This document shows, piece after piece, positions 1 through 58,096 of a stretch of DNA of 58,096 nt; the stretch's first letter is position 1, and each line of letters opens with the position of its first letter. The translations under genes were made by a program, and so were the position numbers. The DNA is from Thermoanaerobaculaceae bacterium (GTDB lineage: Bacteria > Acidobacteriota > Thermoanaerobaculia > Thermoanaerobaculales > Thermoanaerobaculaceae), in contig DAONEV010000002.1 in NCBI GenBank assembly GCA_035403265.1, positions 1 to 58,096 on the forward strand, given 5' to 3'. The notes beneath the pieces are model-generated. The model had not been told where the DNA came from and ran no database searches. It was given only the letters and a program-made list of their open reading frames with translations.

Positions 1-1
1 G

Positions 2-1810
2 ACCGCCACCAGCGCGAACATCGCCCCCGTGCCGGTGGCCGAGGAGGTTGCCTGGTCGTCCGACCCCGAGCGCTACGCGGTCTTCCTCCGTGAGCTGTCC
101 GAGGTCAGCAAGCAGATGATGGCCAAGCTCGCCAACGTACCCCTGCGCTACGACTCGGCGCTCCTTCCGCTGCTGCCGGCCGACACCTTCATCTTCGCCG
201 CGGTTCCCAACATCACCCGTGAGATCGCCGACGCCGGCGCGGATCTCGAGCGCCGCATCCAGGCCAACCCGCAGCTCAAGTCGTGGTTCGATCAGTATCG
301 CCAAACCAACCCCAACGCCCCGGACATGGTCGAGGTGCTGGCCCGCTTCCGCGAGCTGGGCTCCTACGCCGGTGACGAGATCGTGCTGGCGATCACCGGT
401 GCGATCGGCGAAGGCCACCCGAGCTTCCTGCTCCTCACCGAGGCGCGGGACGAGGCCGGCCTGCGCGCGGCGATCCGCGACAACCTGCAGCGCATGCGGG
501 CCCAGAGCGGCGAGGAGATCCCGGTCGTGCTGGTGGACGACCCGGCCAGCCTGCCGGCGCAACCCGGCAAGGCGCTGTACGTGCTGGTCAGTGGTGGTCT
601 GGTCGTGGCAACTGACTCGACGGAGGAGATCATCCGGCTGGCCGGACCGCATGCCGGCGCGCCGGCCGCTCCCGCCTCCTCGCCGTTCTTCTCGCAAATC
701 GCCCGCTGCTACCAGGACGGCGTCACCTGGCTGTTTGCCGCCGATCTCGACCGGCTCACCACCGCGGCTGTAGCCCGGTCGACGGGCGGACCGAAGGCTC
801 TCATCGCCGAGGATCTCGGCCTCCACGACATGCAGGTCGTCCTCGTCGAGCACAAGCGCATTGCCTCCCAGAGCCAGTTGCGCGGCGTCCTCGCCTTCTC
901 GCGCGAGCGGCGCGGTGTCGCCGGGTGGCTCGGTTCGCCGGCGCCGATGGGCGCTCTCGAGTACGTCTCGCCGAACGCCTACGCGGTCGGCTGCTTTCTG
1001 GCCAAGGAGCCGAGGCAGATCGCCGACGAGGTGCTGGCCGTCATGAAACAGCGGGACCCGGAGGGGCTCGGCAAGCTGGCTGATTTCGAGAGCCAGCACA
1101 ACTTCAGCCTGCGCGACGATCTCGCCGCGCCGCTGGGGGGCGAGTTCCTCGTCGCCATCGACGGTCCAGTCCTGCCCAGGCCGGCCTGGAAGCTGGTCGT
1201 GCTGGTCGAGGACCAGGCCCGCCTCCAGCAGGCCATCGAGAAGATCGTCGCCGAGCTCAACGTGCGGCTCGCCGCCGAACAGAAGCCGACGCTCGCCCTG
1301 AGCGCCTTGCCCGAGAACGGCACGACGTTCTTCACCCTCACCTCCTCGGACGGCCTGGTCGAGGTCCACTACACGTTCTGGGACGGCTACTGGCTGATCG
1401 CTGCCCAGAAGGTCATCCTCACGGACGCGGTGCACACCCGTCAGTCCGGGATGTCGCTGCCGGCCACGGCAGTGTTCCGCGGCGCCCTGCCGGTCGACGG
1501 GCAACAGCAGTACTCGGCGCTCGGGTTCGTCAATGCCAGCTCGCTGGGCACCGCCCTCGCGTCGGCTGTCCCGAGCGGCGCCGACGCCACGGCCAGGGCC
1601 GGCCTGGGGGAGCTCAAGAAGCTGCTCGCCGAAGCCTCGGCGATGACAGTCTGTGTGACCGCCGAGCCGGACCGCATCGTGCTCACCAGCACCGGCCTCG
1701 ACCTCCTCAATCCGAGCCGGGCGCTGTCGTTGCTGTCCGGCCTCGGGCCATCGGTGCCGCACACCTCCGCGCCAGCCGGCGGGCAGAGTCGGCCGCGGGT
1801 GGAGATCTAG
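2..1810 (+). CDS. hypothetical protein, 5' end outside the window
   Basis: ORF 29..1810 starts at GTG 29, but the frame stays open back to nt 2 with no stop, so the gene probably begins upstream. Ala/Leu/Arg-rich and soluble-looking, with no motif I can name. Directly precedes the ABC-2 operon. Confidence 0.6.
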   Translation, partial: TATSANIAPVPVAEEVAWSSDPERYAVFLRELSEVSKQMMAKLANVPLRYDSALLPLLPADTFIFAAVPNITREIADAGADLERRIQANPQLKSWFDQYRQTNPNAPDMVEVLARFRELGSYAGDEIVLAITGAIGEGHPSFLLLTEARDEAGLRAAIRDNLQRMRAQSGEEIPVVLVDDPASLPAQPGKALYVLVSGGLVVATDSTEEIIRLAGPHAGAPAAPASSPFFSQIARCYQDGVTWLFAADLDRLTTAAVARSTGGPKALIAEDLGLHDMQVVLVEHKRIASQSQLRGVLAFSRERRGVAGWLGSPAPMGALEYVSPNAYAVGCFLAKEPRQIADEVLAVMKQRDPEGLGKLADFESQHNFSLRDDLAAPLGGEFLVAIDGPVLPRPAWKLVVLVEDQARLQQAIEKIVAELNVRLAAEQKPTLALSALPENGTTFFTLTSSDGLVEVHYTFWDGYWLIAAQKVILTDAVHTRQSGMSLPATAVFRGALPVDGQQQYSALGFVNASSLGTALASAVPSGADATARAGLGELKKLLAEASAMTVCVTAEPDRIVLTSTGLDLLNPSRALSLLSGLGPSVPHTSAPAGGQSRPRVEI

Positions 1811-1945
1811 ATCGTCCACAATCGGTTGGGCGGGGCGACCTCGGTCGCCCCGCCCGGCTGTGAGGGGGAGCATGAACCTGGCAGGCATGATTCGCGTAGT
1901 TCGGATGGGGCAGGCCACCTGCCCCAGACGGGCAAGGAGCCGGGG

Positions 1946-2917
1946 ATGACCGACACCGACGACAGCGCCGCATCGACCCCGGCGCCAGCCCTGTTCGAGC
2001 TCGACCGCCTGGAGGTCCGCTTCGGTAAACGGGTGATCCTCAACGCCCTGACCGCCGCGCTGCACGGGCGGTCGATCGGCCTCCTGGGGCCCAACGGGGC
2101 CGGGAAGACAACGCTCCTCCACACGCTTCTCGGCTTCCATCCGGCCTCCGGGGGAGGTGCCCGGTTGCTCGGTCTCGACGTCTGCACCCAGACCGCCCGG
2201 ATCCGCGCGTGCACTGGTTACATGCCCGAGAACGACGCCTTCGTCGCCAGGATGAGCGCGGTGCGGCTCACCACCATGCTCGGCGAGCTGGCCGGGCTGT
2301 CGCCCCAAGGCGCCCTCGAACGTGCCCACGAAGCGCTGACCTGGGCGGGGTTGGGCGAGGCCCGCTACCGTCCGATCGGCACCTACTCCCTGGGCATGCG
2401 GCAGATGACCAAGCTCGCGCAGGCGGTGGTCGCGGGACCGAAGCTGCTGATCCTCGACGAGCCCACGAACGGCATGGATCCCCCGGTCCGGGCACGCATG
2501 ATCGACCTCATCAAGGAGGTGCGCGACTCCGGCGCCACCCGGATCATCCTCTCCTCCCACCTCCTCAAGGACGTCGAGGACTGCTGCGACGAGGTGCTTA
2601 TCCTCAAGGACGGCGAGGTGGCCTCGACGTGCAACATCGAGGCCGAGCGCCGCACCAATCGCAAGTTCCTCGAGCTCGAGGTCGAGGGCGACAGCGGGCC
2701 GCTGGAAGCGCTGGCGCGCGAGCGCGGCTGCGAGTGCGCCGTGGCGGCGGGCGGGCGTATCAAGATGATCCTTCCACAAGGCGTCGAGATCGCCGACTTG
2801 TACGCCGTTGCCGCCAGGTGCGACCTGCAGATTCGCCGGCTTTCCAGCAAGCGCGACTCGCTCCAGGAGATCTTCCTCAAAGCCATGGAGGGCAGCAATG
2901 GCCGTCTACCGGCGTAG
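1946..2917 (+). CDS. ABC transporter ATP-binding protein (ABC-2 type, with C-terminal extension)
   Basis: Walker A GPNGAGKTT, signature YSLGMRQ, Walker B LLILDEPT. ATG 1946 is preceded by AAGGAG (1934-1939). The ORF-track start at 1826 is an in-frame upstream extension. Confidence 0.9.
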   Translation: MTDTDDSAASTPAPALFELDRLEVRFGKRVILNALTAALHGRSIGLLGPNGAGKTTLLHTLLGFHPASGGGARLLGLDVCTQTARIRACTGYMPENDAFVARMSAVRLTTMLGELAGLSPQGALERAHEALTWAGLGEARYRPIGTYSLGMRQMTKLAQAVVAGPKLLILDEPTNGMDPPVRARMIDLIKEVRDSGATRIILSSHLLKDVEDCCDEVLILKDGEVASTCNIEAERRTNRKFLELEVEGDSGPLEALARERGCECAVAAGGRIKMILPQGVEIADLYAVAARCDLQIRRLSSKRDSLQEIFLKAMEGSNGRLPA

Positions 2918-3764
2918 GTACCAGGCCCCCGAGCACGCGACCACGTCGGGCCGCTTCCGTTTCCTGGTGTTCGCCCGCTACGCCCTCCGCGAGCTGCTCG
3001 CGGTGCGAGGCTTCGCCCTCTACTTCGTGCTCTGCTTCGCAGCGCCGCTGGTTGGGGCGGTGGTCATCTACCTCCACTTCAACCCTCTCGGCCTGAAGGT
3101 CCTCGAGACCACGGTGCGCGAGCTGATCCCCATCGACCGCCAGTTTTTCCTGCTCTTCCTGCTCATCCAGACCGGGGCCGGTTCGCTGCTCGCCGCCGTG
3201 GTCGGACCGGGTCTGGTGGCGCCGGATCTCGCCAACAACGCCTTGCCGCTCTACCTCTCGCGGCCGATCACCCGCCGCGACTACATCATGGGCAAGCTCT
3301 CGGTGCTCGTCGGGCTGATGTCGCTGCTCACCTGGATCCCGATCATGCTGCTGTATGTCCTGCAGTGCGTCCTTGCCGGCTGGGCGTGGCTCGCCACCAA
3401 CCTGCGCATCCCGGTCGGCATCCTGGCGTGCTCGGCGCTATGGATCCTCGTCGTCTCGCTCCTCACCCTCGCGCTCTCGGCCTGGGTGCGGTGGCGGCCG
3501 ATTGCCACGCTGTCGGTCTTCGGCGCCTTTTTCATCTCGGCGGCGGTCGGCACACTCGTGTCCGAAACCCTTCACACGAGGTGGGGAAGCGTGCTCAACG
3601 TGTTCAAGCTGATGCGCTTCATCTGGAGCGACCTGTTCGGCGTCGCTCCGATGCCCGAGGCGCTGCCGGTCGGCGTGTCGATCGCGGTTGTTGGTCTCTG
3701 GTGCCTGCTGTTCCTCGTCATGCTCGGGCGCCGCGTGCGGGCCTACGAGGTGGTGCGCGCATGA
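2898..3764 (+). CDS. ABC-2 type transporter permease
   Basis: Multiple hydrophobic spans (e.g. LYFVLCFAAPLVGAVVIYL, LLFLLIQTGAGSLLAAVVG, VGLMSLLTWIPIMLLYVL). ATG 2898 overlaps the upstream stop by 20 nt. Sits between two ABC ATPase genes. Confidence 0.75.
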   Translation: MAVYRRRYQAPEHATTSGRFRFLVFARYALRELLAVRGFALYFVLCFAAPLVGAVVIYLHFNPLGLKVLETTVRELIPIDRQFFLLFLLIQTGAGSLLAAVVGPGLVAPDLANNALPLYLSRPITRRDYIMGKLSVLVGLMSLLTWIPIMLLYVLQCVLAGWAWLATNLRIPVGILACSALWILVVSLLTLALSAWVRWRPIATLSVFGAFFISAAVGTLVSETLHTRWGSVLNVFKLMRFIWSDLFGVAPMPEALPVGVSIAVVGLWCLLFLVMLGRRVRAYEVVRA

Positions 3765-4708
3765 CCACCGACCTGCGTATCCAGCTTGCCGAGGTCTCGA
3801 AGTTCTACGGCGAGGTGCTCGGCGTCAACCGCATCAGCATGGTGATCGGCCCCGGCATCACGAGCCTCGTGGGCCCCAACGGCGCGGGCAAGACGACCCT
3901 CTTGAACCTCATCACCGGCCTCGTCCGCCCCACCCAGGGGGAGATCACGATCGGCGGCGTGGCCATCGGCGACGCCGAGGCGGTCTTCCGCCTGGTCGGT
4001 TACTGCACCCAGTACGATGCCTTCCCGCATGGCCTGAGCGGCATCGAGCTGGTGCGTGGTGTCCTCACGGTCCACGGGATGACCACCCGCACCGCCCACG
4101 AGCTTGCCTGCGAAGCGCTCTCGACCGTCGGCCTGCTCGACGCCGCCGACAAGAAGATCGCCGCCTACTCCAAGGGCATGCGCCAGCGCGTCAAGCTCGC
4201 CCAGGCGCTGGCCCACCGGCCGCGGGTGCTCATCCTCGACGAGCCGCTCAACGGCCTTGACCCGATGGCGCGCGCCGAGGTCATCGCGCTCCTCCGCCGC
4301 ATGGCGACGGAGGGGAAGATCGTCCTCGTCTCGAGCCACATCCTCCACGAGGTGGACGTCATCTCCGATAGCGTCATCCTCATGAATCACGGCTACGTGG
4401 TGGCCGAGGGCGGCATCCACGACGTGCGAGGGGAGGTCGAGGAGCATCCCTTCGAGGTCCTCGTGCGCTGCGACCGCCCGGCGCTGCTCGCTTCGCGGGT
4501 GTTCGCGCTCGACCACACGGTGGAGGCCAGGATCCACGCCGACGGCCGCGGCCTCGTGGTGGCGACCCGCGACCCGGCGGCTCTCTACCGGCTCGTCAAT
4601 CGTCTCGCGGTCGACGACGGGCTCGTCATCGAGACGGTGCAGCCGGCCGACGACGACGTGCAATCGCTCTACGACTACCTCATCGGCCACGAAGGAGGTC
4701 GCTCATGA
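3761..4708 (+). CDS. ABC transporter ATP-binding protein (second ATPase of the operon)
   Basis: Walker A GPNGAGKTT, signature YSKGMRQ, Walker B VLILDEPL, H-loop SSHIL. ATGA overlap with the permease stop at 3761-3764. Confidence 0.9.
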   Translation: MTTDLRIQLAEVSKFYGEVLGVNRISMVIGPGITSLVGPNGAGKTTLLNLITGLVRPTQGEITIGGVAIGDAEAVFRLVGYCTQYDAFPHGLSGIELVRGVLTVHGMTTRTAHELACEALSTVGLLDAADKKIAAYSKGMRQRVKLAQALAHRPRVLILDEPLNGLDPMARAEVIALLRRMATEGKIVLVSSHILHEVDVISDSVILMNHGYVVAEGGIHDVRGEVEEHPFEVLVRCDRPALLASRVFALDHTVEARIHADGRGLVVATRDPAALYRLVNRLAVDDGLVIETVQPADDDVQSLYDYLIGHEGGRS

Positions 4709-5544
4709 CCGCGCGGCTCGAACCCGGCGCCTGGACGCTCCGGCTCCGCCAACTCCTCGCCGTGACCCGGCTCGAGCTGCGGAAGTGCTTCCGCGGCCGC
4801 CGCCTCCTCGGGCTCGCCCTGCTCAACCTGGCGCCGGTCGCCGTCCTGCTGCTCGGCTACTTCGTCCATCACCAGGAGGTCGCCCGCGCCGCGACGCCCG
4901 CGAGCCTGAGCCAGGTCTATGCGGTGATGTTCGCCACCTGGATGCTCCGCGTCTCGGTCTTCTTCACCGCTGCCGCGCTGTCGATCCAGCTCTTCCGCAC
5001 CGAGGTGCTCGAGAAGACCCTGCACTACTACCTCCTTGCCCCGGTGCGACGCGAGGTCATGGTGGCCGGCAAGTACCTCTCGGCGAGCCTGGCGAGCAGC
5101 CTCATTTGCGGAGCCTCGGCTGCCGCGGCGTACCTCGCCCTGTTTGGGCAGCTCGGCCACGGCATGGGGCGGTTCTTCGCCGAGGGACCGGGTGTCCCGC
5201 ACCTGCTCGCCTATGTCGGCGTGACGGTCATCGGTTGCTTCGGCTACGGTGCCGTATTTGCCCTCCTCGGCCTGCTGTGGCGCAACCCGATGCTCGCCGT
5301 CCTGGCGCTTTTCGGATGGGAGAGCGTGTTGTTCTTGCTGCCGCCGGCGCTCAAGGCCGCCACCGTGCTGTTCTACCTCGAGTCGCTCCTGCCCCATCGG
5401 CCACCAGTCGGACCGCTGGCGATCCTGGCCGACCCCCCGCCTGTGCTCGCCACGATTGCGGGCATGGCCGTGTTCACTCTCGTGGTTCTCGCCCTCGCCG
5501 GCTGGCGCGCTCGCCGCATGGAGATCTCCTACAGCACGGATTGA
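4705..5544 (+). CDS. ABC-2 type transporter permease (second)
   Basis: ATGA overlap with the upstream ATPase at 4705-4708. About six hydrophobic spans. Confidence 0.75.
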   Translation: MTARLEPGAWTLRLRQLLAVTRLELRKCFRGRRLLGLALLNLAPVAVLLLGYFVHHQEVARAATPASLSQVYAVMFATWMLRVSVFFTAAALSIQLFRTEVLEKTLHYYLLAPVRREVMVAGKYLSASLASSLICGASAAAAYLALFGQLGHGMGRFFAEGPGVPHLLAYVGVTVIGCFGYGAVFALLGLLWRNPMLAVLALFGWESVLFLLPPALKAATVLFYLESLLPHRPPVGPLAILADPPPVLATIAGMAVFTLVVLALAGWRARRMEISYSTD

Positions 5545-5693
5545 GCGTCCATCTGGCCATTTGGGATTCTCAGGACACGGCTGACCGTGTGGATCACCGC
5601 CGTGCACACGGCGGCTCGACCGAGCCGGTGCCGCCCACGTGGATGGCCGTGGTCCTCACGCGCGGGCTGGGGAAGCGATTGGTCCTGCTGAGG

Positions 5694-7097
5694 TCATGGG
5701 TGCGGAAGCGGGCCGGGGTCGAGGGTCACGTTGTCGAGCACAACCGAGCCGGCGTCGACAAGTCGGCTGCCGCGCGAGACGTTGCGGAAGACAGAGTCGC
5801 GGATGACGATCCCGGCGACCGGTGAGCTGTCGATCCCGGCGATCGACCAGGCAAGCGCTGCCTTGCCGACAGTGAGTCGCTCCACGCGGACGTTCCAGAC
5901 CACGGGCAGGTGTGGGCGGGAGAGGTCCTCGTCCGCGAGCATGTAGAGCATGTCGATGTCGATCGCCGAGCCGACCTCGAGGATCTCGGTATCACGCATG
6001 AAGATGTTCTCGATGACGCCGCCCCGCGCCACGTTTGTCTTGATGCGCAGGCCGCGCTCGAGGTCTGGGCTCGACATCGTGTTGTGCTCCGCGTAGACAT
6101 CCCGCACGCCGCCGCTCACCTCGCTGCCGATCGTCACGCCGCCGTGGCCAGCCCGCATCCGGCAGTTGCGGATGACGACCCTCTCGGACGGGGCCGCCAG
6201 CCGACGGCCGTCCGCGTTGCGTCCGGACTTGATCGCAATGCAGTCGTCGCCGGTGTCGAAGAGCGTGTCTTCGATAAGGACGTCGGTCGACGATTCGGGG
6301 TCGCAGCCGTCGCTGTTGGGTCCGGGGGAGAGCACCGAGACCCCGCGCACGATGACGTTGGAACAGAGCACTGGGTGGATGACCCAGAAGGGGGAGTTAC
6401 GGATCGTGACCCCCTCGACCAGGACGGTCCTGCAACGGTACACCTGCAGAAGTGGCGGCCGGAGGTAATGACCCGCGCCGTAGATTCGTTGGGAGGGCTC
6501 GACGCCCTCCTCCGCCTGCCGAAACAGCCGGTCGCGATCTGGCTTCTGGCTTTCGGCTCCGGTCTTCGCCTTCCACGGCCACCAGTGGGTCGCGTCCGCC
6601 TGGCCGTCGAGCGTGCCCTCGCCAGTCACGGCGACGTTGTCCTGCCCGAAGGCGGACACCAGTGGCGCGTAGTTCATCAGCTCGACGCCTTCCCAGCGGG
6701 TGAGGACGACGGGAAGGTACCTGGACGGATCGGTGCTGAAACGCAACGTCGCTCCGGCGGCGAGGTGGAGGTTGACGTTGGAGAGAAGGCGGACCGGCCC
6801 GGTGAGGAAGTCGCCGGGCGGTACGACGACGCGTCCTCCACCGGCGCGGTGACACGCCTCGACCGCAGCTCGCACCGCGTCGGTGGCGTCGGCCGCTCCG
6901 TCCCCGACAGCGCCGAAGGACGTGATCGGGAAGTCCCGAGGCAGGAAGGAAGGCGGATGGATTCGCGCCAGGATCCTGGGCAACCTCGTCCATGGGTCGA
7001 CCGCGCTGCCCCTGTCGCCTGCCACGGCCAGGGCAGGCAGCACGGCCAGCAGCAGGAGAGCGGTCAACGTCGCAGTGGATCGACTCGTACGTGGCAT
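5694..7097 (-). CDS. glycoside hydrolase family 28 (exo-polygalacturonase-like), secreted
   Basis: Signal peptide LTALLLLAVLPALAVAG. GH28 motifs NSDGCDP, GDDCIAIKSG, GHGGVTIGSE and RIKT. Confidence 0.9.
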   Translation of the reverse strand: MPRTSRSTATLTALLLLAVLPALAVAGDRGSAVDPWTRLPRILARIHPPSFLPRDFPITSFGAVGDGAADATDAVRAAVEACHRAGGGRVVVPPGDFLTGPVRLLSNVNLHLAAGATLRFSTDPSRYLPVVLTRWEGVELMNYAPLVSAFGQDNVAVTGEGTLDGQADATHWWPWKAKTGAESQKPDRDRLFRQAEEGVEPSQRIYGAGHYLRPPLLQVYRCRTVLVEGVTIRNSPFWVIHPVLCSNVIVRGVSVLSPGPNSDGCDPESSTDVLIEDTLFDTGDDCIAIKSGRNADGRRLAAPSERVVIRNCRMRAGHGGVTIGSEVSGGVRDVYAEHNTMSSPDLERGLRIKTNVARGGVIENIFMRDTEILEVGSAIDIDMLYMLADEDLSRPHLPVVWNVRVERLTVGKAALAWSIAGIDSSPVAGIVIRDSVFRNVSRGSRLVDAGSVVLDNVTLDPGPLPHP

Positions 7098-7101
7098 TTC
7101 C

Positions 7102-7932
7102 CTACCTCAGCCGGTCGGTCTCGGCGACCTGCATGTCCTCGAAGACCTGATTCTCGCCGCCCATGCTCCACACGAAGGCATAGCGGCCCGTGGCCACCCC
7201 GAAGTGCATCGACCAGGAAGGTGCCAGAACCGCCTGCAGGTTGCGGACGATGAGGTGCCTCGTCTTGTCGGGCGGTCCCATGACGTGGAGCGCGAAGTCG
7301 CCTGGAGCGAGGTCGAAGTAGAGGTAAACCTCGGTGCGGCGATGGTGCGTATGAGGCGGCACCGAGTTCCAGACGCTGCCCTCCGCGAGGGTGGTCACGC
7401 CCATGACGAGCTGGCAGCTCGCGACACCCCGGGGGTGGATGTAGCGGCGCAAGACCCGAACGTTCGCACCCGCCTCCGAGCCGAGCCTCACTGTCTCGGC
7501 GTCGCTCTCCGGCACCACGGCCGGTGGCAGGGCGGCGTGGGCGGGGTGGCTCACGAGGTAGAACAACGCGGGATTGTGCGGGTCGACACTGGTAAACACG
7601 ATGTCGCGTGCGCCCCGGCCGATGTAGAGCCCGTCTCGACGTCCGAGGCCGAGGACCTGCCCGTCGACAGCCACGGTTCCCGCCTCGCCGAGGTTCACCA
7701 CGCCGAGCTCCCGGCGGGCCGCGAAGAACGGTGCGGCAAGCTCCTGGGGCGCCGGGAGTGAGAGTGGACGGCGGCGCGGCACCGCAGAGCCGAGGATCGT
7801 GCGGTCGGCCTCCCAGAAGACGAGGCGCACCTCGTCTGGCGCGAACAGCTCCTCGACGAGGAAGGTCGCCCGCAGCTCCTCTCCGGTCATCCTCTCGTAG
7901 TGGATCGGATCGACGAGGTACCGAGTCTGCAT
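7102..7932 (-). CDS. kduI: 5-dehydro-4-deoxy-D-glucuronate isomerase
   Basis: Full-length collinear similarity to E. coli KduI as I recall it (RRELGVVNLG, PHTHHRRTEVYLYF, SPSWSMH, GENQVFEDM). 276 aa. Confidence 0.92.
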   Translation of the reverse strand: MQTRYLVDPIHYERMTGEELRATFLVEELFAPDEVRLVFWEADRTILGSAVPRRRPLSLPAPQELAAPFFAARRELGVVNLGEAGTVAVDGQVLGLGRRDGLYIGRGARDIVFTSVDPHNPALFYLVSHPAHAALPPAVVPESDAETVRLGSEAGANVRVLRRYIHPRGVASCQLVMGVTTLAEGSVWNSVPPHTHHRRTEVYLYFDLAPGDFALHVMGPPDKTRHLIVRNLQAVLAPSWSMHFGVATGRYAFVWSMGGENQVFEDMQVAETDRLR

Positions 7933-7943
7933 GCTGTGACCTC

Positions 7944-9113
7944 TCAGGGCGTGACGAGTTCGATCTTGAGTGGCGAGCGCCAGCGGTGCGCCTGATCCTC
8001 GATCATGTTGTCCCAGATGGCCACGCTCGAAACGTCGCCACCCCTGTCCCAGGCGGAACCGGCGAAGTAGGTGATGGGCCCCGGGCCATCCGGAGCCACG
8101 ACGAACAGGACGTTACCGTCGACCTCGGCGAGCGAACGGATGTGGGCCGGGTCGATGACGATCGCGCACCCAAGGCTCCCGTTCGGCTCCTTCAGCGACT
8201 CCCACGTGCGCAGGATGCCCAGCTCCCGGGCACTTCGAATCTCGGCGCCCTTGGCCTTCTTGATGCCGACGGCCCACGTCGTGTCGTTGGAGCCATTCAC
8301 CGTGACGACGCTCTCGATCCGGTTGAAGTGCGAGCTCGCGTCGAGGACGACGCGTTTCGTTTCGGAGACCTGGGCTGCCCCGGCTACCCATGGCGGGTAC
8401 TGCAGCTCGAAGACGAGACGAATCGGGCCGTTCGCCAGGACCCTTGACGAGCGGAAGTTCCTCGACACGAACAGGTGGCCGTCCTTGAAAACGCCGGTTC
8501 CGCCGCAACCACGGCTCGGTCCGACCGAGTAGAAGTCGCCGCCCTCTCCGTGGTCCTGGTGGTAGTCGTCGACCATGTACCAGTCGTTGACGACGAGCGC
8601 CTGGGTGCGCTTGACCCAGACGTCGATACCGCTGCTGGTGAGCGGTTCCTTCTCCCAGGTCTCGAGGGCCAGACCGTAGACCCGGTGGGCGACCCGGTCG
8701 TTCTCCCACGCGAAGTCGTCGAACCGCTCCCGAACGAATCGGCCGTAGACGCGGAAGTCCTCCTTCCGGGGGGTGGTCCTGCCACCCAGGGTGAGGACGA
8801 AGGTCCTGGTCGCCCTGGGCTCGAACCCCGTCTGGAAGACGACCTGGTCGAATGCGCCGTCGCCGTCGAGGTCGACAGCCTGTGTGAGCTCTTCGTGGGC
8901 TCCTCCCGCTGCGGTGACGTGCACTCGCGGGAGGTCCTCGGCCCGGAACGCGGCCCGCAGCAGCGCCGCGGGAAGCTCGACCGTCTCGGCTGGTCGTGCG
9001 CGGTCGAGTTGGTTGGTGACGTTGACCCGGAAGGAGGGTTCCCCAGCGAGCAGAAAGCTCGCGGCGGGGATGAGCACCGCCGCGAGGATGGAGGTGGATG
9101 GTATGTGCATCAT
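7944..9113 (-). CDS. DUF4861-like secreted protein of pectin loci
   Basis: Signal peptide. WENDRVAHRVYG-type motif and size (~390 aa) match my recollection of DUF4861 proteins that neighbour kduI in polysaccharide loci. Family call is from memory only. Confidence 0.55.
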   Translation of the reverse strand: MMHIPSTSILAAVLIPAASFLLAGEPSFRVNVTNQLDRARPAETVELPAALLRAAFRAEDLPRVHVTAAGGAHEELTQAVDLDGDGAFDQVVFQTGFEPRATRTFVLTLGGRTTPRKEDFRVYGRFVRERFDDFAWENDRVAHRVYGLALETWEKEPLTSSGIDVWVKRTQALVVNDWYMVDDYHQDHGEGGDFYSVGPSRGCGGTGVFKDGHLFVSRNFRSSRVLANGPIRLVFELQYPPWVAGAAQVSETKRVVLDASSHFNRIESVVTVNGSNDTTWAVGIKKAKGAEIRSARELGILRTWESLKEPNGSLGCAIVIDPAHIRSLAEVDGNVLFVVAPDGPGPITYFAGSAWDRGGDVSSVAIWDNMIEDQAHRWRSPLKIELVTP

Positions 9114-9123
9114 CGGTTGCAGT

Positions 9124-12100
9124 CTAGAACGTCAGGCGTCCGCCGAGCTGAATGTCGCGAGGCGTGTTGCGCGTGGTGGTGAACGTGCCGAACGTCGAGT
9201 TTCGAGGGTTCAGGTCCGGCTGCCACCACACGGTGTAGTTGAGCGCGTTGATGAAGTCGGCGCGAATCTGGAACTTGACGGTGCGACCGAGGTCGAAGTT
9301 CTTCGAGAGGCCCATGTCGAGAAGGTGGAGGGCCGGCATCCGCATGTTGCTCAGGATGGACGGGAAGTAGCGCGCGCCGTTTCCCATGTTGATGCGCGGA
9401 TCGGACCGCTGCTTCTTCGGATCGTCCACCCCGTTGGTCTGCACGGCGGCATCGTGGAAGTAGAAGCAGCTCGTGTCCCAGCCGGGCACTTCGACGCCGA
9501 TGATCTTGCCGTTGGCGTCCCGCGATCCAATGGCCCGCGTCCTGAGCTTCTTCCAGTCGCACGAAGGATCGAAGTAGACGTTCCCCCAGCCCGTCGGGAT
9601 GCCGTTCGAGGTCGCGTTCATGGGGAAGCCCTGCTGGTACTGGTAGGAAGCAGAGAGGCTCCAGCCGCCGAAGACGGCCTGCATGACCGAGCCCCACTTG
9701 TCACCCCACTTGCGGCCCTTGCCAACGGGGATCGGAACCGTGACGCCGATCGTGGCGCGGCGCGGCCGGTCATCCGGCGAGGTGCGGCTCTCCAGGCTGG
9801 TGTCGAACCCGTTGAGATAGCTCACTTTCTCCGTTGACTTGGACTGCGTGTAGGTGGCGATGACCGACAACCCCTTCTCAAACCGCTTGGAAATCGTGAG
9901 CTGGCCGGAGTCGTTGGCATCCGAGCCGTTGTACTGCATGACCGCGATGTTCAGGAACTGGGGGTACGGCCTGAGGAGCTGATACCTCGTGGTGGTCTTG
10001 CCGTTGAGGGTGGTGTTGGGGACGAGCCCGACGAACGGATTTGACACGCTGGCCGAGAGGTAGGCCTCGTGCGCCACGTCTCGGTAGCGCATGAACGACA
10101 CGTACTCCGCGGGGAGGGCGTTGAGATCACGCCGGACCGGGAGGTTTCTGCCGCGCGATGAGACATAGTCGAGCTGGACCATCCAGCCGGCGCCCAGGTC
10201 GCGTTGCACGCCGAGCTGCCACCGGGTGTAGAGGGCAGCCTTGCGATCGTTCTGGTTGACGAGCATGGCCGTGGTGGCATTGGGCACCAGGTCGCGCCCG
10301 GCAAACGTGGCCAGCCCCAGCGACGAGCCCGGCGGAATGCCAAGGCCATTGGGGAAAGGGTTGTTGAGGTCGGCGATGAACGTCTTGCCGCTGTCGGTGG
10401 TGGAGACGAGGAGGGTCGACTGCGAGAAGCCGGGCTGGTTGATGGCGTCAAAGACGTAGGGGTAGGTGAAGAGGCCGGCCCCGCCTCGCACGACGGTGCG
10501 CTGGTCCAACTGGTACGAGAGGGAGGCACGTGGCAGCAGTGTCGTGATCGACTTGTAGATCGGGTTGCCGCCGAATCGGAGGCCACCGCGGACGTGGAAC
10601 TGGTCGGCCGCAATTTCGGGGATCGGGTTGGCCGCGTAGGCGGCAATCGCCGCAGCCTCCAGCGGATTGGAGGTTGAGGTGTCGAAACCGGTGGTGTTGC
10701 GGTTGTGTGCCTCGCGAAGCCCGGCGTCTCTCTCGGCGCGCAGACCGATGTGCACCGTCAGCTTGGAGGTCAGCGACCAGGTGTCCTGAGCAAACAGCGA
10801 GTGGTTGGTGTTCGTGTACTCTCCGTACGTGTTGACATCGATGTAGCTGTTGCCGCCGGAGGTTGGAATGCCAAGGAGGAACTGGGCGAGAGCCTGTCCG
10901 CTCGAGGTGGAAGCACTGCTGCTCGCGCTCGTGTAGGCGCCGGTGAAGTTGTAGCGACCCGCTTCATACCCGTTGTCCGTCAGCGTCCACTTCTGCCAGC
11001 GCATCTCGTAGCCGGCGCGGAGCGTGTGGTCGCCGAGCGCCCAGGTGACCGTGGGAGCGAAGGAGAAGTTGATCAGGGGCTGATCGGTCCCCAGCTCGTA
11101 ATTGGACCGTTGGGAGCCGAGAGTGGCGTAGGTCACTCCGCCACTCGCAATGTCGAAGCGGGGCAGGTAGTTGTAACCCTTGAAGAGATTGACGGTCGCT
11201 GCACTGAAGCCGAGACTCGCGGGATCGAAGTTCTGCGCGGGGGTTTGCCACGATCCCCACTTCGCGTAGCTGACCCGGAGGTCGCCGATGAGGTCGGGGG
11301 TGAGGACGTTCGTGTAGGTCGTCGTAACCCCGAAGTTGGTGCGGTAGTCGAAGCCCCGTGAGACCGCAAAGCCGTTCTGTACTCCGGCCCAGTTGTAGCG
11401 ATCCTCTTGCCGCTTGTTCCAGTAGGCTGAGAGAGCCAGCTTCTGGTCCATGGTGAAGTTGTGGTCGAGCCGGAGCAGGGTCGCGTTGTACTTGTAGGGG
11501 CGGCTCTGGTCCGAGAAGTAGTTGTTTGACCCGTCGGACTTCGCCGTCTGGTTGGGCAGTGGGTAGTAGGAGAGGAGCTTGAGTGCGATGGAGTTGAGCC
11601 TGTCGGACGGGATGATGTTGCCGGCAAAGGGAGTGCGGTTGGTGGTTCCGGTCAGCGGGTCGTAGATCATGATGTTGGACGCCAGCAGCTCGGAGAAGTC
11701 GCCATGGCGCATCTTCTCCGTCGGCACCGTGTAGTTTGCCGGCTCGGTCTGCACGTCCTTCAGATACTCGTACGCCACCATGAAGAACGTCTTGTCCTTG
11801 AAGATCGGCCCCGACAGTGTCGCGCTGGCTCGGTCATAGGTGCGGGGGCTGGCCTTCTGTCCCGAGAGGTCTTGCAGGGTCGAGGTCGCCGAGCGTTTGT
11901 CCGAGCGGTTGAAGTACGCCACGGTGCCGTGGAACTCGCTGCCGCCGCTCTTCAGCGCCAGGTTGACGTTGGCGCCGGCGGTATGACCCTGCTGCGCATC
12001 GAAGTCGTTGGTGTTGATCCTGAACTCGGCGATCGAGTCGGCGGGAGGGGAGAAGCCAACGCGCGCCCCTCCATAGTTCACTTGCTGCCAGGACACGACG

Positions 12101-12708
12101 TTGGGGGCGCCGTCGATCGTGAAGTCGTTGCCGCCCTTGGCGCCGTTCGCGATGAAGCCGCCGAGGCCCGCGTTGTCCATCGGCCGCGCGAAGTGCAGGT
12201 CGGAGTTGTCCACGACGCCCGGGCTCAGACGGGTCAGCATGTATGCCGTGCCGTCGCCGAGGGGTAGCTCCTTGATCTGCTGGCGGTCGATCACCTGGGC
12301 AATCGTCGTCGAGGTGGTGTCGAGCCACGGGGTGCTCGCAGAAACGGTGATTGACTCGGACGCGCCTCCGACGGCGAGGACGAGGTCGACAGTCAAGTTG
12401 TCACCGACGCGAACCTGGATGCCGGACTTGATCATGGGCCGGAAGCCGTCGAGGCTGGCTTCCACCGAGTACATGCCGGAGATCAGGTAGCGGGCCTGAA
12501 AGACCCCGCGTTCGTTGGTGACGACCCTGGTGGCGACGTTCGTGTCGGTGTTCTTCACCGTCACGGTCACTCCCGGGAGGGCGCCGCCGGATTCGTCCTT
12601 CACCGTGCCCGAGATAGCACCGCGGAAATCCTGTGCGGCGAGGTTCGGGTGCACGCCTATGACCAGGATCACCAAGAGCAGGGCACGGACGACGTTGTAC
12701 GTCTTCAT
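9124..12708 (-). CDS. TonB-dependent outer-membrane receptor with N-terminal carboxypeptidase-regulatory-like domain
   Basis: Signal peptide, then a CarboxypepD_reg-like segment (ISGTVKDESGGALPGVTVTVKNTDTN...), a plug-like segment (QVIDRQQIKELPL), a long beta-barrel-like Gly/Tyr/Asn-rich body and a C-terminal ...GGRLTF. ATG 12708 is preceded by GGAGGAGGAAGGGG. Confidence 0.88.
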   Translation of the reverse strand: MKTYNVVRALLLVILVIGVHPNLAAQDFRGAISGTVKDESGGALPGVTVTVKNTDTNVATRVVTNERGVFQARYLISGMYSVEASLDGFRPMIKSGIQVRVGDNLTVDLVLAVGGASESITVSASTPWLDTTSTTIAQVIDRQQIKELPLGDGTAYMLTRLSPGVVDNSDLHFARPMDNAGLGGFIANGAKGGNDFTIDGAPNVVSWQQVNYGGARVGFSPPADSIAEFRINTNDFDAQQGHTAGANVNLALKSGGSEFHGTVAYFNRSDKRSATSTLQDLSGQKASPRTYDRASATLSGPIFKDKTFFMVAYEYLKDVQTEPANYTVPTEKMRHGDFSELLASNIMIYDPLTGTTNRTPFAGNIIPSDRLNSIALKLLSYYPLPNQTAKSDGSNNYFSDQSRPYKYNATLLRLDHNFTMDQKLALSAYWNKRQEDRYNWAGVQNGFAVSRGFDYRTNFGVTTTYTNVLTPDLIGDLRVSYAKWGSWQTPAQNFDPASLGFSAATVNLFKGYNYLPRFDIASGGVTYATLGSQRSNYELGTDQPLINFSFAPTVTWALGDHTLRAGYEMRWQKWTLTDNGYEAGRYNFTGAYTSASSSASTSSGQALAQFLLGIPTSGGNSYIDVNTYGEYTNTNHSLFAQDTWSLTSKLTVHIGLRAERDAGLREAHNRNTTGFDTSTSNPLEAAAIAAYAANPIPEIAADQFHVRGGLRFGGNPIYKSITTLLPRASLSYQLDQRTVVRGGAGLFTYPYVFDAINQPGFSQSTLLVSTTDSGKTFIADLNNPFPNGLGIPPGSSLGLATFAGRDLVPNATTAMLVNQNDRKAALYTRWQLGVQRDLGAGWMVQLDYVSSRGRNLPVRRDLNALPAEYVSFMRYRDVAHEAYLSASVSNPFVGLVPNTTLNGKTTTRYQLLRPYPQFLNIAVMQYNGSDANDSGQLTISKRFEKGLSVIATYTQSKSTEKVSYLNGFDTSLESRTSPDDRPRRATIGVTVPIPVGKGRKWGDKWGSVMQAVFGGWSLSASYQYQQGFPMNATSNGIPTGWGNVYFDPSCDWKKLRTRAIGSRDANGKIIGVEVPGWDTSCFYFHDAAVQTNGVDDPKKQRSDPRINMGNGARYFPSILSNMRMPALHLLDMGLSKNFDLGRTVKFQIRADFINALNYTVWWQPDLNPRNSTFGTFTTTRNTPRDIQLGGRLTF

Positions 12709-12763
12709 GGTTTTCCCCTTCCTCCTCCACGCGGCTTGACCGTGGCATCAATCTTGAGGAAAG

Positions 12764-12806
12764 ATAATACCTCTGTCAACAGCTTGTCAATAGTGGTCCT
12801 ACCACT
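12764..12806 (-). promoter_or_regulatory. sigma70-like promoter plus palindromic FadR/GntR-type operator upstream of the TonB receptor
   Basis: AT-rich island. Read on the minus strand: AAGTGGTAGGACCACT-A-TTGACA-N15-TATTAT. The 15-bp palindrome AGTGGTCCTACCACT lies at 12792-12806. The -35-like hexamer is 12785-12790 and the -10-like hexamer 12764-12769. Confidence 0.5.
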
Positions 12807-12944
12807 TCGTTTGAGGGTCGGGAGGGGCGGCGTCACCAACCAACACACAATATGATACAAGCAAAGAAGTTATGCGGAACGCCGTCGAATGAATGGCCTC
12901 GTTGTAACCTCAGAGTCGTGGCTCAAGACCAACCGGACCTGTCA

Positions 12945-15497
12945 TCACAATGAGACTGGTCGGACCACTGCACTGGACGCCGCGGCCGTCGCAGGCGTCG
13001 CCGAAGTGCATGCTCTCTCATTCAGATAGAGTTCGAGGTTCGAGATTCCGGCGGGCCCGATGGTGGCTCCGTCGGACGGATTCCGCCCGTCGAGGTCGTG
13101 CGCGGCCTCCCAGGCGTCCGACATCCCGTCGCGGTCCGAGTCGGCGGGTGGAGGAGCGGTTTGAAGCTCCGGCCAGCCCCCGACCTCCTTCTGGGAGTTG
13201 ACGAGGACGCCTGTCTTGGCCGCGACCGATCGGAGGATGGAGAGATCGACGCCGTCGCGGGCCAGGGATGCGCCTGCATCTGCCAGGACGTGGTGGTAGG
13301 CGGTCACGGCGTCGTCGGTTGCGACCGCTGGGAACGGGAAACGCTGGGCGCACGGCCGACAGCCGTTGGAAAACAGGCCCAGCTCCCCTGGAACGCTCGC
13401 CAGGGGTCCCCTGGCGGTCCCGTCGACCCGGTTGCCACGCTGGAATAGCTGCGTCTGATCACTGCCGCAGGTGAAAGCCAGCCCTCGTTTCCGGTCGTCG
13501 GTCGAGGGTCCTGCCACGAGCAGGTTCGCGACGTAGTTCAGACGCGGTGAGCCCTCGGCCGCCGGACCCGAGTAGCCGGCCTCGCGTCCCCAGTCGTAGA
13601 TCACGTTGTTGACGAAGTCCAGGCCGACATCGTCCCCGAGACGGGGGTTGCGACTGGCGTGGTGAGCGTACAGGTTGTGGTGGAAGGTAAGGCCACCCTG
13701 TCCCCAGCGCAGGAGCGAGCCGTAGCCGTGGTGACCCTTGGCGTGGCAGGATGCGTTCAGGCTCTCGGCGATGATCGACCAACCAACCGTCACCCGGTCG
13801 GAGTGCGTGACCGAGAGGGCCTCGTCGATGCTCCACGAGGCGGAGACATGGTCGATGATCACGTCGTGGGACCGAGACACGGAGAGGGCGTCGCCCTGGA
13901 ACGCGGGACAGTTGATGTCACCCGGGCGAAACCGCATGTACCGGACGATCACATCGTGGGTGCCCGAGATGCTGGTCTCGAACCCGGCCACGGTCACGCC
14001 TTCGCCAGGGGCGGTCTGACCTGCGAGGGTGAGGAAGGGCTTGTCGATCGTGAGGGCGGAGCGAAGGAAGATAGTCCCGGAGAGATCAAAGACGATCGTG
14101 CGTGGTCCCTTGGCCGTCTCGACTCCGGAGCGCAGGCTTCCCGGTCCGGCGTCCGAGAGGGTCGTGACGTGATAGACATCCCCACCGCGACCCCCGACGG
14201 CGAACGCCCCGAAGCCCTCGGCGCCGGGGAACGCTCGCACCGGCTCCTTCACGGTCGCCTCCACCCTTGGAGCGCCTGATCCCGCGGCCGACCACTCGAT
14301 GGCGCTGGCGGCGAGCAGCATGCCGCAAAGCCCGTGCGCGGAGTCGGCGAGCCGCTTCCTGCCGAGGTAGCCTTCGAGGTCTTTCTGGACGCTCATTCCC
14401 TCAACGGAGCCCTCAACGACGGGTCGCCCTTCCTGATCCGTCGAGATCCGGCCTTGCAGGCCGCTCCATCCCTTCCGGGCCGTCTCGGCCGAGGCGGAAT
14501 CCAGGAGGCCGGTGTCGGCACCGCGCTTGAGCGCATAGACGAACATGGCGCTGGCGGAGGTTTCCAGCCAGTTGTCCGGCCGCTCTCCCCGGTCCAGCAC
14601 CTGGTACCACAGGCCGGTCTTCGGGTCCTGGGTCCGACTCACCCCATTCGCCGCCTCGCGCAGGAGCGCCCGAAGCCTGGGATACCCGGGGTGCTCCGGA
14701 GGAAGCTCGGCCAGGATGTCGACGAGGGCCATCAGGTACCAGCCCATCGCCCGGCCCCAGACCGTGGGAGAAGCCCCCGAGGTCGGATCGGCCCAGGCCG
14801 CGTTGCGGTCCGCATCCCAGGCATGACGGAACAGTCCCCCCCCGATGCCGGTCTTTTCGGCGACGAGGAGCGTCTGGGCGACGGCCGTGTCGAAGCAGAA
14901 CCCGGGCTCGGAGAAGAGGCGCCCGTAGCGCACCAGGAACGGCTCCGCCATGTAGATTCCGTCGAGCCACATCTCGTCCGGGTACTTCTGCTTGTGCCAG
15001 AAGCCGCCTTGGGAGTTGCGGGGAAAGGTGTCGAACCGGGCGCGCAGCCAGCGAGCCGTCTTGGCGTACTTTGGATCTCCAGTCTCCTCGAAGAGGAAGA
15101 GCACGAGGTTACCGGGCTGGATGCGATCCAGGTTGTGCCCGGCCGCGTCATCGCCGAGATCCACGCTGCCGTCCTCGCGCAGGTAGCTGTCGACCCAGGT
15201 GCGGATGTAGCCCAGGTAGCGGGGGTCGCGGGTGTGGCGGTACACCTCGGCGATCCCCCAGAGGACGATACCGGTGTTGTACTCGAAACCCTTGTTACTG
15301 ATCGACGCGGCGGCCGGCCAGCGCGACAGCACGCCGTCCGCGAGCCGGACCGCGAGCGGCTTCACTGGAGGTGGAGGCGCCGTCTGCGCGATCGCTTCCG
15401 TGGCGACCGCCATGAGGCCGGCCACCTGCAGGGCGAGGCCAGCAAGATGTCGCAGTCCCGTTCGGTGCAGCATGCCCAGCCCCCTTGGTGTGCTCAA
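12945..15497 (-). CDS. bifunctional GH105 unsaturated rhamnogalacturonyl hydrolase / PL1 pectate lyase fusion, secreted
   Basis: N-terminal ~400 aa carry GH105/GH88-type motifs (FWHKQKYPDEMWLDGIYMAEPF, WGRAMGWYLMAL). The C-terminal part carries PL1 motifs (FPGAEGFGAFAVGGRGG, VIIDHVSASWSIDE, HHASRNPRLG). The extreme C-terminus has a DSDRDGMSDAWE Ca-binding-like tail. An N-terminal signal-like segment is present. Confidence 0.85.
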   Translation of the reverse strand: MSTPRGLGMLHRTGLRHLAGLALQVAGLMAVATEAIAQTAPPPPVKPLAVRLADGVLSRWPAAASISNKGFEYNTGIVLWGIAEVYRHTRDPRYLGYIRTWVDSYLREDGSVDLGDDAAGHNLDRIQPGNLVLFLFEETGDPKYAKTARWLRARFDTFPRNSQGGFWHKQKYPDEMWLDGIYMAEPFLVRYGRLFSEPGFCFDTAVAQTLLVAEKTGIGGGLFRHAWDADRNAAWADPTSGASPTVWGRAMGWYLMALVDILAELPPEHPGYPRLRALLREAANGVSRTQDPKTGLWYQVLDRGERPDNWLETSASAMFVYALKRGADTGLLDSASAETARKGWSGLQGRISTDQEGRPVVEGSVEGMSVQKDLEGYLGRKRLADSAHGLCGMLLAASAIEWSAAGSGAPRVEATVKEPVRAFPGAEGFGAFAVGGRGGDVYHVTTLSDAGPGSLRSGVETAKGPRTIVFDLSGTIFLRSALTIDKPFLTLAGQTAPGEGVTVAGFETSISGTHDVIVRYMRFRPGDINCPAFQGDALSVSRSHDVIIDHVSASWSIDEALSVTHSDRVTVGWSIIAESLNASCHAKGHHGYGSLLRWGQGGLTFHHNLYAHHASRNPRLGDDVGLDFVNNVIYDWGREAGYSGPAAEGSPRLNYVANLLVAGPSTDDRKRGLAFTCGSDQTQLFQRGNRVDGTARGPLASVPGELGLFSNGCRPCAQRFPFPAVATDDAVTAYHHVLADAGASLARDGVDLSILRSVAAKTGVLVNSQKEVGGWPELQTAPPPADSDRDGMSDAWEAAHDLDGRNPSDGATIGPAGISNLELYLNERACTSATPATAAASSAVVRPVSL

Positions 15498-16270
15498 CGG
15501 CCCATCCAGCCGCCGTCGACGACGAGCACGTGCCCCTGCACGTAGTCGGACGCGCGGGAGGCGAGGAAGACGGCGGCGCCGACCAGGTCGTCGGGTTCAC
15601 CCCAGCGACCGGCCGGGACCCTCTCCAGGATCTGGCGGCTGCGGTCCGGATCGGCGCGCAGGGCGGCCGTGTTGGCGGTCCGCATGTAACCGGGGGCGAT
15701 CGCGTTGACGTTGACACCCCGCCCGGCCCACTCGTTGGCGAGCGCCCGGGTGATCGCCGCCACGCCCGACTTGGCGGCGGCGTAGGCGGGGACACGAATC
15801 CCGCCCTGGAACGACAGCAGCGAGGCGATGTTGATGATCTTCCCGTGACCGACCACCAGCATGTGTCGACCGACTTCCCGGCAGAGCCGGAAGACGCTCC
15901 CCAGGTTGACGTCGAGGACGTGGTCCCAGTCCTCGTCGGTGGTGTCCTCGGCGCTGGCGCGGCGGATCGTGCCGGCGTTGTTGACGAGGATGTCAAGGCC
16001 ACCAAGCGCGGCCATGACCTCGTTCACGAGCCGACCCGGGGTCGCTGGATCGGCGAGATCTCCGGCGACAGCCGCGAACCTCACGCCGGCGGCGCGGATC
16101 GCGGCGGCCGTCGCATCGCAGTCGGAAGGCCGCGCCTCGCCGTGGACGGCGACGTCGGCGCCTGCCTGGGCGAGACCGATGGCGATCGCCGCGCCGAGGC
16201 CGCCCGAGGCGCCCGTCACGAACGCCGTCCGCCCGGCAAGAGAGAACAATGTGTCGGGATTCTTCTCCAT
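15494..16270 (-). CDS. kduD: 2-dehydro-3-deoxy-D-gluconate 5-dehydrogenase (SDR)
   Basis: Near-collinear match to E. coli KduD as recalled (GKIINIASLLSFQGGIRVPAYAAAKSG, NVNAIAPGYM, RWG.P.DL, DGGWMGR). The stop overlaps the downstream start by 4 nt. Confidence 0.9.
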   Translation of the reverse strand: MEKNPDTLFSLAGRTAFVTGASGGLGAAIAIGLAQAGADVAVHGEARPSDCDATAAAIRAAGVRFAAVAGDLADPATPGRLVNEVMAALGGLDILVNNAGTIRRASAEDTTDEDWDHVLDVNLGSVFRLCREVGRHMLVVGHGKIINIASLLSFQGGIRVPAYAAAKSGVAAITRALANEWAGRGVNVNAIAPGYMRTANTAALRADPDRSRQILERVPAGRWGEPDDLVGAAVFLASRASDYVQGHVLVVDGGWMGR

Positions 16271-16277
16271 GGTGCCC

Positions 16278-17720
16278 TCACTCGCTGGGCTCGAGCCCGC
16301 GGCCGAAGGTGCCGAGCTCGATCCCGAGGTACTGCCTGGCGTTGAAGAACGACACCGCCTCGACGACCCGACCGAGCATCGCCCGGTCGTCAGGAACCAA
16401 CCCCCGCCTCACGTCGTGGCCGAGCAGGTTGCAGACGAGGCGTCGGAAGTAGTCGTGCCGCGAGTACGAGAGGAAGCTCCGGGAGTCGGTGACCATGCCG
16501 ACGAACCGCGAGAACAGGCCCAGGTTGGAGAGCGCCCGAAGCTGGGCCTCCATCCCGTCCATCTGGTCGAGGAACCACCAAGCGGGACCGTACTGGAGCT
16601 TGCCAGGCACCGAGCCGTCCTGGAAGTTGCCGGCCATCGTGGCGAACAGCTCGTTGTCGGCCGGGTTCAGGTTGTACAGGATCGTCCTGGCGAGCTGATC
16701 GGTGCTGTCCAGGCGGTCGAGGAAGCGTGCCAGCGAGCGCGCCTGCGGGAAGTCACCGATCGAGTCGAGGCCGCTGTCGGAGCCCAGGGACCGGCGCAGC
16801 CGCGAGCTGTTGTTTCGCAGGGCGCCGAGGTGAAGCTGCTGCACCCAGCCACGGGTGTGGTCGAGAAGCGCCAGGTGGTGGAGGAGCGCCGACCGGAACC
16901 GTCGCGCCTCGCCGGCGTCGAGGGTTTCCCCGCGCCGCAAGAGGTCGAACGCCTTCCCGGTGTCGGCGTCGCTCCAGGGCTCCGCATCGATCGCCTCGAG
17001 CCCGTGGTCGGAGGCGCGGCAACCGGCCGCGTGGAACGCCGCGTGGCGCAAGTCGAGGGCCTCGATGAGCGCTTCGAAGCAGCCGATCGAGAGGCCTGCG
17101 ACCTCTTCCAGCTTGCCGACCCAGGCGTTCCACGCCACGGGGTCCTGGGTTGCCATCACGCGGTCGGGCCGGAACGTCGGAACGACGCGAGTCTCGGGGT
17201 CGACCCGTTTCGCCAGGGTGGCGTGGGGCGTCAGGGAGTCCACCGGGTCGTCGGTGGTGCAGACGACGGCGACCCGGGACTGCCGGAGCAACCCCTGAGT
17301 CGAGAAGCCCGGCTCGCCGAGCCGCTCGTTGCACCGGTCAAAAACCGCCCGTGCCGAGCGCTCGTCAAGGAGATCCGTGATGCCAAAGGGGCGGTGCAGC
17401 TCCATGTGCGTCCAGTGGTACAGGGGGTTGCGCAGGGTGAAGGGAACGGTCCGTGCCCACGCTTCGAACTTCTCCCAGTCCGAGGCGTTCCCCGTGCACA
17501 GTCGTTCCGGCACGCCGTTGGTGCGCATCGCCCTCCACTTGTAGTGGTCGCCCTGCAGCCAGATCTCGGTGATGGAACGGAAGCGGTGGTCGGAAGCGAT
17601 CTGGTCGGCCGGGAGGTGGCAGTGATAGTCGATGATCGGCAGCCGTTCGGCGTGACCGTGGTAGAGATCCACGGCGACGCTGGTCTCCAGAAGGAAGTCT
17701 TCGTGAATGAAGGGCCTCAT
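16278..17720 (-). CDS. uxaC: uronate (glucuronate/galacturonate) isomerase
   Basis: MRPFIHEDFLLET...IIDYHCHL, GDHYKWRAMRTNGV, NPLYHWTH.EL, GMVTDSRSFLSYSRHDYFRR. Full-length UxaC pattern. Confidence 0.95.
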   Translation of the reverse strand: MRPFIHEDFLLETSVAVDLYHGHAERLPIIDYHCHLPADQIASDHRFRSITEIWLQGDHYKWRAMRTNGVPERLCTGNASDWEKFEAWARTVPFTLRNPLYHWTHMELHRPFGITDLLDERSARAVFDRCNERLGEPGFSTQGLLRQSRVAVVCTTDDPVDSLTPHATLAKRVDPETRVVPTFRPDRVMATQDPVAWNAWVGKLEEVAGLSIGCFEALIEALDLRHAAFHAAGCRASDHGLEAIDAEPWSDADTGKAFDLLRRGETLDAGEARRFRSALLHHLALLDHTRGWVQQLHLGALRNNSSRLRRSLGSDSGLDSIGDFPQARSLARFLDRLDSTDQLARTILYNLNPADNELFATMAGNFQDGSVPGKLQYGPAWWFLDQMDGMEAQLRALSNLGLFSRFVGMVTDSRSFLSYSRHDYFRRLVCNLLGHDVRRGLVPDDRAMLGRVVEAVSFFNARQYLGIELGTFGRGLEPSE

Positions 17721-18466
17721 GAGTGGTCTCTCCCCTCCGGACCGGGATGAGCCAGCGCGACGCCTGGCTCCCTTGCCTGGGCGTCGCGGGCTCTCTCCAG
17801 ATGCTCCGCCATCTCGCGCCGGGCTCGGTCGGCGTCCCGCACCCGGATGGCGCGGTAGATCCGCCGGTGCATGTCTGCCGACTCCTTGAGGTCGGTGGCC
17901 TGAACGACACTCTCCCGCCGGGTCTCCCAGACGAGCTGAGCCAGGGTGTCGATCAACGTGGCCAGGACCGGGTTGCCCGAGGCCGCCGCCACGAGGCGGT
18001 GGAAGCAGACGTCATGAAGGAGATACTGCCTGGGATCCTCGATCGAGGCGAACATGCTCGCCACCTCGTCCGCCAGGGATGACGTCTGCTCGGGTGTGGC
18101 CTTGCTGGCGGCCAGGCCGCACGCGCCGACCTCGAGGACCATCCGAGCCTCGAACATCTCGTCCCGGGTGAAGCCATGAAGCGCGGCGAGGAAACGGAGA
18201 GGCCCCTCGCCGAGCCGGGGAGGGCCCGCCACGATGTAGGTTCCCGACCCCTGACGTGCGTGCATCACCCCCATCGCCTGGAGGGACCGAAGCCCGGCGC
18301 GAAGGGAAGACCGGCTCAAACCGACCTGAGCGGCCAGCTGGCGCTCGGGTGGCAGGCGATCCCCTGGCTTCAAGCGACCGTCCTCGATGAGCTTGAGGAC
18401 GAGCTCGACCACCCTGCCCCCGGCGGTGGAGCTGGTCGAATGGTCGCTGGCGGTCTTACCTGTCAT
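17717..18466 (-). CDS. GntR/FadR-family transcriptional regulator (paralogue 1)
   Basis: N-terminal wHTH (PGDRLPPERQLAAQVGLSRSSLRAGLRSLQAMGV) and a helical FCD-like C-terminal domain. The stop overlaps the uxaC start (ATGA). Confidence 0.88.
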   Translation of the reverse strand: MTGKTASDHSTSSTAGGRVVELVLKLIEDGRLKPGDRLPPERQLAAQVGLSRSSLRAGLRSLQAMGVMHARQGSGTYIVAGPPRLGEGPLRFLAALHGFTRDEMFEARMVLEVGACGLAASKATPEQTSSLADEVASMFASIEDPRQYLLHDVCFHRLVAAASGNPVLATLIDTLAQLVWETRRESVVQATDLKESADMHRRIYRAIRVRDADRARREMAEHLERARDAQAREPGVALAHPGPEGRDHS

Positions 18467-18496
18467 TCTCGCATTCCTGCAATTGGTCTACTCAGG

Positions 18497-18524
18497 AGTA
18501 TCATCTCGTCGGCATGGATGTCAA
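18497..18524 (-). promoter_or_regulatory. sigma70-like promoter for the regulator-uxaC-kduD operon
   Basis: Read on the minus strand: TTGACA (18519-18524), 16 nt, GATACT (18497-18502). Lies about 30 nt upstream of ATG 18466, in an AT-richer island. Confidence 0.4.
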
Positions 18525-18601
18525 GTGAGATGCTGCGTGACCTGAGCCAGGACCTACACTTGCATGACTTTCAGGGCTGCAGGCCTGCATTCCGCGATGC
18601 G

Positions 18602-18642
18602 TGGTATGATCTGGCAATGATGTCAAAGTGGTCGACCACTTT
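18602..18642 (+). promoter_or_regulatory. extended -10-like element plus perfect 18-bp palindromic operator upstream of kdgK
   Basis: TGGTATGAT (TGn-TATGAT) at 18602-18610. The perfect palindrome AAAGTGGTCGACCACTTT at 18625-18642 lies 20 nt upstream of the kdgK start. Confidence 0.55.
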
Positions 18643-18662
18643 CTCGTGACCATGGAGTCAAG

Positions 18663-19757
18663 GTGATGCTCAAGCTCAAGGATGAGTTGGACTGCCGCTG
18701 GGACCTGATCAGCCTCGGTGAGGTGATGCTCAGGTTGGACCCGGGAGAGGCTCGCATCCACACGACGCGGCAATTCTCCGCCTGGGAGGGAGGCGGTGAG
18801 TACAACGTCGCCCGCGGGCTGCGGCGCTGCTTCGGCAAGCGCACGGCGATCCTGACGGCGCTCGTCGACAATCCGGTCGGACGGCTCGTCGAGGACCTGA
18901 TGCTCCAGGGTGGGGTGGACCTTTCGCTTGTCCGCTGGGTTCCCCATGACGGGGTGGGACGGGAAGCCCGAAACGGCTTGAACTTCACGGAACGGGGGTT
19001 CGGGCCGCGCGCCGCGGTGAGTTGCTCGGACCGGGGGCACACCGCCGTGTCGCGACTCCAGCCCGGCGACTTCGACTGGGAGGCGATCCTCGGCAAGGCC
19101 GGGGCGCGCTGGCTGCACTCGGGCGGGATTTTCTGCGCCCTCGGCGAGTCGACGCCGGCGGTGGCGCTGGCGGCCTTCGAGACGGCGAGGAGACATGGCA
19201 CGATCGTGTCATACGACCTCAACTACCGGGAGTCCCTCTGGCGCTCCGGCGGAGGCCGCTCGCGAGCGCAGGAGGTCAACCGGTCCCTGCTGGGCTCGGT
19301 CGACGTGCTGCTCGGGAACGAGGAGGACTTCACCGCCGCGCTCGGGTTCGAGGTCGATGGAACCGACCCGGGCTTCGCAGACCTCCCGACGGCCGGTTTC
19401 CGCCGCATGATCGAGAGGGTCACGGGTGCCTTCCCGAACCTGACGGCCGTGGCGACAACCCTGCGCACCGCCGGCAGCGCGAGCCGGAACGGCTGGGGCG
19501 CTCTCTGCTGGGTCGCCGGCACGTTCTACGAGGTCCAGCAGGCCGACATCGAGATCCTCGACCGGGTGGGCGGCGGCGATTCCTTCGCATCCGGCCTGAT
19601 CTGTGGGCTGATGGAAGACCGGGGTCCCCAGTGGGCGCTGCGATGCGGCGTGGCGCACGGTGCCCTCGCCATGTCCACGCCGGGCGACACCTCCATGGCG
19701 ACAAGGGCGGAAGTCGAGCGGCGGATGACTGGCTCGACCGCGAGGATCGAGCGATGA
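18663..19757 (+). CDS. kdgK: 2-dehydro-3-deoxygluconokinase-like PfkB sugar kinase (kinase 1)
   Basis: PfkB motifs (SLGEVMLRL, GGGEYNVA, ILDRVGGGDSFASG). Translationally coupled (ATGA) to eda. GTG 18663 or ATG 18666 could be the start, with GGAG at 18654-18657. Confidence 0.8.
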   Translation: MMLKLKDELDCRWDLISLGEVMLRLDPGEARIHTTRQFSAWEGGGEYNVARGLRRCFGKRTAILTALVDNPVGRLVEDLMLQGGVDLSLVRWVPHDGVGREARNGLNFTERGFGPRAAVSCSDRGHTAVSRLQPGDFDWEAILGKAGARWLHSGGIFCALGESTPAVALAAFETARRHGTIVSYDLNYRESLWRSGGGRSRAQEVNRSLLGSVDVLLGNEEDFTAALGFEVDGTDPGFADLPTAGFRRMIERVTGAFPNLTAVATTLRTAGSASRNGWGALCWVAGTFYEVQQADIEILDRVGGGDSFASGLICGLMEDRGPQWALRCGVAHGALAMSTPGDTSMATRAEVERRMTGSTARIER

Positions 19758-20416
19758 GGCGGCAGGAGGCGGTCGAGAGGATCGAGAGGCTCGGCCTCGT
19801 CCCGGTCGTGCGGGCACCCTCGGCGCTGCTGGCGCGACGTGCGGCGTTCGCCGTGATGGCCGGCGGGATCGACGTTCTCGAGATCACCATGACCGTTCCC
19901 GACGCCCTCGAGGTCCTGCGCCAGCTCGTCGCCGACCTCGGGGACCGGGCCCTGGTCGGGGCCGGGACGGTCCTCGACGCCGACACTGCCCGGGCCTGCA
20001 TTGCGGCCGGTGCCCGGTTCATTGTCGCGCCGGGCCTCGACCTGGAGACCGTGCGTGCGGCGCAGGCTCTCGACACGGCTGTGATGCCTGGTGCACTGAC
20101 GCCAACCGAGGTCATGGCGGCGTGGAAGGCGGGCGCGGACATGGTCAAGATCTTCCCCTGCTCGGCGGTAGGAGGGCCGGAGTATGTGCGGGCTCTCAAG
20201 GCGCCGTTCCCTCGGGTGAAGCTCCTGCCCACTGGCGGCGTCGACCGGCAGATGGCGGCGGACTATATCCGCGCCGGTGCCTCGGCCCTGGGGGTCGGCA
20301 CGGCGCTCGTCGACGTGAGGGTCATGCAGTCCCAGGGCGACGAGGTGCTGTCGGCTCGCGCTCGAGAGCTGGTCGAGCTCGTCGGCGCCACGCGTGCCCA
20401 GCTCGAAGGGCGGTAG
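19754..20416 (+). CDS. eda: 2-dehydro-3-deoxyphosphogluconate (KDPG) aldolase
   Basis: VPVVR, VLEITM, GAGTVL, FIVAPG, the Schiff-base Lys context VKIFP, and LPTGGV. The ATG overlaps the kdgK stop. Confidence 0.9.
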   Translation: MRRQEAVERIERLGLVPVVRAPSALLARRAAFAVMAGGIDVLEITMTVPDALEVLRQLVADLGDRALVGAGTVLDADTARACIAAGARFIVAPGLDLETVRAAQALDTAVMPGALTPTEVMAAWKAGADMVKIFPCSAVGGPEYVRALKAPFPRVKLLPTGGVDRQMAADYIRAGASALGVGTALVDVRVMQSQGDEVLSARARELVELVGATRAQLEGR

Positions 20417-21790
20417 GTGGTGCGCTGCGGAAACCACCGCTGGCGGGGCTGGCCACTGGTCGCCCTGGGTGTCACCGTGGCCTGTGTCGGCGGACGTGGG
20501 GCGCTGGTCGATCGTGGGGCAGCCGGCCCGGGTTCGGGAGAGACTGCCGATTGGGTGGTCGCGCAGGACGGGAGTGGAGACTTCCGAACCGTGCAGGCGG
20601 CACTCGACGCGCTTCCGTGCGATGCGGACAGGTATCGCGTCATCCTCCTGCGCCCGGGCGTATACCGGGAGAAGATCTTCGTGACGAAGAGCAAGGTGGC
20701 CCTGGTCGGGGAGGACCGGGACGCCACACGCCTCGTCTTCTCCGAGCTGCGCTCCGAGTGGCGGCAAAGCCATGCCGACGACTGGGGCGCCGCAGTCGTC
20801 AACGTCGGCAACGACGTCGAAGACCTCGTCCTCGCCAACCTCACGATTCGCAACGACTTCGGGAGCCGGGGCGGGAGTCACGACCATCAATTCGCGGTTC
20901 GCAGCGGGGGCGCCTCGACCCGCATCTCGGTCCTCCACGCCAACGTGATCGCGGACGGCGGCGATACGATCTCGCTCTGGAACAGCATGTCCGGGATGAC
21001 TTACCACGCGGACTCGTCCTTCGAGGGCTGGGTGGACTTCTTCTGCCCGCGCGGCTGGAGCTACGTCAGGGACAGCCGGTTCTTCGGCCACAACGAGACC
21101 GCCGCCATCTGGCACGACGGCAGCAACGACGAGGACCAGAAGCTGGTGATCCAGAGTAGCCGTTTCGATGGCGTCCCCGGGTTCGCCCTCGGCCGGAACA
21201 CCCGAGACGGCCAGTTCTACCTGCTCGACTGCACGTTCTCGGCGGCGATGGCCGATCGCCCGATCTACCTCGCCCGCGAGCCGGAGACGTTCCGTTGGGG
21301 TCTCCGGGCGTACTTCTGGGGTTGTCGGCGGGAAGGTGGTGATTTCCCGTGGCTCGCCGACAACTTGCACCAGGCGCCGGGCGCTCCGAGCCCAGGGGAG
21401 ATCGATGCGCGCTGGACCTTCGGTGGCAGGTGGGACCCCGAAGCGACACTCCCGGCGGTCCTGCCGTTCGCCAGCATCCCGACCCCGCGCAACGGCGCTC
21501 GCGGGGTCCCAGCGACGCGGGCCCGGCTCCGGTGGATCGGTGCCCGCAACGCCGCCGCCTATGACGTTCACTTCGGTCAGACGGACCCGCCTCCGGTCGT
21601 CGCCCGGGTCAAGGTCGCCTGGTTCGATCCGGGTCTCCTGACGCCGGGTAGGATGTACGTGTGGCGTGTCGATGCGGTGACAGCACATGGGACCGTCGAG
21701 GGAGCCGTCTGGCGTTTCGGGACCACGCCGAGGGAGCCTGGACCAGCGACAGCGCCTCGAGGGAATGAGGTGAGCCAGCATGGACAGTGA
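20417..21790 (+). CDS. pectinesterase (CE8) with C-terminal Ig/FN3-like extension, secreted
   Basis: VVAQDGSGDFRTVQAALDALP, GGDTISLW and GWVDFFCPRG match the CE8 pattern (QDGSGxF, QDTL, VDFIFG). GTG 20417 directly follows the eda stop. Confidence 0.8.
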   Translation: MVRCGNHRWRGWPLVALGVTVACVGGRGALVDRGAAGPGSGETADWVVAQDGSGDFRTVQAALDALPCDADRYRVILLRPGVYREKIFVTKSKVALVGEDRDATRLVFSELRSEWRQSHADDWGAAVVNVGNDVEDLVLANLTIRNDFGSRGGSHDHQFAVRSGGASTRISVLHANVIADGGDTISLWNSMSGMTYHADSSFEGWVDFFCPRGWSYVRDSRFFGHNETAAIWHDGSNDEDQKLVIQSSRFDGVPGFALGRNTRDGQFYLLDCTFSAAMADRPIYLAREPETFRWGLRAYFWGCRREGGDFPWLADNLHQAPGAPSPGEIDARWTFGGRWDPEATLPAVLPFASIPTPRNGARGVPATRARLRWIGARNAAAYDVHFGQTDPPPVVARVKVAWFDPGLLTPGRMYVWRVDAVTAHGTVEGAVWRFGTTPREPGPATAPRGNEVSQHGQ

Positions 21791-22541
21791 GACCTTGATC
21801 GAGCAGCCTGCCAAGCCAGACGCAGCGGAAAGCGTCGTCGCCTATGTCCGTGATCTGCTCAGCAAGGGCGAGGTCAAACCCGGTGACCGACTGCCCGCCG
21901 AGAGGGACCTGGCCCTGGAGATTGGTGTCAGCCGACCGAGCGTCCGCGCCGGGCTCCAGGCGCTCGCGGCGATGGGAGTCGTGGACTCGAGGCGCGGCTC
22001 CGGGACCTACATCAGCACGGGCCCGCCGGTGCTGAGTAGTGGTCCTCTCCAGCTCCTCGCGATCCTCCATGGCATTCCCCGGGCCGAGATCTTCGAGGCC
22101 AGGCGCGTCCTCGAAGCCCGCACGGCGCGACTGGCCGTCGAGCGGGCCGCCGGGGAGTCACTGGCCGAGATCTCCGAGGAGGTGATGGGCATGTTCGCCT
22201 CCACCGGGGATCCGCAGGAGTTCCTCCTGCACGACATCCGATTCCACCGTGCCGTCGCTCGGGCTTCGGGGAACATGGTCCTTTCGGCTCTCGTGGAGAT
22301 GGTGTCGGAGATCTTCTATGAGCAGCGCAAGGCGACGGCGGGTCTGGATCGCGACCTGCGCATCTCGGCCGAGGAGCACCGGCGGATCTACCAGGCGATC
22401 CGAGACCGCGATCCCGATGCCGCGGAGCGGGAGCTGGATGGACACCTGCGCGCCTCACTGGAGAGGCAGGAGCGGGAGAATCGGAACCACGCACAGGCGC
22501 TACAGAAGGACGGGAACCCGAAACGGAAGAAGGGAAGCTAG
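21780..22541 (+). CDS. GntR/FadR-family transcriptional regulator (paralogue 2)
   Basis: wHTH (PGDRLPAERDLALEIGVSRPSVRAGLQALAAMGV) plus an FCD-like domain. Clearly paralogous to 17717-18466. Overlaps the pectinesterase stop by 11 nt. Confidence 0.88.
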   Translation: MDSETLIEQPAKPDAAESVVAYVRDLLSKGEVKPGDRLPAERDLALEIGVSRPSVRAGLQALAAMGVVDSRRGSGTYISTGPPVLSSGPLQLLAILHGIPRAEIFEARRVLEARTARLAVERAAGESLAEISEEVMGMFASTGDPQEFLLHDIRFHRAVARASGNMVLSALVEMVSEIFYEQRKATAGLDRDLRISAEEHRRIYQAIRDRDPDAAERELDGHLRASLERQERENRNHAQALQKDGNPKRKKGS

Positions 22542-22573
22542 ACACCGCGGTTGGGCGGGATGGGAGCACTGGA

Positions 22574-23989
22574 ATGACCTCCAAGGGGTTTGGCGTCGTC
22601 GGATTGGGCGTCATGGGGCGCAACCTCGCCCTCAACCTGGCGCGGCATGGCTTCCCCGTCATGGGCTTCGACCTCGATGCCGAGCAGCGCCGGATCGCGC
22701 ACGAGTTGCTGGCAAACGAAGGCTCCTCGACTGTCGAGTCGCTCGCGCGTCTCGTCCTCGGTCTTGAGCCACCGCGCCGCGTCATGCTGATGGTTCCGGC
22801 AGGACCGCCGGTCGATCGCGTGGTGGACGAGCTGACAGGGCTCCTTGCACCCGGGGACATCGTCATCGACGGTGGTAACTCCCATTTTCACGACACCCAG
22901 AGGCGTCAGGGCACGCTGCAACAGCACGGTCTGAATCTCCTCGGGACGGGAGTCAGCGGTGGAGAGGCCGGCGCTCTTGCCGGGCCTGCGATCATGCCGG
23001 GCGGCCCGAGGGATGCCTATCGCCTCGTCGAGGAGGCCTTGACGGCGATCGCGGCCCGCAGCGACGAGGGCCCGTGCTGCGCGTACATGGGATCGCGCGG
23101 CGCTGGGCACTTCGTCAAGATGGTCCACAACGGCATCGAGTACGCGATCATGCAGCTCATCGGGGAGGTCTACTCGCTGCTTGGCATCGCCGGGGGCCTG
23201 TCGGCTCCAGAGCAGGCGGAGGTATTCGCGACCTGGAAGGAAGGCGAGCTCGGATCGTATCTCGTCGAGATCACCGCCGCGGTCCTGGCCAAGGTGGACG
23301 ACGTGACCGGTCTTCCCCTGGTCGACGTGATCCTCGACACGGCCGGCCAGAAGGGAACGGGCAAGTGGACCTCGCAGACGGCCTCGGACCTCGGCGTGGC
23401 CGTGCCGTCGATCGACGCGGCCCTCCACGGCCGGATGCTCTCCGCGCTCAAGAGTGAGCGGGTCGCTGCCGCCGGATTGCTCGGTCGGGGAGGGGACCGG
23501 AGCCGAGCCACCCAGCCGTCGCCTGGCAGCCTCGTCGAGCTGACCCGGGACGCCCTCCGCGTCGCGAGCGTGGCCGCCTACGCGCAGGGGTTCGCGCTCC
23601 TGCGCGAAGGCTCGCGCGAGTACGGCTTCGGCCTCGACCTGGCCGAGATCGCCCGGGTTTGGAAGGGCGGCTGCATCATCCGCGCCCGCGTGCTGAACGA
23701 GGTCCGGGCCGCCCTGCTCGCAGACCCGGACCTGACCAATCTCCTGGTCGCGCCCGTGCTCGTTCCCGTTGTGCGGGCCCTCGATGGCGCGTTGCGTGAG
23801 GTCGTGGTCGCGTGTGTCCGAGCCGGCGTTGCGTGTCCCGGGTTCTCCGCGACGCTCGCCTACCTCGACTCCGTGCGGACCGAGAGACTGCCCGCCAATC
23901 TCCTGCAGGCGCAGCGGGATTTCTTCGGCGCCCACACCTACCGGCGGATCGACAAGCCCGCCGATGTGGCGTTCCACACGATCTGGTGA
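22574..23989 (+). CDS. gnd: 6-phosphogluconate dehydrogenase, decarboxylating
   Basis: Collinear with E. coli Gnd as recalled (GVVGLGVMGRNLALN, IIDGGNSHF, GTGVSGGE.GA..GP.IMPGG, GAGHFVKMVHNGIEY, KGTGKWT, QAQRDFFGAHTY.RID). Confidence 0.95.
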   Translation: MTSKGFGVVGLGVMGRNLALNLARHGFPVMGFDLDAEQRRIAHELLANEGSSTVESLARLVLGLEPPRRVMLMVPAGPPVDRVVDELTGLLAPGDIVIDGGNSHFHDTQRRQGTLQQHGLNLLGTGVSGGEAGALAGPAIMPGGPRDAYRLVEEALTAIAARSDEGPCCAYMGSRGAGHFVKMVHNGIEYAIMQLIGEVYSLLGIAGGLSAPEQAEVFATWKEGELGSYLVEITAAVLAKVDDVTGLPLVDVILDTAGQKGTGKWTSQTASDLGVAVPSIDAALHGRMLSALKSERVAAAGLLGRGGDRSRATQPSPGSLVELTRDALRVASVAAYAQGFALLREGSREYGFGLDLAEIARVWKGGCIIRARVLNEVRAALLADPDLTNLLVAPVLVPVVRALDGALREVVVACVRAGVACPGFSATLAYLDSVRTERLPANLLQAQRDFFGAHTYRRIDKPADVAFHTIW

Positions 23990-24023
23990 GCAGGTCCTGC
24001 CACCGGACGGCGGGACGTCCGAC

Positions 24024-25007
24024 TCAGGGGGCCGGCGCGAGCCAGCCGTGGGACCGCATCCACTCCTCGAGCCGCGTCGGCCATTCGGAGGTCGGGCCGA
24101 GGCCCGGGTTGGTACCGAAGCCGTGCGGACCTCTCTCGTAGAGGTGCATCTCGGCCGGGACACCGGCACGGCGCAGCGCCTGGAAGAAGAGCAGGCTGTT
24201 CTCGAGTGGCACCGAGCTGTCCTCGGCGGTATGGACGAGAAATGTGGGGGGGGTGTCCTTCGTCACCTGGTTCTCGAGCGAAAGCCGCTCGACCAGGGCC
24301 GGGGTCGGGTTCTCCCCGAGGAGATTCCGGCGGGACAGTACGTGGGTGAACGGCGTGGTCATCGTGATCACCGGGTAGAGGAGGGCGAGGAAGTCCGGCC
24401 GGGCGCTCGTGGTGTCCAGCGCCGCTCCGGTCCGTCCTTCGGGCGCATCGAACAGTGTCCCGGCGCAGGCCGCCAGATGGCCGCCGGCGGATGACCCCAG
24501 GACCCCGATCCGATCCGGCCGCACGCCCAGCTCGTGGGCCTGGGAGCGGACGAGCCGGATGGCCCGCAGGACATCGCGCAACGGTGCCGGGTGACCGAAC
24601 TCCACGAGCCGGTACTTGAGGACGTACGCCGAGACCCCGAGCGTATTGAGCCGCTTGACGAGGTCGCTGCCCTCCCGCGAGACCGCGAGGCGCCCGTAGC
24701 TCCCGCCCGGACAGACGATGACCGCGGTTCCCACGGTGGTCTGCGCCGGCGCCGGGAAGGCGGTCAGGGTGGGAACCTGGACGTTGTAGACGCGCCCGTC
24801 CTCGAGGCGTTCCGCGCCGCCCTCGGGTCGAGCCCCGGGAACGCCTTCGGGCCAGAGCGGCATCACTCTGGGCGCCTGCGCGAGGGCCGCCGGAGCGGAG
24901 ATCCCGAGCGCGAGCAGGAGCCATCGAGCCCCGCGCCGGGACCGGCGACTCTCACCCGATCTTCGCGAGCCGGTCAGTTGCCTGACGACGACCTGCGCCG
25001 GCGCCAT
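24024..25007 (-). CDS. secreted alpha/beta-hydrolase, esterase (candidate pectin/carbohydrate acetylesterase)
   Basis: Arg-rich signal segment (SRRSRRGARWLLLALGISAPAALA). GGSYG oxyanion-type motif and the nucleophile elbow GSSAGG. The start overlaps the exuT stop. Confidence 0.7.
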   Translation of the reverse strand: MAPAQVVVRQLTGSRRSGESRRSRRGARWLLLALGISAPAALAQAPRVMPLWPEGVPGARPEGGAERLEDGRVYNVQVPTLTAFPAPAQTTVGTAVIVCPGGSYGRLAVSREGSDLVKRLNTLGVSAYVLKYRLVEFGHPAPLRDVLRAIRLVRSQAHELGVRPDRIGVLGSSAGGHLAACAGTLFDAPEGRTGAALDTTSARPDFLALLYPVITMTTPFTHVLSRRNLLGENPTPALVERLSLENQVTKDTPPTFLVHTAEDSSVPLENSLLFFQALRRAGVPAEMHLYERGPHGFGTNPGLGPTSEWPTRLEEWMRSHGWLAPAP

Positions 25008-26317
25008 CAGGGCCTCGTGTCCTGACTCTCATGCAGCGGCGCCAGGCTCGGAGCGAGGAGGTGGTGGATTGCGAACGCGATCAGATAGGCCGAGGCGCAG
25101 ATGGCGAAGAGGATCCCGTAACCCTGGTTGGCTGGAAGGCGGTCCAGGAGCCAGCCCGAGAACCAGGGGAACAGGATGCCCCCGATCGAGCCCGCCATGC
25201 CTCCGATGCCGACGATGGTCCCCACGTCCTTCTTGGCGAACATGTCGGAGACGGTCGTGAAGAGGTTCGCGGACCACGCCTGGTGCGCCGAGCCGGCGAG
25301 GCCGATGAGCATGACGGCCGGCCAGTCGCCAACGTGTGTGGCGCCGAGGATGGGCAGGACGCAAAGGGCATAGAGAAACATCCCGGCCTTGCGGGCGCGC
25401 GTCACGCTCCAGCCGCGCTGACTGAGGTGGCCGGTCAGCCACCCGCCGGCGATGCTGAGCACCGTGACGATGGCGTAGATCGTCACGAGGTGAACCCAAC
25501 TGTGCTTGATGCCGAGGCCGCGGGTCTTCCTGAAGTAGTCGGGGAGCCAGATGAGAAAGAACCACCAGACCGGGTCGGTCATGAACTTGGCGACGACGAA
25601 CGACCAGGTCTGGCGGCAACGCAGCGCCTTGAGCCAGCCCATCGGCTGGCCCCCGGAGCCGGACTCGTCGCGATCGCTCTGGATGAGGGCCAGCTCTGAG
25701 GTTGAGAGCCGCTTCTGTTTCTCGGGGACCTCGTAGAACGGGAGCCAGAGCAACAGCCAGAGGAACCCCGCCGCCCCAGCGAACAGGAACGCCGAGCGCC
25801 AGCCCAGGGCCAGCGCGAGGGCCGGGATGACGGCCGGAGCGACGATCGCACCGACGTTGGTCCCGGAGTTGAACAGCGCGGTGGCGAAGGCGCGCTCCCG
25901 CCGGGGGAACCAGATCGCCACCGCCTTGATCGCGGCCGGGAAGTTCCCGCCTTCGCTGCAACCAAGGCCGATTCGGGCGGCGAAGAAGCCCCGCACCGAG
26001 CCGACCGCCGCGTGGCTCATCGCCGCGAGGCTCCAGCAGACAAGGGAGACGGCATAACCGATCTTGGTGCCAAAGCGGTCGACGAACCAGCCGAACGCCA
26101 GCAGGCCGACGGCATACGCACCCTGGAACGCCGAGTTGACCATGCCGAACTGCTCGTTGGTCCAGCCCAGCTCCTGGTCGAGCAGCTCCTTGATCAGCGC
26201 CAGGATCTGCCGGTCGACGTAGTTGACCGTGGTGGCGAGAAAGAGCAGCGCACAGATGACCCAGCGGTAGCGGCCCACGCTGGAGCTCACGGAGGCTTTC
26301 AACCCGGATGGGGACAT
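25007..26317 (-). CDS. exuT: MFS hexuronate transporter
   Basis: 12-TM MFS pattern. ExuT/ACS-family motifs as recalled (VNYVDRQ, FGTKIGYA, WFPRRERAFA..LFNSGTNVGA). Confidence 0.8.
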   Translation of the reverse strand: MSPSGLKASVSSSVGRYRWVICALLFLATTVNYVDRQILALIKELLDQELGWTNEQFGMVNSAFQGAYAVGLLAFGWFVDRFGTKIGYAVSLVCWSLAAMSHAAVGSVRGFFAARIGLGCSEGGNFPAAIKAVAIWFPRRERAFATALFNSGTNVGAIVAPAVIPALALALGWRSAFLFAGAAGFLWLLLWLPFYEVPEKQKRLSTSELALIQSDRDESGSGGQPMGWLKALRCRQTWSFVVAKFMTDPVWWFFLIWLPDYFRKTRGLGIKHSWVHLVTIYAIVTVLSIAGGWLTGHLSQRGWSVTRARKAGMFLYALCVLPILGATHVGDWPAVMLIGLAGSAHQAWSANLFTTVSDMFAKKDVGTIVGIGGMAGSIGGILFPWFSGWLLDRLPANQGYGILFAICASAYLIAFAIHHLLAPSLAPLHESQDTRP

Positions 26318-26348
26318 CGAGCACCCCTTTCATGTGGTCGGAGACGGT

Positions 26349-28265
26349 TCATGCGACGAGGTCCCGCTCGAAAGCGGCGAAGTCCTCCAGAGTGGCCAGC
26401 CGTGCCCTCGCCCTGGCCACTCGTGCGGAGTCCGCCAGACCTGTGGTTTCGGCGAGGAAGAGGATGTAGCTCGCCACGCCCCGGGCGAAGGCCAGCCGCG
26501 CCTCGTCGCTGACGGCGTAGAAGCGGGCTCTCTGGGCGTATCCGTCCGGGCCATGGTCGCCGAGACGGTCCGGGCGGCCGCCAGCGGCCAGGACGAACAG
26601 GAAGTTGTACTCGAACCAGAACATGTGGTCGGGCGAGGCCGGGAGCGCGGCAAGCGTCTCGCGGAGTGTCGCCGGGCTCTCGAAAGTACCTGTGGCGTCG
26701 CGGTTCTCGTGGGCGAGCGCATGGGCGATGAACTCGCGGGCCATGCGTCGCCGGGTCGGGTCGTCGGCGAACGCCCCGGCGATTGCAAGGTCGCGTGTGA
26801 ACCCATACCAGTCGCGCCAGAGCGCCTGGTCATTCGCGTCGCGCGAGCCGGCGAGGGCGACCCCCATCGCGTAGGTGTAGCGACCCGAGGTCTTGATCTC
26901 CAGGTTTTGCCTCGTCACCTCGCCGACGACCCTGTAGTTCTCGGCGGACTTGCCGCTGCCGGAGTGAAACCCGATCGAAGCTCCGAAGCTGCGTGCCACC
27001 CGAGAGAGGGCTTCGACCGTGTGCTGCAGCTCGGCGTTGTCGGGGAACGGGAAGTTCTTCTGGAAGCCGATGGCGGGTGCCACGAAGTGGATCTCGACGC
27101 CGAGCGCTTCGGCCATTGCCAGGCAGAGCGCCAGAGTCTCCGGCGTCGTGCGGCCGGGCAGCTCGTCGACCGAAAGCTCGCGGAAGTACCGGCGGCCCAC
27201 CTCCTCCGTGAAGAGCTCCTGGCGCACCCGGGCGTACGCCTCATCGCGCCGCTTGAGCTTGCGCATCGCCGGCAGGAGGGTGGTGAAGAGTCGCCGAGCC
27301 TCGGCCGCGTCGAGCCCCAGGCCGAGGGGGGTGAGCCGGGCCAGCACCCTTCCGAGCAGGCCCTGGTCGTCGAGCTCGACCACGCCCTCGGAGAGGGGTC
27401 GAAGGACCAACTCCGGCGAGAGATCGAAGGTGATGTAGCTCGCAAAGGCACAACCCTGGGCGAGCTCCTCCTCGATGGCGTCGAAGCGGCCGCCGATCGG
27501 CTGGTGATCGGCGTTGAACCCCCACGGGATGCGCCGGCGGTGGAATCCGAGCTTGAGGAGCTCGACGATGCCGGCGTGGGACATTCCCTCCACCGACTGT
27601 CCCTGATGCCCTTCGGGCACCGATCCGCCGATGAACGGGAATGGCACCAGCGCGAGACGGCCATCGAGCATGGCGTCGACGTCGTACACGAGCTCGCGGG
27701 GGATGGAGTTCTGGTTCGCCGTCAGGGAGAGCCCAAGCTCCTTCATGACCCAGACCACGGCCGGCCAGTGGAGCGTCGTGAAGCGTGCACCGATCCCCAG
27801 GCTCGAGCGGCCGAGAGTCCCTCGAGCCACCGGGAAGACCGTGCTGGCCGGGTCATGCCTCTGGACGAGGTTCTTGAGGGCGGCGAGCCGATCCCATCGC
27901 AAAGGGAGTAGCTGGAGGCCGTCTCCCAGGGAGGTGACACCTGCAATCGGCAGCGGCTCCTCGCCCGCGACGAGGAAACCGGCGTCGCCGGTTTCGCGCA
28001 CCTCGACCACGAAGAGGCGCCAGGAGCCGACCTCGAGCGCGGAGGCGGGATAGAAGTCGATGTCATTGACCTCGATCCGGACCGCCTTTCCGGGAGTCTC
28101 ACCGGCCCCTGCGAGCACGAGGCCTCCGAGAGCCGGCAGCATGGCCCGAACGGCTTGCTCGAGGGCTGGCGGGTCGAGGCAGAGATCCGGGGAGACCGCC
28201 GGGTTGGTCCTGATGCGAATGCCGTGCGCCACCAGGAAGTCGTTGATCGCTGCCGTCGTGTGCAT
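26349..28265 (-). CDS. tagaturonate/fructuronate epimerase-like protein (UxaE family, long form)
   Basis: 638 aa. TIM-barrel-like core with the GFNADHQP motif, which I associate with the UxaE/GatZ-like fold. Context between an SDR and exuT, in a locus with uxaC but no uxaB/uxaA, supports the call. The family assignment is from memory and context and needs an HMM check. Confidence 0.5.
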   Translation of the reverse strand: MHTTAAINDFLVAHGIRIRTNPAVSPDLCLDPPALEQAVRAMLPALGGLVLAGAGETPGKAVRIEVNDIDFYPASALEVGSWRLFVVEVRETGDAGFLVAGEEPLPIAGVTSLGDGLQLLPLRWDRLAALKNLVQRHDPASTVFPVARGTLGRSSLGIGARFTTLHWPAVVWVMKELGLSLTANQNSIPRELVYDVDAMLDGRLALVPFPFIGGSVPEGHQGQSVEGMSHAGIVELLKLGFHRRRIPWGFNADHQPIGGRFDAIEEELAQGCAFASYITFDLSPELVLRPLSEGVVELDDQGLLGRVLARLTPLGLGLDAAEARRLFTTLLPAMRKLKRRDEAYARVRQELFTEEVGRRYFRELSVDELPGRTTPETLALCLAMAEALGVEIHFVAPAIGFQKNFPFPDNAELQHTVEALSRVARSFGASIGFHSGSGKSAENYRVVGEVTRQNLEIKTSGRYTYAMGVALAGSRDANDQALWRDWYGFTRDLAIAGAFADDPTRRRMAREFIAHALAHENRDATGTFESPATLRETLAALPASPDHMFWFEYNFLFVLAAGGRPDRLGDHGPDGYAQRARFYAVSDEARLAFARGVASYILFLAETTGLADSARVARARARLATLEDFAAFERDLVA

Positions 28266-28337
28266 GCTGCCCCTCCCGGTCGTCGTCTGTCGCCGCCAGA
28301 ACCCGTGGGGCTGGAGACTGCCCGGCCCTGCAGATTG

Positions 28338-28385
28338 CGTGGTCGGTCCACCTTTATTCTAGTCTGTCAACCGTCCTTACCACTT
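28338..28385 (-). promoter_or_regulatory. operator-like sites upstream of the uxaE-like/exuT/esterase operon
   Basis: GTGGTCGGTCCAC (28338-28350) matches 9/10 arm positions of GTGGT-N3-ACCAC. Read on the minus strand, the half-site AAGTGGT (within 28371-28385) abuts a TTGACA (28365-28370). Confidence 0.4.
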
Positions 28386-28432
28386 CATGCTCGCACGCCG
28401 GGTTCTTCGGGCCCCAGCCAGGTCCAGTCGCA

Positions 28433-29215
28433 TCAGATGCTCATGGCATTGAAGCCACCGTCGACCACGAGCTCGGTACCCGTAATGAACGCCCCGGCCC
28501 GGTCGGAGGCAAGCAGCAGGGTTGCACCGACAAGGTTCTCCGCCTCCCCGAACCGTCCCATGGGCGTGTGGGCCATGATCGACGCGACACGCTCCGGAGT
28601 GAGCACCTTGCGGTTCTGCTCGGCCGGGAAGAAGCCCGGAACCATGACGTTGACGCGGATCCCCAGAGCCGCCCACTCGCGGGCCAGGTTCTTCGATAGG
28701 TTGTGGACGGCGGCCTTCGAGATCGAGTAGGTAAACACCCGCGAGAGCGGCGTCAGGCCGGCCATGGAGCCCATGTTGATGATACTGGCGCCCACGCCAT
28801 CTCGCCGCGCTCGCTCGACGAAGTAGCGGCCGAACACCTGACAGGCGAGGAAGACCGTCTTGACGTTGACCGTCATGATCTGGTCGTACTCGGCCTCCGG
28901 GATCTCGAGGAACGGACATGCCGAGTTGATCCCGGCGCCGTTGATCAGGATGTCCACCTGCCCGCAGCGGCGCCGCGTCTCGGCGAGCAGGGCCTCCAGG
29001 TCATCCTTGCTGGTGGCATCGCACATGAGCGACGACGCCTTGCCTCCGGCCGCGGCAATCCGTTCCAGGCGGCTCCGCGCCTTCTCGGGCTCCCGGTCGG
29101 CCAGGAAGACCTCGGCGCCGGCCGTGGCCAACCCTTCCCCCATGGCACCGCAGAGCTCTCCGGCGCCTCCCACGACAACCGCCACCTTGCCTCGCAGCTC
29201 GAAAAGGTCGCTCAT
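28433..29215 (-). CDS. SDR-family oxidoreductase, candidate fructuronate reductase / D-mannonate oxidoreductase (UxuB-type)
   Basis: [15 protein letters not shown] Rossmann motif, NGAG and YSISK (YxxxK). ATG 29215 has AGGAG upstream, and the ORF-track start at 29314 is an extension. The function is inferred from adjacency to the UxaE-like gene. Confidence 0.8.
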
Positions 29216-29239
29216 GATCGCCACTCCTGTCCTGGTCTC

Positions 29240-29268
29240 GTTATCCCACCCGGGACGTTGCCCGTCAA
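29240..29268 (-). promoter_or_regulatory. sigma70-like promoter for the SDR gene
   Basis: Read on the minus strand: TTGACG (29263-29268), 17 nt, GATAAC (29240-29245). Lies about 25 nt upstream of ATG 29215. Confidence 0.35.
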
Positions 29269-29314
29269 GCCGAAGGTCCATCTTCTTCGCACCACTCTCC
29301 ACTTGACTCGACAA

Positions 29315-29327
29315 GTGGTCTAACCAC
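29315..29327. promoter_or_regulatory. palindromic FadR/GntR-type operator in the SDR / LarA-like divergent region
   Basis: GTGGTCTAACCAC has 10/10 arm positions of GTGGT-N3-ACCAC. Lies 66 nt upstream of GTG 29393. Confidence 0.5.
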
Positions 29328-29392
29328 CTGCTAGACTTGTATCAGAAAATCCGAGGCGGGGCAACCCAGCCTGCCCGACGTGGAGCGGGAAC

Positions 29393-30700
29393 GTGGTCAT
29401 TGGACGTGGGGTGACGGATCGCTTGCTGTCGCCGCCCGAGGTTCGCGAGATCGTGGAGCAGTCCATGGCAACCCTGGACCCGGCCTGGCGGCGCGTCCTG
29501 GTGTTGATCCCGGACGGCACGCGAAGCATGCCGCTCCCGTGGCTCGTCGACCTTCTGGACGAGACACTCGGCCCGCGGGTCGAAGCCCTCGACTACCTTG
29601 TGGCGCTCGGCACCCACAGGCCCATGAGTGACGAGCAGCTAGGACGCCTGATCGGCCGGACGGTCGTGAAGGGACGCGCGGGATCGAGCCGGGTCTTCAA
29701 CCACCACGCCTCCCAGTCGGGCGAGCTGGTGCAGCTCGGAACGATCCCGGCGGCGGAGATCGCGGCCATCACGGGTGGCCTACTGGACGAGGAGCTTCCG
29801 GTCAGGCTCAACCGTCTCGTGCTCGAGTACGACGCCCTGCTCGTGTGCGGCCCGGTTTTCCCCCACGAGGTGGTCGGGTTCTCGGGCGGGAACAAGTACT
29901 TCTTCCCCGGCATCGCAGGACCAGAGGTCATCAACCTGACTCATTGGCTCGGCGCTCTCATTTCCAGCTTCGAGGTGATCGGTGCAGGCTACACGGCGGT
30001 GCGGGCCGTGGTCGACCGGGCCGCCGCGCTGATCGGCTGCCCGAAGAGGTGCCTCGCCGCGGTCGTCACCGGGTCCGGGCTCGCCGGGCTGTTCTTCGGG
30101 GAGCCGCACGAGGCGTGGCAGGCGGCTGCCAAGCTGTCCGCGCGCGTGCATGTCGTGTGGGTCGAGAAGCCTTTCCGCCGTGTGCTCTCCGTGATGCCTG
30201 CGATGTACGAGGACCTGTGGACGGCCGCCAAGGGGATGTACAAGGCAGAGCCCGCGGTGGCCGACGGTGGCGAGGTGGTCATCTACGCCCCGCACCTCAC
30301 GGAGGTCAGCTTCACGCATGGACCGGCCATCGAGGCGATCGGCTACCACTGCCGGGACTACTTCCTGGGTCAGTGGGAGCGTTTCAGAACGGTCCCGGGC
30401 GGCGTGCTCGCCCATTCGACCCACCTCAAGGGTCTCGGCCGCTGGGACGCCGCCACGTGCGTGGAGACTCCCCGCATCAGGGTGACGCTGGCCACCGGCA
30501 TCTCCGAGCCACGGTGCCGCCATCTGAACCTCGGCTACCTCGACCCCGCCGAGGTTGATGTCGACGCGTGGAAGGGGCGCGAGGACGAGGGTGTCCTCGT
30601 GGTGCCGCGAGCCGGAGAGATGCTGTATCGGGTGCGAGCAAGCCTACAAAACGCGGACCCCCTGGCCGGGCCGAAGGAGGAACCATGGACCACGGACTGA
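29393..30700 (+). CDS. LarA-family nickel-pincer-nucleotide-dependent 2-hydroxyacid racemase/epimerase homologue
   Basis: IPDGTRS (Asp/Arg), ALGTHR, and PHEVVGFSGGNK-x15-H, i.e. His-x9-Lys-x15-His. This is the same spacing as H174/K184/H200 of L. plantarum LarA. The Lys codon AAG is at 29894-29896. The GTG start has GGAG upstream. Confidence 0.8.
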   Translation: MVIGRGVTDRLLSPPEVREIVEQSMATLDPAWRRVLVLIPDGTRSMPLPWLVDLLDETLGPRVEALDYLVALGTHRPMSDEQLGRLIGRTVVKGRAGSSRVFNHHASQSGELVQLGTIPAAEIAAITGGLLDEELPVRLNRLVLEYDALLVCGPVFPHEVVGFSGGNKYFFPGIAGPEVINLTHWLGALISSFEVIGAGYTAVRAVVDRAAALIGCPKRCLAAVVTGSGLAGLFFGEPHEAWQAAAKLSARVHVVWVEKPFRRVLSVMPAMYEDLWTAAKGMYKAEPAVADGGEVVIYAPHLTEVSFTHGPAIEAIGYHCRDYFLGQWERFRTVPGGVLAHSTHLKGLGRWDAATCVETPRIRVTLATGISEPRCRHLNLGYLDPAEVDVDAWKGREDEGVLVVPRAGEMLYRVRASLQNADPLAGPKEEPWTTD

Positions 30701-31767
30701 CGATCCCCAAGGACGGCGCCCTCGACTTCCTGGCACTAGGAGCGCTCGTGCATCGCCTGGACCCGGGCGTGGTGCCGTTCCGGAAGGCCGCGAGCTGCCA
30801 GATCCACGTCAGTGGGGGAGAGTTCAACTGTGCCGCCAACCTCGCGGACTGCTTCGGTCTCTCCACGGGGGTCGTCACTGCGATGGTCGACTACCCGATC
30901 GGCGACCTCATCGCCGAGCGGGTGCGGGCCATGGGCGTCAGGCCCTTTTACAAGCACTTCACCCATGATGGCGTGAGCGGCCCGAACATGGCCACCGTCT
31001 ACAGCGACCGGGGCTTCGGGGTGCGGGCACCGGTCGTCTTCTACAACCGCTCGAACGAGGCGGCAGCTCAGCTTGCGCCTGGCGACGTCGACTGGTCGAG
31101 CCTTTTCTCGCGTGGTGTTCGCTGGTTTCACAGCGGCGGGATCTTCGCGTCGCTTTCACCCACCACGGCGGACCTGATCGTCGAAGGCATGACGGCTGCC
31201 AGGGCCGCCGGCGCGGTGGTCTCCTTCGACCTCAACTTCCGAGAGAAGCTCTGGAGGAGCTCGGGCGGACGCAACCGTGCCGTGGAGGTGCTCGGCCGCA
31301 TCGTGAGGCATGTGGACGTGCTCGTCGGCAACGAGGAGGATCTTCAGCAGGGGCTCGGCATCCCAGGCCCCGAGGTCGCGGCGCGGTCCAGGCTCGACCC
31401 GCGCGCCTTCATCGAGATGATCGGGCGGGTGATCGAGGCCTTTCCCCGGGTCAAGGTCGTGGCCACAACCCTGCGCGAGGTCCACACGTCCAGCCGGCAC
31501 TCGTGGGGAGCCGTCGCCTGGTTCGGCGGCAGGACGGTCGTCACACCCACGCTGGAGCTCGAGGTCCTGGATCGAGTGGGTGGCGGCGACGGGTTCGCCT
31601 CGGGGTTCTTCTACGGGTTGCTGGCCGGGGAACCTCCCGAGGCGGCGCTCCGGCTCGGCTGGGCTCACGGCGCGCTCGTCGCGACGTTTCCGGGCGACAC
31701 GACGATGGCCACCCTCGATCAGGTCCAGGCGCTTGCCAGAGGTGCCTCCTCCCGCATCCAGCGCTGA
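30685..31767 (+). CDS. PfkB-family sugar(-acid) kinase, paralogue of kdgK (kinase 2)
   Basis: ATG 30685 is preceded by GAAGGAGG and overlaps the LarA-like stop by 16 nt. Shares RW.HSGGIF, VDVL.GNEED....LG and LDRVGGGD.FASG with the kinase at 18663-19757. Confidence 0.85.
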   Translation: MDHGLTIPKDGALDFLALGALVHRLDPGVVPFRKAASCQIHVSGGEFNCAANLADCFGLSTGVVTAMVDYPIGDLIAERVRAMGVRPFYKHFTHDGVSGPNMATVYSDRGFGVRAPVVFYNRSNEAAAQLAPGDVDWSSLFSRGVRWFHSGGIFASLSPTTADLIVEGMTAARAAGAVVSFDLNFREKLWRSSGGRNRAVEVLGRIVRHVDVLVGNEEDLQQGLGIPGPEVAARSRLDPRAFIEMIGRVIEAFPRVKVVATTLREVHTSSRHSWGAVAWFGGRTVVTPTLELEVLDRVGGGDGFASGFFYGLLAGEPPEAALRLGWAHGALVATFPGDTTMATLDQVQALARGASSRIQR

Positions 31768-31912
31768 CACCCAGAGCCCGTCCCGGCGCGGCGTTGGCGG
31801 CGCCGCACCCGTCGTGAGCCACGACGAGAGCGACCCTTCTCTTGCCCGCCGGGCTGGGAGGCGCATCTTCACCGGCGGCGGTGGTGGCGGCGGGAGTTGG
31901 TAGAGTGCGGCG

Positions 31913-32623
31913 ATGAACCTGCTGCTCCTCGGACCAGAGGATCTCGTCGCTCCGGGGCGGGCACGACTCGGCGGAAGGCGCTGCGTCCATGTCCGGGAGA
32001 TCCACCGCGCCGAGGTCGGTGACACCCTCAAGGTGGGTCTGCTCGACGGTGGCATCGGGTCGGCCCGGGTCGTCCGCACCGACCCCGAGGCGCTCGATCT
32101 GGTCCTGGGGGAGCTCGACCAGCCACCTCCGGCCAAGCTACCCTTGACGCTGGTCCTGGCGCTCCCCCGCCCCAAGGTGCTCAACCGCGTGCTGGCCTCG
32201 GCGACCAGCCTCGGGGTCGCGCGCATCGTCCTGCTCAACGCCTGGCGCGTCGAGAAGGCGTACTGGAAGAGCCCGCGCCTCGACGTCGAGAACCTGCGGC
32301 AGCAGCGGCTGCTGGGCCTCGAGCAGGCCGGAGACACGGTGCTGCCGGAGCTCGTCCTGGCCCGGCTCTTCCGCCCGTTCGTGGAGCAGGCGCTGCCCGC
32401 CCTCGCCGCGGGGACGCGGTGCCTGGTGGCCCATCCCGGGGCGGGCACGCCCTGTCCCCGTTCCCTTGCTGAGCCGGTCACGCTCGCCATTGGCCCCGAA
32501 GGTGGTTGGATCGAGCCCGAGGTCGAGAGCCTGCGCGGTGCGGGCTTCACGCCCGTGGAAATTGGTCCCCGCATCCTCCGCACCGAGACCGCCCTCGCCG
32601 CTCTGGTGGGGAGGTTGTACTAG
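31913..32623 (+). CDS. rsmE: 16S rRNA (uracil1498-N3)-methyltransferase
   Basis: Size (236 aa), N-terminal PUA-like segment and the C-terminal GPEGGW.E.E......G......G.RILRTETA motif. Confidence 0.8.
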   Translation: MNLLLLGPEDLVAPGRARLGGRRCVHVREIHRAEVGDTLKVGLLDGGIGSARVVRTDPEALDLVLGELDQPPPAKLPLTLVLALPRPKVLNRVLASATSLGVARIVLLNAWRVEKAYWKSPRLDVENLRQQRLLGLEQAGDTVLPELVLARLFRPFVEQALPALAAGTRCLVAHPGAGTPCPRSLAEPVTLAIGPEGGWIEPEVESLRGAGFTPVEIGPRILRTETALAALVGRLY

Positions 32624-32663
32624 GAGCCTGTCGGAGAAATCGGAAGGCCCGCGCGCAGGGGGG

Positions 32664-34484
32664 TCACTCGTGCTGGCGGGCTTCCAGCTCGGCCCAACGG
32701 GCGTAGAGCCGCTCGACCTCGGCCTGAGCCGCGTTCATCTGCAGCACCGCCTCGTGTAGGACCGGCGCGTTGCTGGCGATGGCGGGATCGTGGGCGGTGG
32801 TGGTGGCCGCCGCGAGCGTCGCCTCGGCCGCCAGGACCGCGGCCTCCATGCGCTCCCACTCGAGCCGTTCCCGGTAGGGCAGCCGCCGCAGCCCGGTCTG
32901 CCGGTCCTCACTCCGCGTCTGGCGCGGGTCTGGCGAGACAACGGCCCGGTCGGCCAGGGCCGATGCTGCCGCGGCTCGCGCCGCCTCCCACTGGGCGTAG
33001 TCGGCGTAGAGCAGGGCGGAGCCGGCGCCGTCCAGCGCCAGGATGCGGTTGGAGACGCGGTCGAGCAGGTAGCGGTCGTGGGTGACCAGGACCAGTGCGC
33101 CCGGGAACTCCAGCAGGCTCTCCTCGAGCACCTCGAGGGTCGGGATGTCGAGGTCATTCGTGGGCTCGTCGAGGAGCAGGACGTCCGCGGGCTCGAGCAT
33201 CAGCCGGGCGAGCAGCACGCGGGCCTGCTCGCCGCCCGAGAGTCTCCCCACCGGTTGCTCGAGCTGCTCCGAGGTGAACAGGAACCGCTTCGCCCAGCCC
33301 GCGACGTGAATGGCCTTGCCGCCGAAGAGCACCGAGTCGGACTGGGAGGCGAGGCTCTCCCGCAGGGTTCGCAAGGGGTCGAGGGCCGAGCGCTCCTGCT
33401 CGAACTGCACGACCTTGAGCTCGAGCGCCCGGTCGATCCGCCCGGCGTCAGGCTCCAACCGACCCGCCAGCAGGCGCAGCACGGTGCTCTTGCCGCTGCC
33501 GTTGGGCCCGACCAGGCCGAGCCGCAGCCCGGGCGAGAGCACGAGCGAGAGATCCCGAACGACCGGGGACCCGCCGTAGCCCTTCGCGACGCCCCGGACG
33601 ACGACCAGCTCGCGGGTGCGACGCCCCGAGGCGGTGAACTCGATGTCGGCGCTGGGACGCGTCGAACGCGAGCGCAGGCCTTCGAGCTCGGAGCTCAGAC
33701 GGCCCGCCTCGTCCACCCGTGCCTGGCCCTTTCGGGTGCGCGCCCGGGCCTTGTGGGCGAGCCAGTCCATCTCGCGCCGGACCTTGTTGGCGAGCGACTC
33801 CTGGTAGCTCTGCTGCCCCGCCAGGGCGGCGTCCTTCTCGGCCAGGAACTTGAGGTAGCCGGCCTTGACCTCGAAGAGGCCCTGCGGCCAGACGCGGGCC
33901 AGCTCGATCATGCGGCCGGTGACGTTCTGGAGGAAGTAGCGGTCATGGCTGACCACCAGGAAGGCGAGCGCCGAGGTGGTGAGCAACCCTTCGAGCCAGG
34001 CGATGCCCTCGAGGTCGAGGTGGTTGGTTGGCTCGTCCATGAGCAGCAGCTCGGGCTGCCGGGCGAGCTCGCGGGCGATGGCGAGGCGCTTGCGCCAGCC
34101 GCCCGACAGCGTGGCCACGCGCTGCTGCGGATCCTCGAATCCGGCCCGCGACAGCGCCACGGCGGCGCGGGTCGCCTTCTCGTAGTCCTCGCCCCGCTCT
34201 CCCGCCAGGGCGTCGAGGACCACAGCCTCGGCCGTGCCTGCGCCGTCGAAGGCCGGGTCCTGGGGGACGTAGCCGATGGTCAGGTCCCGGCGGGCCACCA
34301 CGGACCCCGAGTCCGGTGTCTCGGCCCCGGCGAGGATGCGCAGCAGGGTCGTCTTTCCGGACCCGTTCGGCCCGACCAGACCGACCCGCTCACCTTCCGT
34401 GATGGAAAGCGACAAGTCCTCGAACAACGGCCGGACGCCAAACGCCTTGCCGATCCCCTGGCAGCTCAGCAGCAGCTCGGCCAC
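32664..34484 (-). CDS. ABC-F family ATPase (Uup/EttA-like, no membrane domain)
   Basis: Two ABC cassettes (GPNGSGKTT twice, LSGGW/LSGGE signatures, LLMDEPTNHLD / LLLDEPTNDLD) and a C-terminal coiled-coil-like tail. Confidence 0.9.
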   Translation of the reverse strand: MAELLLSCQGIGKAFGVRPLFEDLSLSITEGERVGLVGPNGSGKTTLLRILAGAETPDSGSVVARRDLTIGYVPQDPAFDGAGTAEAVVLDALAGERGEDYEKATRAAVALSRAGFEDPQQRVATLSGGWRKRLAIARELARQPELLLMDEPTNHLDLEGIAWLEGLLTTSALAFLVVSHDRYFLQNVTGRMIELARVWPQGLFEVKAGYLKFLAEKDAALAGQQSYQESLANKVRREMDWLAHKARARTRKGQARVDEAGRLSSELEGLRSRSTRPSADIEFTASGRRTRELVVVRGVAKGYGGSPVVRDLSLVLSPGLRLGLVGPNGSGKSTVLRLLAGRLEPDAGRIDRALELKVVQFEQERSALDPLRTLRESLASQSDSVLFGGKAIHVAGWAKRFLFTSEQLEQPVGRLSGGEQARVLLARLMLEPADVLLLDEPTNDLDIPTLEVLEESLLEFPGALVLVTHDRYLLDRVSNRILALDGAGSALLYADYAQWEAARAAAASALADRAVVSPDPRQTRSEDRQTGLRRLPYRERLEWERMEAAVLAAEATLAAATTTAHDPAIASNAPVLHEAVLQMNAAQAEVERLYARWAELEARQHE

Positions 34485-34663
34485 GGGTCTCTCACCTCTC
34501 CGCGGTTTCCGACTCGGACGGCTCGCACGCGGGCGATGGTATCAGGGTGGATGAGGGCGTCTTGACCGTCCCTCGAACCCGGTCGCCCAGGTCCACGTCC
34601 ACGTCGAGATCCAAGTCCGGGCCTTGCGAGACCTTGAGCCCTTCTCGCGCCCTTCGCACCCTA

Positions 34664-35854
34664 CTACCGCGTCAGCAGGAGCAGGGTCTCGAGGTTGGCG
34701 GTGCCGGCGAAGAGGTCGAGGGGGACGGCCTGGCGGAGCCGGTAGCCAACCCGTGCCCAGGCCTCGACCTCGCGCGGGATCTCGTCGGTGCCGCAACAGA
34801 TGTGGACGACCCGTTGCGGCTGACGAGCGGCGAGGGCCGCCGCGACGTCAGGCGCCGTGCCCTGCCGCGGGGGATCGAGGAGCACGGCTTCGGGCAGCCG
34901 ACATGGGCGCAAACGACCGCCGAGGAACTCGCCGTCGATGCGGCCGGCCAGGAAGCGGACACGGTCGGCGCATCGCAGGTACGCGGCGCTGGCGCGCGCC
35001 GCCTCGATGGCCGGACCGTCGAAGTCCACCCCCAGCACCGCCGCGGCCGGGCGGCCGACGGTGAGCGAGAAGAGCCCGTACCCGCAGTAGAGGTCAAGCA
35101 GGGTGTGACCTTCGAGCGGCGCCAGGAGGGCGCCGGTGGTGGCCGTCATGACACCGACCATGGCGCCGTTGACCTGGGAGAAGACGGTGGGGGGGAACCG
35201 CAGCCGCACCCCTTCGGCCTCGACCTGCAGCCAGTCTGGGCCGAAGAGACGCTTGAACGAGAGTGTCCTGGTCGGGCGCCGCGCCTCGAGGTAGTAGTCC
35301 GAGCCGCTCGGGTCGAGGTAGAGGAAGCCGGCGCGGACGCCAAGGGGGGTCTGTTGCAGCGCCTCGGCGAGGTGCTTGCCGGCGCGCACCACGCGGGCGT
35401 CGAAGACGTTGACGTTGAGGATCACGGCGAGCGCCCCGGGTCCGCCCCGCACGATCACCCAGTTGAGAACCGACGCCATCGCGCGCCCCGGGGGCCGTCC
35501 CAGTCGTTCGAGGAGGAAGGCGTACACCGCCAGGTGCTCGGGGAGGTCGAGTGCCGAGGGCGCGAGGCCGCCTCCGGAGGGCACGGCTCCGGGGAACGTC
35601 AGGGCGAGGCCCTTTGGATCCAGGATCGCCCGGCGCTTGGTGGTCGTGCGGTAGCCGCGCGGCATCGGCGCGGGCACCACTGGCTGCGGCCGCCCGGGCA
35701 GGTGCTGGGCTTGCCAGAACGCGGCCAGCGCCTCGTCCTTGAGCTCGAGCTCGAGGGGGTAGGAGAGCGCTGCCAGCGGCTCTGGGTGTTGCACGGGCGG
35801 CAAAGCGAGGCCCCGCTGTGCGGCATACGTGCGGACGGCGTCGGAGAAGCTCAC
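34664..35854 (-). CDS. class I SAM-dependent RNA (uracil-5) methyltransferase, RumA/TrmA-like
   Basis: LLDLYCGYGLFSL (SAM motif I), LLDPPRQG (motif IV) and a Cys-containing VHICCG near the C-terminus. Confidence 0.7.
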   Translation of the reverse strand: MSFSDAVRTYAAQRGLALPPVQHPEPLAALSYPLELELKDEALAAFWQAQHLPGRPQPVVPAPMPRGYRTTTKRRAILDPKGLALTFPGAVPSGGGLAPSALDLPEHLAVYAFLLERLGRPPGRAMASVLNWVIVRGGPGALAVILNVNVFDARVVRAGKHLAEALQQTPLGVRAGFLYLDPSGSDYYLEARRPTRTLSFKRLFGPDWLQVEAEGVRLRFPPTVFSQVNGAMVGVMTATTGALLAPLEGHTLLDLYCGYGLFSLTVGRPAAAVLGVDFDGPAIEAARASAAYLRCADRVRFLAGRIDGEFLGGRLRPCRLPEAVLLDPPRQGTAPDVAAALAARQPQRVVHICCGTDEIPREVEAWARVGYRLRQAVPLDLFAGTANLETLLLLTR

Positions 35855-35929
35855 AATGTCACCCTAGCAGAGAGGAACGCGCCAGGTTCCTACAATGGTG
35901 TACCGTCTGAATGAGATCGCGGGGGGAAA

Positions 35930-37627
35930 ATGGACGAGACAGATCGCAAGACGGGAGACGAGTTCATCGCCCTGGGGCTGGATTCCAGGCTGGCCGAGAC
36001 GCTCGCGGCGCTCGGGTACGAGGAGCCGACCCCGATCCAGCGGGCGGCCATCCCGCCCCTGCTCGCTGGTCGCGACCTCATGGGTCAGGCAGCGACGGGC
36101 ACCGGCAAGACCGCCGCTTTCGCCCTGCCGCTCCTCCACCGGCTGGAGGCGCTCGGCCGCGCCCGGTCGAAGCCCTCGGCCCTGGTCCTCGTGCCTACCA
36201 GGGAGCTGGCCGTGCAGGTCGCTGAAGCGGTGCATCGCTACGGCCGGCTCGTCGAGGGCAGCGTGCTGCCGCTTTACGGCGGGCAGAGCTTCGGTCAGCA
36301 GGCGCGGGTCCTGGAGCGCGGCGTCGACATCGTGGTCGCGACGCCCGGCCGGGCGCTGGACCATCTCAAGCGCGGCACCCTCGTCCTCGCCGGCCTGGTG
36401 ACTGTGGTCCTCGACGAGGCCGACGAAATGCTCGACATGGGGTTCGCCGAGGACATCCAGACGATCCTGGCCGCCACCCCCGCCGGGCGCCAGACCATGC
36501 TCTTCTCGGTGAGCCTGCCGGCGCCGATCCTGGCCATCGCCAGGCGGCACCTCACCGACCCGGTCGAGATCATCGTGCCCCGCGAGCGGCTGGCGGTGGG
36601 CGCTCCGCCCCGCGTGCGACAGACCGCCTACATCGTCGATCGCGCCCACAAGGTAGCGGCGCTCGGGCGCCTGCTCGACGCGGAGAACCCGGCCTCCGCC
36701 ATCGTCTTCTGCCGCACCCGCATCGAGGTGGACGAGCTGGCCGAGACGCTGGGGGCGCGTGGCTATCGCGCCGAGGCGCTGCACGGCGGCATGGCCCAGG
36801 AGGAGCGCGAGCGCGTCATGGGGAGGCTGCGCGCCGGCGCGGCGGACCTCGTGATCGCCACCGACGTTGCGGCCCGCGGTCTCGACATCGAGCAGCTTTC
36901 CCACGTCTTCAACTTCAACGTCCCCTCGACCTCTGAGGCCTACGTGCATCGCATCGGCCGGGTCGGTCGTGCCGGCCGTGCCGGCATCGTCGTCACCCTT
37001 GCCGAACCGCGCGAGCACCGGCTGCTGCGCAACATCGAGCACGCCACGAAGCAGAAGATCCACGTCGACCGGCTGCCGACCATCGCCGACCTGCGCGCCA
37101 AACGCCTCGACATGACCCGGGCCGCCGTCCACCAAATGCTGGTCGAGGACGATCTCGAGGAGGTGCGGGTCGTGGTCGAGTCGCTGGCGGGCGAGTTCGA
37201 CCTCATGCAGGTCGCCCTCGCGGCAGTGAAGCTGGCGCACCGCGCCGAGAACCGGCCGGAGGACGAGGGTGACGAGATCCCCGTGCTGGCGGTGGAGCCC
37301 CAGCGGCCGTCCCGCACGCCGGCACACCGCCGCGATGGGGGGAAGCGTCCGCGCCTCGACCGGCATGGTCCGACCGATGCAACCATGACCCGCATCGTGC
37401 TCGGCGCCGGCCGCCGGGCCGGCCTGCGTCCCAAGGACCTGGTCGGCGCCATCACCGGCGAGGCGGGGGTGGAGGGTAGCGCCGTGGGGGCGATCGACAT
37501 CGGCGACGACTCGTCGATCGTCGAGGTGGCCGTGGAGGTCGCCTCACGGGTGGTGCGGGCACTGCGTGGCGCCCGGATCAAGGGCACGCGGGTCACGGTG
37601 CGCCGAGCCCAGGTGGGCTCCATCTGA
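35930..37627 (+). CDS. DEAD-box ATP-dependent RNA helicase (DeaD/CsdA-like with DbpA-type C-terminal RNA-binding domain)
   Basis: Q-motif PTPIQ, AATGTGKT, PTRELA, VLDEADEML and HRIGRVGRAGR. The C-terminus has an RRM-like ...GAIDIGDDSSIVEV... segment. Motif III reads SVS rather than SAT. Confidence 0.92.
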   Translation: MDETDRKTGDEFIALGLDSRLAETLAALGYEEPTPIQRAAIPPLLAGRDLMGQAATGTGKTAAFALPLLHRLEALGRARSKPSALVLVPTRELAVQVAEAVHRYGRLVEGSVLPLYGGQSFGQQARVLERGVDIVVATPGRALDHLKRGTLVLAGLVTVVLDEADEMLDMGFAEDIQTILAATPAGRQTMLFSVSLPAPILAIARRHLTDPVEIIVPRERLAVGAPPRVRQTAYIVDRAHKVAALGRLLDAENPASAIVFCRTRIEVDELAETLGARGYRAEALHGGMAQEERERVMGRLRAGAADLVIATDVAARGLDIEQLSHVFNFNVPSTSEAYVHRIGRVGRAGRAGIVVTLAEPREHRLLRNIEHATKQKIHVDRLPTIADLRAKRLDMTRAAVHQMLVEDDLEEVRVVVESLAGEFDLMQVALAAVKLAHRAENRPEDEGDEIPVLAVEPQRPSRTPAHRRDGGKRPRLDRHGPTDATMTRIVLGAGRRAGLRPKDLVGAITGEAGVEGSAVGAIDIGDDSSIVEVAVEVASRVVRALRGARIKGTRVTVRRAQVGSI

Positions 37628-37684
37628 CTCCTGTCGGAACTGAGGGGTTGGCGCTCCGGCCACGGATCCTCCCGGCCGCCGTCC

Positions 37685-37713
37685 TTGACATGAAACCAAA
37701 GTGATATCATATT
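37685..37713 (+). promoter_or_regulatory. sigma70-like promoter upstream of the SPFH gene
   Basis: TTGACA (37685-37690), 17 nt, CATATT (37708-37713), in a short AT-rich island. GGAGG lies 7-8 nt before ATG 37739. Confidence 0.4.
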
Positions 37714-37738
37714 CGTATCAGCACGCGGAGGTGCTGCG

Positions 37739-38641
37739 ATGAGCAACGAGAGGACTTACAAGCCATTGTCGGGATGGGGCATGCTGGTGCTAAACATCCT
37801 TGCCTTCCCGGCGCTGATGGCCACGTTCATCTGGGTCGTCACCCAGTTGGACAGCCGGCAGATGAGCCCGGCCGCCGGTGTACCGACGCTGATCGGTGTC
37901 GCGCTGCTGCTGGCCGGCAACGGCCTTATCTCGGCCGGGTTCATCATCCTGCCGCCGAACATGGCCGGCGTCCTGGTGCTATTCGGTCGGTACATCGGCA
38001 CGGTGAAGGACAACGGTTTCTGGTGGGTGAACCCCCTCGCGTCGAAGCGCAAGGTGTCGCTGCGCGCCCACAACCTCAACAGCGAGAAGCTGAAGGTCAA
38101 CGACAAGGCCGGCAACCCGATCGAGATCGCGGCGGTCATCGTGTGGCGGGTGCGGGACACGTTCGCCGCCTGCTTCGAGGTCGAGAACTACGTCGACTAC
38201 GTGACCACCCAGAGCGAGTCAGCGCTGCGACACCTGGCCTCGGCCTACCCCTACGACTCGTGGGAGGAAGGCACCGTCGAGGTCGAGTCCCTGCGCGGCA
38301 ACATCGACGAGGTCTCGCTCGCCCTCGAGAAGGAGCTGCAGGTCCGGCTCGGCAAGGCCGGCGTCGAGGTCATGGAGGCCAGACTCTCGCACCTCGCGTA
38401 CGCCTCCGAGATCGCCGGCGCGATGCTGCAGCGCCAGCAGGCTTCGGCCATCATCGCGGCGCGCCAGAAGATTGTCGAGGGTGCCGTCGGCATGGTGCAG
38501 ATGGCGCTCCAGAAGCTCGCGAAGGACAACATCGTGGAGCTGGACTCGGAGCGGCGGGCCGCCATGGTGTCGAACCTCCTGGTCGTACTGTGCGGTGAGA
38601 AGGAAGCCCATCCGGTCATCAACGCCGGCTCGCTCTACTGA
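37739..38641 (+). CDS. SPFH/band-7 domain membrane protein
   Basis: Two N-terminal TM spans are followed by an SPFH-like core and a coiled-coil-like segment ([26 protein letters not shown]). Confidence 0.75.
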
Positions 38642-38650
38642 GGAGAGGCC

Positions 38651-38842
38651 GTGGCGGAGAAGAAGCCCTTCTTGCTCCGCATCAGCCCCGAGCTGTGGGA
38701 GGAGCTGCAGCGCTGGGCCGCCGACGAGCTGCGCTCGGTGAACGGCCAGATCGAGTTCGTGCTGCGCCAGGCGGTGGCCGAGCGGCGGCGGGGACGGCCG
38801 GCACCACCGCCGGCTCCTCCCGAGCGGACGAAAGACCCATGA
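38651..38842 (+). CDS. small Arc/ribbon-helix-helix-like protein
   Basis: 63 aa. GTG 38651 is preceded by AGGAGAGG and lies 9 nt after the SPFH stop. FLLRISPELWEELQRWAADELRSVNGQIEFVLRQAV fits a beta-strand plus two helices (RHH). Confidence 0.55.
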   Translation: MAEKKPFLLRISPELWEELQRWAADELRSVNGQIEFVLRQAVAERRRGRPAPPPAPPERTKDP

Positions 38843-38845
38843 CGA

Positions 38846-38869
38846 GGGGGCGACCGGCGAGTCGCCCCC
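38846..38869 (+). terminator. GC-rich hairpin after the RHH gene
   Basis: GGGGGCGAC-cggcga-GTCGCCCCC, a 9-bp perfect stem, starts 4 nt after the stop. No clear U-tract follows. Confidence 0.4.
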
Positions 38870-38989
38870 TGTCCCGATTCCGGACCTGAGACGGGGGCCA
38901 GCGGTACAATCGGCCAGGACACACGGTACGAACACGGCACTCCTCGTCGGGCTGGGCTTGCCGTGTCTCTGCCACGGGGAGACGTCGCC

Positions 38990-39360
38990 ATGCGTGCATT
39001 CCTGGTCGCCGTGCTGATCCTCTCCACCCTGCCGGCCGCGGTGGCCCAGACCACCACCTTCGTCCGACCCGGCGGCGGCACGCCGGAGCAGTGCACGGGC
39101 CGGACCGACGCCGACTATCCCGGCTCCGGCTCGGGACAGGCGTGCGCTTTCGCCCACCCATTCCACGCCATGCCACCTGGGGGCACGCCGCGTCTGGCCG
39201 GTGGTGACACCCTGATCATCGCTCCCGGCTCGCACATGGCAGGCTTCGGGGCACCGGGAGCCGAGGGATGTGATGCCGTCGCAGCCTGGGACTGCCACAT
39301 GCCACCACTGCCCAGCGGGCCCGACGCCGCCCACCCGACCCGGGTCCTCGGCGCCGATTC
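38990..39360 (+). pseudogene. N-terminal fragment of a secreted protein (possible truncated gene)
   Basis: ATG 38990 has GGGGAG upstream, followed by a signal peptide (MRAFLVAVLILSTLPAAVAQ) and ~120 plausible residues. After about 39360 the frame becomes Arg-rich and antisense-like. It stays open to 40069 only by running antisense through the convergent gene 39503-41311. The 3' end is undefined. Confidence 0.35.
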
Positions 39361-39502
39361 CAGGTGCTTGCACCGCCGTCAGCACGCTCGCCTGACTCTC
39401 GTCGGGGCGCTGCACATCGACCGGGGGCGCCTCGGGCACCGCCGGGAACGACGCCCCGGCCGCCTCGACCTCGCCGGGGCCGGACGGGTCGGCGGGCGTT
39501 CG

Positions 39503-41311
39503 TCACTGCAGCATGACCAGCGCCCGGATCACACCACTACCCTGCGTCCACTCCTGCAGCGCCTTGCCGATCACCGTGCCCCGAGGTGGGTCGCTGCCGG
39601 CTCGCATGGCTTGGCCGGCCGTCGCGGCGGCCGTCAGCAGGTCGCCGGGGCGGATGGCGCCGGCCTCGGCGCTGACCTTGACCGGGACAACGCCGACGAT
39701 CGCCAGCGGCACACTCCCGATCGAGCTGGTCGCCTCGCTGCTGCCGCCGACAACCCCGGGTCTGGTCGAGTAGACGCCAGCCACCGTGGGCTGGAAGGCG
39801 GCCGTGCAGCGCTCGAGCTGGCCACCAGCATCGAGGCACAGCACGTCGCCGGGCTCAAGGCCTGCGGCGGCGGGCAGCAGCTCGGCGAAATCGGCGCCGC
39901 CGGGATGGAACGTCCCGTCGGCATAGACCTCGCCGCCTTTGGTGACCCGGAACTTGATGTCGCTCGCATCGCCGGTGATCGTCAGGACGTTGGTGCCCAT
40001 GCCAGCCTGAAGATCGAGGGCCACCCCGCCCGCCTGGTTCGTGAAACGGGCCCCATACCCGTCGGGTGAGTTCGAGGTCCCGAAGACGCCCAGGTTGAAC
40101 CCCGAGCTGGCCCCGGCATAGCCCCACACGCCGACGCCTCCCGTCGAGCTGGCGCTGCCAAAGACACCCTTCGCCGCGCCGGTGGGTGCACTGCCGTAGA
40201 CGCCAGAAGCCATGGTATCGCTGGAAGCGGTCTCGCCCCACACACCGTAGGCACGGCCCGTTGTTGCCGTCGCCGACCCCTCGACGCCGCGGCCGGTGGA
40301 CGAGCTCGTGACGCCGGACACGCCGGCGTTGTCTCCGGATGTCGAGGTGGCGCTACCGGAAACACCTTGACCAGTCGGCGAGGTCGAGATCCCCAGGACC
40401 CCACTGCCGCTTCCAGGTCCGGTCGACTCACCCTTGACGCCGCGCCCGCTGCCGCCACTGGAGACACCGTACACGCCATCCGAGCTAGCTCCTGTTGCCT
40501 CGCCGTAGACCCCGGCGCCCGCCGCGCCGCTCGCCGTGCCCATGGCGCCTCTCGCCGGAGCACTGCCGTACACACCGCGGCCGTCGGGTGAGCTGGCCGT
40601 GCCATAGACGCCGTACGTGGTCCCACTCGCGGCCGTGGAGCGGCCGTAGACGCCGTAGGTCAGGGCGGTGCCGTAGACGCCGCGGCCATCGGGCGAGAAC
40701 GAGGTGCCATAGACGCCATGCCCGGTCCCGGTGCCAGCCGACGCGATGCCGTAAACGCCGCGCGCGTCGCTGGTGGCACTCGAGCTGCCCTGCAGGCCAT
40801 AGCCGGTCGTCGAGGTGTTGGTCACGGTCAGGGCCGGACTCCCGGCCACGGCCCCCAGCACCTTGGCGCCTGGCAGCAGGCCCTGGGCGTACGGCGCGGT
40901 CGTCATGGCCTGGCGCGGGCTGAGCAGGGTGTACGAAGGCTCGGCGCCGCACTTGGCCTCCACCTGCAGCCAGCGCGCGTCGCCGACAAAGGCGCTGGAG
41001 CCGAACTCGCCTCCCGCGTTGACGACGGCGACAAAGTACCCATCGATCACCGACACGCTGGCGACGAGGCTGTCGCCTCCCAGCTTGCCGGTTGGATTCC
41101 CGAGAGAGTCCCAGAGGCTGAAGCGGAAGCCGCAGGTGGCGGTGACGGGAACACCGCCGGCGTCCCGGAGCACCCCCTGGTAGGTGAAGCCGGAGCCCAG
41201 TTGGACCAGCGAGATGTCGGGATCACTGGCTTCCTGGGCGCTTGACCGCCCACTGCCGATGGCGACCAGGATCAAGATCAGCACAGCAACACGCGGGCAC
41301 TTGGGACGCAT
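39503..41311 (-). CDS. secreted Gly/Ser-rich GVxG-repeat protein with tail-fibre-like C-terminal domain
   Basis: ATG 41311 is preceded by GGAGGAGGAG, and the ORF-track start at 41359 is an extension. Signal peptide VAVLILILVAIGSG. Contains 18 GV[YWFKLSE]G-anchored units and a C-terminal ~150 aa domain (GADFAELLP...GDVL...VAGVYS..PG...PLAIVGVVPVKV). Confidence 0.8.
   Translation of the reverse strand: MRPKCPRVAVLILILVAIGSGRSSAQEASDPDISLVQLGSGFTYQGVLRDAGGVPVTATCGFRFSLWDSLGNPTGKLGGDSLVASVSVIDGYFVAVVNAGGEFGSSAFVGDARWLQVEAKCGAEPSYTLLSPRQAMTTAPYAQGLLPGAKVLGAVAGSPALTVTNTSTTGYGLQGSSSATSDARGVYGIASAGTGTGHGVYGTSFSPDGRGVYGTALTYGVYGRSTAASGTTYGVYGTASSPDGRGVYGSAPARGAMGTASGAAGAGVYGEATGASSDGVYGVSSGGSGRGVKGESTGPGSGSGVLGISTSPTGQGVSGSATSTSGDNAGVSGVTSSSTGRGVEGSATATTGRAYGVWGETASSDTMASGVYGSAPTGAAKGVFGSASSTGGVGVWGYAGASSGFNLGVFGTSNSPDGYGARFTNQAGGVALDLQAGMGTNVLTITGDASDIKFRVTKGGEVYADGTFHPGGADFAELLPAAAGLEPGDVLCLDAGGQLERCTAAFQPTVAGVYSTRPGVVGGSSEATSSIGSVPLAIVGVVPVKVSAEAGAIRPGDLLTAAATAGQAMRAGSDPPRGTVIGKALQEWTQGSGVIRALVMLQ
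40049..40804 (-). repeat. degenerate in-frame tandem repeats (36-42 nt units) encoding GVxG modules
   Basis: CCGTAGACGCC-type strings (complement of GGCGTCTACGG = GVYG) recur on the plus strand. Protein units are mostly 12-14 aa. Confidence 0.7.
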
Positions 41312-41519
41312 GGTGATCTCCTCCTCCGAGCCGTGACGAAAAGAGTGGTCTGCATTCACTCTACCACCGAGAGACTGGCGATTCCTGCTCCACCCCGACG
41401 CGCTGAACGGCAGCGCCTCGGCGAACCGGAGATCGAGGCCGCACCTGCTGGGTTTCCCGAACGAGGCACGGCACGGGAGCCCGGAAGTCCGGCGACCGGT
41501 AGAATGACCTCAGGCCTGC

Positions 41520-44500
41520 ATGTCCGACGTTGTGCCGCATTGCCCCGTGCACCCGGACGTGCCGCTGGAGCCCCGGCGGCGGGGCTGGACGTGTCCCGCC
41601 TGCGAGCGCCGGGTGCTCACCTATCGGCAGTGGCCCCGGGCCGAGACGCATCTCGAGGTCGCGGCGGACCAGGGCGATCCGGTTCTGGAGCGGCTGCCGT
41701 GGCTGATCGCACCTCGCCTGGCCGTGGCCCGCGACCTCACGCAGCCTCCCGCGGCCCGGCTCGACCACGCCCTGGAGGCGGCGTTCGGGGCCATCCGTCT
41801 GGCCGCCCTGCTGCTGCTTGCCGCCGCCCGCCAGGCCGGGAAGGCCGACCACGAGCTTGCCGGCGCGTTGGGACGGCTGACGCTGCCCGGGTGGCGGAGC
41901 TGGGTCCTGCTCGGGGACCATCTGGGCGGAGAGGGAGGCCTGCTGGCGGGTGACGCCTGGTCCGCCGGCCTTGGGACCGCATGGCGCCAGCTCGCTGCCG
42001 CCGGCGGGGTGCTGGCGAGACTCCTCGAAGTGACCACCGCGCCGGCCGTGGTGAGGGACGCGGATGGGGAACCGGACGCGTCGTGGCTGCGCACCGCGGC
42101 CGACGCGGAGCAGGTCGTGGCGACGCTCTTCGGGCCCGACACACCCCGGCTGCTGCGGGTGGTGGAAGGCGGGGAGCCGTGCCGGGTGATCTCGCTGCAC
42201 GGGATCCACGCCGATCTCCTCTTCAAGGTGGAGGCGAGCGAGGCCGTCCCGGCACGTCATGGTGCCGGTACCGTGTTCGCGGTGCTCGGTGACGTGACGA
42301 TCCCCCTCGAGCCGTTTCTTCTTGCCAGCGAAATGATGACGGTCGTCCGTCCCGGAGTCCTGCAGGGTGACCCTGCTGTGGCCCTGCTGCTCCCAACAGC
42401 CGACGGGGCGCACTACCAGGGGTGCGGAGCTCCGACCTGGCGGGCCATGGACTGGGGACATCTGGCGACCTGGCTGTCCGAGTCCGGCGGGTTGGAGCCC
42501 GACCCCGTCAGGCGGCAGCAGGTGGCGGTGCCGGCTGCGATTCGCGCCAGCCGCGCCATCGAGCGGCTGCGCCGGTTGCCGTGGCACGCCGGGTCCTTCC
42601 TGTCCCGGCCGGGGCTGGAGGAGTCGTTCGCCGCGGCACTTCGCCGCCCGGGCCACGCAGTCCTGGTGGTGGGCGAGGCGGGCGCCGGCAAGACGGTGCT
42701 GCTGGCGCGGCTCGCCGCGCATCTGCTGGGCGAAGCCCAGGACGACGAGCTCTCGCCCGCTCTGTCCGCCCTGGCGACGAACCCTCCCGGCGACCCGGAC
42801 GTGGTGGCCCTGGTCAGTGGCCCCGGGGCCTGGAGGGCCGAGGCCGGGGACACCGGCGCTCGCATCCTCGTTTCGGCGGTTGCGGCGGCTCTGGGGATCC
42901 GCGACCCCAGGCAGGAGCGTCTCGATGACCTGCTCGCCGGTCTTGCGGAAAGCGGCGCAGACGACCGGCGCCTGGGCCGGAAGGTCTGGCTGCTCCTCGA
43001 CGGGCCCGACGAGTCCGAGCACGGCGAGGCGATTCTGGCCGCGCTCGACAGTGCCCTGGGCTGTCTCGCGAGCTACCCCTGGCTGCGACTGGCCGTGACG
43101 CTCGACGTGCGCACCTGGCGCGGCGGTGTCGGGTCGTCAGGCCAGCGCCGAGTGTGCTTCGAGAACGTCCGCGCACTGTACGACTTTGCCGACCCGCGCA
43201 GCGATCGCAGGCGGCCGTTCCTCGAGGTGCCGGGGCTCGATCCCGAGCGCGAGCTCCCCGCCTGGTTCGAGCACCGCCAGCGGGTGGACCCCGCACGAGC
43301 CTCTCCGGTGCCCTTCGCGCTGCTTCCCGACCAGCTTCGCAATGGGCTTCACAGCCCGCTGCAGGTGCAGCTCTTTCACGAGTCCGGTCGGTGGTTCGCC
43401 GAACCTGCGCCGGCTGACGACGCGCAGCGGCGGATGATCGGTTTCCTCCTCCGCCGGAGCGAGTCCGAGGGGTGGTCGCTCTCCGATCTCGCGGCGGCGC
43501 TGGTGCGGGCCCGGGCGCCGGGTGTTCCGCTGACCTGGATCTGGGAGCAGTGGCAGGCATGGGCCGGCGTGTCGGGCGCCGGTGGTCCGACCGTGGCGGC
43601 AGGCCCGAGTCCCATCGAGCGACTGATCTCGAACGGCCTCGTCCAAGTGCCCGAACGAATGTCGTGGCCACCCGACCAGGCGGACCTCCTGCTGTTTGCC
43701 CACCCCCTCATGGCCGAAAGCCTGATCTGTTGGGAGCTGCTGCGCAGGCTCCCGCCCGGCGATCAGCCCGGGGCCGGAGATCTCCTCGACGGCCTGGAGC
43801 TGGCCCCGGGGCGCTGGAGCTTGCGGAGCGAGCTGGCCGGTGCGTTGGCAGACCTGGCCGCGCGGCTGGTGGAAGCGGATACCGTGGCGCGACTCGACAT
43901 CCTCTTGACCGGCGGAGATGCGGAGCTCGCCGCACAGGCGCTGGCGGGCGCGCTGGCCGCGGCGTTCGCGGGCGCCGCGAAGAATGCCTGCCTGGAGCGC
44001 TGGCTGGCCGCGACCCGCGGTTCCCCGGAGGTGGCTCGCAGGCTCAACCATGCGTTCATCCTGGCCGGGCTCCCGCGGCCGCTCGACGCCGCTGCGGCCA
44101 GCTTCCGGATCGAGGTCCGGCAAGCCCTCGTGGCGCACGTCCCGGACGAGCCCGGGAGGCACCAGGCCCTCGTGTCGGCGCTGGCCGCCAGGGCGGTGCG
44201 CGAGGCCGACCCGGCGGCGGTTCTCCGCGACCTGCGCGCCGCCCGGGAGCACCTCGCCACGCTGCGTCGCCGCTGGCCTGCCCGCCCGGGGCTTGCCGAG
44301 CTCTCGGCCGCGGTCTTGCCGTGGCTGGGCGAGGCGGCCGCCACCCTCGGCCATACCGGCGAGGCCGAGGTGGTGTTGCGCGCGGCTCTCCCGATCGTCC
44401 GCGCTCGGGTCGCCGGGGATCCGTCCGGCGGTCGCGCCGAGCGGTGCCTGGCGATGACGCTCGTCACGCTGGCCGACCTTGCCCTCTCGGCGGCCCGCCC

Positions 44501-45074
44501 GGTGGAAGGCGAGCACCGGCTGGAGGAGGCGGCGGCCCTCGTCGCCCGCCTGCGCGCCAGCGAGCCGTCCGACCGGGAGGTCCAGCGTCTCTGGGGGCGC
44601 GTCGCCCTGGTGGCGGGCAGACTCGCCCAGGCCCAGCACCGGCTCAACCACGCGTGGGAGCTGCTCGAAGAGGCCACCGCCCGGCTGCGTCCGCTGGTCA
44701 GACCACCCCGCCATGGCTGGGCGGCGCTCGACTTCGGTCTCGCCGTCATGCGCTTCGCCGACCTCGCAGGCGAGGAAAAGCGGCACGCCATGGCCCGCAC
44801 CGTGCTCGAGGATGGCGTGCAGGTGCTGGCGCCACCGGTCTGTGATCCCGGCGACCCGGCGCTGGCGCTGGTCGGGGCCGAGCTGTGCTGGCGGCTGGCG
44901 GGACTGGCCTACCACGCGGACGAGGAGCGCGACCTGGTGCTGCGCTGCGTCCGGCTGCTGCAGCCGCGCGCCGGCGACGCCGACGCCCCGCCGCGCTGGG
45001 CCGTGCTCTGGCGCAGCGTCAACGACGCCGTCCGCGAGCGCGGCTGGGCCGAGCCCGAAGGACCGGAGACGTAG
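41520..45074 (+). CDS. STAND (NACHT-like) P-loop NTPase with N-terminal zinc-ribbon region and C-terminal TPR-like helical repeats
   Basis: CPVH...CPAC zinc-ribbon-like motif at residues 8-28. Walker A GEAGAGKT (42672-42695) and Walker B-like VWLLLDGPDE. The last ~600 aa are Ala/Leu/Arg-rich helical repeats. TAGAAT lies 14 nt before the ATG and no SD is visible. Confidence 0.8.
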   Translation: MSDVVPHCPVHPDVPLEPRRRGWTCPACERRVLTYRQWPRAETHLEVAADQGDPVLERLPWLIAPRLAVARDLTQPPAARLDHALEAAFGAIRLAALLLLAAARQAGKADHELAGALGRLTLPGWRSWVLLGDHLGGEGGLLAGDAWSAGLGTAWRQLAAAGGVLARLLEVTTAPAVVRDADGEPDASWLRTAADAEQVVATLFGPDTPRLLRVVEGGEPCRVISLHGIHADLLFKVEASEAVPARHGAGTVFAVLGDVTIPLEPFLLASEMMTVVRPGVLQGDPAVALLLPTADGAHYQGCGAPTWRAMDWGHLATWLSESGGLEPDPVRRQQVAVPAAIRASRAIERLRRLPWHAGSFLSRPGLEESFAAALRRPGHAVLVVGEAGAGKTVLLARLAAHLLGEAQDDELSPALSALATNPPGDPDVVALVSGPGAWRAEAGDTGARILVSAVAAALGIRDPRQERLDDLLAGLAESGADDRRLGRKVWLLLDGPDESEHGEAILAALDSALGCLASYPWLRLAVTLDVRTWRGGVGSSGQRRVCFENVRALYDFADPRSDRRRPFLEVPGLDPERELPAWFEHRQRVDPARASPVPFALLPDQLRNGLHSPLQVQLFHESGRWFAEPAPADDAQRRMIGFLLRRSESEGWSLSDLAAALVRARAPGVPLTWIWEQWQAWAGVSGAGGPTVAAGPSPIERLISNGLVQVPERMSWPPDQADLLLFAHPLMAESLICWELLRRLPPGDQPGAGDLLDGLELAPGRWSLRSELAGALADLAARLVEADTVARLDILLTGGDAELAAQALAGALAAAFAGAAKNACLERWLAATRGSPEVARRLNHAFILAGLPRPLDAAAASFRIEVRQALVAHVPDEPGRHQALVSALAARAVREADPAAVLRDLRAAREHLATLRRRWPARPGLAELSAAVLPWLGEAAATLGHTGEAEVVLRAALPIVRARVAGDPSGGRAERCLAMTLVTLADLALSAARPVEGEHRLEEAAALVARLRASEPSDREVQRLWGRVALVAGRLAQAQHRLNHAWELLEEATARLRPLVRPPRHGWAALDFGLAVMRFADLAGEEKRHAMARTVLEDGVQVLAPPVCDPGDPALALVGAELCWRLAGLAYHADEERDLVLRCVRLLQPRAGDADAPPRWAVLWRSVNDAVRERGWAEPEGPET

Positions 45075-45088
45075 GAGCGCCTGTCGGC

Positions 45089-45613
45089 TCAAGCAGGGTG
45101 GGGGCCAGTGACGGCCTGCTCGTGAAGGCGCAGCGCCTCGGCGCCGTAGCACACCAGCCGCACCTCGCGGAGCTCCGGGTGAGTCGCGAGGAATCCCGTG
45201 ACTTCCCGCGCCACGATGCCGGCCGCGCGCTCCTTCGGGAAGCCGTAGGCGCCAGTCGAGATGGAGGGGAAGGCGATGGTCCGCACGCCGTGCTGGACGG
45301 CCAGCTCCAGGCTTCGCAGGTAGCACGAGGCCAGCAGCCCGTCCTCGCCGGCCCTGCCGCCGCGCCAGACCGGGCCCACGGTGTGGATGACGTAGCGCGC
45401 CGGCAGGCTGTAGCCCCGGGTAATCCGTGCCTCGCCCGTCGGGCAGCCTCCGAGCGTCCGACACTCGGCCAGCAGCTCCGGCCCGGCGGCACGGTGGATG
45501 GCGCCGTCCACGCCGCCGCCGCCCAGCAGGCTCGAGTTGGCGGCGTTGACGATCGCGTCCACCTCCTGACGGGTGATGTCCCCTTCCACCACGATGATGC
45601 GCCCGTCCGCCAT
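45089..45613 (-). CDS. macro-domain protein (O-acetyl-ADP-ribose deacetylase, YmdB-like)
   Basis: [34 protein letters not shown] and [13 protein letters not shown] are classic macro-domain motifs. 174 aa. Confidence 0.9.
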
Positions 45614-45845
45614 GCTCGCCTCCGCGAGCTCGATTCTATCGCCACGTCAGGATCAGTGCCTGGCCGCTGGAGGAAGGTGTCAGACGGTTCGAGCGCTGCT
45701 TTCGCGACGTGCAACCGTGTGGTGAAATGACGGCTGCTCATGACTCCAACCTGGCGCCTTTCCATCTGCCGCGCTCGTGCATCCAAACGGCATGAGCACG
45801 AATCTGGCACCCCAACCGCACCGACCGATTCGCGGAGGCCCCCCC

Positions 45846-46403
45846 ATGCTCACACCCCCCCTCGACGAGGCCGCGCTGACGCGAGCCCTGCTGGCCGGGG
45901 ACCGGCACGCCGCCAACGCCCTCATCCGGCTCACCTACCGGAGGGTGTTCGGGCTGCTGGTCAACCTCTGCCGCGGTGACCGCGAGCTGGCGGCCGACCT
46001 CACCCAGGAGACCTACCGCAAGGCGTGGGAGGCGCTGCCGGGGTTCGGCGGGCGCGCGGCCTTTGGCACCTGGCTCTATCGCATCGCCTGGAACACCTTC
46101 CTCGCCCAGGCGCGGCGCCCGGTGCGCCTGGTGGCGCTCGAGGACCCCATCGCCGCGGTCGCGAGGGATCGGAGCGAGCCGGCGGACGACGCGCTGGTCG
46201 CGGCCGAGACCACCAGGCGGCTGCGCAAGGCGGTGGGCGAGCTGCCCGAGGAGCTGCAGGCGGTTGTCGTCGCCCGCTTCTGGGCCGGCGCGCCGGTTGG
46301 TGAGATCGCCCGCCTCGAGGGCGTCTCGCGGGTGACAGTACGGAGCCGGATCGGTCGTGCGCTCGGGCGCCTCGCCGGCGCTCTCAAGGAGGTGACGTCA
46401 TGA
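45846..46403 (+). CDS. ECF-type RNA polymerase sigma factor
   Basis: Region 2 (DLTQETYRKAWE...FGTWLYRIAWN) and region 4 (LPEELQAVVVARFWAGAPVGEIARLEGVSRVTVRSR). ATG 45846 has GGAGG 7 nt upstream. The track starts at 45777/45792 remain possible. Confidence 0.85.
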   Translation: MLTPPLDEAALTRALLAGDRHAANALIRLTYRRVFGLLVNLCRGDRELAADLTQETYRKAWEALPGFGGRAAFGTWLYRIAWNTFLAQARRPVRLVALEDPIAAVARDRSEPADDALVAAETTRRLRKAVGELPEELQAVVVARFWAGAPVGEIARLEGVSRVTVRSRIGRALGRLAGALKEVTS

Positions 46404-49315
46404 CCACACCCACTCCCCGCGACGTGAAACGAGTCCTCGAGTCGATGGCCGACCAGGAGCCCCCGGACGACCTGCTCGAGCGGCTGGAGGCCGGGGTACC
46501 AGAGGTGATTGCCAATCCTGAGGCGCCGATCCAGCCGGAGCCGTGGACTGTGCGGTGGAACAGGAGCCGCGTGCTGGTTGCCGCGCTGGGCCTGGCGGCT
46601 GCGGTCGTAGTAGGCTTCGGGATGACGCTGTTCCTGCGAGGTCCACGGACTGGGCTTCCGACTGCCGGCGCCGCCATCCATCTGGTCCTTCCGAGCCCGA
46701 CCGCGGAGCCGACCCCACTGGGGGCGGAGATCCAGCGGGAAAAGCAGCTTCTCGAGATTCTTGCCTCGCAAGCCCCGACTTCGGCGCCCGACATCACCGC
46801 TCGACCAGCACCGACCCGACGAAATGCGAGGGGTCAACTAGGTTCTGTCGCCGCACCAGCGGAACCCACCGCACCGCGCCTGACAGGCCTCTGGGGCTAT
46901 GCGACCGACGATCAAGGCGAGAGCCTGCCCGGTGTCGTCGTCAGTGCACAGCGAAGCCCGGAGATCGCAGCTCGGACTGTCGTGACCGATGTCAATGGTT
47001 GCTATGACTTTGGGCACGTGCAGTCTGGCGAGTACAACGTGCGCTTCGAGCTCCAGGGCTTCGCGACGGCGGAGGAGAACCTCAAGGTCGCGGAGGGTCG
47101 CAGGCTACGGGTCGACACGACCCTGCCAATGGCTCAGGTTGCCGAGGAGGTGATGGTCACGGGTTCGTACGAGACCATCTCGACGAGCTCCCAGGTCGCG
47201 ACGACCTATGAAGCTCGCTCGATGACCGATCGCTTCTCTGTGGCCCGAAACCAGGCCAGCTTCGTGTTCGGGACTCCGGCCGGGTCGAGAACCGGCTCCG
47301 TGGGACCGGGCAAGACGAACTCCGAGAAGCAGGCTCGCCAGGCGGCCGGGTTCCTGGCCGATGCCCGGTCCGCGGACGAGCTGCTGGTCATCGACGGCGA
47401 CCGCACCCAGCCAGGCGAGTCGACAACCGAGGCCTCAAGGACGCGGGTCGCCCTGCAGGCGCGGAAGCGCCACGGCGAGTCGATCGGCGAGCTGCCGCTC
47501 AAGCAGACCGGTGTGACGGTCGACATCGCCGGGTTCATGGCGCGCACGGTCGTCACCCAGGAGTACATCAACACTTTTACCGAGCCGATCGAGGCCGTCT
47601 ACGTGTTCCCCCTCGGCGCCACGGCTGCCGTCAACGACTTCGTCATGGAAGTCGGGAAGCGGCGCATCGTCGGTATCGTGCGGCCGCGCGAGGAGGCGGA
47701 GCGAATTTACCAGGAGGCGCGGGAGCGCGGCCAGACCGCCAGCCTACTGACCCAGGAACGGCCCAACGTGTTCACCCAGAACGTGGCCAACATCGCGCCC
47801 GGCGGCACGGTGAAGATCACGATCACGACCTTCGAGACGTTGAACCACGACCGCGGCACCTTCGAGTACGTATTCCCGATGGTGGTCGGACCGCGCTACA
47901 TCCCCGGAGATACCGTGGCGGCGACGCCCCCGGCGGTCGGAGGCGGTGGCTGGTCAGCGCCGACCACGGTCGTCCCGGACGCCGACCGGATAACACCGCC
48001 GGTGCTCAGGCCGGGCGAGCGCAGCGGCCACGACATCGACCTCACCGTGCACCTCGACGCCGGGCTGCCGATCACCGACGTGCGCTCGGTGACGCACGAG
48101 GTTGACATCGCTGAGGACGGTGCAAACCGGAGGAACATCACACTTGCAAAGGCCGGCGCAATCCCGAACCGGGACTTCGTGCTCCGCTGGAAGGTCGCGG
48201 GGGAACACCTGCAGACCGGCGTCATGACCCATCGGGACCGGGGCGAGGGATACCTGGCGCTGCTCGTGCAGCCGCCCCTCGACCCGGCCGACGCGCTGGT
48301 CTCGGCGCGCGAGATCACCTTCGTGCTCGACATCTCCGGCTCGATGAGTGGGGTGCCGGTCGAGACCTCAAAGACACTGGTGCGGCGCGTGCTCGACAGC
48401 CTGCGCCCGGCCGACGCGTTCAACATCTTCGTGTTCTCGGGTGGCAACGGGCAACTGTGGGAGGAACCTCATGGCTCGAGCCCCGAGAACGTGGCGACGG
48501 CCAAGGAGTTCCTGTCGACTCTGCGAGGCTCCGGCGGCACCGAGATGCTCGCCGGCCTCAAGCGCGCCATCACCGGCACCCACGATCCGGCGCGGCTGCA
48601 GATGTATGTCTTCTGCACCGACGGCTTCGTCGGCGACGAGGAGCGGATCCTGGCGTTCGTCCAGCAGGAGCGGGGCGACGCCCGGTTCTTCGCCTTCGGG
48701 ATCGGCTCGAGCGTGAACCGGTACCTCATCGACGGTATCGGGCGGCTGGGCGGCGGGGCCTCGATTGCCGTGCTGCCCCGCGAGGCAGCCTCCGCGGAGC
48801 GCGCCGCGGCGAAGTTCTTCTCGATGATCGATGCCCCGGTGCTGGTGGACGCGGCGATCGACTGGAACGGTCTGCCGGTCGCCGACGCCTACCCCGAGCG
48901 CCTGGGCGACCTGTTAACGGGTGGCGCGTTCACGGTGGTCGCGCGCTACACCGGGTCTGCGTCCGGCACGGCCTACCTCACGGGCAGGCTCGGGACTCGA
49001 GAGGTGCGCTTCCCGATCGGCGTGGACCTGCCGGCAGAGGCAAAGGAGCACCCCGAGCTGGCCCCGGTGTGGGCGCGGCGCCGCATCGTCGATCTCTCCG
49101 AGGAGATGCTGACCGCCTCCGGGGAGCGGGCGGCCGAGCTCAAGAAGGCCATCACCGACCTCGCCGTGGAGTACCGTCTGGCCAGCCAGTTCACCTCGTT
49201 CGTCGCCGTGGACGAGTCCGAGGTGAGGAGCGGCGGCAAGCCCATGCGGATCAACCAGCCGGTCCCGATGCCCCAGGACGTGCGCTACGAAGGGGTGTTC
49301 GGCAAGCCGAGGTAA
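46400..49315 (+). CDS. membrane-anchored anti-sigma-like protein fused to CarboxypepD_reg, VIT and vWA domains
   Basis: ATGA overlap with the sigma gene. One TM span (VLVAALGLAAAVVVGFGMTLFL). CarboxypepD_reg-like segment (LPGVVVSAQ...TDVNGCYDF). VIT-like segment (VTVDIAGFMARTVVTQEY...VYVFPL). vWA with the MIDAS motif DISGS (48329-48343). Confidence 0.8.
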   Translation: MTTPTPRDVKRVLESMADQEPPDDLLERLEAGVPEVIANPEAPIQPEPWTVRWNRSRVLVAALGLAAAVVVGFGMTLFLRGPRTGLPTAGAAIHLVLPSPTAEPTPLGAEIQREKQLLEILASQAPTSAPDITARPAPTRRNARGQLGSVAAPAEPTAPRLTGLWGYATDDQGESLPGVVVSAQRSPEIAARTVVTDVNGCYDFGHVQSGEYNVRFELQGFATAEENLKVAEGRRLRVDTTLPMAQVAEEVMVTGSYETISTSSQVATTYEARSMTDRFSVARNQASFVFGTPAGSRTGSVGPGKTNSEKQARQAAGFLADARSADELLVIDGDRTQPGESTTEASRTRVALQARKRHGESIGELPLKQTGVTVDIAGFMARTVVTQEYINTFTEPIEAVYVFPLGATAAVNDFVMEVGKRRIVGIVRPREEAERIYQEARERGQTASLLTQERPNVFTQNVANIAPGGTVKITITTFETLNHDRGTFEYVFPMVVGPRYIPGDTVAATPPAVGGGGWSAPTTVVPDADRITPPVLRPGERSGHDIDLTVHLDAGLPITDVRSVTHEVDIAEDGANRRNITLAKAGAIPNRDFVLRWKVAGEHLQTGVMTHRDRGEGYLALLVQPPLDPADALVSAREITFVLDISGSMSGVPVETSKTLVRRVLDSLRPADAFNIFVFSGGNGQLWEEPHGSSPENVATAKEFLSTLRGSGGTEMLAGLKRAITGTHDPARLQMYVFCTDGFVGDEERILAFVQQERGDARFFAFGIGSSVNRYLIDGIGRLGGGASIAVLPREAASAERAAAKFFSMIDAPVLVDAAIDWNGLPVADAYPERLGDLLTGGAFTVVARYTGSASGTAYLTGRLGTREVRFPIGVDLPAEAKEHPELAPVWARRRIVDLSEEMLTASGERAAELKKAITDLAVEYRLASQFTSFVAVDESEVRSGGKPMRINQPVPMPQDVRYEGVFGKPR

Positions 49316-49476
49316 GAGGACGCTCTCGACTGCCAGGACGCGATCCACCCGACGGCCAACATCTGCACCGGGGGTTCCCGCTCCCGCGCTCGCCATCGGC
49401 GGCCTGCTACTTGCTTTGAGAAACCGCCAAACCAGGGTCCGCCAGGACTCGTATGATGAAAGTTGGGAGGTGGACC

Positions 49477-50467
49477 ATGGCCGAGGCGGTTTCAACCCAT
49501 GTCCTGCCCCAGCTCGAAAGCCGGCGACAGCAGCTCCTTGCTGTCCCGTCCGAGCTCGGTGCCACGCCCGAGATCGCGCGGTTGCTCAACGAGGTCGACA
49601 CCGCCATCGCCCGCGTCCGTGAGGGTCGTTACGGGAAATGCGAGATCTGCCACGACCCCATCGAGGAGGACCGGCTTCACGTCAACCCCTTGCTGCGTTT
49701 CTGCCTGGATCACCTCTCGGCGGCCGAGCAGCGGGATCTCGAACGTGACCTCGACCTGGCCGGCCGGGTGCAGCGCGGTCTGCTTCCACCCGCCGACCTC
49801 GCGATGCCCGGCTGGCGCATCCGGACCCACTGGCAACCCGCAGGGGTGGTCAGCGGCGACTTCTACGACGTCTTCCGGCCGGATCCAAAAAGGTCAGTGG
49901 GCGTTCTTCCTCTTTGGCGATGTCGCCGGCAAGGGTGTCGCGGCGGCCATGCTGGTATCGCACCTGTGCGCGACGTTCCGCGCCCTGGCCGGGTCCGGCC
50001 CTGCAGTGGTTGAGCTGGTGGAGCGCATCAACCGGTTCTTCAGGGAAAGTGCCCTCTCCCCCCTGTTCGCGACCCTCGTCTGCGGTCGTCTCGAGGGTGA
50101 CGGCCAAGTCGAGCTCTGTGTCGCCGGTCACTGCCCGCCGCTCGTCGTTGGCCGTCACGAGGTCCACACGGTCCAGCCGACAGGGCTGCCGGTTGGCACG
50201 TTCTACAGCTCGAGCTACCGCTCGACCTCGGTCCGCCTCGAACCGGACGAGAGCCTGCTGCTGTATACCGACGGCCTCAGCGAGGCGGGCGACAGGACCG
50301 GGAACGAGTACGGTTCAGCTCGTCTGGAAGCGCTTCTCACGGGTCCCGGGCCGCGTGCCGGGCACCTGCTCTTGGACACGGTCCTCGCCGACCTCTTCCG
50401 ACACACCTCCGGCGGCCGACCCGCGGACGACGTGAGCCTCATGGTCCTCAGTCGGGAGGCGACCTAG
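49477..50467 (+). CDS. DksA/TraR-type zinc-finger + PP2C (SpoIIE/RsbU-like) phosphatase, interrupted by an apparent +1 frameshift
   Basis: ATG 49477 has GGGAGG 6 nt upstream. Zn finger CEIC-x17-CLDH. PP2C motifs GDFYD (frame 1), then FGDVAGKG, YTDG and DDVS (frame 2). The frames join at the A5 run 49887-49891 (CCA AAA A GGT). Deleting one A gives ...RPDPKGQWAFFLFGDVAGKG... Confidence 0.75.
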
Positions 50468-50573
50468 CAGCTTCCTTCCCCGGGGGCGGGCTGGCCCCTG
50501 CTGTCTGGGCCATGTCTCTCGCCGTCGGCACCAACCTGCAGCCGGGCCTGACCTCCTTCTGGAGGCACCTTTA

Positions 50574-50635
50574 CGACCTGCGGGTGGGCATCGGAGGGGC
50601 GGCGCGGCACATCGGCCGGCCCCACTCACTCGCTC
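50574..50635. repeat. 62-bp relic copy of an internal pbpC segment
   Basis: Ungapped 51/62 identity to 52644-52705, which lies inside pbpC and encodes ...SEWVKPADVPRHTCDAHLQV.... The relic has an in-frame stop. It lies just 3' of the S41 peptidase stop. Confidence 0.7.
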
Positions 50636-50641
50636 GCGGTG

Positions 50642-51961
50642 TCAGGGCGAGCGCGGCGACTCCTCCTCACTCCCATCGCCGTCGGTGAAGAGTAGCTTCT
50701 GGGGGCGGCCATCGGTGGTGCAGACGAAAGCGAGGCGCACCGGGTCGTTGGTCTCCGACGCAAAGACGGTGCGGGTGAGCGACACGAGCAGGTATGGCTC
50801 ATCCGCGCCGCGCTGGGATCGGAGCTGCTCGCCCTCGACCCAGATGCGGTATGGACCGTAGGTGCCGGCGAACCGCTCCAGGTCCTTCACGCTCAGATCG
50901 GGCGGATGGTACCGGCCCTCGGCCCGCTCCAGGGCGAAGCTCATCCGCGCTGTCTCCTGCTCGGTCGTGGCGCTGGCCCTGAGTGCCTTGAGCGCCTCGG
51001 TGTGCGCGGTGGCAAGGGCCTCGCGCGCCGACGTCTTGAGGTCGGGCTCGACGCCGGTACCCTCCCAGTTGGTGCCGGTCGTGCGGTCGACCGGGCGTCC
51101 CATGGGCATCCAGACGCGGAAGAACGGCGGGACGTCGAGGATGCCGCCGGCATTGGCGCCGCCACCGGTGGTCTCGCCGACGATCGTCGCGCGCTTGAGC
51201 ACCTTGAACCGGTACGCCAGGCCCTCTGCGCCGGAGAAGGTGTAGCCGCTGGTCAGGAGGTACATCGGCACCTCGGCCAGCCGTTTGCCCGGGAGCCACG
51301 CCACCGTCCAGAACCGCTCCGTGAAGCTGTCGCCCCGGAACTCCATGTCGTACAGCGAGGTCGGTCGGGACAGGAAGTACCCGGCGAAGATCGGCATGAC
51401 GTAGGCGTTGCCACCCCGGCAGTTGCGGAGGTCGACGATGATGGCGTCGCAGTTGGCCAGGTAGGCGACGGCGGCCGCGATGGTGTCGCCGGCGAGCTCT
51501 GGCGGCTGGAAACGGCGCACCTCGAGATAGCCGACGTTGCCTGGAAGGATCTCGGCCCTGGGCAGGCCGTAGTTACCGGCGCGCATCGCTGCGAGGCGGG
51601 CCGTCCGCTCGGCATCGGCGGCCGGTGCGCCGGGGGCCGGCGTCGGCTCCGGCAGGGGCGCGACTCCGAAGCTCAGGTGCTTGTCGTGAGTCACCGCCCG
51701 CAGGTCGGTGGCCAACGCTTCGGCAAACGCCTGCGCCTCGACCAGCGCGCCATACCCGCCTCGGGCGAGCTTGTCCTCGATCGTCTTCGCGGCTGTCTCG
51801 GCGGCCGGTCCGACGGCGTACCTGGCTCGCAGCATGGCCGCGAGCTCGGTCACCGCCTGGCGCTTCTGGTCCGTGCTGACAGGTCGCCCGCCCGCCGGCT
51901 CGGCGGCGACTGTCGCAAGGGATACCAGCAGCGCGGCAACGGCGAGAGGGGTGCTCTTCAT
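50642..51961 (-). CDS. S41-family peptidase (IRBP/tricorn-core-like), secreted
   Basis: ATG 51961 has GGAGAAAGGA upstream, and the track start at 52120 is an extension. Signal peptide MKSTPLAVAALLVSLATVAA. N-terminal IRBP-like helical domain. S41 core (IVDLRNCRGGN, TSGYTFSGAEG). Confidence 0.75.
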   Translation of the reverse strand: MKSTPLAVAALLVSLATVAAEPAGGRPVSTDQKRQAVTELAAMLRARYAVGPAAETAAKTIEDKLARGGYGALVEAQAFAEALATDLRAVTHDKHLSFGVAPLPEPTPAPGAPAADAERTARLAAMRAGNYGLPRAEILPGNVGYLEVRRFQPPELAGDTIAAAVAYLANCDAIIVDLRNCRGGNAYVMPIFAGYFLSRPTSLYDMEFRGDSFTERFWTVAWLPGKRLAEVPMYLLTSGYTFSGAEGLAYRFKVLKRATIVGETTGGGANAGGILDVPPFFRVWMPMGRPVDRTTGTNWEGTGVEPDLKTSAREALATAHTEALKALRASATTEQETARMSFALERAEGRYHPPDLSVKDLERFAGTYGPYRIWVEGEQLRSQRGADEPYLLVSLTRTVFASETNDPVRLAFVCTTDGRPQKLLFTDGDGSEEESPRSP

Positions 51962-52185
51962 GGCGAGGTCCTTTCTCCACGCGAGCCTGGGGGGTTCGTA
52001 GCCTGGCAGACTGCTGTCAGGTTGAGAGTCGATGGGAGCTTCCTTCTCCACCCTTTCGAGTCTACATCCGCGGGCGGCGCGCTCATGCCACCGCCACGCT
52101 CTCAGGCGAGCGATCGGCATATGTGCCGCCTACTCGGTGGTCTCCGTCAGATGGCGGAAGCGAGGCTAAGCCGAACGCTCGGCGA

Positions 52186-54663
52186 TCACTGCACGACGAC
52201 GCGCACCGCGGGGGAGGTCACCCTGGAGAAGGGAACGCTGGCCTGGAAGATGTGCGCACCGGAGGCGAGCGGCCAGCGGGCGGTGTAGGGGTAGTCGGCG
52301 AGCTGCCAGGGGAGGCCGTCGACCAGCCAGAGGACCTGCTCGACCCGCGGCTCGACGGTGGCGCGCAGGGCGAGGGTGGCGAGCTTCCGTGGGGTTTCGG
52401 GGTCGCGCAGCAACCGCGTGTCCGTCTGGGGGGCGGTGATGCGAATGCGCAGGGAAGGCGCGCTCGGCTGCGCCGGCACCTCGCCGTCGAGGAGCCACAG
52501 GCCGGGCAGGGTGGGGGGTCGGGGCAGGCCGTTGCGAGCCGCCCAGTCGGCGTAGCGGGGTGGGAGCAGGGTGAAGGTGCGGGCCGCGACCATCCGAGGG
52601 GGGGTGCGCGGTGAGGCCGGGGCGCCGGTACTGGTGTCCACCGCGACCTGCAGGTGGGCATCACAGGTGTGCCGGGGCACATCGGCCGGCTTCACCCACT
52701 CGCTCATCACCTTGCCGCAGAGCGGGGAGGCGAGCTGTCCGGTGAGGGCGCACAACCGCACCTGCACGAGCCCCTGGGGGGCGGGAAACGAGAGGTCCTC
52801 GAAGCCGTCCCCGAGCTCCGGGTGGAGCGAGAGCATGACGCGTTGCGCCAGGGCGGCGGCCTGGGAGAAGCCGGTGGCGCCCTGCATCGGCCGATGGTCG
52901 GGACGCCCCATCCAGACCCCCACCAGCCATCGTCTGGACCACGCCAGCGCCCAGGCGTCGCGCTGCTCGGGGGAGGTGCCGGTCTTGACCGCGACCGGGA
53001 ACGGGTACTCGCTCCAGCTCATACGCGGGAAACTGGGAAGGCGGGCCATCGGATCTGCCAGTTGCAGGGTCACCAGGCGTGCGGTGGTCTCGGAGACGAG
53101 CCTTCGACCGGGACCGCCGGTATCACCCTCGAACCACCGGAGCGGCGCCAGGCGCCCGTCGGTCGCGAGCACGGTGGTGGCCCGCACGAGCTGCTCGAGG
53201 GTGACCGGCATCCCGCCCACCGCCATGCCGAGGCCGATGCGCCGGGCCGGCGTGGTGCCGTCGTGCAGGCCGAGGTCCCGGAAGAAGGCGTACCCCTCCT
53301 CGAGGCCCACACGCTCCAGCAGGCGCACGGCCGGGACGTTGCGGGAGTTGGCGAGGGCGACGCGCGGCAGCAGTGGCCCGAGGAAGCGGTGGTCGGCGTT
53401 GACGATGCCGCCCGGGGCACGCTGCAGGTCGTCGACAATGGTGGCCGGGGTGATCGTTCCCAGCTCGTAGCCGAGGGCGTAGAGGAACGGCTTGAGGGTG
53501 CTGCCGGGGGAGCGCGGCACGCGGGTGTAGTCGATGGCGCCCAGGTGTGCGGTGTCGGTCCACCCGGAGGAGGCCACCGCGGCCCGCACCTGGCGGTCCG
53601 GCAGCTCGACCACCATCACCGCGGCGTTGCCCACGCCCACCCACTCCCCTTGCGCCACCGCCTCGCGCACCAACGTGGAAACCTGATCCTGCAATCCGAG
53701 ATCCAGGGCGGTGGTGACGACCGGGTGGGTCGCGCGCGCGGCCCGGGCCTCGGGAGCGCCGAGCTGGCGCGCGAACCGCAGGATGGCGTGCATGGCGGCC
53801 GCGGGCCGCACCTCCCGGGTCGGCACGCGCAGCCTTCGGATGTCGAGGCAGGCTTGCTCCCACTCCACCTCGCCGATGACGCCCTGCTCGTGGAGCAGCG
53901 CCAGGATGCGCTCGCCGCGCGCGACAGCGCGCAGCCGGCCGGAGGGGTGGAAGGGGTTCATCGCAGCGGGGGCCTGGGGGATGGCCGAGAGGTAGGCGAT
54001 CTCCGCCCACGACAGGTCGTCCACCGGCTTGTCGAGATAGCGGCGGGCGGCGTAGGCGATGCCGTGCACCCGGTTGCCGTAGGGGGCGAGACGCAGGTAG
54101 TGGGCGAGCAGCGCCTGTCGGCCGTAGCGGGCGGTCAGGAAGAGCGCGGTGACCGCTTCCACGGCCTTGCGCGGCAGGTTTCGGGCACCCGGGCGCTGCA
54201 TGCGCGCCACCTGCATGGCGAGGGTGGAGGCCCCGGACACCCGTTGCCGGCGCGAGAGGTTCTGCCAGGTGGCGCGGCCCACCGCGAGCGGGTCGATGCC
54301 CGGATGCAGCCAGAAGCGGCGGTCCTCGATCGCCACGGTGGCGGCCACGACCCTGGGGGGCAGGGTTTCCAGGGGCCAGTACCCCAGCTCCGCGTCCTGC
54401 CCGTCCCCGAGCTCGCAGAGGAACGCCCCGTGCCGGTCCTCGAGCAGCAGCGTCGGCGCCGGCGCTTCGAGCCTCGCTCTGGCCGCCGCCAGCCCGATGA
54501 TCACCAGGGTGACCAGAGCCACGCCGCCGGACGACCACCACGCGATGCCGGTGCGGCCAGCCCAGAGCCGAGAGCCGAGGGTCGAGAGCGAACCGCTCCA
54601 CCCAGCCCTTGGTGGCTGGGTGGATTCGAGACGCTCGGCCCTGTCCTCAAGGCTCGTCTTCAT
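52186..54663 (-). CDS. pbpC: penicillin-binding protein 1C (transglycosylase/transpeptidase)
   Basis: TM anchor. GT51 motifs (EDRRFWLHPGIDP, GASTLAMQ). Transpeptidase motifs STLK, SRN and KTGT. PBP1C-type C-terminal domain. Adjacent to the alpha-2-macroglobulin gene. Confidence 0.88.
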   Translation of the reverse strand: MKTSLEDRAERLESTQPPRAGWSGSLSTLGSRLWAGRTGIAWWSSGGVALVTLVIIGLAAARARLEAPAPTLLLEDRHGAFLCELGDGQDAELGYWPLETLPPRVVAATVAIEDRRFWLHPGIDPLAVGRATWQNLSRRQRVSGASTLAMQVARMQRPGARNLPRKAVEAVTALFLTARYGRQALLAHYLRLAPYGNRVHGIAYAARRYLDKPVDDLSWAEIAYLSAIPQAPAAMNPFHPSGRLRAVARGERILALLHEQGVIGEVEWEQACLDIRRLRVPTREVRPAAAMHAILRFARQLGAPEARAARATHPVVTTALDLGLQDQVSTLVREAVAQGEWVGVGNAAVMVVELPDRQVRAAVASSGWTDTAHLGAIDYTRVPRSPGSTLKPFLYALGYELGTITPATIVDDLQRAPGGIVNADHRFLGPLLPRVALANSRNVPAVRLLERVGLEEGYAFFRDLGLHDGTTPARRIGLGMAVGGMPVTLEQLVRATTVLATDGRLAPLRWFEGDTGGPGRRLVSETTARLVTLQLADPMARLPSFPRMSWSEYPFPVAVKTGTSPEQRDAWALAWSRRWLVGVWMGRPDHRPMQGATGFSQAAALAQRVMLSLHPELGDGFEDLSFPAPQGLVQVRLCALTGQLASPLCGKVMSEWVKPADVPRHTCDAHLQVAVDTSTGAPASPRTPPRMVAARTFTLLPPRYADWAARNGLPRPPTLPGLWLLDGEVPAQPSAPSLRIRITAPQTDTRLLRDPETPRKLATLALRATVEPRVEQVLWLVDGLPWQLADYPYTARWPLASGAHIFQASVPFSRVTSPAVRVVVQ

Positions 54664-54691
54664 TGGCGAGCGCCGTTTCGGGCCAAGCTCC

Positions 54692-57600
54692 CTACTTTCC
54701 CGCCACGGGTCGGACGACGACGCGGGCGCCGGCGCCCTGGCCCCAGGTCGCGGCGTCGTACATCATCTCGGCACGCGCCGGGGGTTGGATGTACTCCCCG
54801 GCGACCGTCGCCCGGGTGCGGAAGTAGAAGTCGTAGGTGCCCTTGGGGAGCCAGTCGTAGTAGAACGCCACCTGGTCGTCCATGAATCCGACGTAGGTGG
54901 GCGCCAGGGTCATGGTTCCCTTCGCCCGTGCCTCCGGCGGGGCGGTGGCAAGCGCCGGGTTGAGCGGCTCGCAGCCGGCGGCCAGGGGCGTCACAACCGC
55001 CACGTAGGCGCGATCGGACGGGTTGATCACCTGCACGTGCTCCTCCACCACGTCCCCCACCGCCAGCTCGACGGTGGTGCCGGCCGTGGCGAGCGCGATC
55101 CGGTCCGGCGGCGCATCCTCCCCGCGCTGCCGCAGGAGCTCGCGGCTCACCACGAATCCGTTCGCCTGGGGCGAAACCTGGCTGCCGTCGGCGGCGGGCA
55201 CCCAGGTTGTCTCCAGCCGCGCCACCACCGGCCGCCCCGCCCCGGGCTGGAGGGTGATCTCGCCGGCCGCCGGACTGTTGACCTTGAACGTCACGAGGGG
55301 ACTGTCCGGACCAAGATCGAGCCGTCGGTCGACCCCGAACCGCACCTGCACCTGGCGCTTGGTGGCCCCGGCAAAGGGCGGCTTGAGGAGCTCCGAGAGC
55401 GCCAGCAACGCCGCCGCGTTGGCGTTCGTGGACCCCCAGCCGTCGTCGCGGCCGAGGGTGACGAGGCCGTCCACCAGGACCTGCAGTCGCGGGCTCTTGG
55501 CGTCGCTCTGGATCACTGCCCGGGTGACCTCGGCGACGGTGCGGGTCTCCGAGGGTAGGATGCGGGCGCTGCGCGCCGAGGTCCGGCCCTGCAGCCCGCC
55601 GTAGATCTCCTTCCCCTGGTGGAGCCGGGTCACGATGCCATCCCACATCCGCACAGTGAGGTCGCGGGCGGCCGGGGAGCCGGCCTCCCCCGACCGGGCG
55701 TAGGCGTGCAGCACCTCCGCTGTGGCCTCCAGGTCCAGGTACTCCGCCTTGCGCGCCAGCTCTGCCGCGTAGGCGGGCTGGGACTTGCCGGCCTGGACAA
55801 GGGCGACGAGCGCCCAGCATCGCTCGGCGAACGACTCGCCGTCGATGAAACGTGAGAAGTCGGAGCGCAGCGCCTGCTCGAGGGTGTGTGTGAGGCGGTC
55901 GAGGAGCTTGGGATCAACCGTGTACCCCGCCTCCCTGGCCTCGACGAGGAACTGCACCGTCCATGCAGTGAGGGACACGTACCCTGGGCCGCCCGGCCAG
56001 TACGCCACTAGACCCTGACCGTCGACCGCCCTGGCAATCCAGTCCAGGGTGTCGGCCACCGAGCGCTGCAGCTTCTCCTCGCCTCCGTCCTGCTCGAGCA
56101 GACCGCGCAGGCGCGCCATGGCCACCTGGGCACGGGTGCGGGAGAGGCGCTGCTCGGTGCAGCCGTAGGGGTAGTCGAGCAGGAACGACAGCCCGGCCGC
56201 CATGCGCACCAGGCCCGCCTGCTCGGAGAGCACGAGGGTGCGCCGCACGGTGCCGGGTCGGGGTTGGTCGGGGACGGCCGGCACGAGCAGGGGCTTGCCG
56301 ACTTCCAGCTCCTGCATCTGCCGCACCGCCATGCGCGCCCGGTCGGGCTGGATGGGCAGCTTGACCTCGAAGGCATCCCGGGCCCCGTCGGCGGTGCGCG
56401 CCACGGCGACCCGGAAGGTCACGTCCTGGCGGGACAGCTTGCCCCCGGCGTCGACCTCCGGTGTCGTCACAGTGACCGGGAAGTCGATGCGAAGAGGCTG
56501 GTTGGGAACCCAGGCCAGGTCGCGATTGGCGCTCCCGTCGAGGGTGACGCCGTCGACCTGCCACTCGGCTTTCCCGGGACCACCCTCGCCCTCGACGACC
56601 CGCCCGATCGCGGCGGCGGTGAAGCGGTCACCCGGCCGCACGAAGCGCGGCAGGGCCGGCTGCACGATGACCGGCAGCCGCACCGCGATCTGGGAGACGC
56701 CGACCCCGAAGCGGTCGGGGCCGGAGGCGGCCTTGGCCCGTAGCTTGAAAACCGTGAGGTTGTCCGGCAACTCCACGGTGACGGTGGTGACGCCGTCGGG
56801 CCCGACCTGGATCGCCGGGTTGTAGTACGGCACGCTCTTGAAATTGCGGCGCACCGTGGTGCGCTCGAGCAGCCCGCCCTCCTCGCCCTCGTCGCCGCCG
56901 GGCAGCTCGGCGAACGCGAGCTCGCCGAACGCCAGGTTACGGGTGTCCCGCACCGTCAGCCGTGAGCGCACCGGGTCGATGAAGTCGGGCAGGGGGTCGA
57001 GGCGCTGCTCGCGCCCCAGGGCCAGCACCGCGGCGTCGACGAGCCACAGGGTCACCTCGCCAGGGAGCGGATGGCCCTTCGGGTCGGCGAGCCTGATCGT
57101 GACCTCGACCTTGCTGCCCGGGAGCGCCCTCTCGGGGTGCGCGAGTGTCACCTCGACGCGGTTCGAGACCGCGTTGACCGCCAGCCACGTGGTGGCGGCC
57201 ATGGTCGTGGGCTTGCCAAGGTCGGCGGTCGAGCCGGCGGCCGGCGCCGAGCCCCCAACCCGCCCCCGCATGAGCACGGCGTGCACCGGCAGGCGCGGCA
57301 CGAAGGTCGGCAGCACCGGCACCTCCACCGTGGCGGCGCCACCGGACACATTGACCCAGCGGTACTGATTACCTTCCGGGGCCTCCACCACGAGCAGCGC
57401 TCGCGCCACCTGGAAGGGGCTTTGCAGGACCAACTTGGCGGTGTCGCCCGGGTCGTATGCCGGTTTGTCGGAAGCCATGGTGAAGACCGGCGTGGCGGGC
57501 TTCGGCCAGCTCACGGGCTCGGGCCCGCCTGCGTAGAGGTCCACGGACACGACCTGGGAGCGTCCCAGGCGGTCGGCGGCCTCCAGCTCGACGATGTAGA

Positions 57601-58096
57601 CGCCAGCGGTGTGGATCGTCAGGGGCACCACGATGGCCTCGGTGCCGCTCGTCACGGTGGTCTCGGAAATCTGCTCGTCCACCACGTCGGTGAGGTAGCG
57701 GGCCTGTCCCTGGGCGAAGTCGGAGGCCTGGAGCACCGAGTGCCACTGGCGGTGCTTGAGGCGCACCGTCACCGGCAGCCCGGCGAGGGGCTTGTCGTCC
57801 ACCCCCAGGACCAGCACCTGCGGCTCGATGGTCGTGGCGTTGGCGAGAAAGCGGGGTGCCAGCAGACCGAGCACGAATGGCGGTACCGCGACGACCTGCT
57901 GGACGGCGGTGACGGTCTGGTCGTCGGCGCCGGTGACGGTCGCCTCGATGACGTACGTGCGCGGCTGGGCGGTGGTCTCGGCGCCGGGGTTGAGGACGAG
58001 GGCTGCACCGCCTTCCGCGTCGGTGATGTCTTCCTGCTCGAGGCGCGGCGAGCCCTCGAACCGGTGCGCACCGGCAAAGCGCGCGTCGGAGGAGAA
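54692..58096 (-). CDS. bacterial alpha-2-macroglobulin family protein with thioester (N-terminal part outside the window)
   Basis: Thioester motif GCTEQ (CTEQ codons at 56150-56161). The frame stays open from the track start (GTG 57874) to the window edge 58096 with protein-like sequence. Followed by pbpC, as in the classic yfhM-pbpC arrangement. Confidence 0.88.
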   Translation of the reverse strand, partial: FSSDARFAGAHRFEGSPRLEQEDITDAEGGAALVLNPGAETTAQPRTYVIEATVTGADDQTVTAVQQVVAVPPFVLGLLAPRFLANATTIEPQVLVLGVDDKPLAGLPVTVRLKHRQWHSVLQASDFAQGQARYLTDVVDEQISETTVTSGTEAIVVPLTIHTAGVYIVELEAADRLGRSQVVSVDLYAGGPEPVSWPKPATPVFTMASDKPAYDPGDTAKLVLQSPFQVARALLVVEAPEGNQYRWVNVSGGAATVEVPVLPTFVPRLPVHAVLMRGRVGGSAPAAGSTADLGKPTTMAATTWLAVNAVSNRVEVTLAHPERALPGSKVEVTIRLADPKGHPLPGEVTLWLVDAAVLALGREQRLDPLPDFIDPVRSRLTVRDTRNLAFGELAFAELPGGDEGEEGGLLERTTVRRNFKSVPYYNPAIQVGPDGVTTVTVELPDNLTVFKLRAKAASGPDRFGVGVSQIAVRLPVIVQPALPRFVRPGDRFTAAAIGRVVEGEGGPGKAEWQVDGVTLDGSANRDLAWVPNQPLRIDFPVTVTTPEVDAGGKLSRQDVTFRVAVARTADGARDAFEVKLPIQPDRARMAVRQMQELEVGKPLLVPAVPDQPRPGTVRRTLVLSEQAGLVRMAAGLSFLLDYPYGCTEQRLSRTRAQVAMARLRGLLEQDGGEEKLQRSVADTLDWIARAVDGQGLVAYWPGGPGYVSLTAWTVQFLVEAREAGYTVDPKLLDRLTHTLEQALRSDFSRFIDGESFAERCWALVALVQAGKSQPAYAAELARKAEYLDLEATAEVLHAYARSGEAGSPAARDLTVRMWDGIVTRLHQGKEIYGGLQGRTSARSARILPSETRTVAEVTRAVIQSDAKSPRLQVLVDGLVTLGRDDGWGSTNANAAALLALSELLKPPFAGATKRQVQVRFGVDRRLDLGPDSPLVTFKVNSPAAGEITLQPGAGRPVVARLETTWVPAADGSQVSPQANGFVVSRELLRQRGEDAPPDRIALATAGTTVELAVGDVVEEHVQVINPSDRAYVAVVTPLAAGCEPLNPALATAPPEARAKGTMTLAPTYVGFMDDQVAFYYDWLPKGTYDFYFRTRATVAGEYIQPPARAEMMYDAATWGQGAGARVVVRPVAGK

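Follow-up and report, generated by a model that had tools for sequence, protein, structure and literature searches.

A hexuronate route running from mannonate through gluconate and 6-phosphogluconate to Gnd was proposed by Rodionova et al. (2012) for Thermotoga maritima (as cited in PMC3750489, PMC6978723), where the UxaR-regulated operon is given as aldH-pelB-gnd-uxaR-uxaE-uxaD-gntE-gntK (PMC3750489). Acidobacterium and Terriglobus had by then been recognised as carrying homologues of gntE (PMC3750489, PMC6978723). A D-gluconate 2-epimerase activity within the LarA superfamily, which the initial annotation of the present DNA had mentioned, was indeed measured in 2020 by Desguin et al. for GntE2 (LarAH20) and GntE1 (LarAH19) (PMC7583248). 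The galacturonate pathway of Lactobacillus suebicus resembles the locus described below in its upper part and its end point, since mannonate carbon reaches Gnd through 6-phosphogluconate in a redox-neutral manner, but the measured order there is a mannonate kinase followed by a 6-phosphomannonate 2-epimerase, and the candidate kinases, put forward there with the genes of the pathway not identified, are homologues of gluconate kinase genes and not PfkB proteins (Valk et al., 2020).

The window analysed here (the whole stretch of 58,096 nucleotides) carries UxaC, a weakly matching UxaE-type protein, an SDR of the fructuronate reductase type, a GntE-type epimerase of the LarA family, a sugar-acid kinase of another family, Gnd and a GntR-family regulator between positions 16278 and 31767 (Table 1). 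This set, its place in a pectin locus and the separate KdgK/KdgA branch are shared with T. maritima. That organism has an FGGY kinase where the kinase here is a KdgK-like PfkB protein; furthermore, the epimerase belongs to group 19 and not group 20 (33% identity to TM0442), the UxaE-like protein has 638 residues and is only weakly similar to UxaE, and the host resembles soil Acidobacteriota, has a high GC content and is probably aerobic, whereas T. maritima is a hyperthermophilic anaerobe. I propose to read the locus as the T. maritima gntE-gntK-gnd shunt in which a PfkB kinase derived from KdgK stands in for the FGGY gluconate kinase. The gene pair would then join hexuronate catabolism to the oxidative pentose phosphate pathway through the epimerase, a gluconate kinase and Gnd, in this order, which I consider the probable, though by no means certain, function. 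The novelty lies in the family of the kinase (PfkB for FGGY GntK), the shunt itself having been put forward in 2012.

Table 1. Features of the hexuronate and pectin locus (positions in the window).
Feature	Position	Strand	Remark
Pectin-degradation part: GH28, KduI, DUF4861, outer-membrane barrel, GH88	5694..15497	-	
Palindrome GTGGT-CCT-ACCAC	12793..12805		upstream of outer-membrane barrel gene
KduD	15494..16270	-	TIGR01832 355 bits, cut-off 339
Uronate isomerase UxaC	16278..17720	-	Pfam UxaC 629 bits
GntR/FCD regulator 1	17717..18466	-	
Palindrome GTGGT-CG-ACCAC (N2)	18628..18639		24 nt upstream of kdgK
PfkB kinase 1, likely true KdgK	18663..19757	+	eda-coupled
KDPG/KHG aldolase (Eda/KdgA)	19754..20416	+	Pfam Aldolase 147 bits; ATG overlaps kdgK stop (ATGA)
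GntR/FCD regulator 2	21780..22541	+	
Gnd, NADP-dependent decarboxylating 6-phosphogluconate dehydrogenase	22574..23989	+	NCBIfam 587 bits, cut-off 413
MFS transporter, ExuT / galactonate-transporter type	25007..26317	-	
Divergent UxaE-family protein (tagaturonate/fructuronate epimerase-like), 638 aa	26349..28265	-	weak, partial Pfam UxaE match
SDR, likely fructuronate reductase / D-mannonate oxidoreductase (UxaD-like)	28433..29215	-	PRK08277 best NCBIfam match
Promoter-like site TCGACA-18-TAGACT	29308..29337	+	spacer with palindrome GTGGT-CTA-ACCAC (29315-29327)
LarA-superfamily NPN-dependent hexonate 2-epimerase, LarAH group 19 (GntE1 type), predicted	29393..30700	+	GTG start, 435 aa
Shine-Dalgarno GAAGGAGG for kinase 2	30673..30680	+	within epimerase gene 3' end; sequence read directly
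Kinase 2, PfkB-family sugar-acid kinase, proposed gluconate 6-kinase	30685..31767	+	ATG start, 360 aa

The two ORFs of the pair were found as initially annotated, with the epimerase stop (30698-30700) lying beyond the kinase 2 ATG so that the genes overlap by 16 nt, and independent JGI gene calls on the identical contig gave the same two genes. A gap of 4 nt separates GAAGGAGG from the ATG of kinase 2. The operon structure is established, as is the divergent orientation of the pair relative to the unit of SDR, UxaE-like protein and MFS transporter, with the GTGGT-N3-ACCAC sequence in between that had been noted before. Gnd ends a gap-free plus-strand run, kdgK-eda-pme-gntR-gnd, and in the pectin-degradation part the outer-membrane barrel protein carries a CarboxypepD_reg domain and the GH88 protein a pectate-lyase-like domain. 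The KDPG aldolase gene had been missed in the initial annotation. No UxuA, UxaA or UxaB domains were detected among the window ORFs scanned while Gnd was, as had been claimed.

The protein in the UxaE slot matched Pfam UxaE over part of its length only (31.8 bits, cut-off 27.1), and its PDB matches were confined to residues 350-466 (9KCS, 5e-10; UxaE 6ILB, 9e-5). Genes of this 638-aa type adjoin the SDR in two other loci (L161 and L004), and a 387-aa UxaE occupies that slot in a third (L165). Its assignment to UxaE is weak, and this partial match counts against the proposed route. The neighbouring SDR scored 235 bits against the D-mannonate oxidoreductase model PRK08277, below the cut-off of 281.

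Pfam Lar_N (PF09861) matched the 435-aa protein at 85 bits (cut-off 23.3), which places it in the LarA superfamily. The motif set that had been described for it, namely DGTR (D41-R44), GTH (H75) and H158-x9-K168-x15-H184, was confirmed in full, and D41, R44, H75, H158, K168, H184 and K280 align to the matching residues of 2YJG, for which D72, R75, H108, H174, K184, H200 and K298 of L. plantarum served as NPN-binding and catalytic reference positions. Both motifs and residues are invariant in 15 homologues (65-100% identity). The specificity signature of GntE, E, V, A, H at the positions of LarA F175, F176, W358 and T359 (PMC11770544), is present as E159, V160, A340 and H341, again invariant in the family alignment. 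The closest PDB sequence match was 4NAR (T. maritima TM0442/GntE2; E 1.7e-56), with LarA 5HUQ at only 6.6e-7. An AF2 model of moderate confidence (pLDDT 69 overall but under 50 in the active-site loop 157-200; pTM 0.71) gave TM 0.69-0.71 against 4NAR, and the following 18 Foldseek matches were all LarA-family structures.

Although 4NAR pointed to GntE2 (group 20) as the closest family, this was rejected because the sequences of Desguin et al. (2020) put the epimerase in group 19: in a neighbour-joining tree over the first 400 residues it was nested within LarAH group 19. Identities were 50-57% to the group-19 proteins Rcas_3031, Npun_F5335, Trad_0660, Franean1_3196 and Plabr_2258, 43% to C. 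glutamicum GntE1 of the same group, 33% to group 20 and 26-28% to group 18; with GntE1 it also has a loop motif, PHEVVGFSGGNKYFFPG, and the LAHSTH motif in common. LarAH18 (NCBIfam NF052594), the top-scoring model, was likewise discarded because its score of 167 bits is below the cut-off of 500, while genuine LarAH18 members adjoin kinase-2 orthologues in L155 and L099 (656 and 638 bits). Group membership and active-site residues support the prediction that the protein is a GntE-type hexonate 2-epimerase. None of larB, larC and larE was found in the 58-kb window; for published group-19 genes, LarE/LarB are adjacent in 33% and LarC in 19% (Desguin et al., 2020; PMC7583248).

Kinase 2 has the PfkB fold (PF00294, 65 bits, cut-off 25.8) and the C-terminal DxxGxGD catalytic motif of these kinases, in which DRVGGGDGFASG is invariant. 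As proposed earlier, it is a paralogue of the kdgK product at 18663-19757 (42% identity, E 1e-89), and its best PDB match was T. maritima KdgK (2AFB, E 1.8e-40); like 2AFB and T. thermophilus 1V19, it falls into the length class of ~350-360 aa and carries a DRVGGGD catalytic motif. It stayed below every NCBIfam equivalog cut-off, however, the best equivalog reaching 120 bits against 440, and eda is coupled to kinase 1 instead, so that kinase 2 was not counted as a KdgK. Kinase 2 is not needed for KDG because a separate KdgK is coupled to Eda in the same locus. Kinase 1 orthologues adjoin UxaC, GntR and KduD in L013 and L024. The orthologues of kinase 2 form a clade of their own, with 67-81% identity within it and 42-48% to the KdgK clade, and with the motifs IHVSGGEFN and GPNMATVYSDRGxGVRAPVVFYNRSNEAAA in place of AWEGGGEYN and NGLN----FTERGFGxRA..CSDRGHTAVS. 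Their partner is gnd, that of KdgK is eda.

Neither a P-loop GntK/IdnK nor an FGGY fold was detected in kinase 2 by Pfam, NCBIfam or PDB matches. The proposal is accordingly that it works like a gluconate kinase, not that it belongs to the P-loop or FGGY gluconokinase (EC 2.7.1.12) families. Public annotation assigns no function to kinase 2 and labels the clade 'sugar kinase', 'ribokinase' or 'KdgK' only. Gluconate (or mannonate) kinases may well include a third family that has gone unrecognised, and I regard this clade as a strong candidate for it. The literature searched yielded no PfkB-family gluconate kinase, which counts against the route.

Gene neighbourhoods were surveyed around the epimerase in 60 species-level genome loci with adequate flanks from Acidobacteriota, Chloroflexota and others. 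In 28 of the 60 loci the LarA-like gene has an SDR immediately upstream. A kinase-2 orthologue lies no more than 5 kb away in 22 loci and gnd in 21, the two occurring together in 16. A Vicinamibacteria MAG has, inside a pectin locus, an SDR and a UxaE-like gene next to GntR (GntR<-SDR<-UxaE-like) opposite LarA->PfkB->Gnd, and one further contig reads LacI-UxaE-SDR-LarA-Gnd. Conservation of the gene cluster is established across many genomes by this survey, a check that the initial annotation had proposed. The published context of group 19 comprises LarE/LarB/LarC, LacI, UxaC and UxuB-type dehydrogenases, with Gnd and ribokinase-family kinases tabulated only for group 18 (Desguin et al., 2020; PMC7583248), whereas in the present locus, and in many from Acidobacteriota and Chloroflexota, SDR, Gnd and PfkB kinase genes flank the group-19 member; the survey thereby supplies gene-context evidence on the native substrate of the group. 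Close relatives of the epimerase occur in more than 596 species-level genomes and number thousands among metagenomic proteins; they are concentrated in the soil-abundant Acidobacteriota and Chloroflexota, and the shunt would thus not be a Thermotoga curiosity.

A reverse scan with kinase-2-specific motifs, which defined a large PfkB kinase clade, gave 46 loci with at least 1.5 kb upstream, and gnd was directly upstream of the kinase-2 orthologue in 18 of them. Several of these gnd-kinase pairs showed no LarA gene at all across loci of 10-17 kb, and other immediate neighbours of kinase-2 orthologues were GntP permease, Zwf and transketolase. A general gluconate kinase that supplies Gnd would be expected to keep such company. 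LarAH19 and LarAH18 genes also adjoin kinase-2 orthologues. Conversely, many LarAH19-gnd operons have no kinase (L165 for example), and two Terriglobia loci carry an altronate dehydratase gene after the LarA-like gene. FGGY kinases were also considered as gntK equivalents, but the one after the LarA-like gene in L047 is rhamnulokinase-like by NCBIfam and that of L056 has a weak FGGY gluconokinase likeness (214 bits, cut-off 649); this argument is backed by one locus at most and was not relied on.

In the proposed route, galacturonate or glucuronate would be taken up by the MFS transporter and isomerised by UxaC, the galacturonate product then being epimerised to fructuronate by the UxaE-like protein. 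The adjacent SDR would reduce fructuronate to D-mannonate, which the group 19 nickel-pincer-nucleotide (NPN) enzyme may convert to D-gluconate by inversion at C2 with transient hydride transfer to the cofactor, and the translationally coupled PfkB kinase would phosphorylate gluconate at C6 for oxidation to ribulose-5-phosphate by Gnd from the same locus. Unsaturated pectate lyase products would pass through the parallel canonical branch of KduI, KduD, KdgK and Eda. This shunt, suggested in the initial annotation, is supported because the epimerase, the mannonate-oxidoreductase-like SDR, gnd and the PfkB kinase cluster in many genomes, and the GntE-type identity adds to it. Two of the original arguments did not survive: a pathway of this shape was said to be undescribed, yet Rodionova et al. 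had proposed exactly this one, and the locus was said to consist of orphan parts, yet the complete canonical branch is encoded as well. If the shunt operates, galacturonate would yield ribulose-5-phosphate without net redox cost, which is attractive for pectin-to-product engineering (Valk et al., 2020).

Both the substrates of the pair and the order of the two steps are inferred, and other readings were weighed. Many homologues carry the public-pipeline name 'nickel-dependent lactate racemase', but it is extremely unlikely that the 435-aa protein truly racemises lactate and lies in a pectin locus by chance: the LarA equivalog NF033504 gave 77 bits against a cut-off of 460, the LarA specificity residues are swapped for E, V, A and H, PDB matches to LarA are ~1e-7 versus 1e-56 for GntE2, and the tree, a check proposed initially, places the protein inside group 19 and distant from group 1. 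It is improbable, too, that the epimerase acts on another hexonate, uronate or aldarate pair and kinase 2 is a second keto-deoxy-sugar-acid kinase unlinked to Gnd. D-glucarate/D-mannarate was proposed for group 19 by Desguin et al. (PMC7583248), the best family and structure matches of kinase 2 are KDG or KDG/KDGal kinases, and the Terriglobia altronate dehydratases would fit; but both genes repeatedly adjoin gnd, whichever of the two the search starts from, which is difficult to account for in another way, the upstream SDR best matches D-mannonate oxidoreductase, KdgK and Eda are already in the locus, and the window showed neither aldarate dehydratase nor aldarate transporter genes.

More weight attaches to a reversed order, in which D-mannonate is first phosphorylated at C6 by the PfkB protein and the epimerase then converts 6-phospho-D-mannonate directly to 6-phosphogluconate, or the kinase takes both epimers and both orders run; I consider this possible but unlikely. 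Both activities were measured in L. suebicus extracts (Valk et al.), with the genes unnamed in the later literature searched, and for GntE1, the sole characterised group-19 enzyme, the Km for D-mannonate is 120 mM, so that the authors of that study doubt mannonate as the native substrate and expect a 'slightly different molecule' (PMC7583248). Translational coupling of epimerase and kinase, with gnd in the same operon in many genomes, suits this order too, and a KdgK-derived pocket would mainly read the C4-C6 end common to KDG, gluconate and mannonate. The Km of GntE1, the kinase-first order in L. suebicus and the KdgK relatives of kinase 2 count against the gluconate route, as do the lack of larB, larC and larE in the window and the moderate confidence of the AF2 model. 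Against the kinase-first order, kinase-2 orthologues are often found beside gnd, zwf, tkt or gntP in loci lacking LarA, where their product would have to serve Gnd as substrate without any epimerase; the LarAH19-gnd operons that have no kinase suggest a shared housekeeping gluconate kinase; and both tested GntEs are active on unphosphorylated mannonate (PMC7583248). The order mannonate, gluconate, 6-phosphogluconate, Gnd is therefore favoured, because kinase-2 orthologues adjoin gnd, zwf, tkt and gntP in the absence of LarA genes. It is correspondingly doubtful that the pair represents the two orphan L. suebicus enzymes, a PfkB D-mannonate 6-kinase and an NPN-dependent 6-phospho-D-mannonate 2-epimerase; were this true, a member of the LarA superfamily would for the first time have a phosphorylated substrate, and the GntE1 Km for free mannonate would be accounted for.

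Regulation of the locus may involve a GntR protein acting through GTGGT-N2/3-ACCAC palindromes. A TGGT-N2-4-ACCA sequence upstream of LarA-like genes elsewhere was found in only 2 of 81 loci, and the operator would therefore be specific to this lineage or locus. Within the window, exact or near-exact copies of the palindrome lie in two further promoter regions of the locus (12793-12805, and 18628-18639 with N2), and the GTGGT-N3-ACCAC pattern with one mismatch allowed gave 7 matches where 1.66 were expected, a number reached by no shuffle.

The initial annotation had described, from the sequence alone, a LarA-like epimerase gene running into the start of a PfkB kinase gene that is a paralogue of kdgK, together with a divergent SDR gene and an intervening palindrome, and all of these observations were borne out by inspection of the sequence and by domain scans (see table). 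The epimerase and kinase 2 ORFs overlap by 16 nt as read from the sequence (window G+C 69%), and the ATG of kinase 2 is preceded by GAAGGAGG at a spacing of 4 nt. Both start codons are credible because the N-termini of the two proteins align with those of their homologues, and the same two genes appear in independent JGI calls on an identical 12.7-kb metagenome contig. The epimerase matched Pfam Lar_N with 85 bits and kinase 2 matched Pfam PfkB with 65 bits, the latter protein being 42% identical to kinase 1, the product of kdgK. Functions were assigned throughout from homology and gene context.

Features of the pectin utilisation locus and its surroundings (window coordinates)
Feature	Position	Strand	Remarks
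GH28	5694-7106		
KduI	7102-8112		
DUF4861	7944-9131		
Outer-membrane barrel	9124-12747		CarboxypepD_reg domain
Related palindrome	12793-12805		upstream of barrel gene
GH88	12945-15497	-	pectate-lyase-like domain
KduD	15494-16270		exceeds equivalog cut-off
UxaC	16278-17720		
GntR/FCD regulator 1	17717-18466		
GTGGT-CG-ACCAC	18628-18639		N2 spacing; upstream of kdgK
kdgK-eda-pectinesterase-GntR-gnd	18663-23989	+	gap-free run
kdgK (kinase 1)	18663-19757	+	
eda/kdgA, KDPG/KHG aldolase	19754-20416	+	ATG overlaps kdgK stop (ATGA)
Esterase	24024-25007		
MFS transporter	25007-26317		
UxaE-like protein	26349-28265	-	638 aa; weak assignment
SDR	28433-29215		best match D-mannonate oxidoreductase
GTGGT-CTA-ACCAC	29315-29327		
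Epimerase-kinase pair	29393-31767	+	divergent from SDR
Epimerase	29393-30700	+	GTG start, 435 aa
Kinase 2	30685-31767	+	ATG start, 360 aa
Two opposed long ORFs	38963-41359	+ and -	368 aa (+), 618 aa (-), overlapping

Pfam and NCBIfam scans of the window ORFs delimited a pectin utilisation locus from ~5.7 to 31.8 kb, beyond which, 3' of the epimerase-kinase pair, lie housekeeping genes including rsmE and an ABC-F ATPase. The combination of an outer-membrane barrel with CarboxypepD_reg points to an Acidobacteriota-like organism. The eda gene had not been listed in the initial annotation, and its presence makes the canonical branch for unsaturated uronates (KduI, KduD, KdgK, Eda) complete within the locus; kinase 1 is the natural KdgK of the locus. 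UxuA, UxaA, UxaB, LarB, LarC, and LarE domains were not found among the window ORFs scanned, which for the first three agrees with the earlier remark that the locus lacks their genes but contains gnd. The genes kdgK, eda, pectinesterase, the GntR/FCD regulator, and gnd are arranged in tandem, with overlaps or gaps no larger than ~33 nt, and transcription from the promoter region bearing GTGGT-CG-ACCAC probably covers gnd together with kdgK-eda.

In the SDR/epimerase intergenic region, GTGGT-CTA-ACCAC falls within the spacer of the sole promoter-like site. With one mismatch allowed, the palindrome pattern had 7 matches in the window vs 1.66 expected. Three promoter regions within the pectin locus carry (A)GTGGT-N2/3-ACCAC(T), a candidate shared operator through which one or the other GntR/FCD regulator would act. 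The palindrome is not conserved in other lineages, where just 2 of 81 loci have it upstream of the LarA-like gene.

Some further features of the window were recorded. The UxaE match of the UxaE-like protein is confined to residues ~350-466, including an HSGSG stretch; UxaE proteins typically have 387-500 aa, and roughly 250 residues are extra here. L161 and L004, loci from Vicinamibacteria and Thermoanaerobaculia, also have this long form next to the SDR. The GH88 protein (unsaturated glucuronyl/rhamnogalacturonyl hydrolase family) has 850 aa, its pectate-lyase-like region being weak and C-terminal. Neither of the two opposed long ORFs had a match in a Pfam scan.

The motifs pointed out in the initial annotation correspond to D41, R44, H75, H158, K168, and H184 of the epimerase, and these residues, along with K280 (the equivalent of LarA K298), do not vary among 15 family members that share 65-100% identity with the epimerase. 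No NCBIfam equivalog was reached: LarAH18, the best model, scored 167 bits vs a cut-off of 500, and lactate racemase 77 bits vs 460, and both identities were rejected. The best solved structure by sequence was 4NAR, T. maritima TM0442 (GntE2), at E 1.7e-56, vs ~1e-7 for LarA. An AlphaFold model (pLDDT 69, pTM 0.71, active-site loop weak) matched 4NAR with a TM of 0.69-0.71, and the next matches were exclusively LarA-family structures. The usual GntE residues at four specificity positions are E, V, A, and H (PMC11770544), and the epimerase carries E159, V160, A340, and H341. Placement in a LarA tree had been proposed earlier as a check; with group 18, 19, and 20 reference sequences from the supplementary dataset of Desguin et al. 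2020 (PMC7583248), alignment and an NJ tree (small sample, sequences cut to 400 residues) put the epimerase and its relatives within group 19. Identity was 50-57% to group 19 members (Roseiflexus, Nostoc, Truepera, Frankia, Planctomyces brasiliensis), 43% to the characterised group 19 enzyme GntE1 of C. glutamicum, 33% to group 20, and 26-28% to group 18. GntE1 epimerises D-mannonate to D-gluconate with a Km of 120 mM, for which reason Desguin et al. left its native substrate open (PMC7583248).

The family is very large: all 8000 candidates scored in a protein search passed E 1e-5, and a relative occurs in at least 596 genomes at species level. One aerobic Acidobacteriota species with a LarAH is Luteitalea pratensis (PMC11770544). 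The neighbourhood survey suggested in the initial annotation, carried out by tblastn with window proteins on 60 genome loci having adequate flanks, showed recurring partners. An SDR lay directly upstream of the LarA-like gene in 28 loci. Within 5 kb of that gene, 22 loci had a kinase-2 orthologue (67-77% identity), 21 had gnd, and 16 had both. The typical order was SDR-LarA-Gnd-kinase. Among annotated examples, one ENA contig has LacI-UxaE-SDR-LarA-Gnd and a Vicinamibacteria MAG has GntR<-SDR<-UxaE-like<-GH88 / LarA->PfkB->Gnd adjoining GH28, KduI, KduD, and DUF4861.

The orthologues of kinase 2 group closely, at 67-81% identity, in a clade that carries the motif VFYNR[SA]NE and whose motifs differ from those of the KdgK clade, and a metagenome scan with two clade motifs yielded at least 578 relatives. 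Proteins of the clade bear the public names 'sugar kinase', 'PfkB family carbohydrate kinase', 'ribokinase', or '2-dehydro-3-deoxygluconokinase', and the literature searched contained no account of a gluconokinase from the PfkB family. Among the loci retained from the scan, gnd was directly upstream of the kinase-2 orthologue in 18 of 46 having at least 1.5 kb upstream, and just 5 of 23 loci having at least 4.5 kb upstream held a LarA homologue, three group-19-like and two true LarAH18 (metagenome loci L155, 8001-11646, and L099, 6371-9080; NCBIfam NF052594, 656 and 638 bits). The same kinase clade therefore partners two different LarA groups. Both LarAH18 loci are UxaC-MFS-SDR clusters, and L155 has a second, KdgK-like PfkB gene between LarAH18 and the kinase-2 orthologue. 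Other immediate neighbours of kinase-2 orthologues included GntP permease, glucose-6-phosphate dehydrogenase, and transketolase; ORF picking in these high-GC loci was crude, and the neighbours used as evidence are Pfam-confirmed ones. A kinase of this clade that stands beside gnd, zwf, tkt, or gntP with no epimerase gene should itself make a Gnd substrate, and for that reason I favour gluconate as its predicted substrate and epimerisation before phosphorylation. The reverse order, in which the kinase acts first and the LarAH19 protein is a 6-phosphomannonate 2-epimerase, as in the Lactobacillus suebicus route of Valk et al., would suit both the 120-mM Km of GntE1 on free mannonate and the tight epimerase-kinase 2 coupling in the window, but seems rather unlikely given that kinase-2 orthologues occur in LarA-free contexts and that LarA-gnd operons without a kinase exist. 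No later paper naming genes for the L. suebicus kinase-first steps was found in the literature searched.

With the epimerase-first order, the biochemical interpretation of the initial annotation (fructuronate to mannonate by the SDR, to gluconate by the epimerase, to 6-phosphogluconate by kinase 2, and to ribulose-5-phosphate by Gnd) is mostly supported by the group 19 placement and the recurring SDR, gnd, and kinase 2 neighbours; its claim to novelty did not hold. The route is the one that Rodionova et al. 2012 inferred for T. maritima, where the UxaR-regulated operon is aldH-pelB-gnd-uxaR-uxaE-uxaD-gntE-gntK (PMC3750489); Valk et al. (PMC6978723) mention that gntE homologues had already been recognised in Acidobacterium and Terriglobus, and gluconate 2-epimerase activity was demonstrated in 2020 (PMC7583248), so the pathway shape is not new. 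The predicted epimerase-kinase 2 shunt is thus a variant of a known pathway, with a group 19 epimerase and a PfkB kinase here and a group 20 epimerase and an FGGY kinase in T. maritima. Moreover, the context table of Desguin et al. (PMC7583248) links Gnd and ribokinase-family kinases to group 18 only, whereas here they accompany group 19. The main interest lies in an uncharacterised PfkB kinase clade, and secondarily in gene-context evidence about LarAH group 19 and its native role.

Other arrangements occur in further MAGs. In two Terriglobia MAGs (L073, 11327-13006, and L075, 11307-12974), an altronate dehydratase (UxaA-type) gene lies directly 3' of the LarA-like gene, which suggests that the epimerase is wired differently in some Terriglobia. 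In two Acidobacteriota/Terriglobia MAGs (L005, 11345-12628, and L009), a 427-aa PFK-family (phosphofructokinase-like) gene directly follows the SDR-LarA pair, occupying the slot held elsewhere by gnd or the PfkB kinase.
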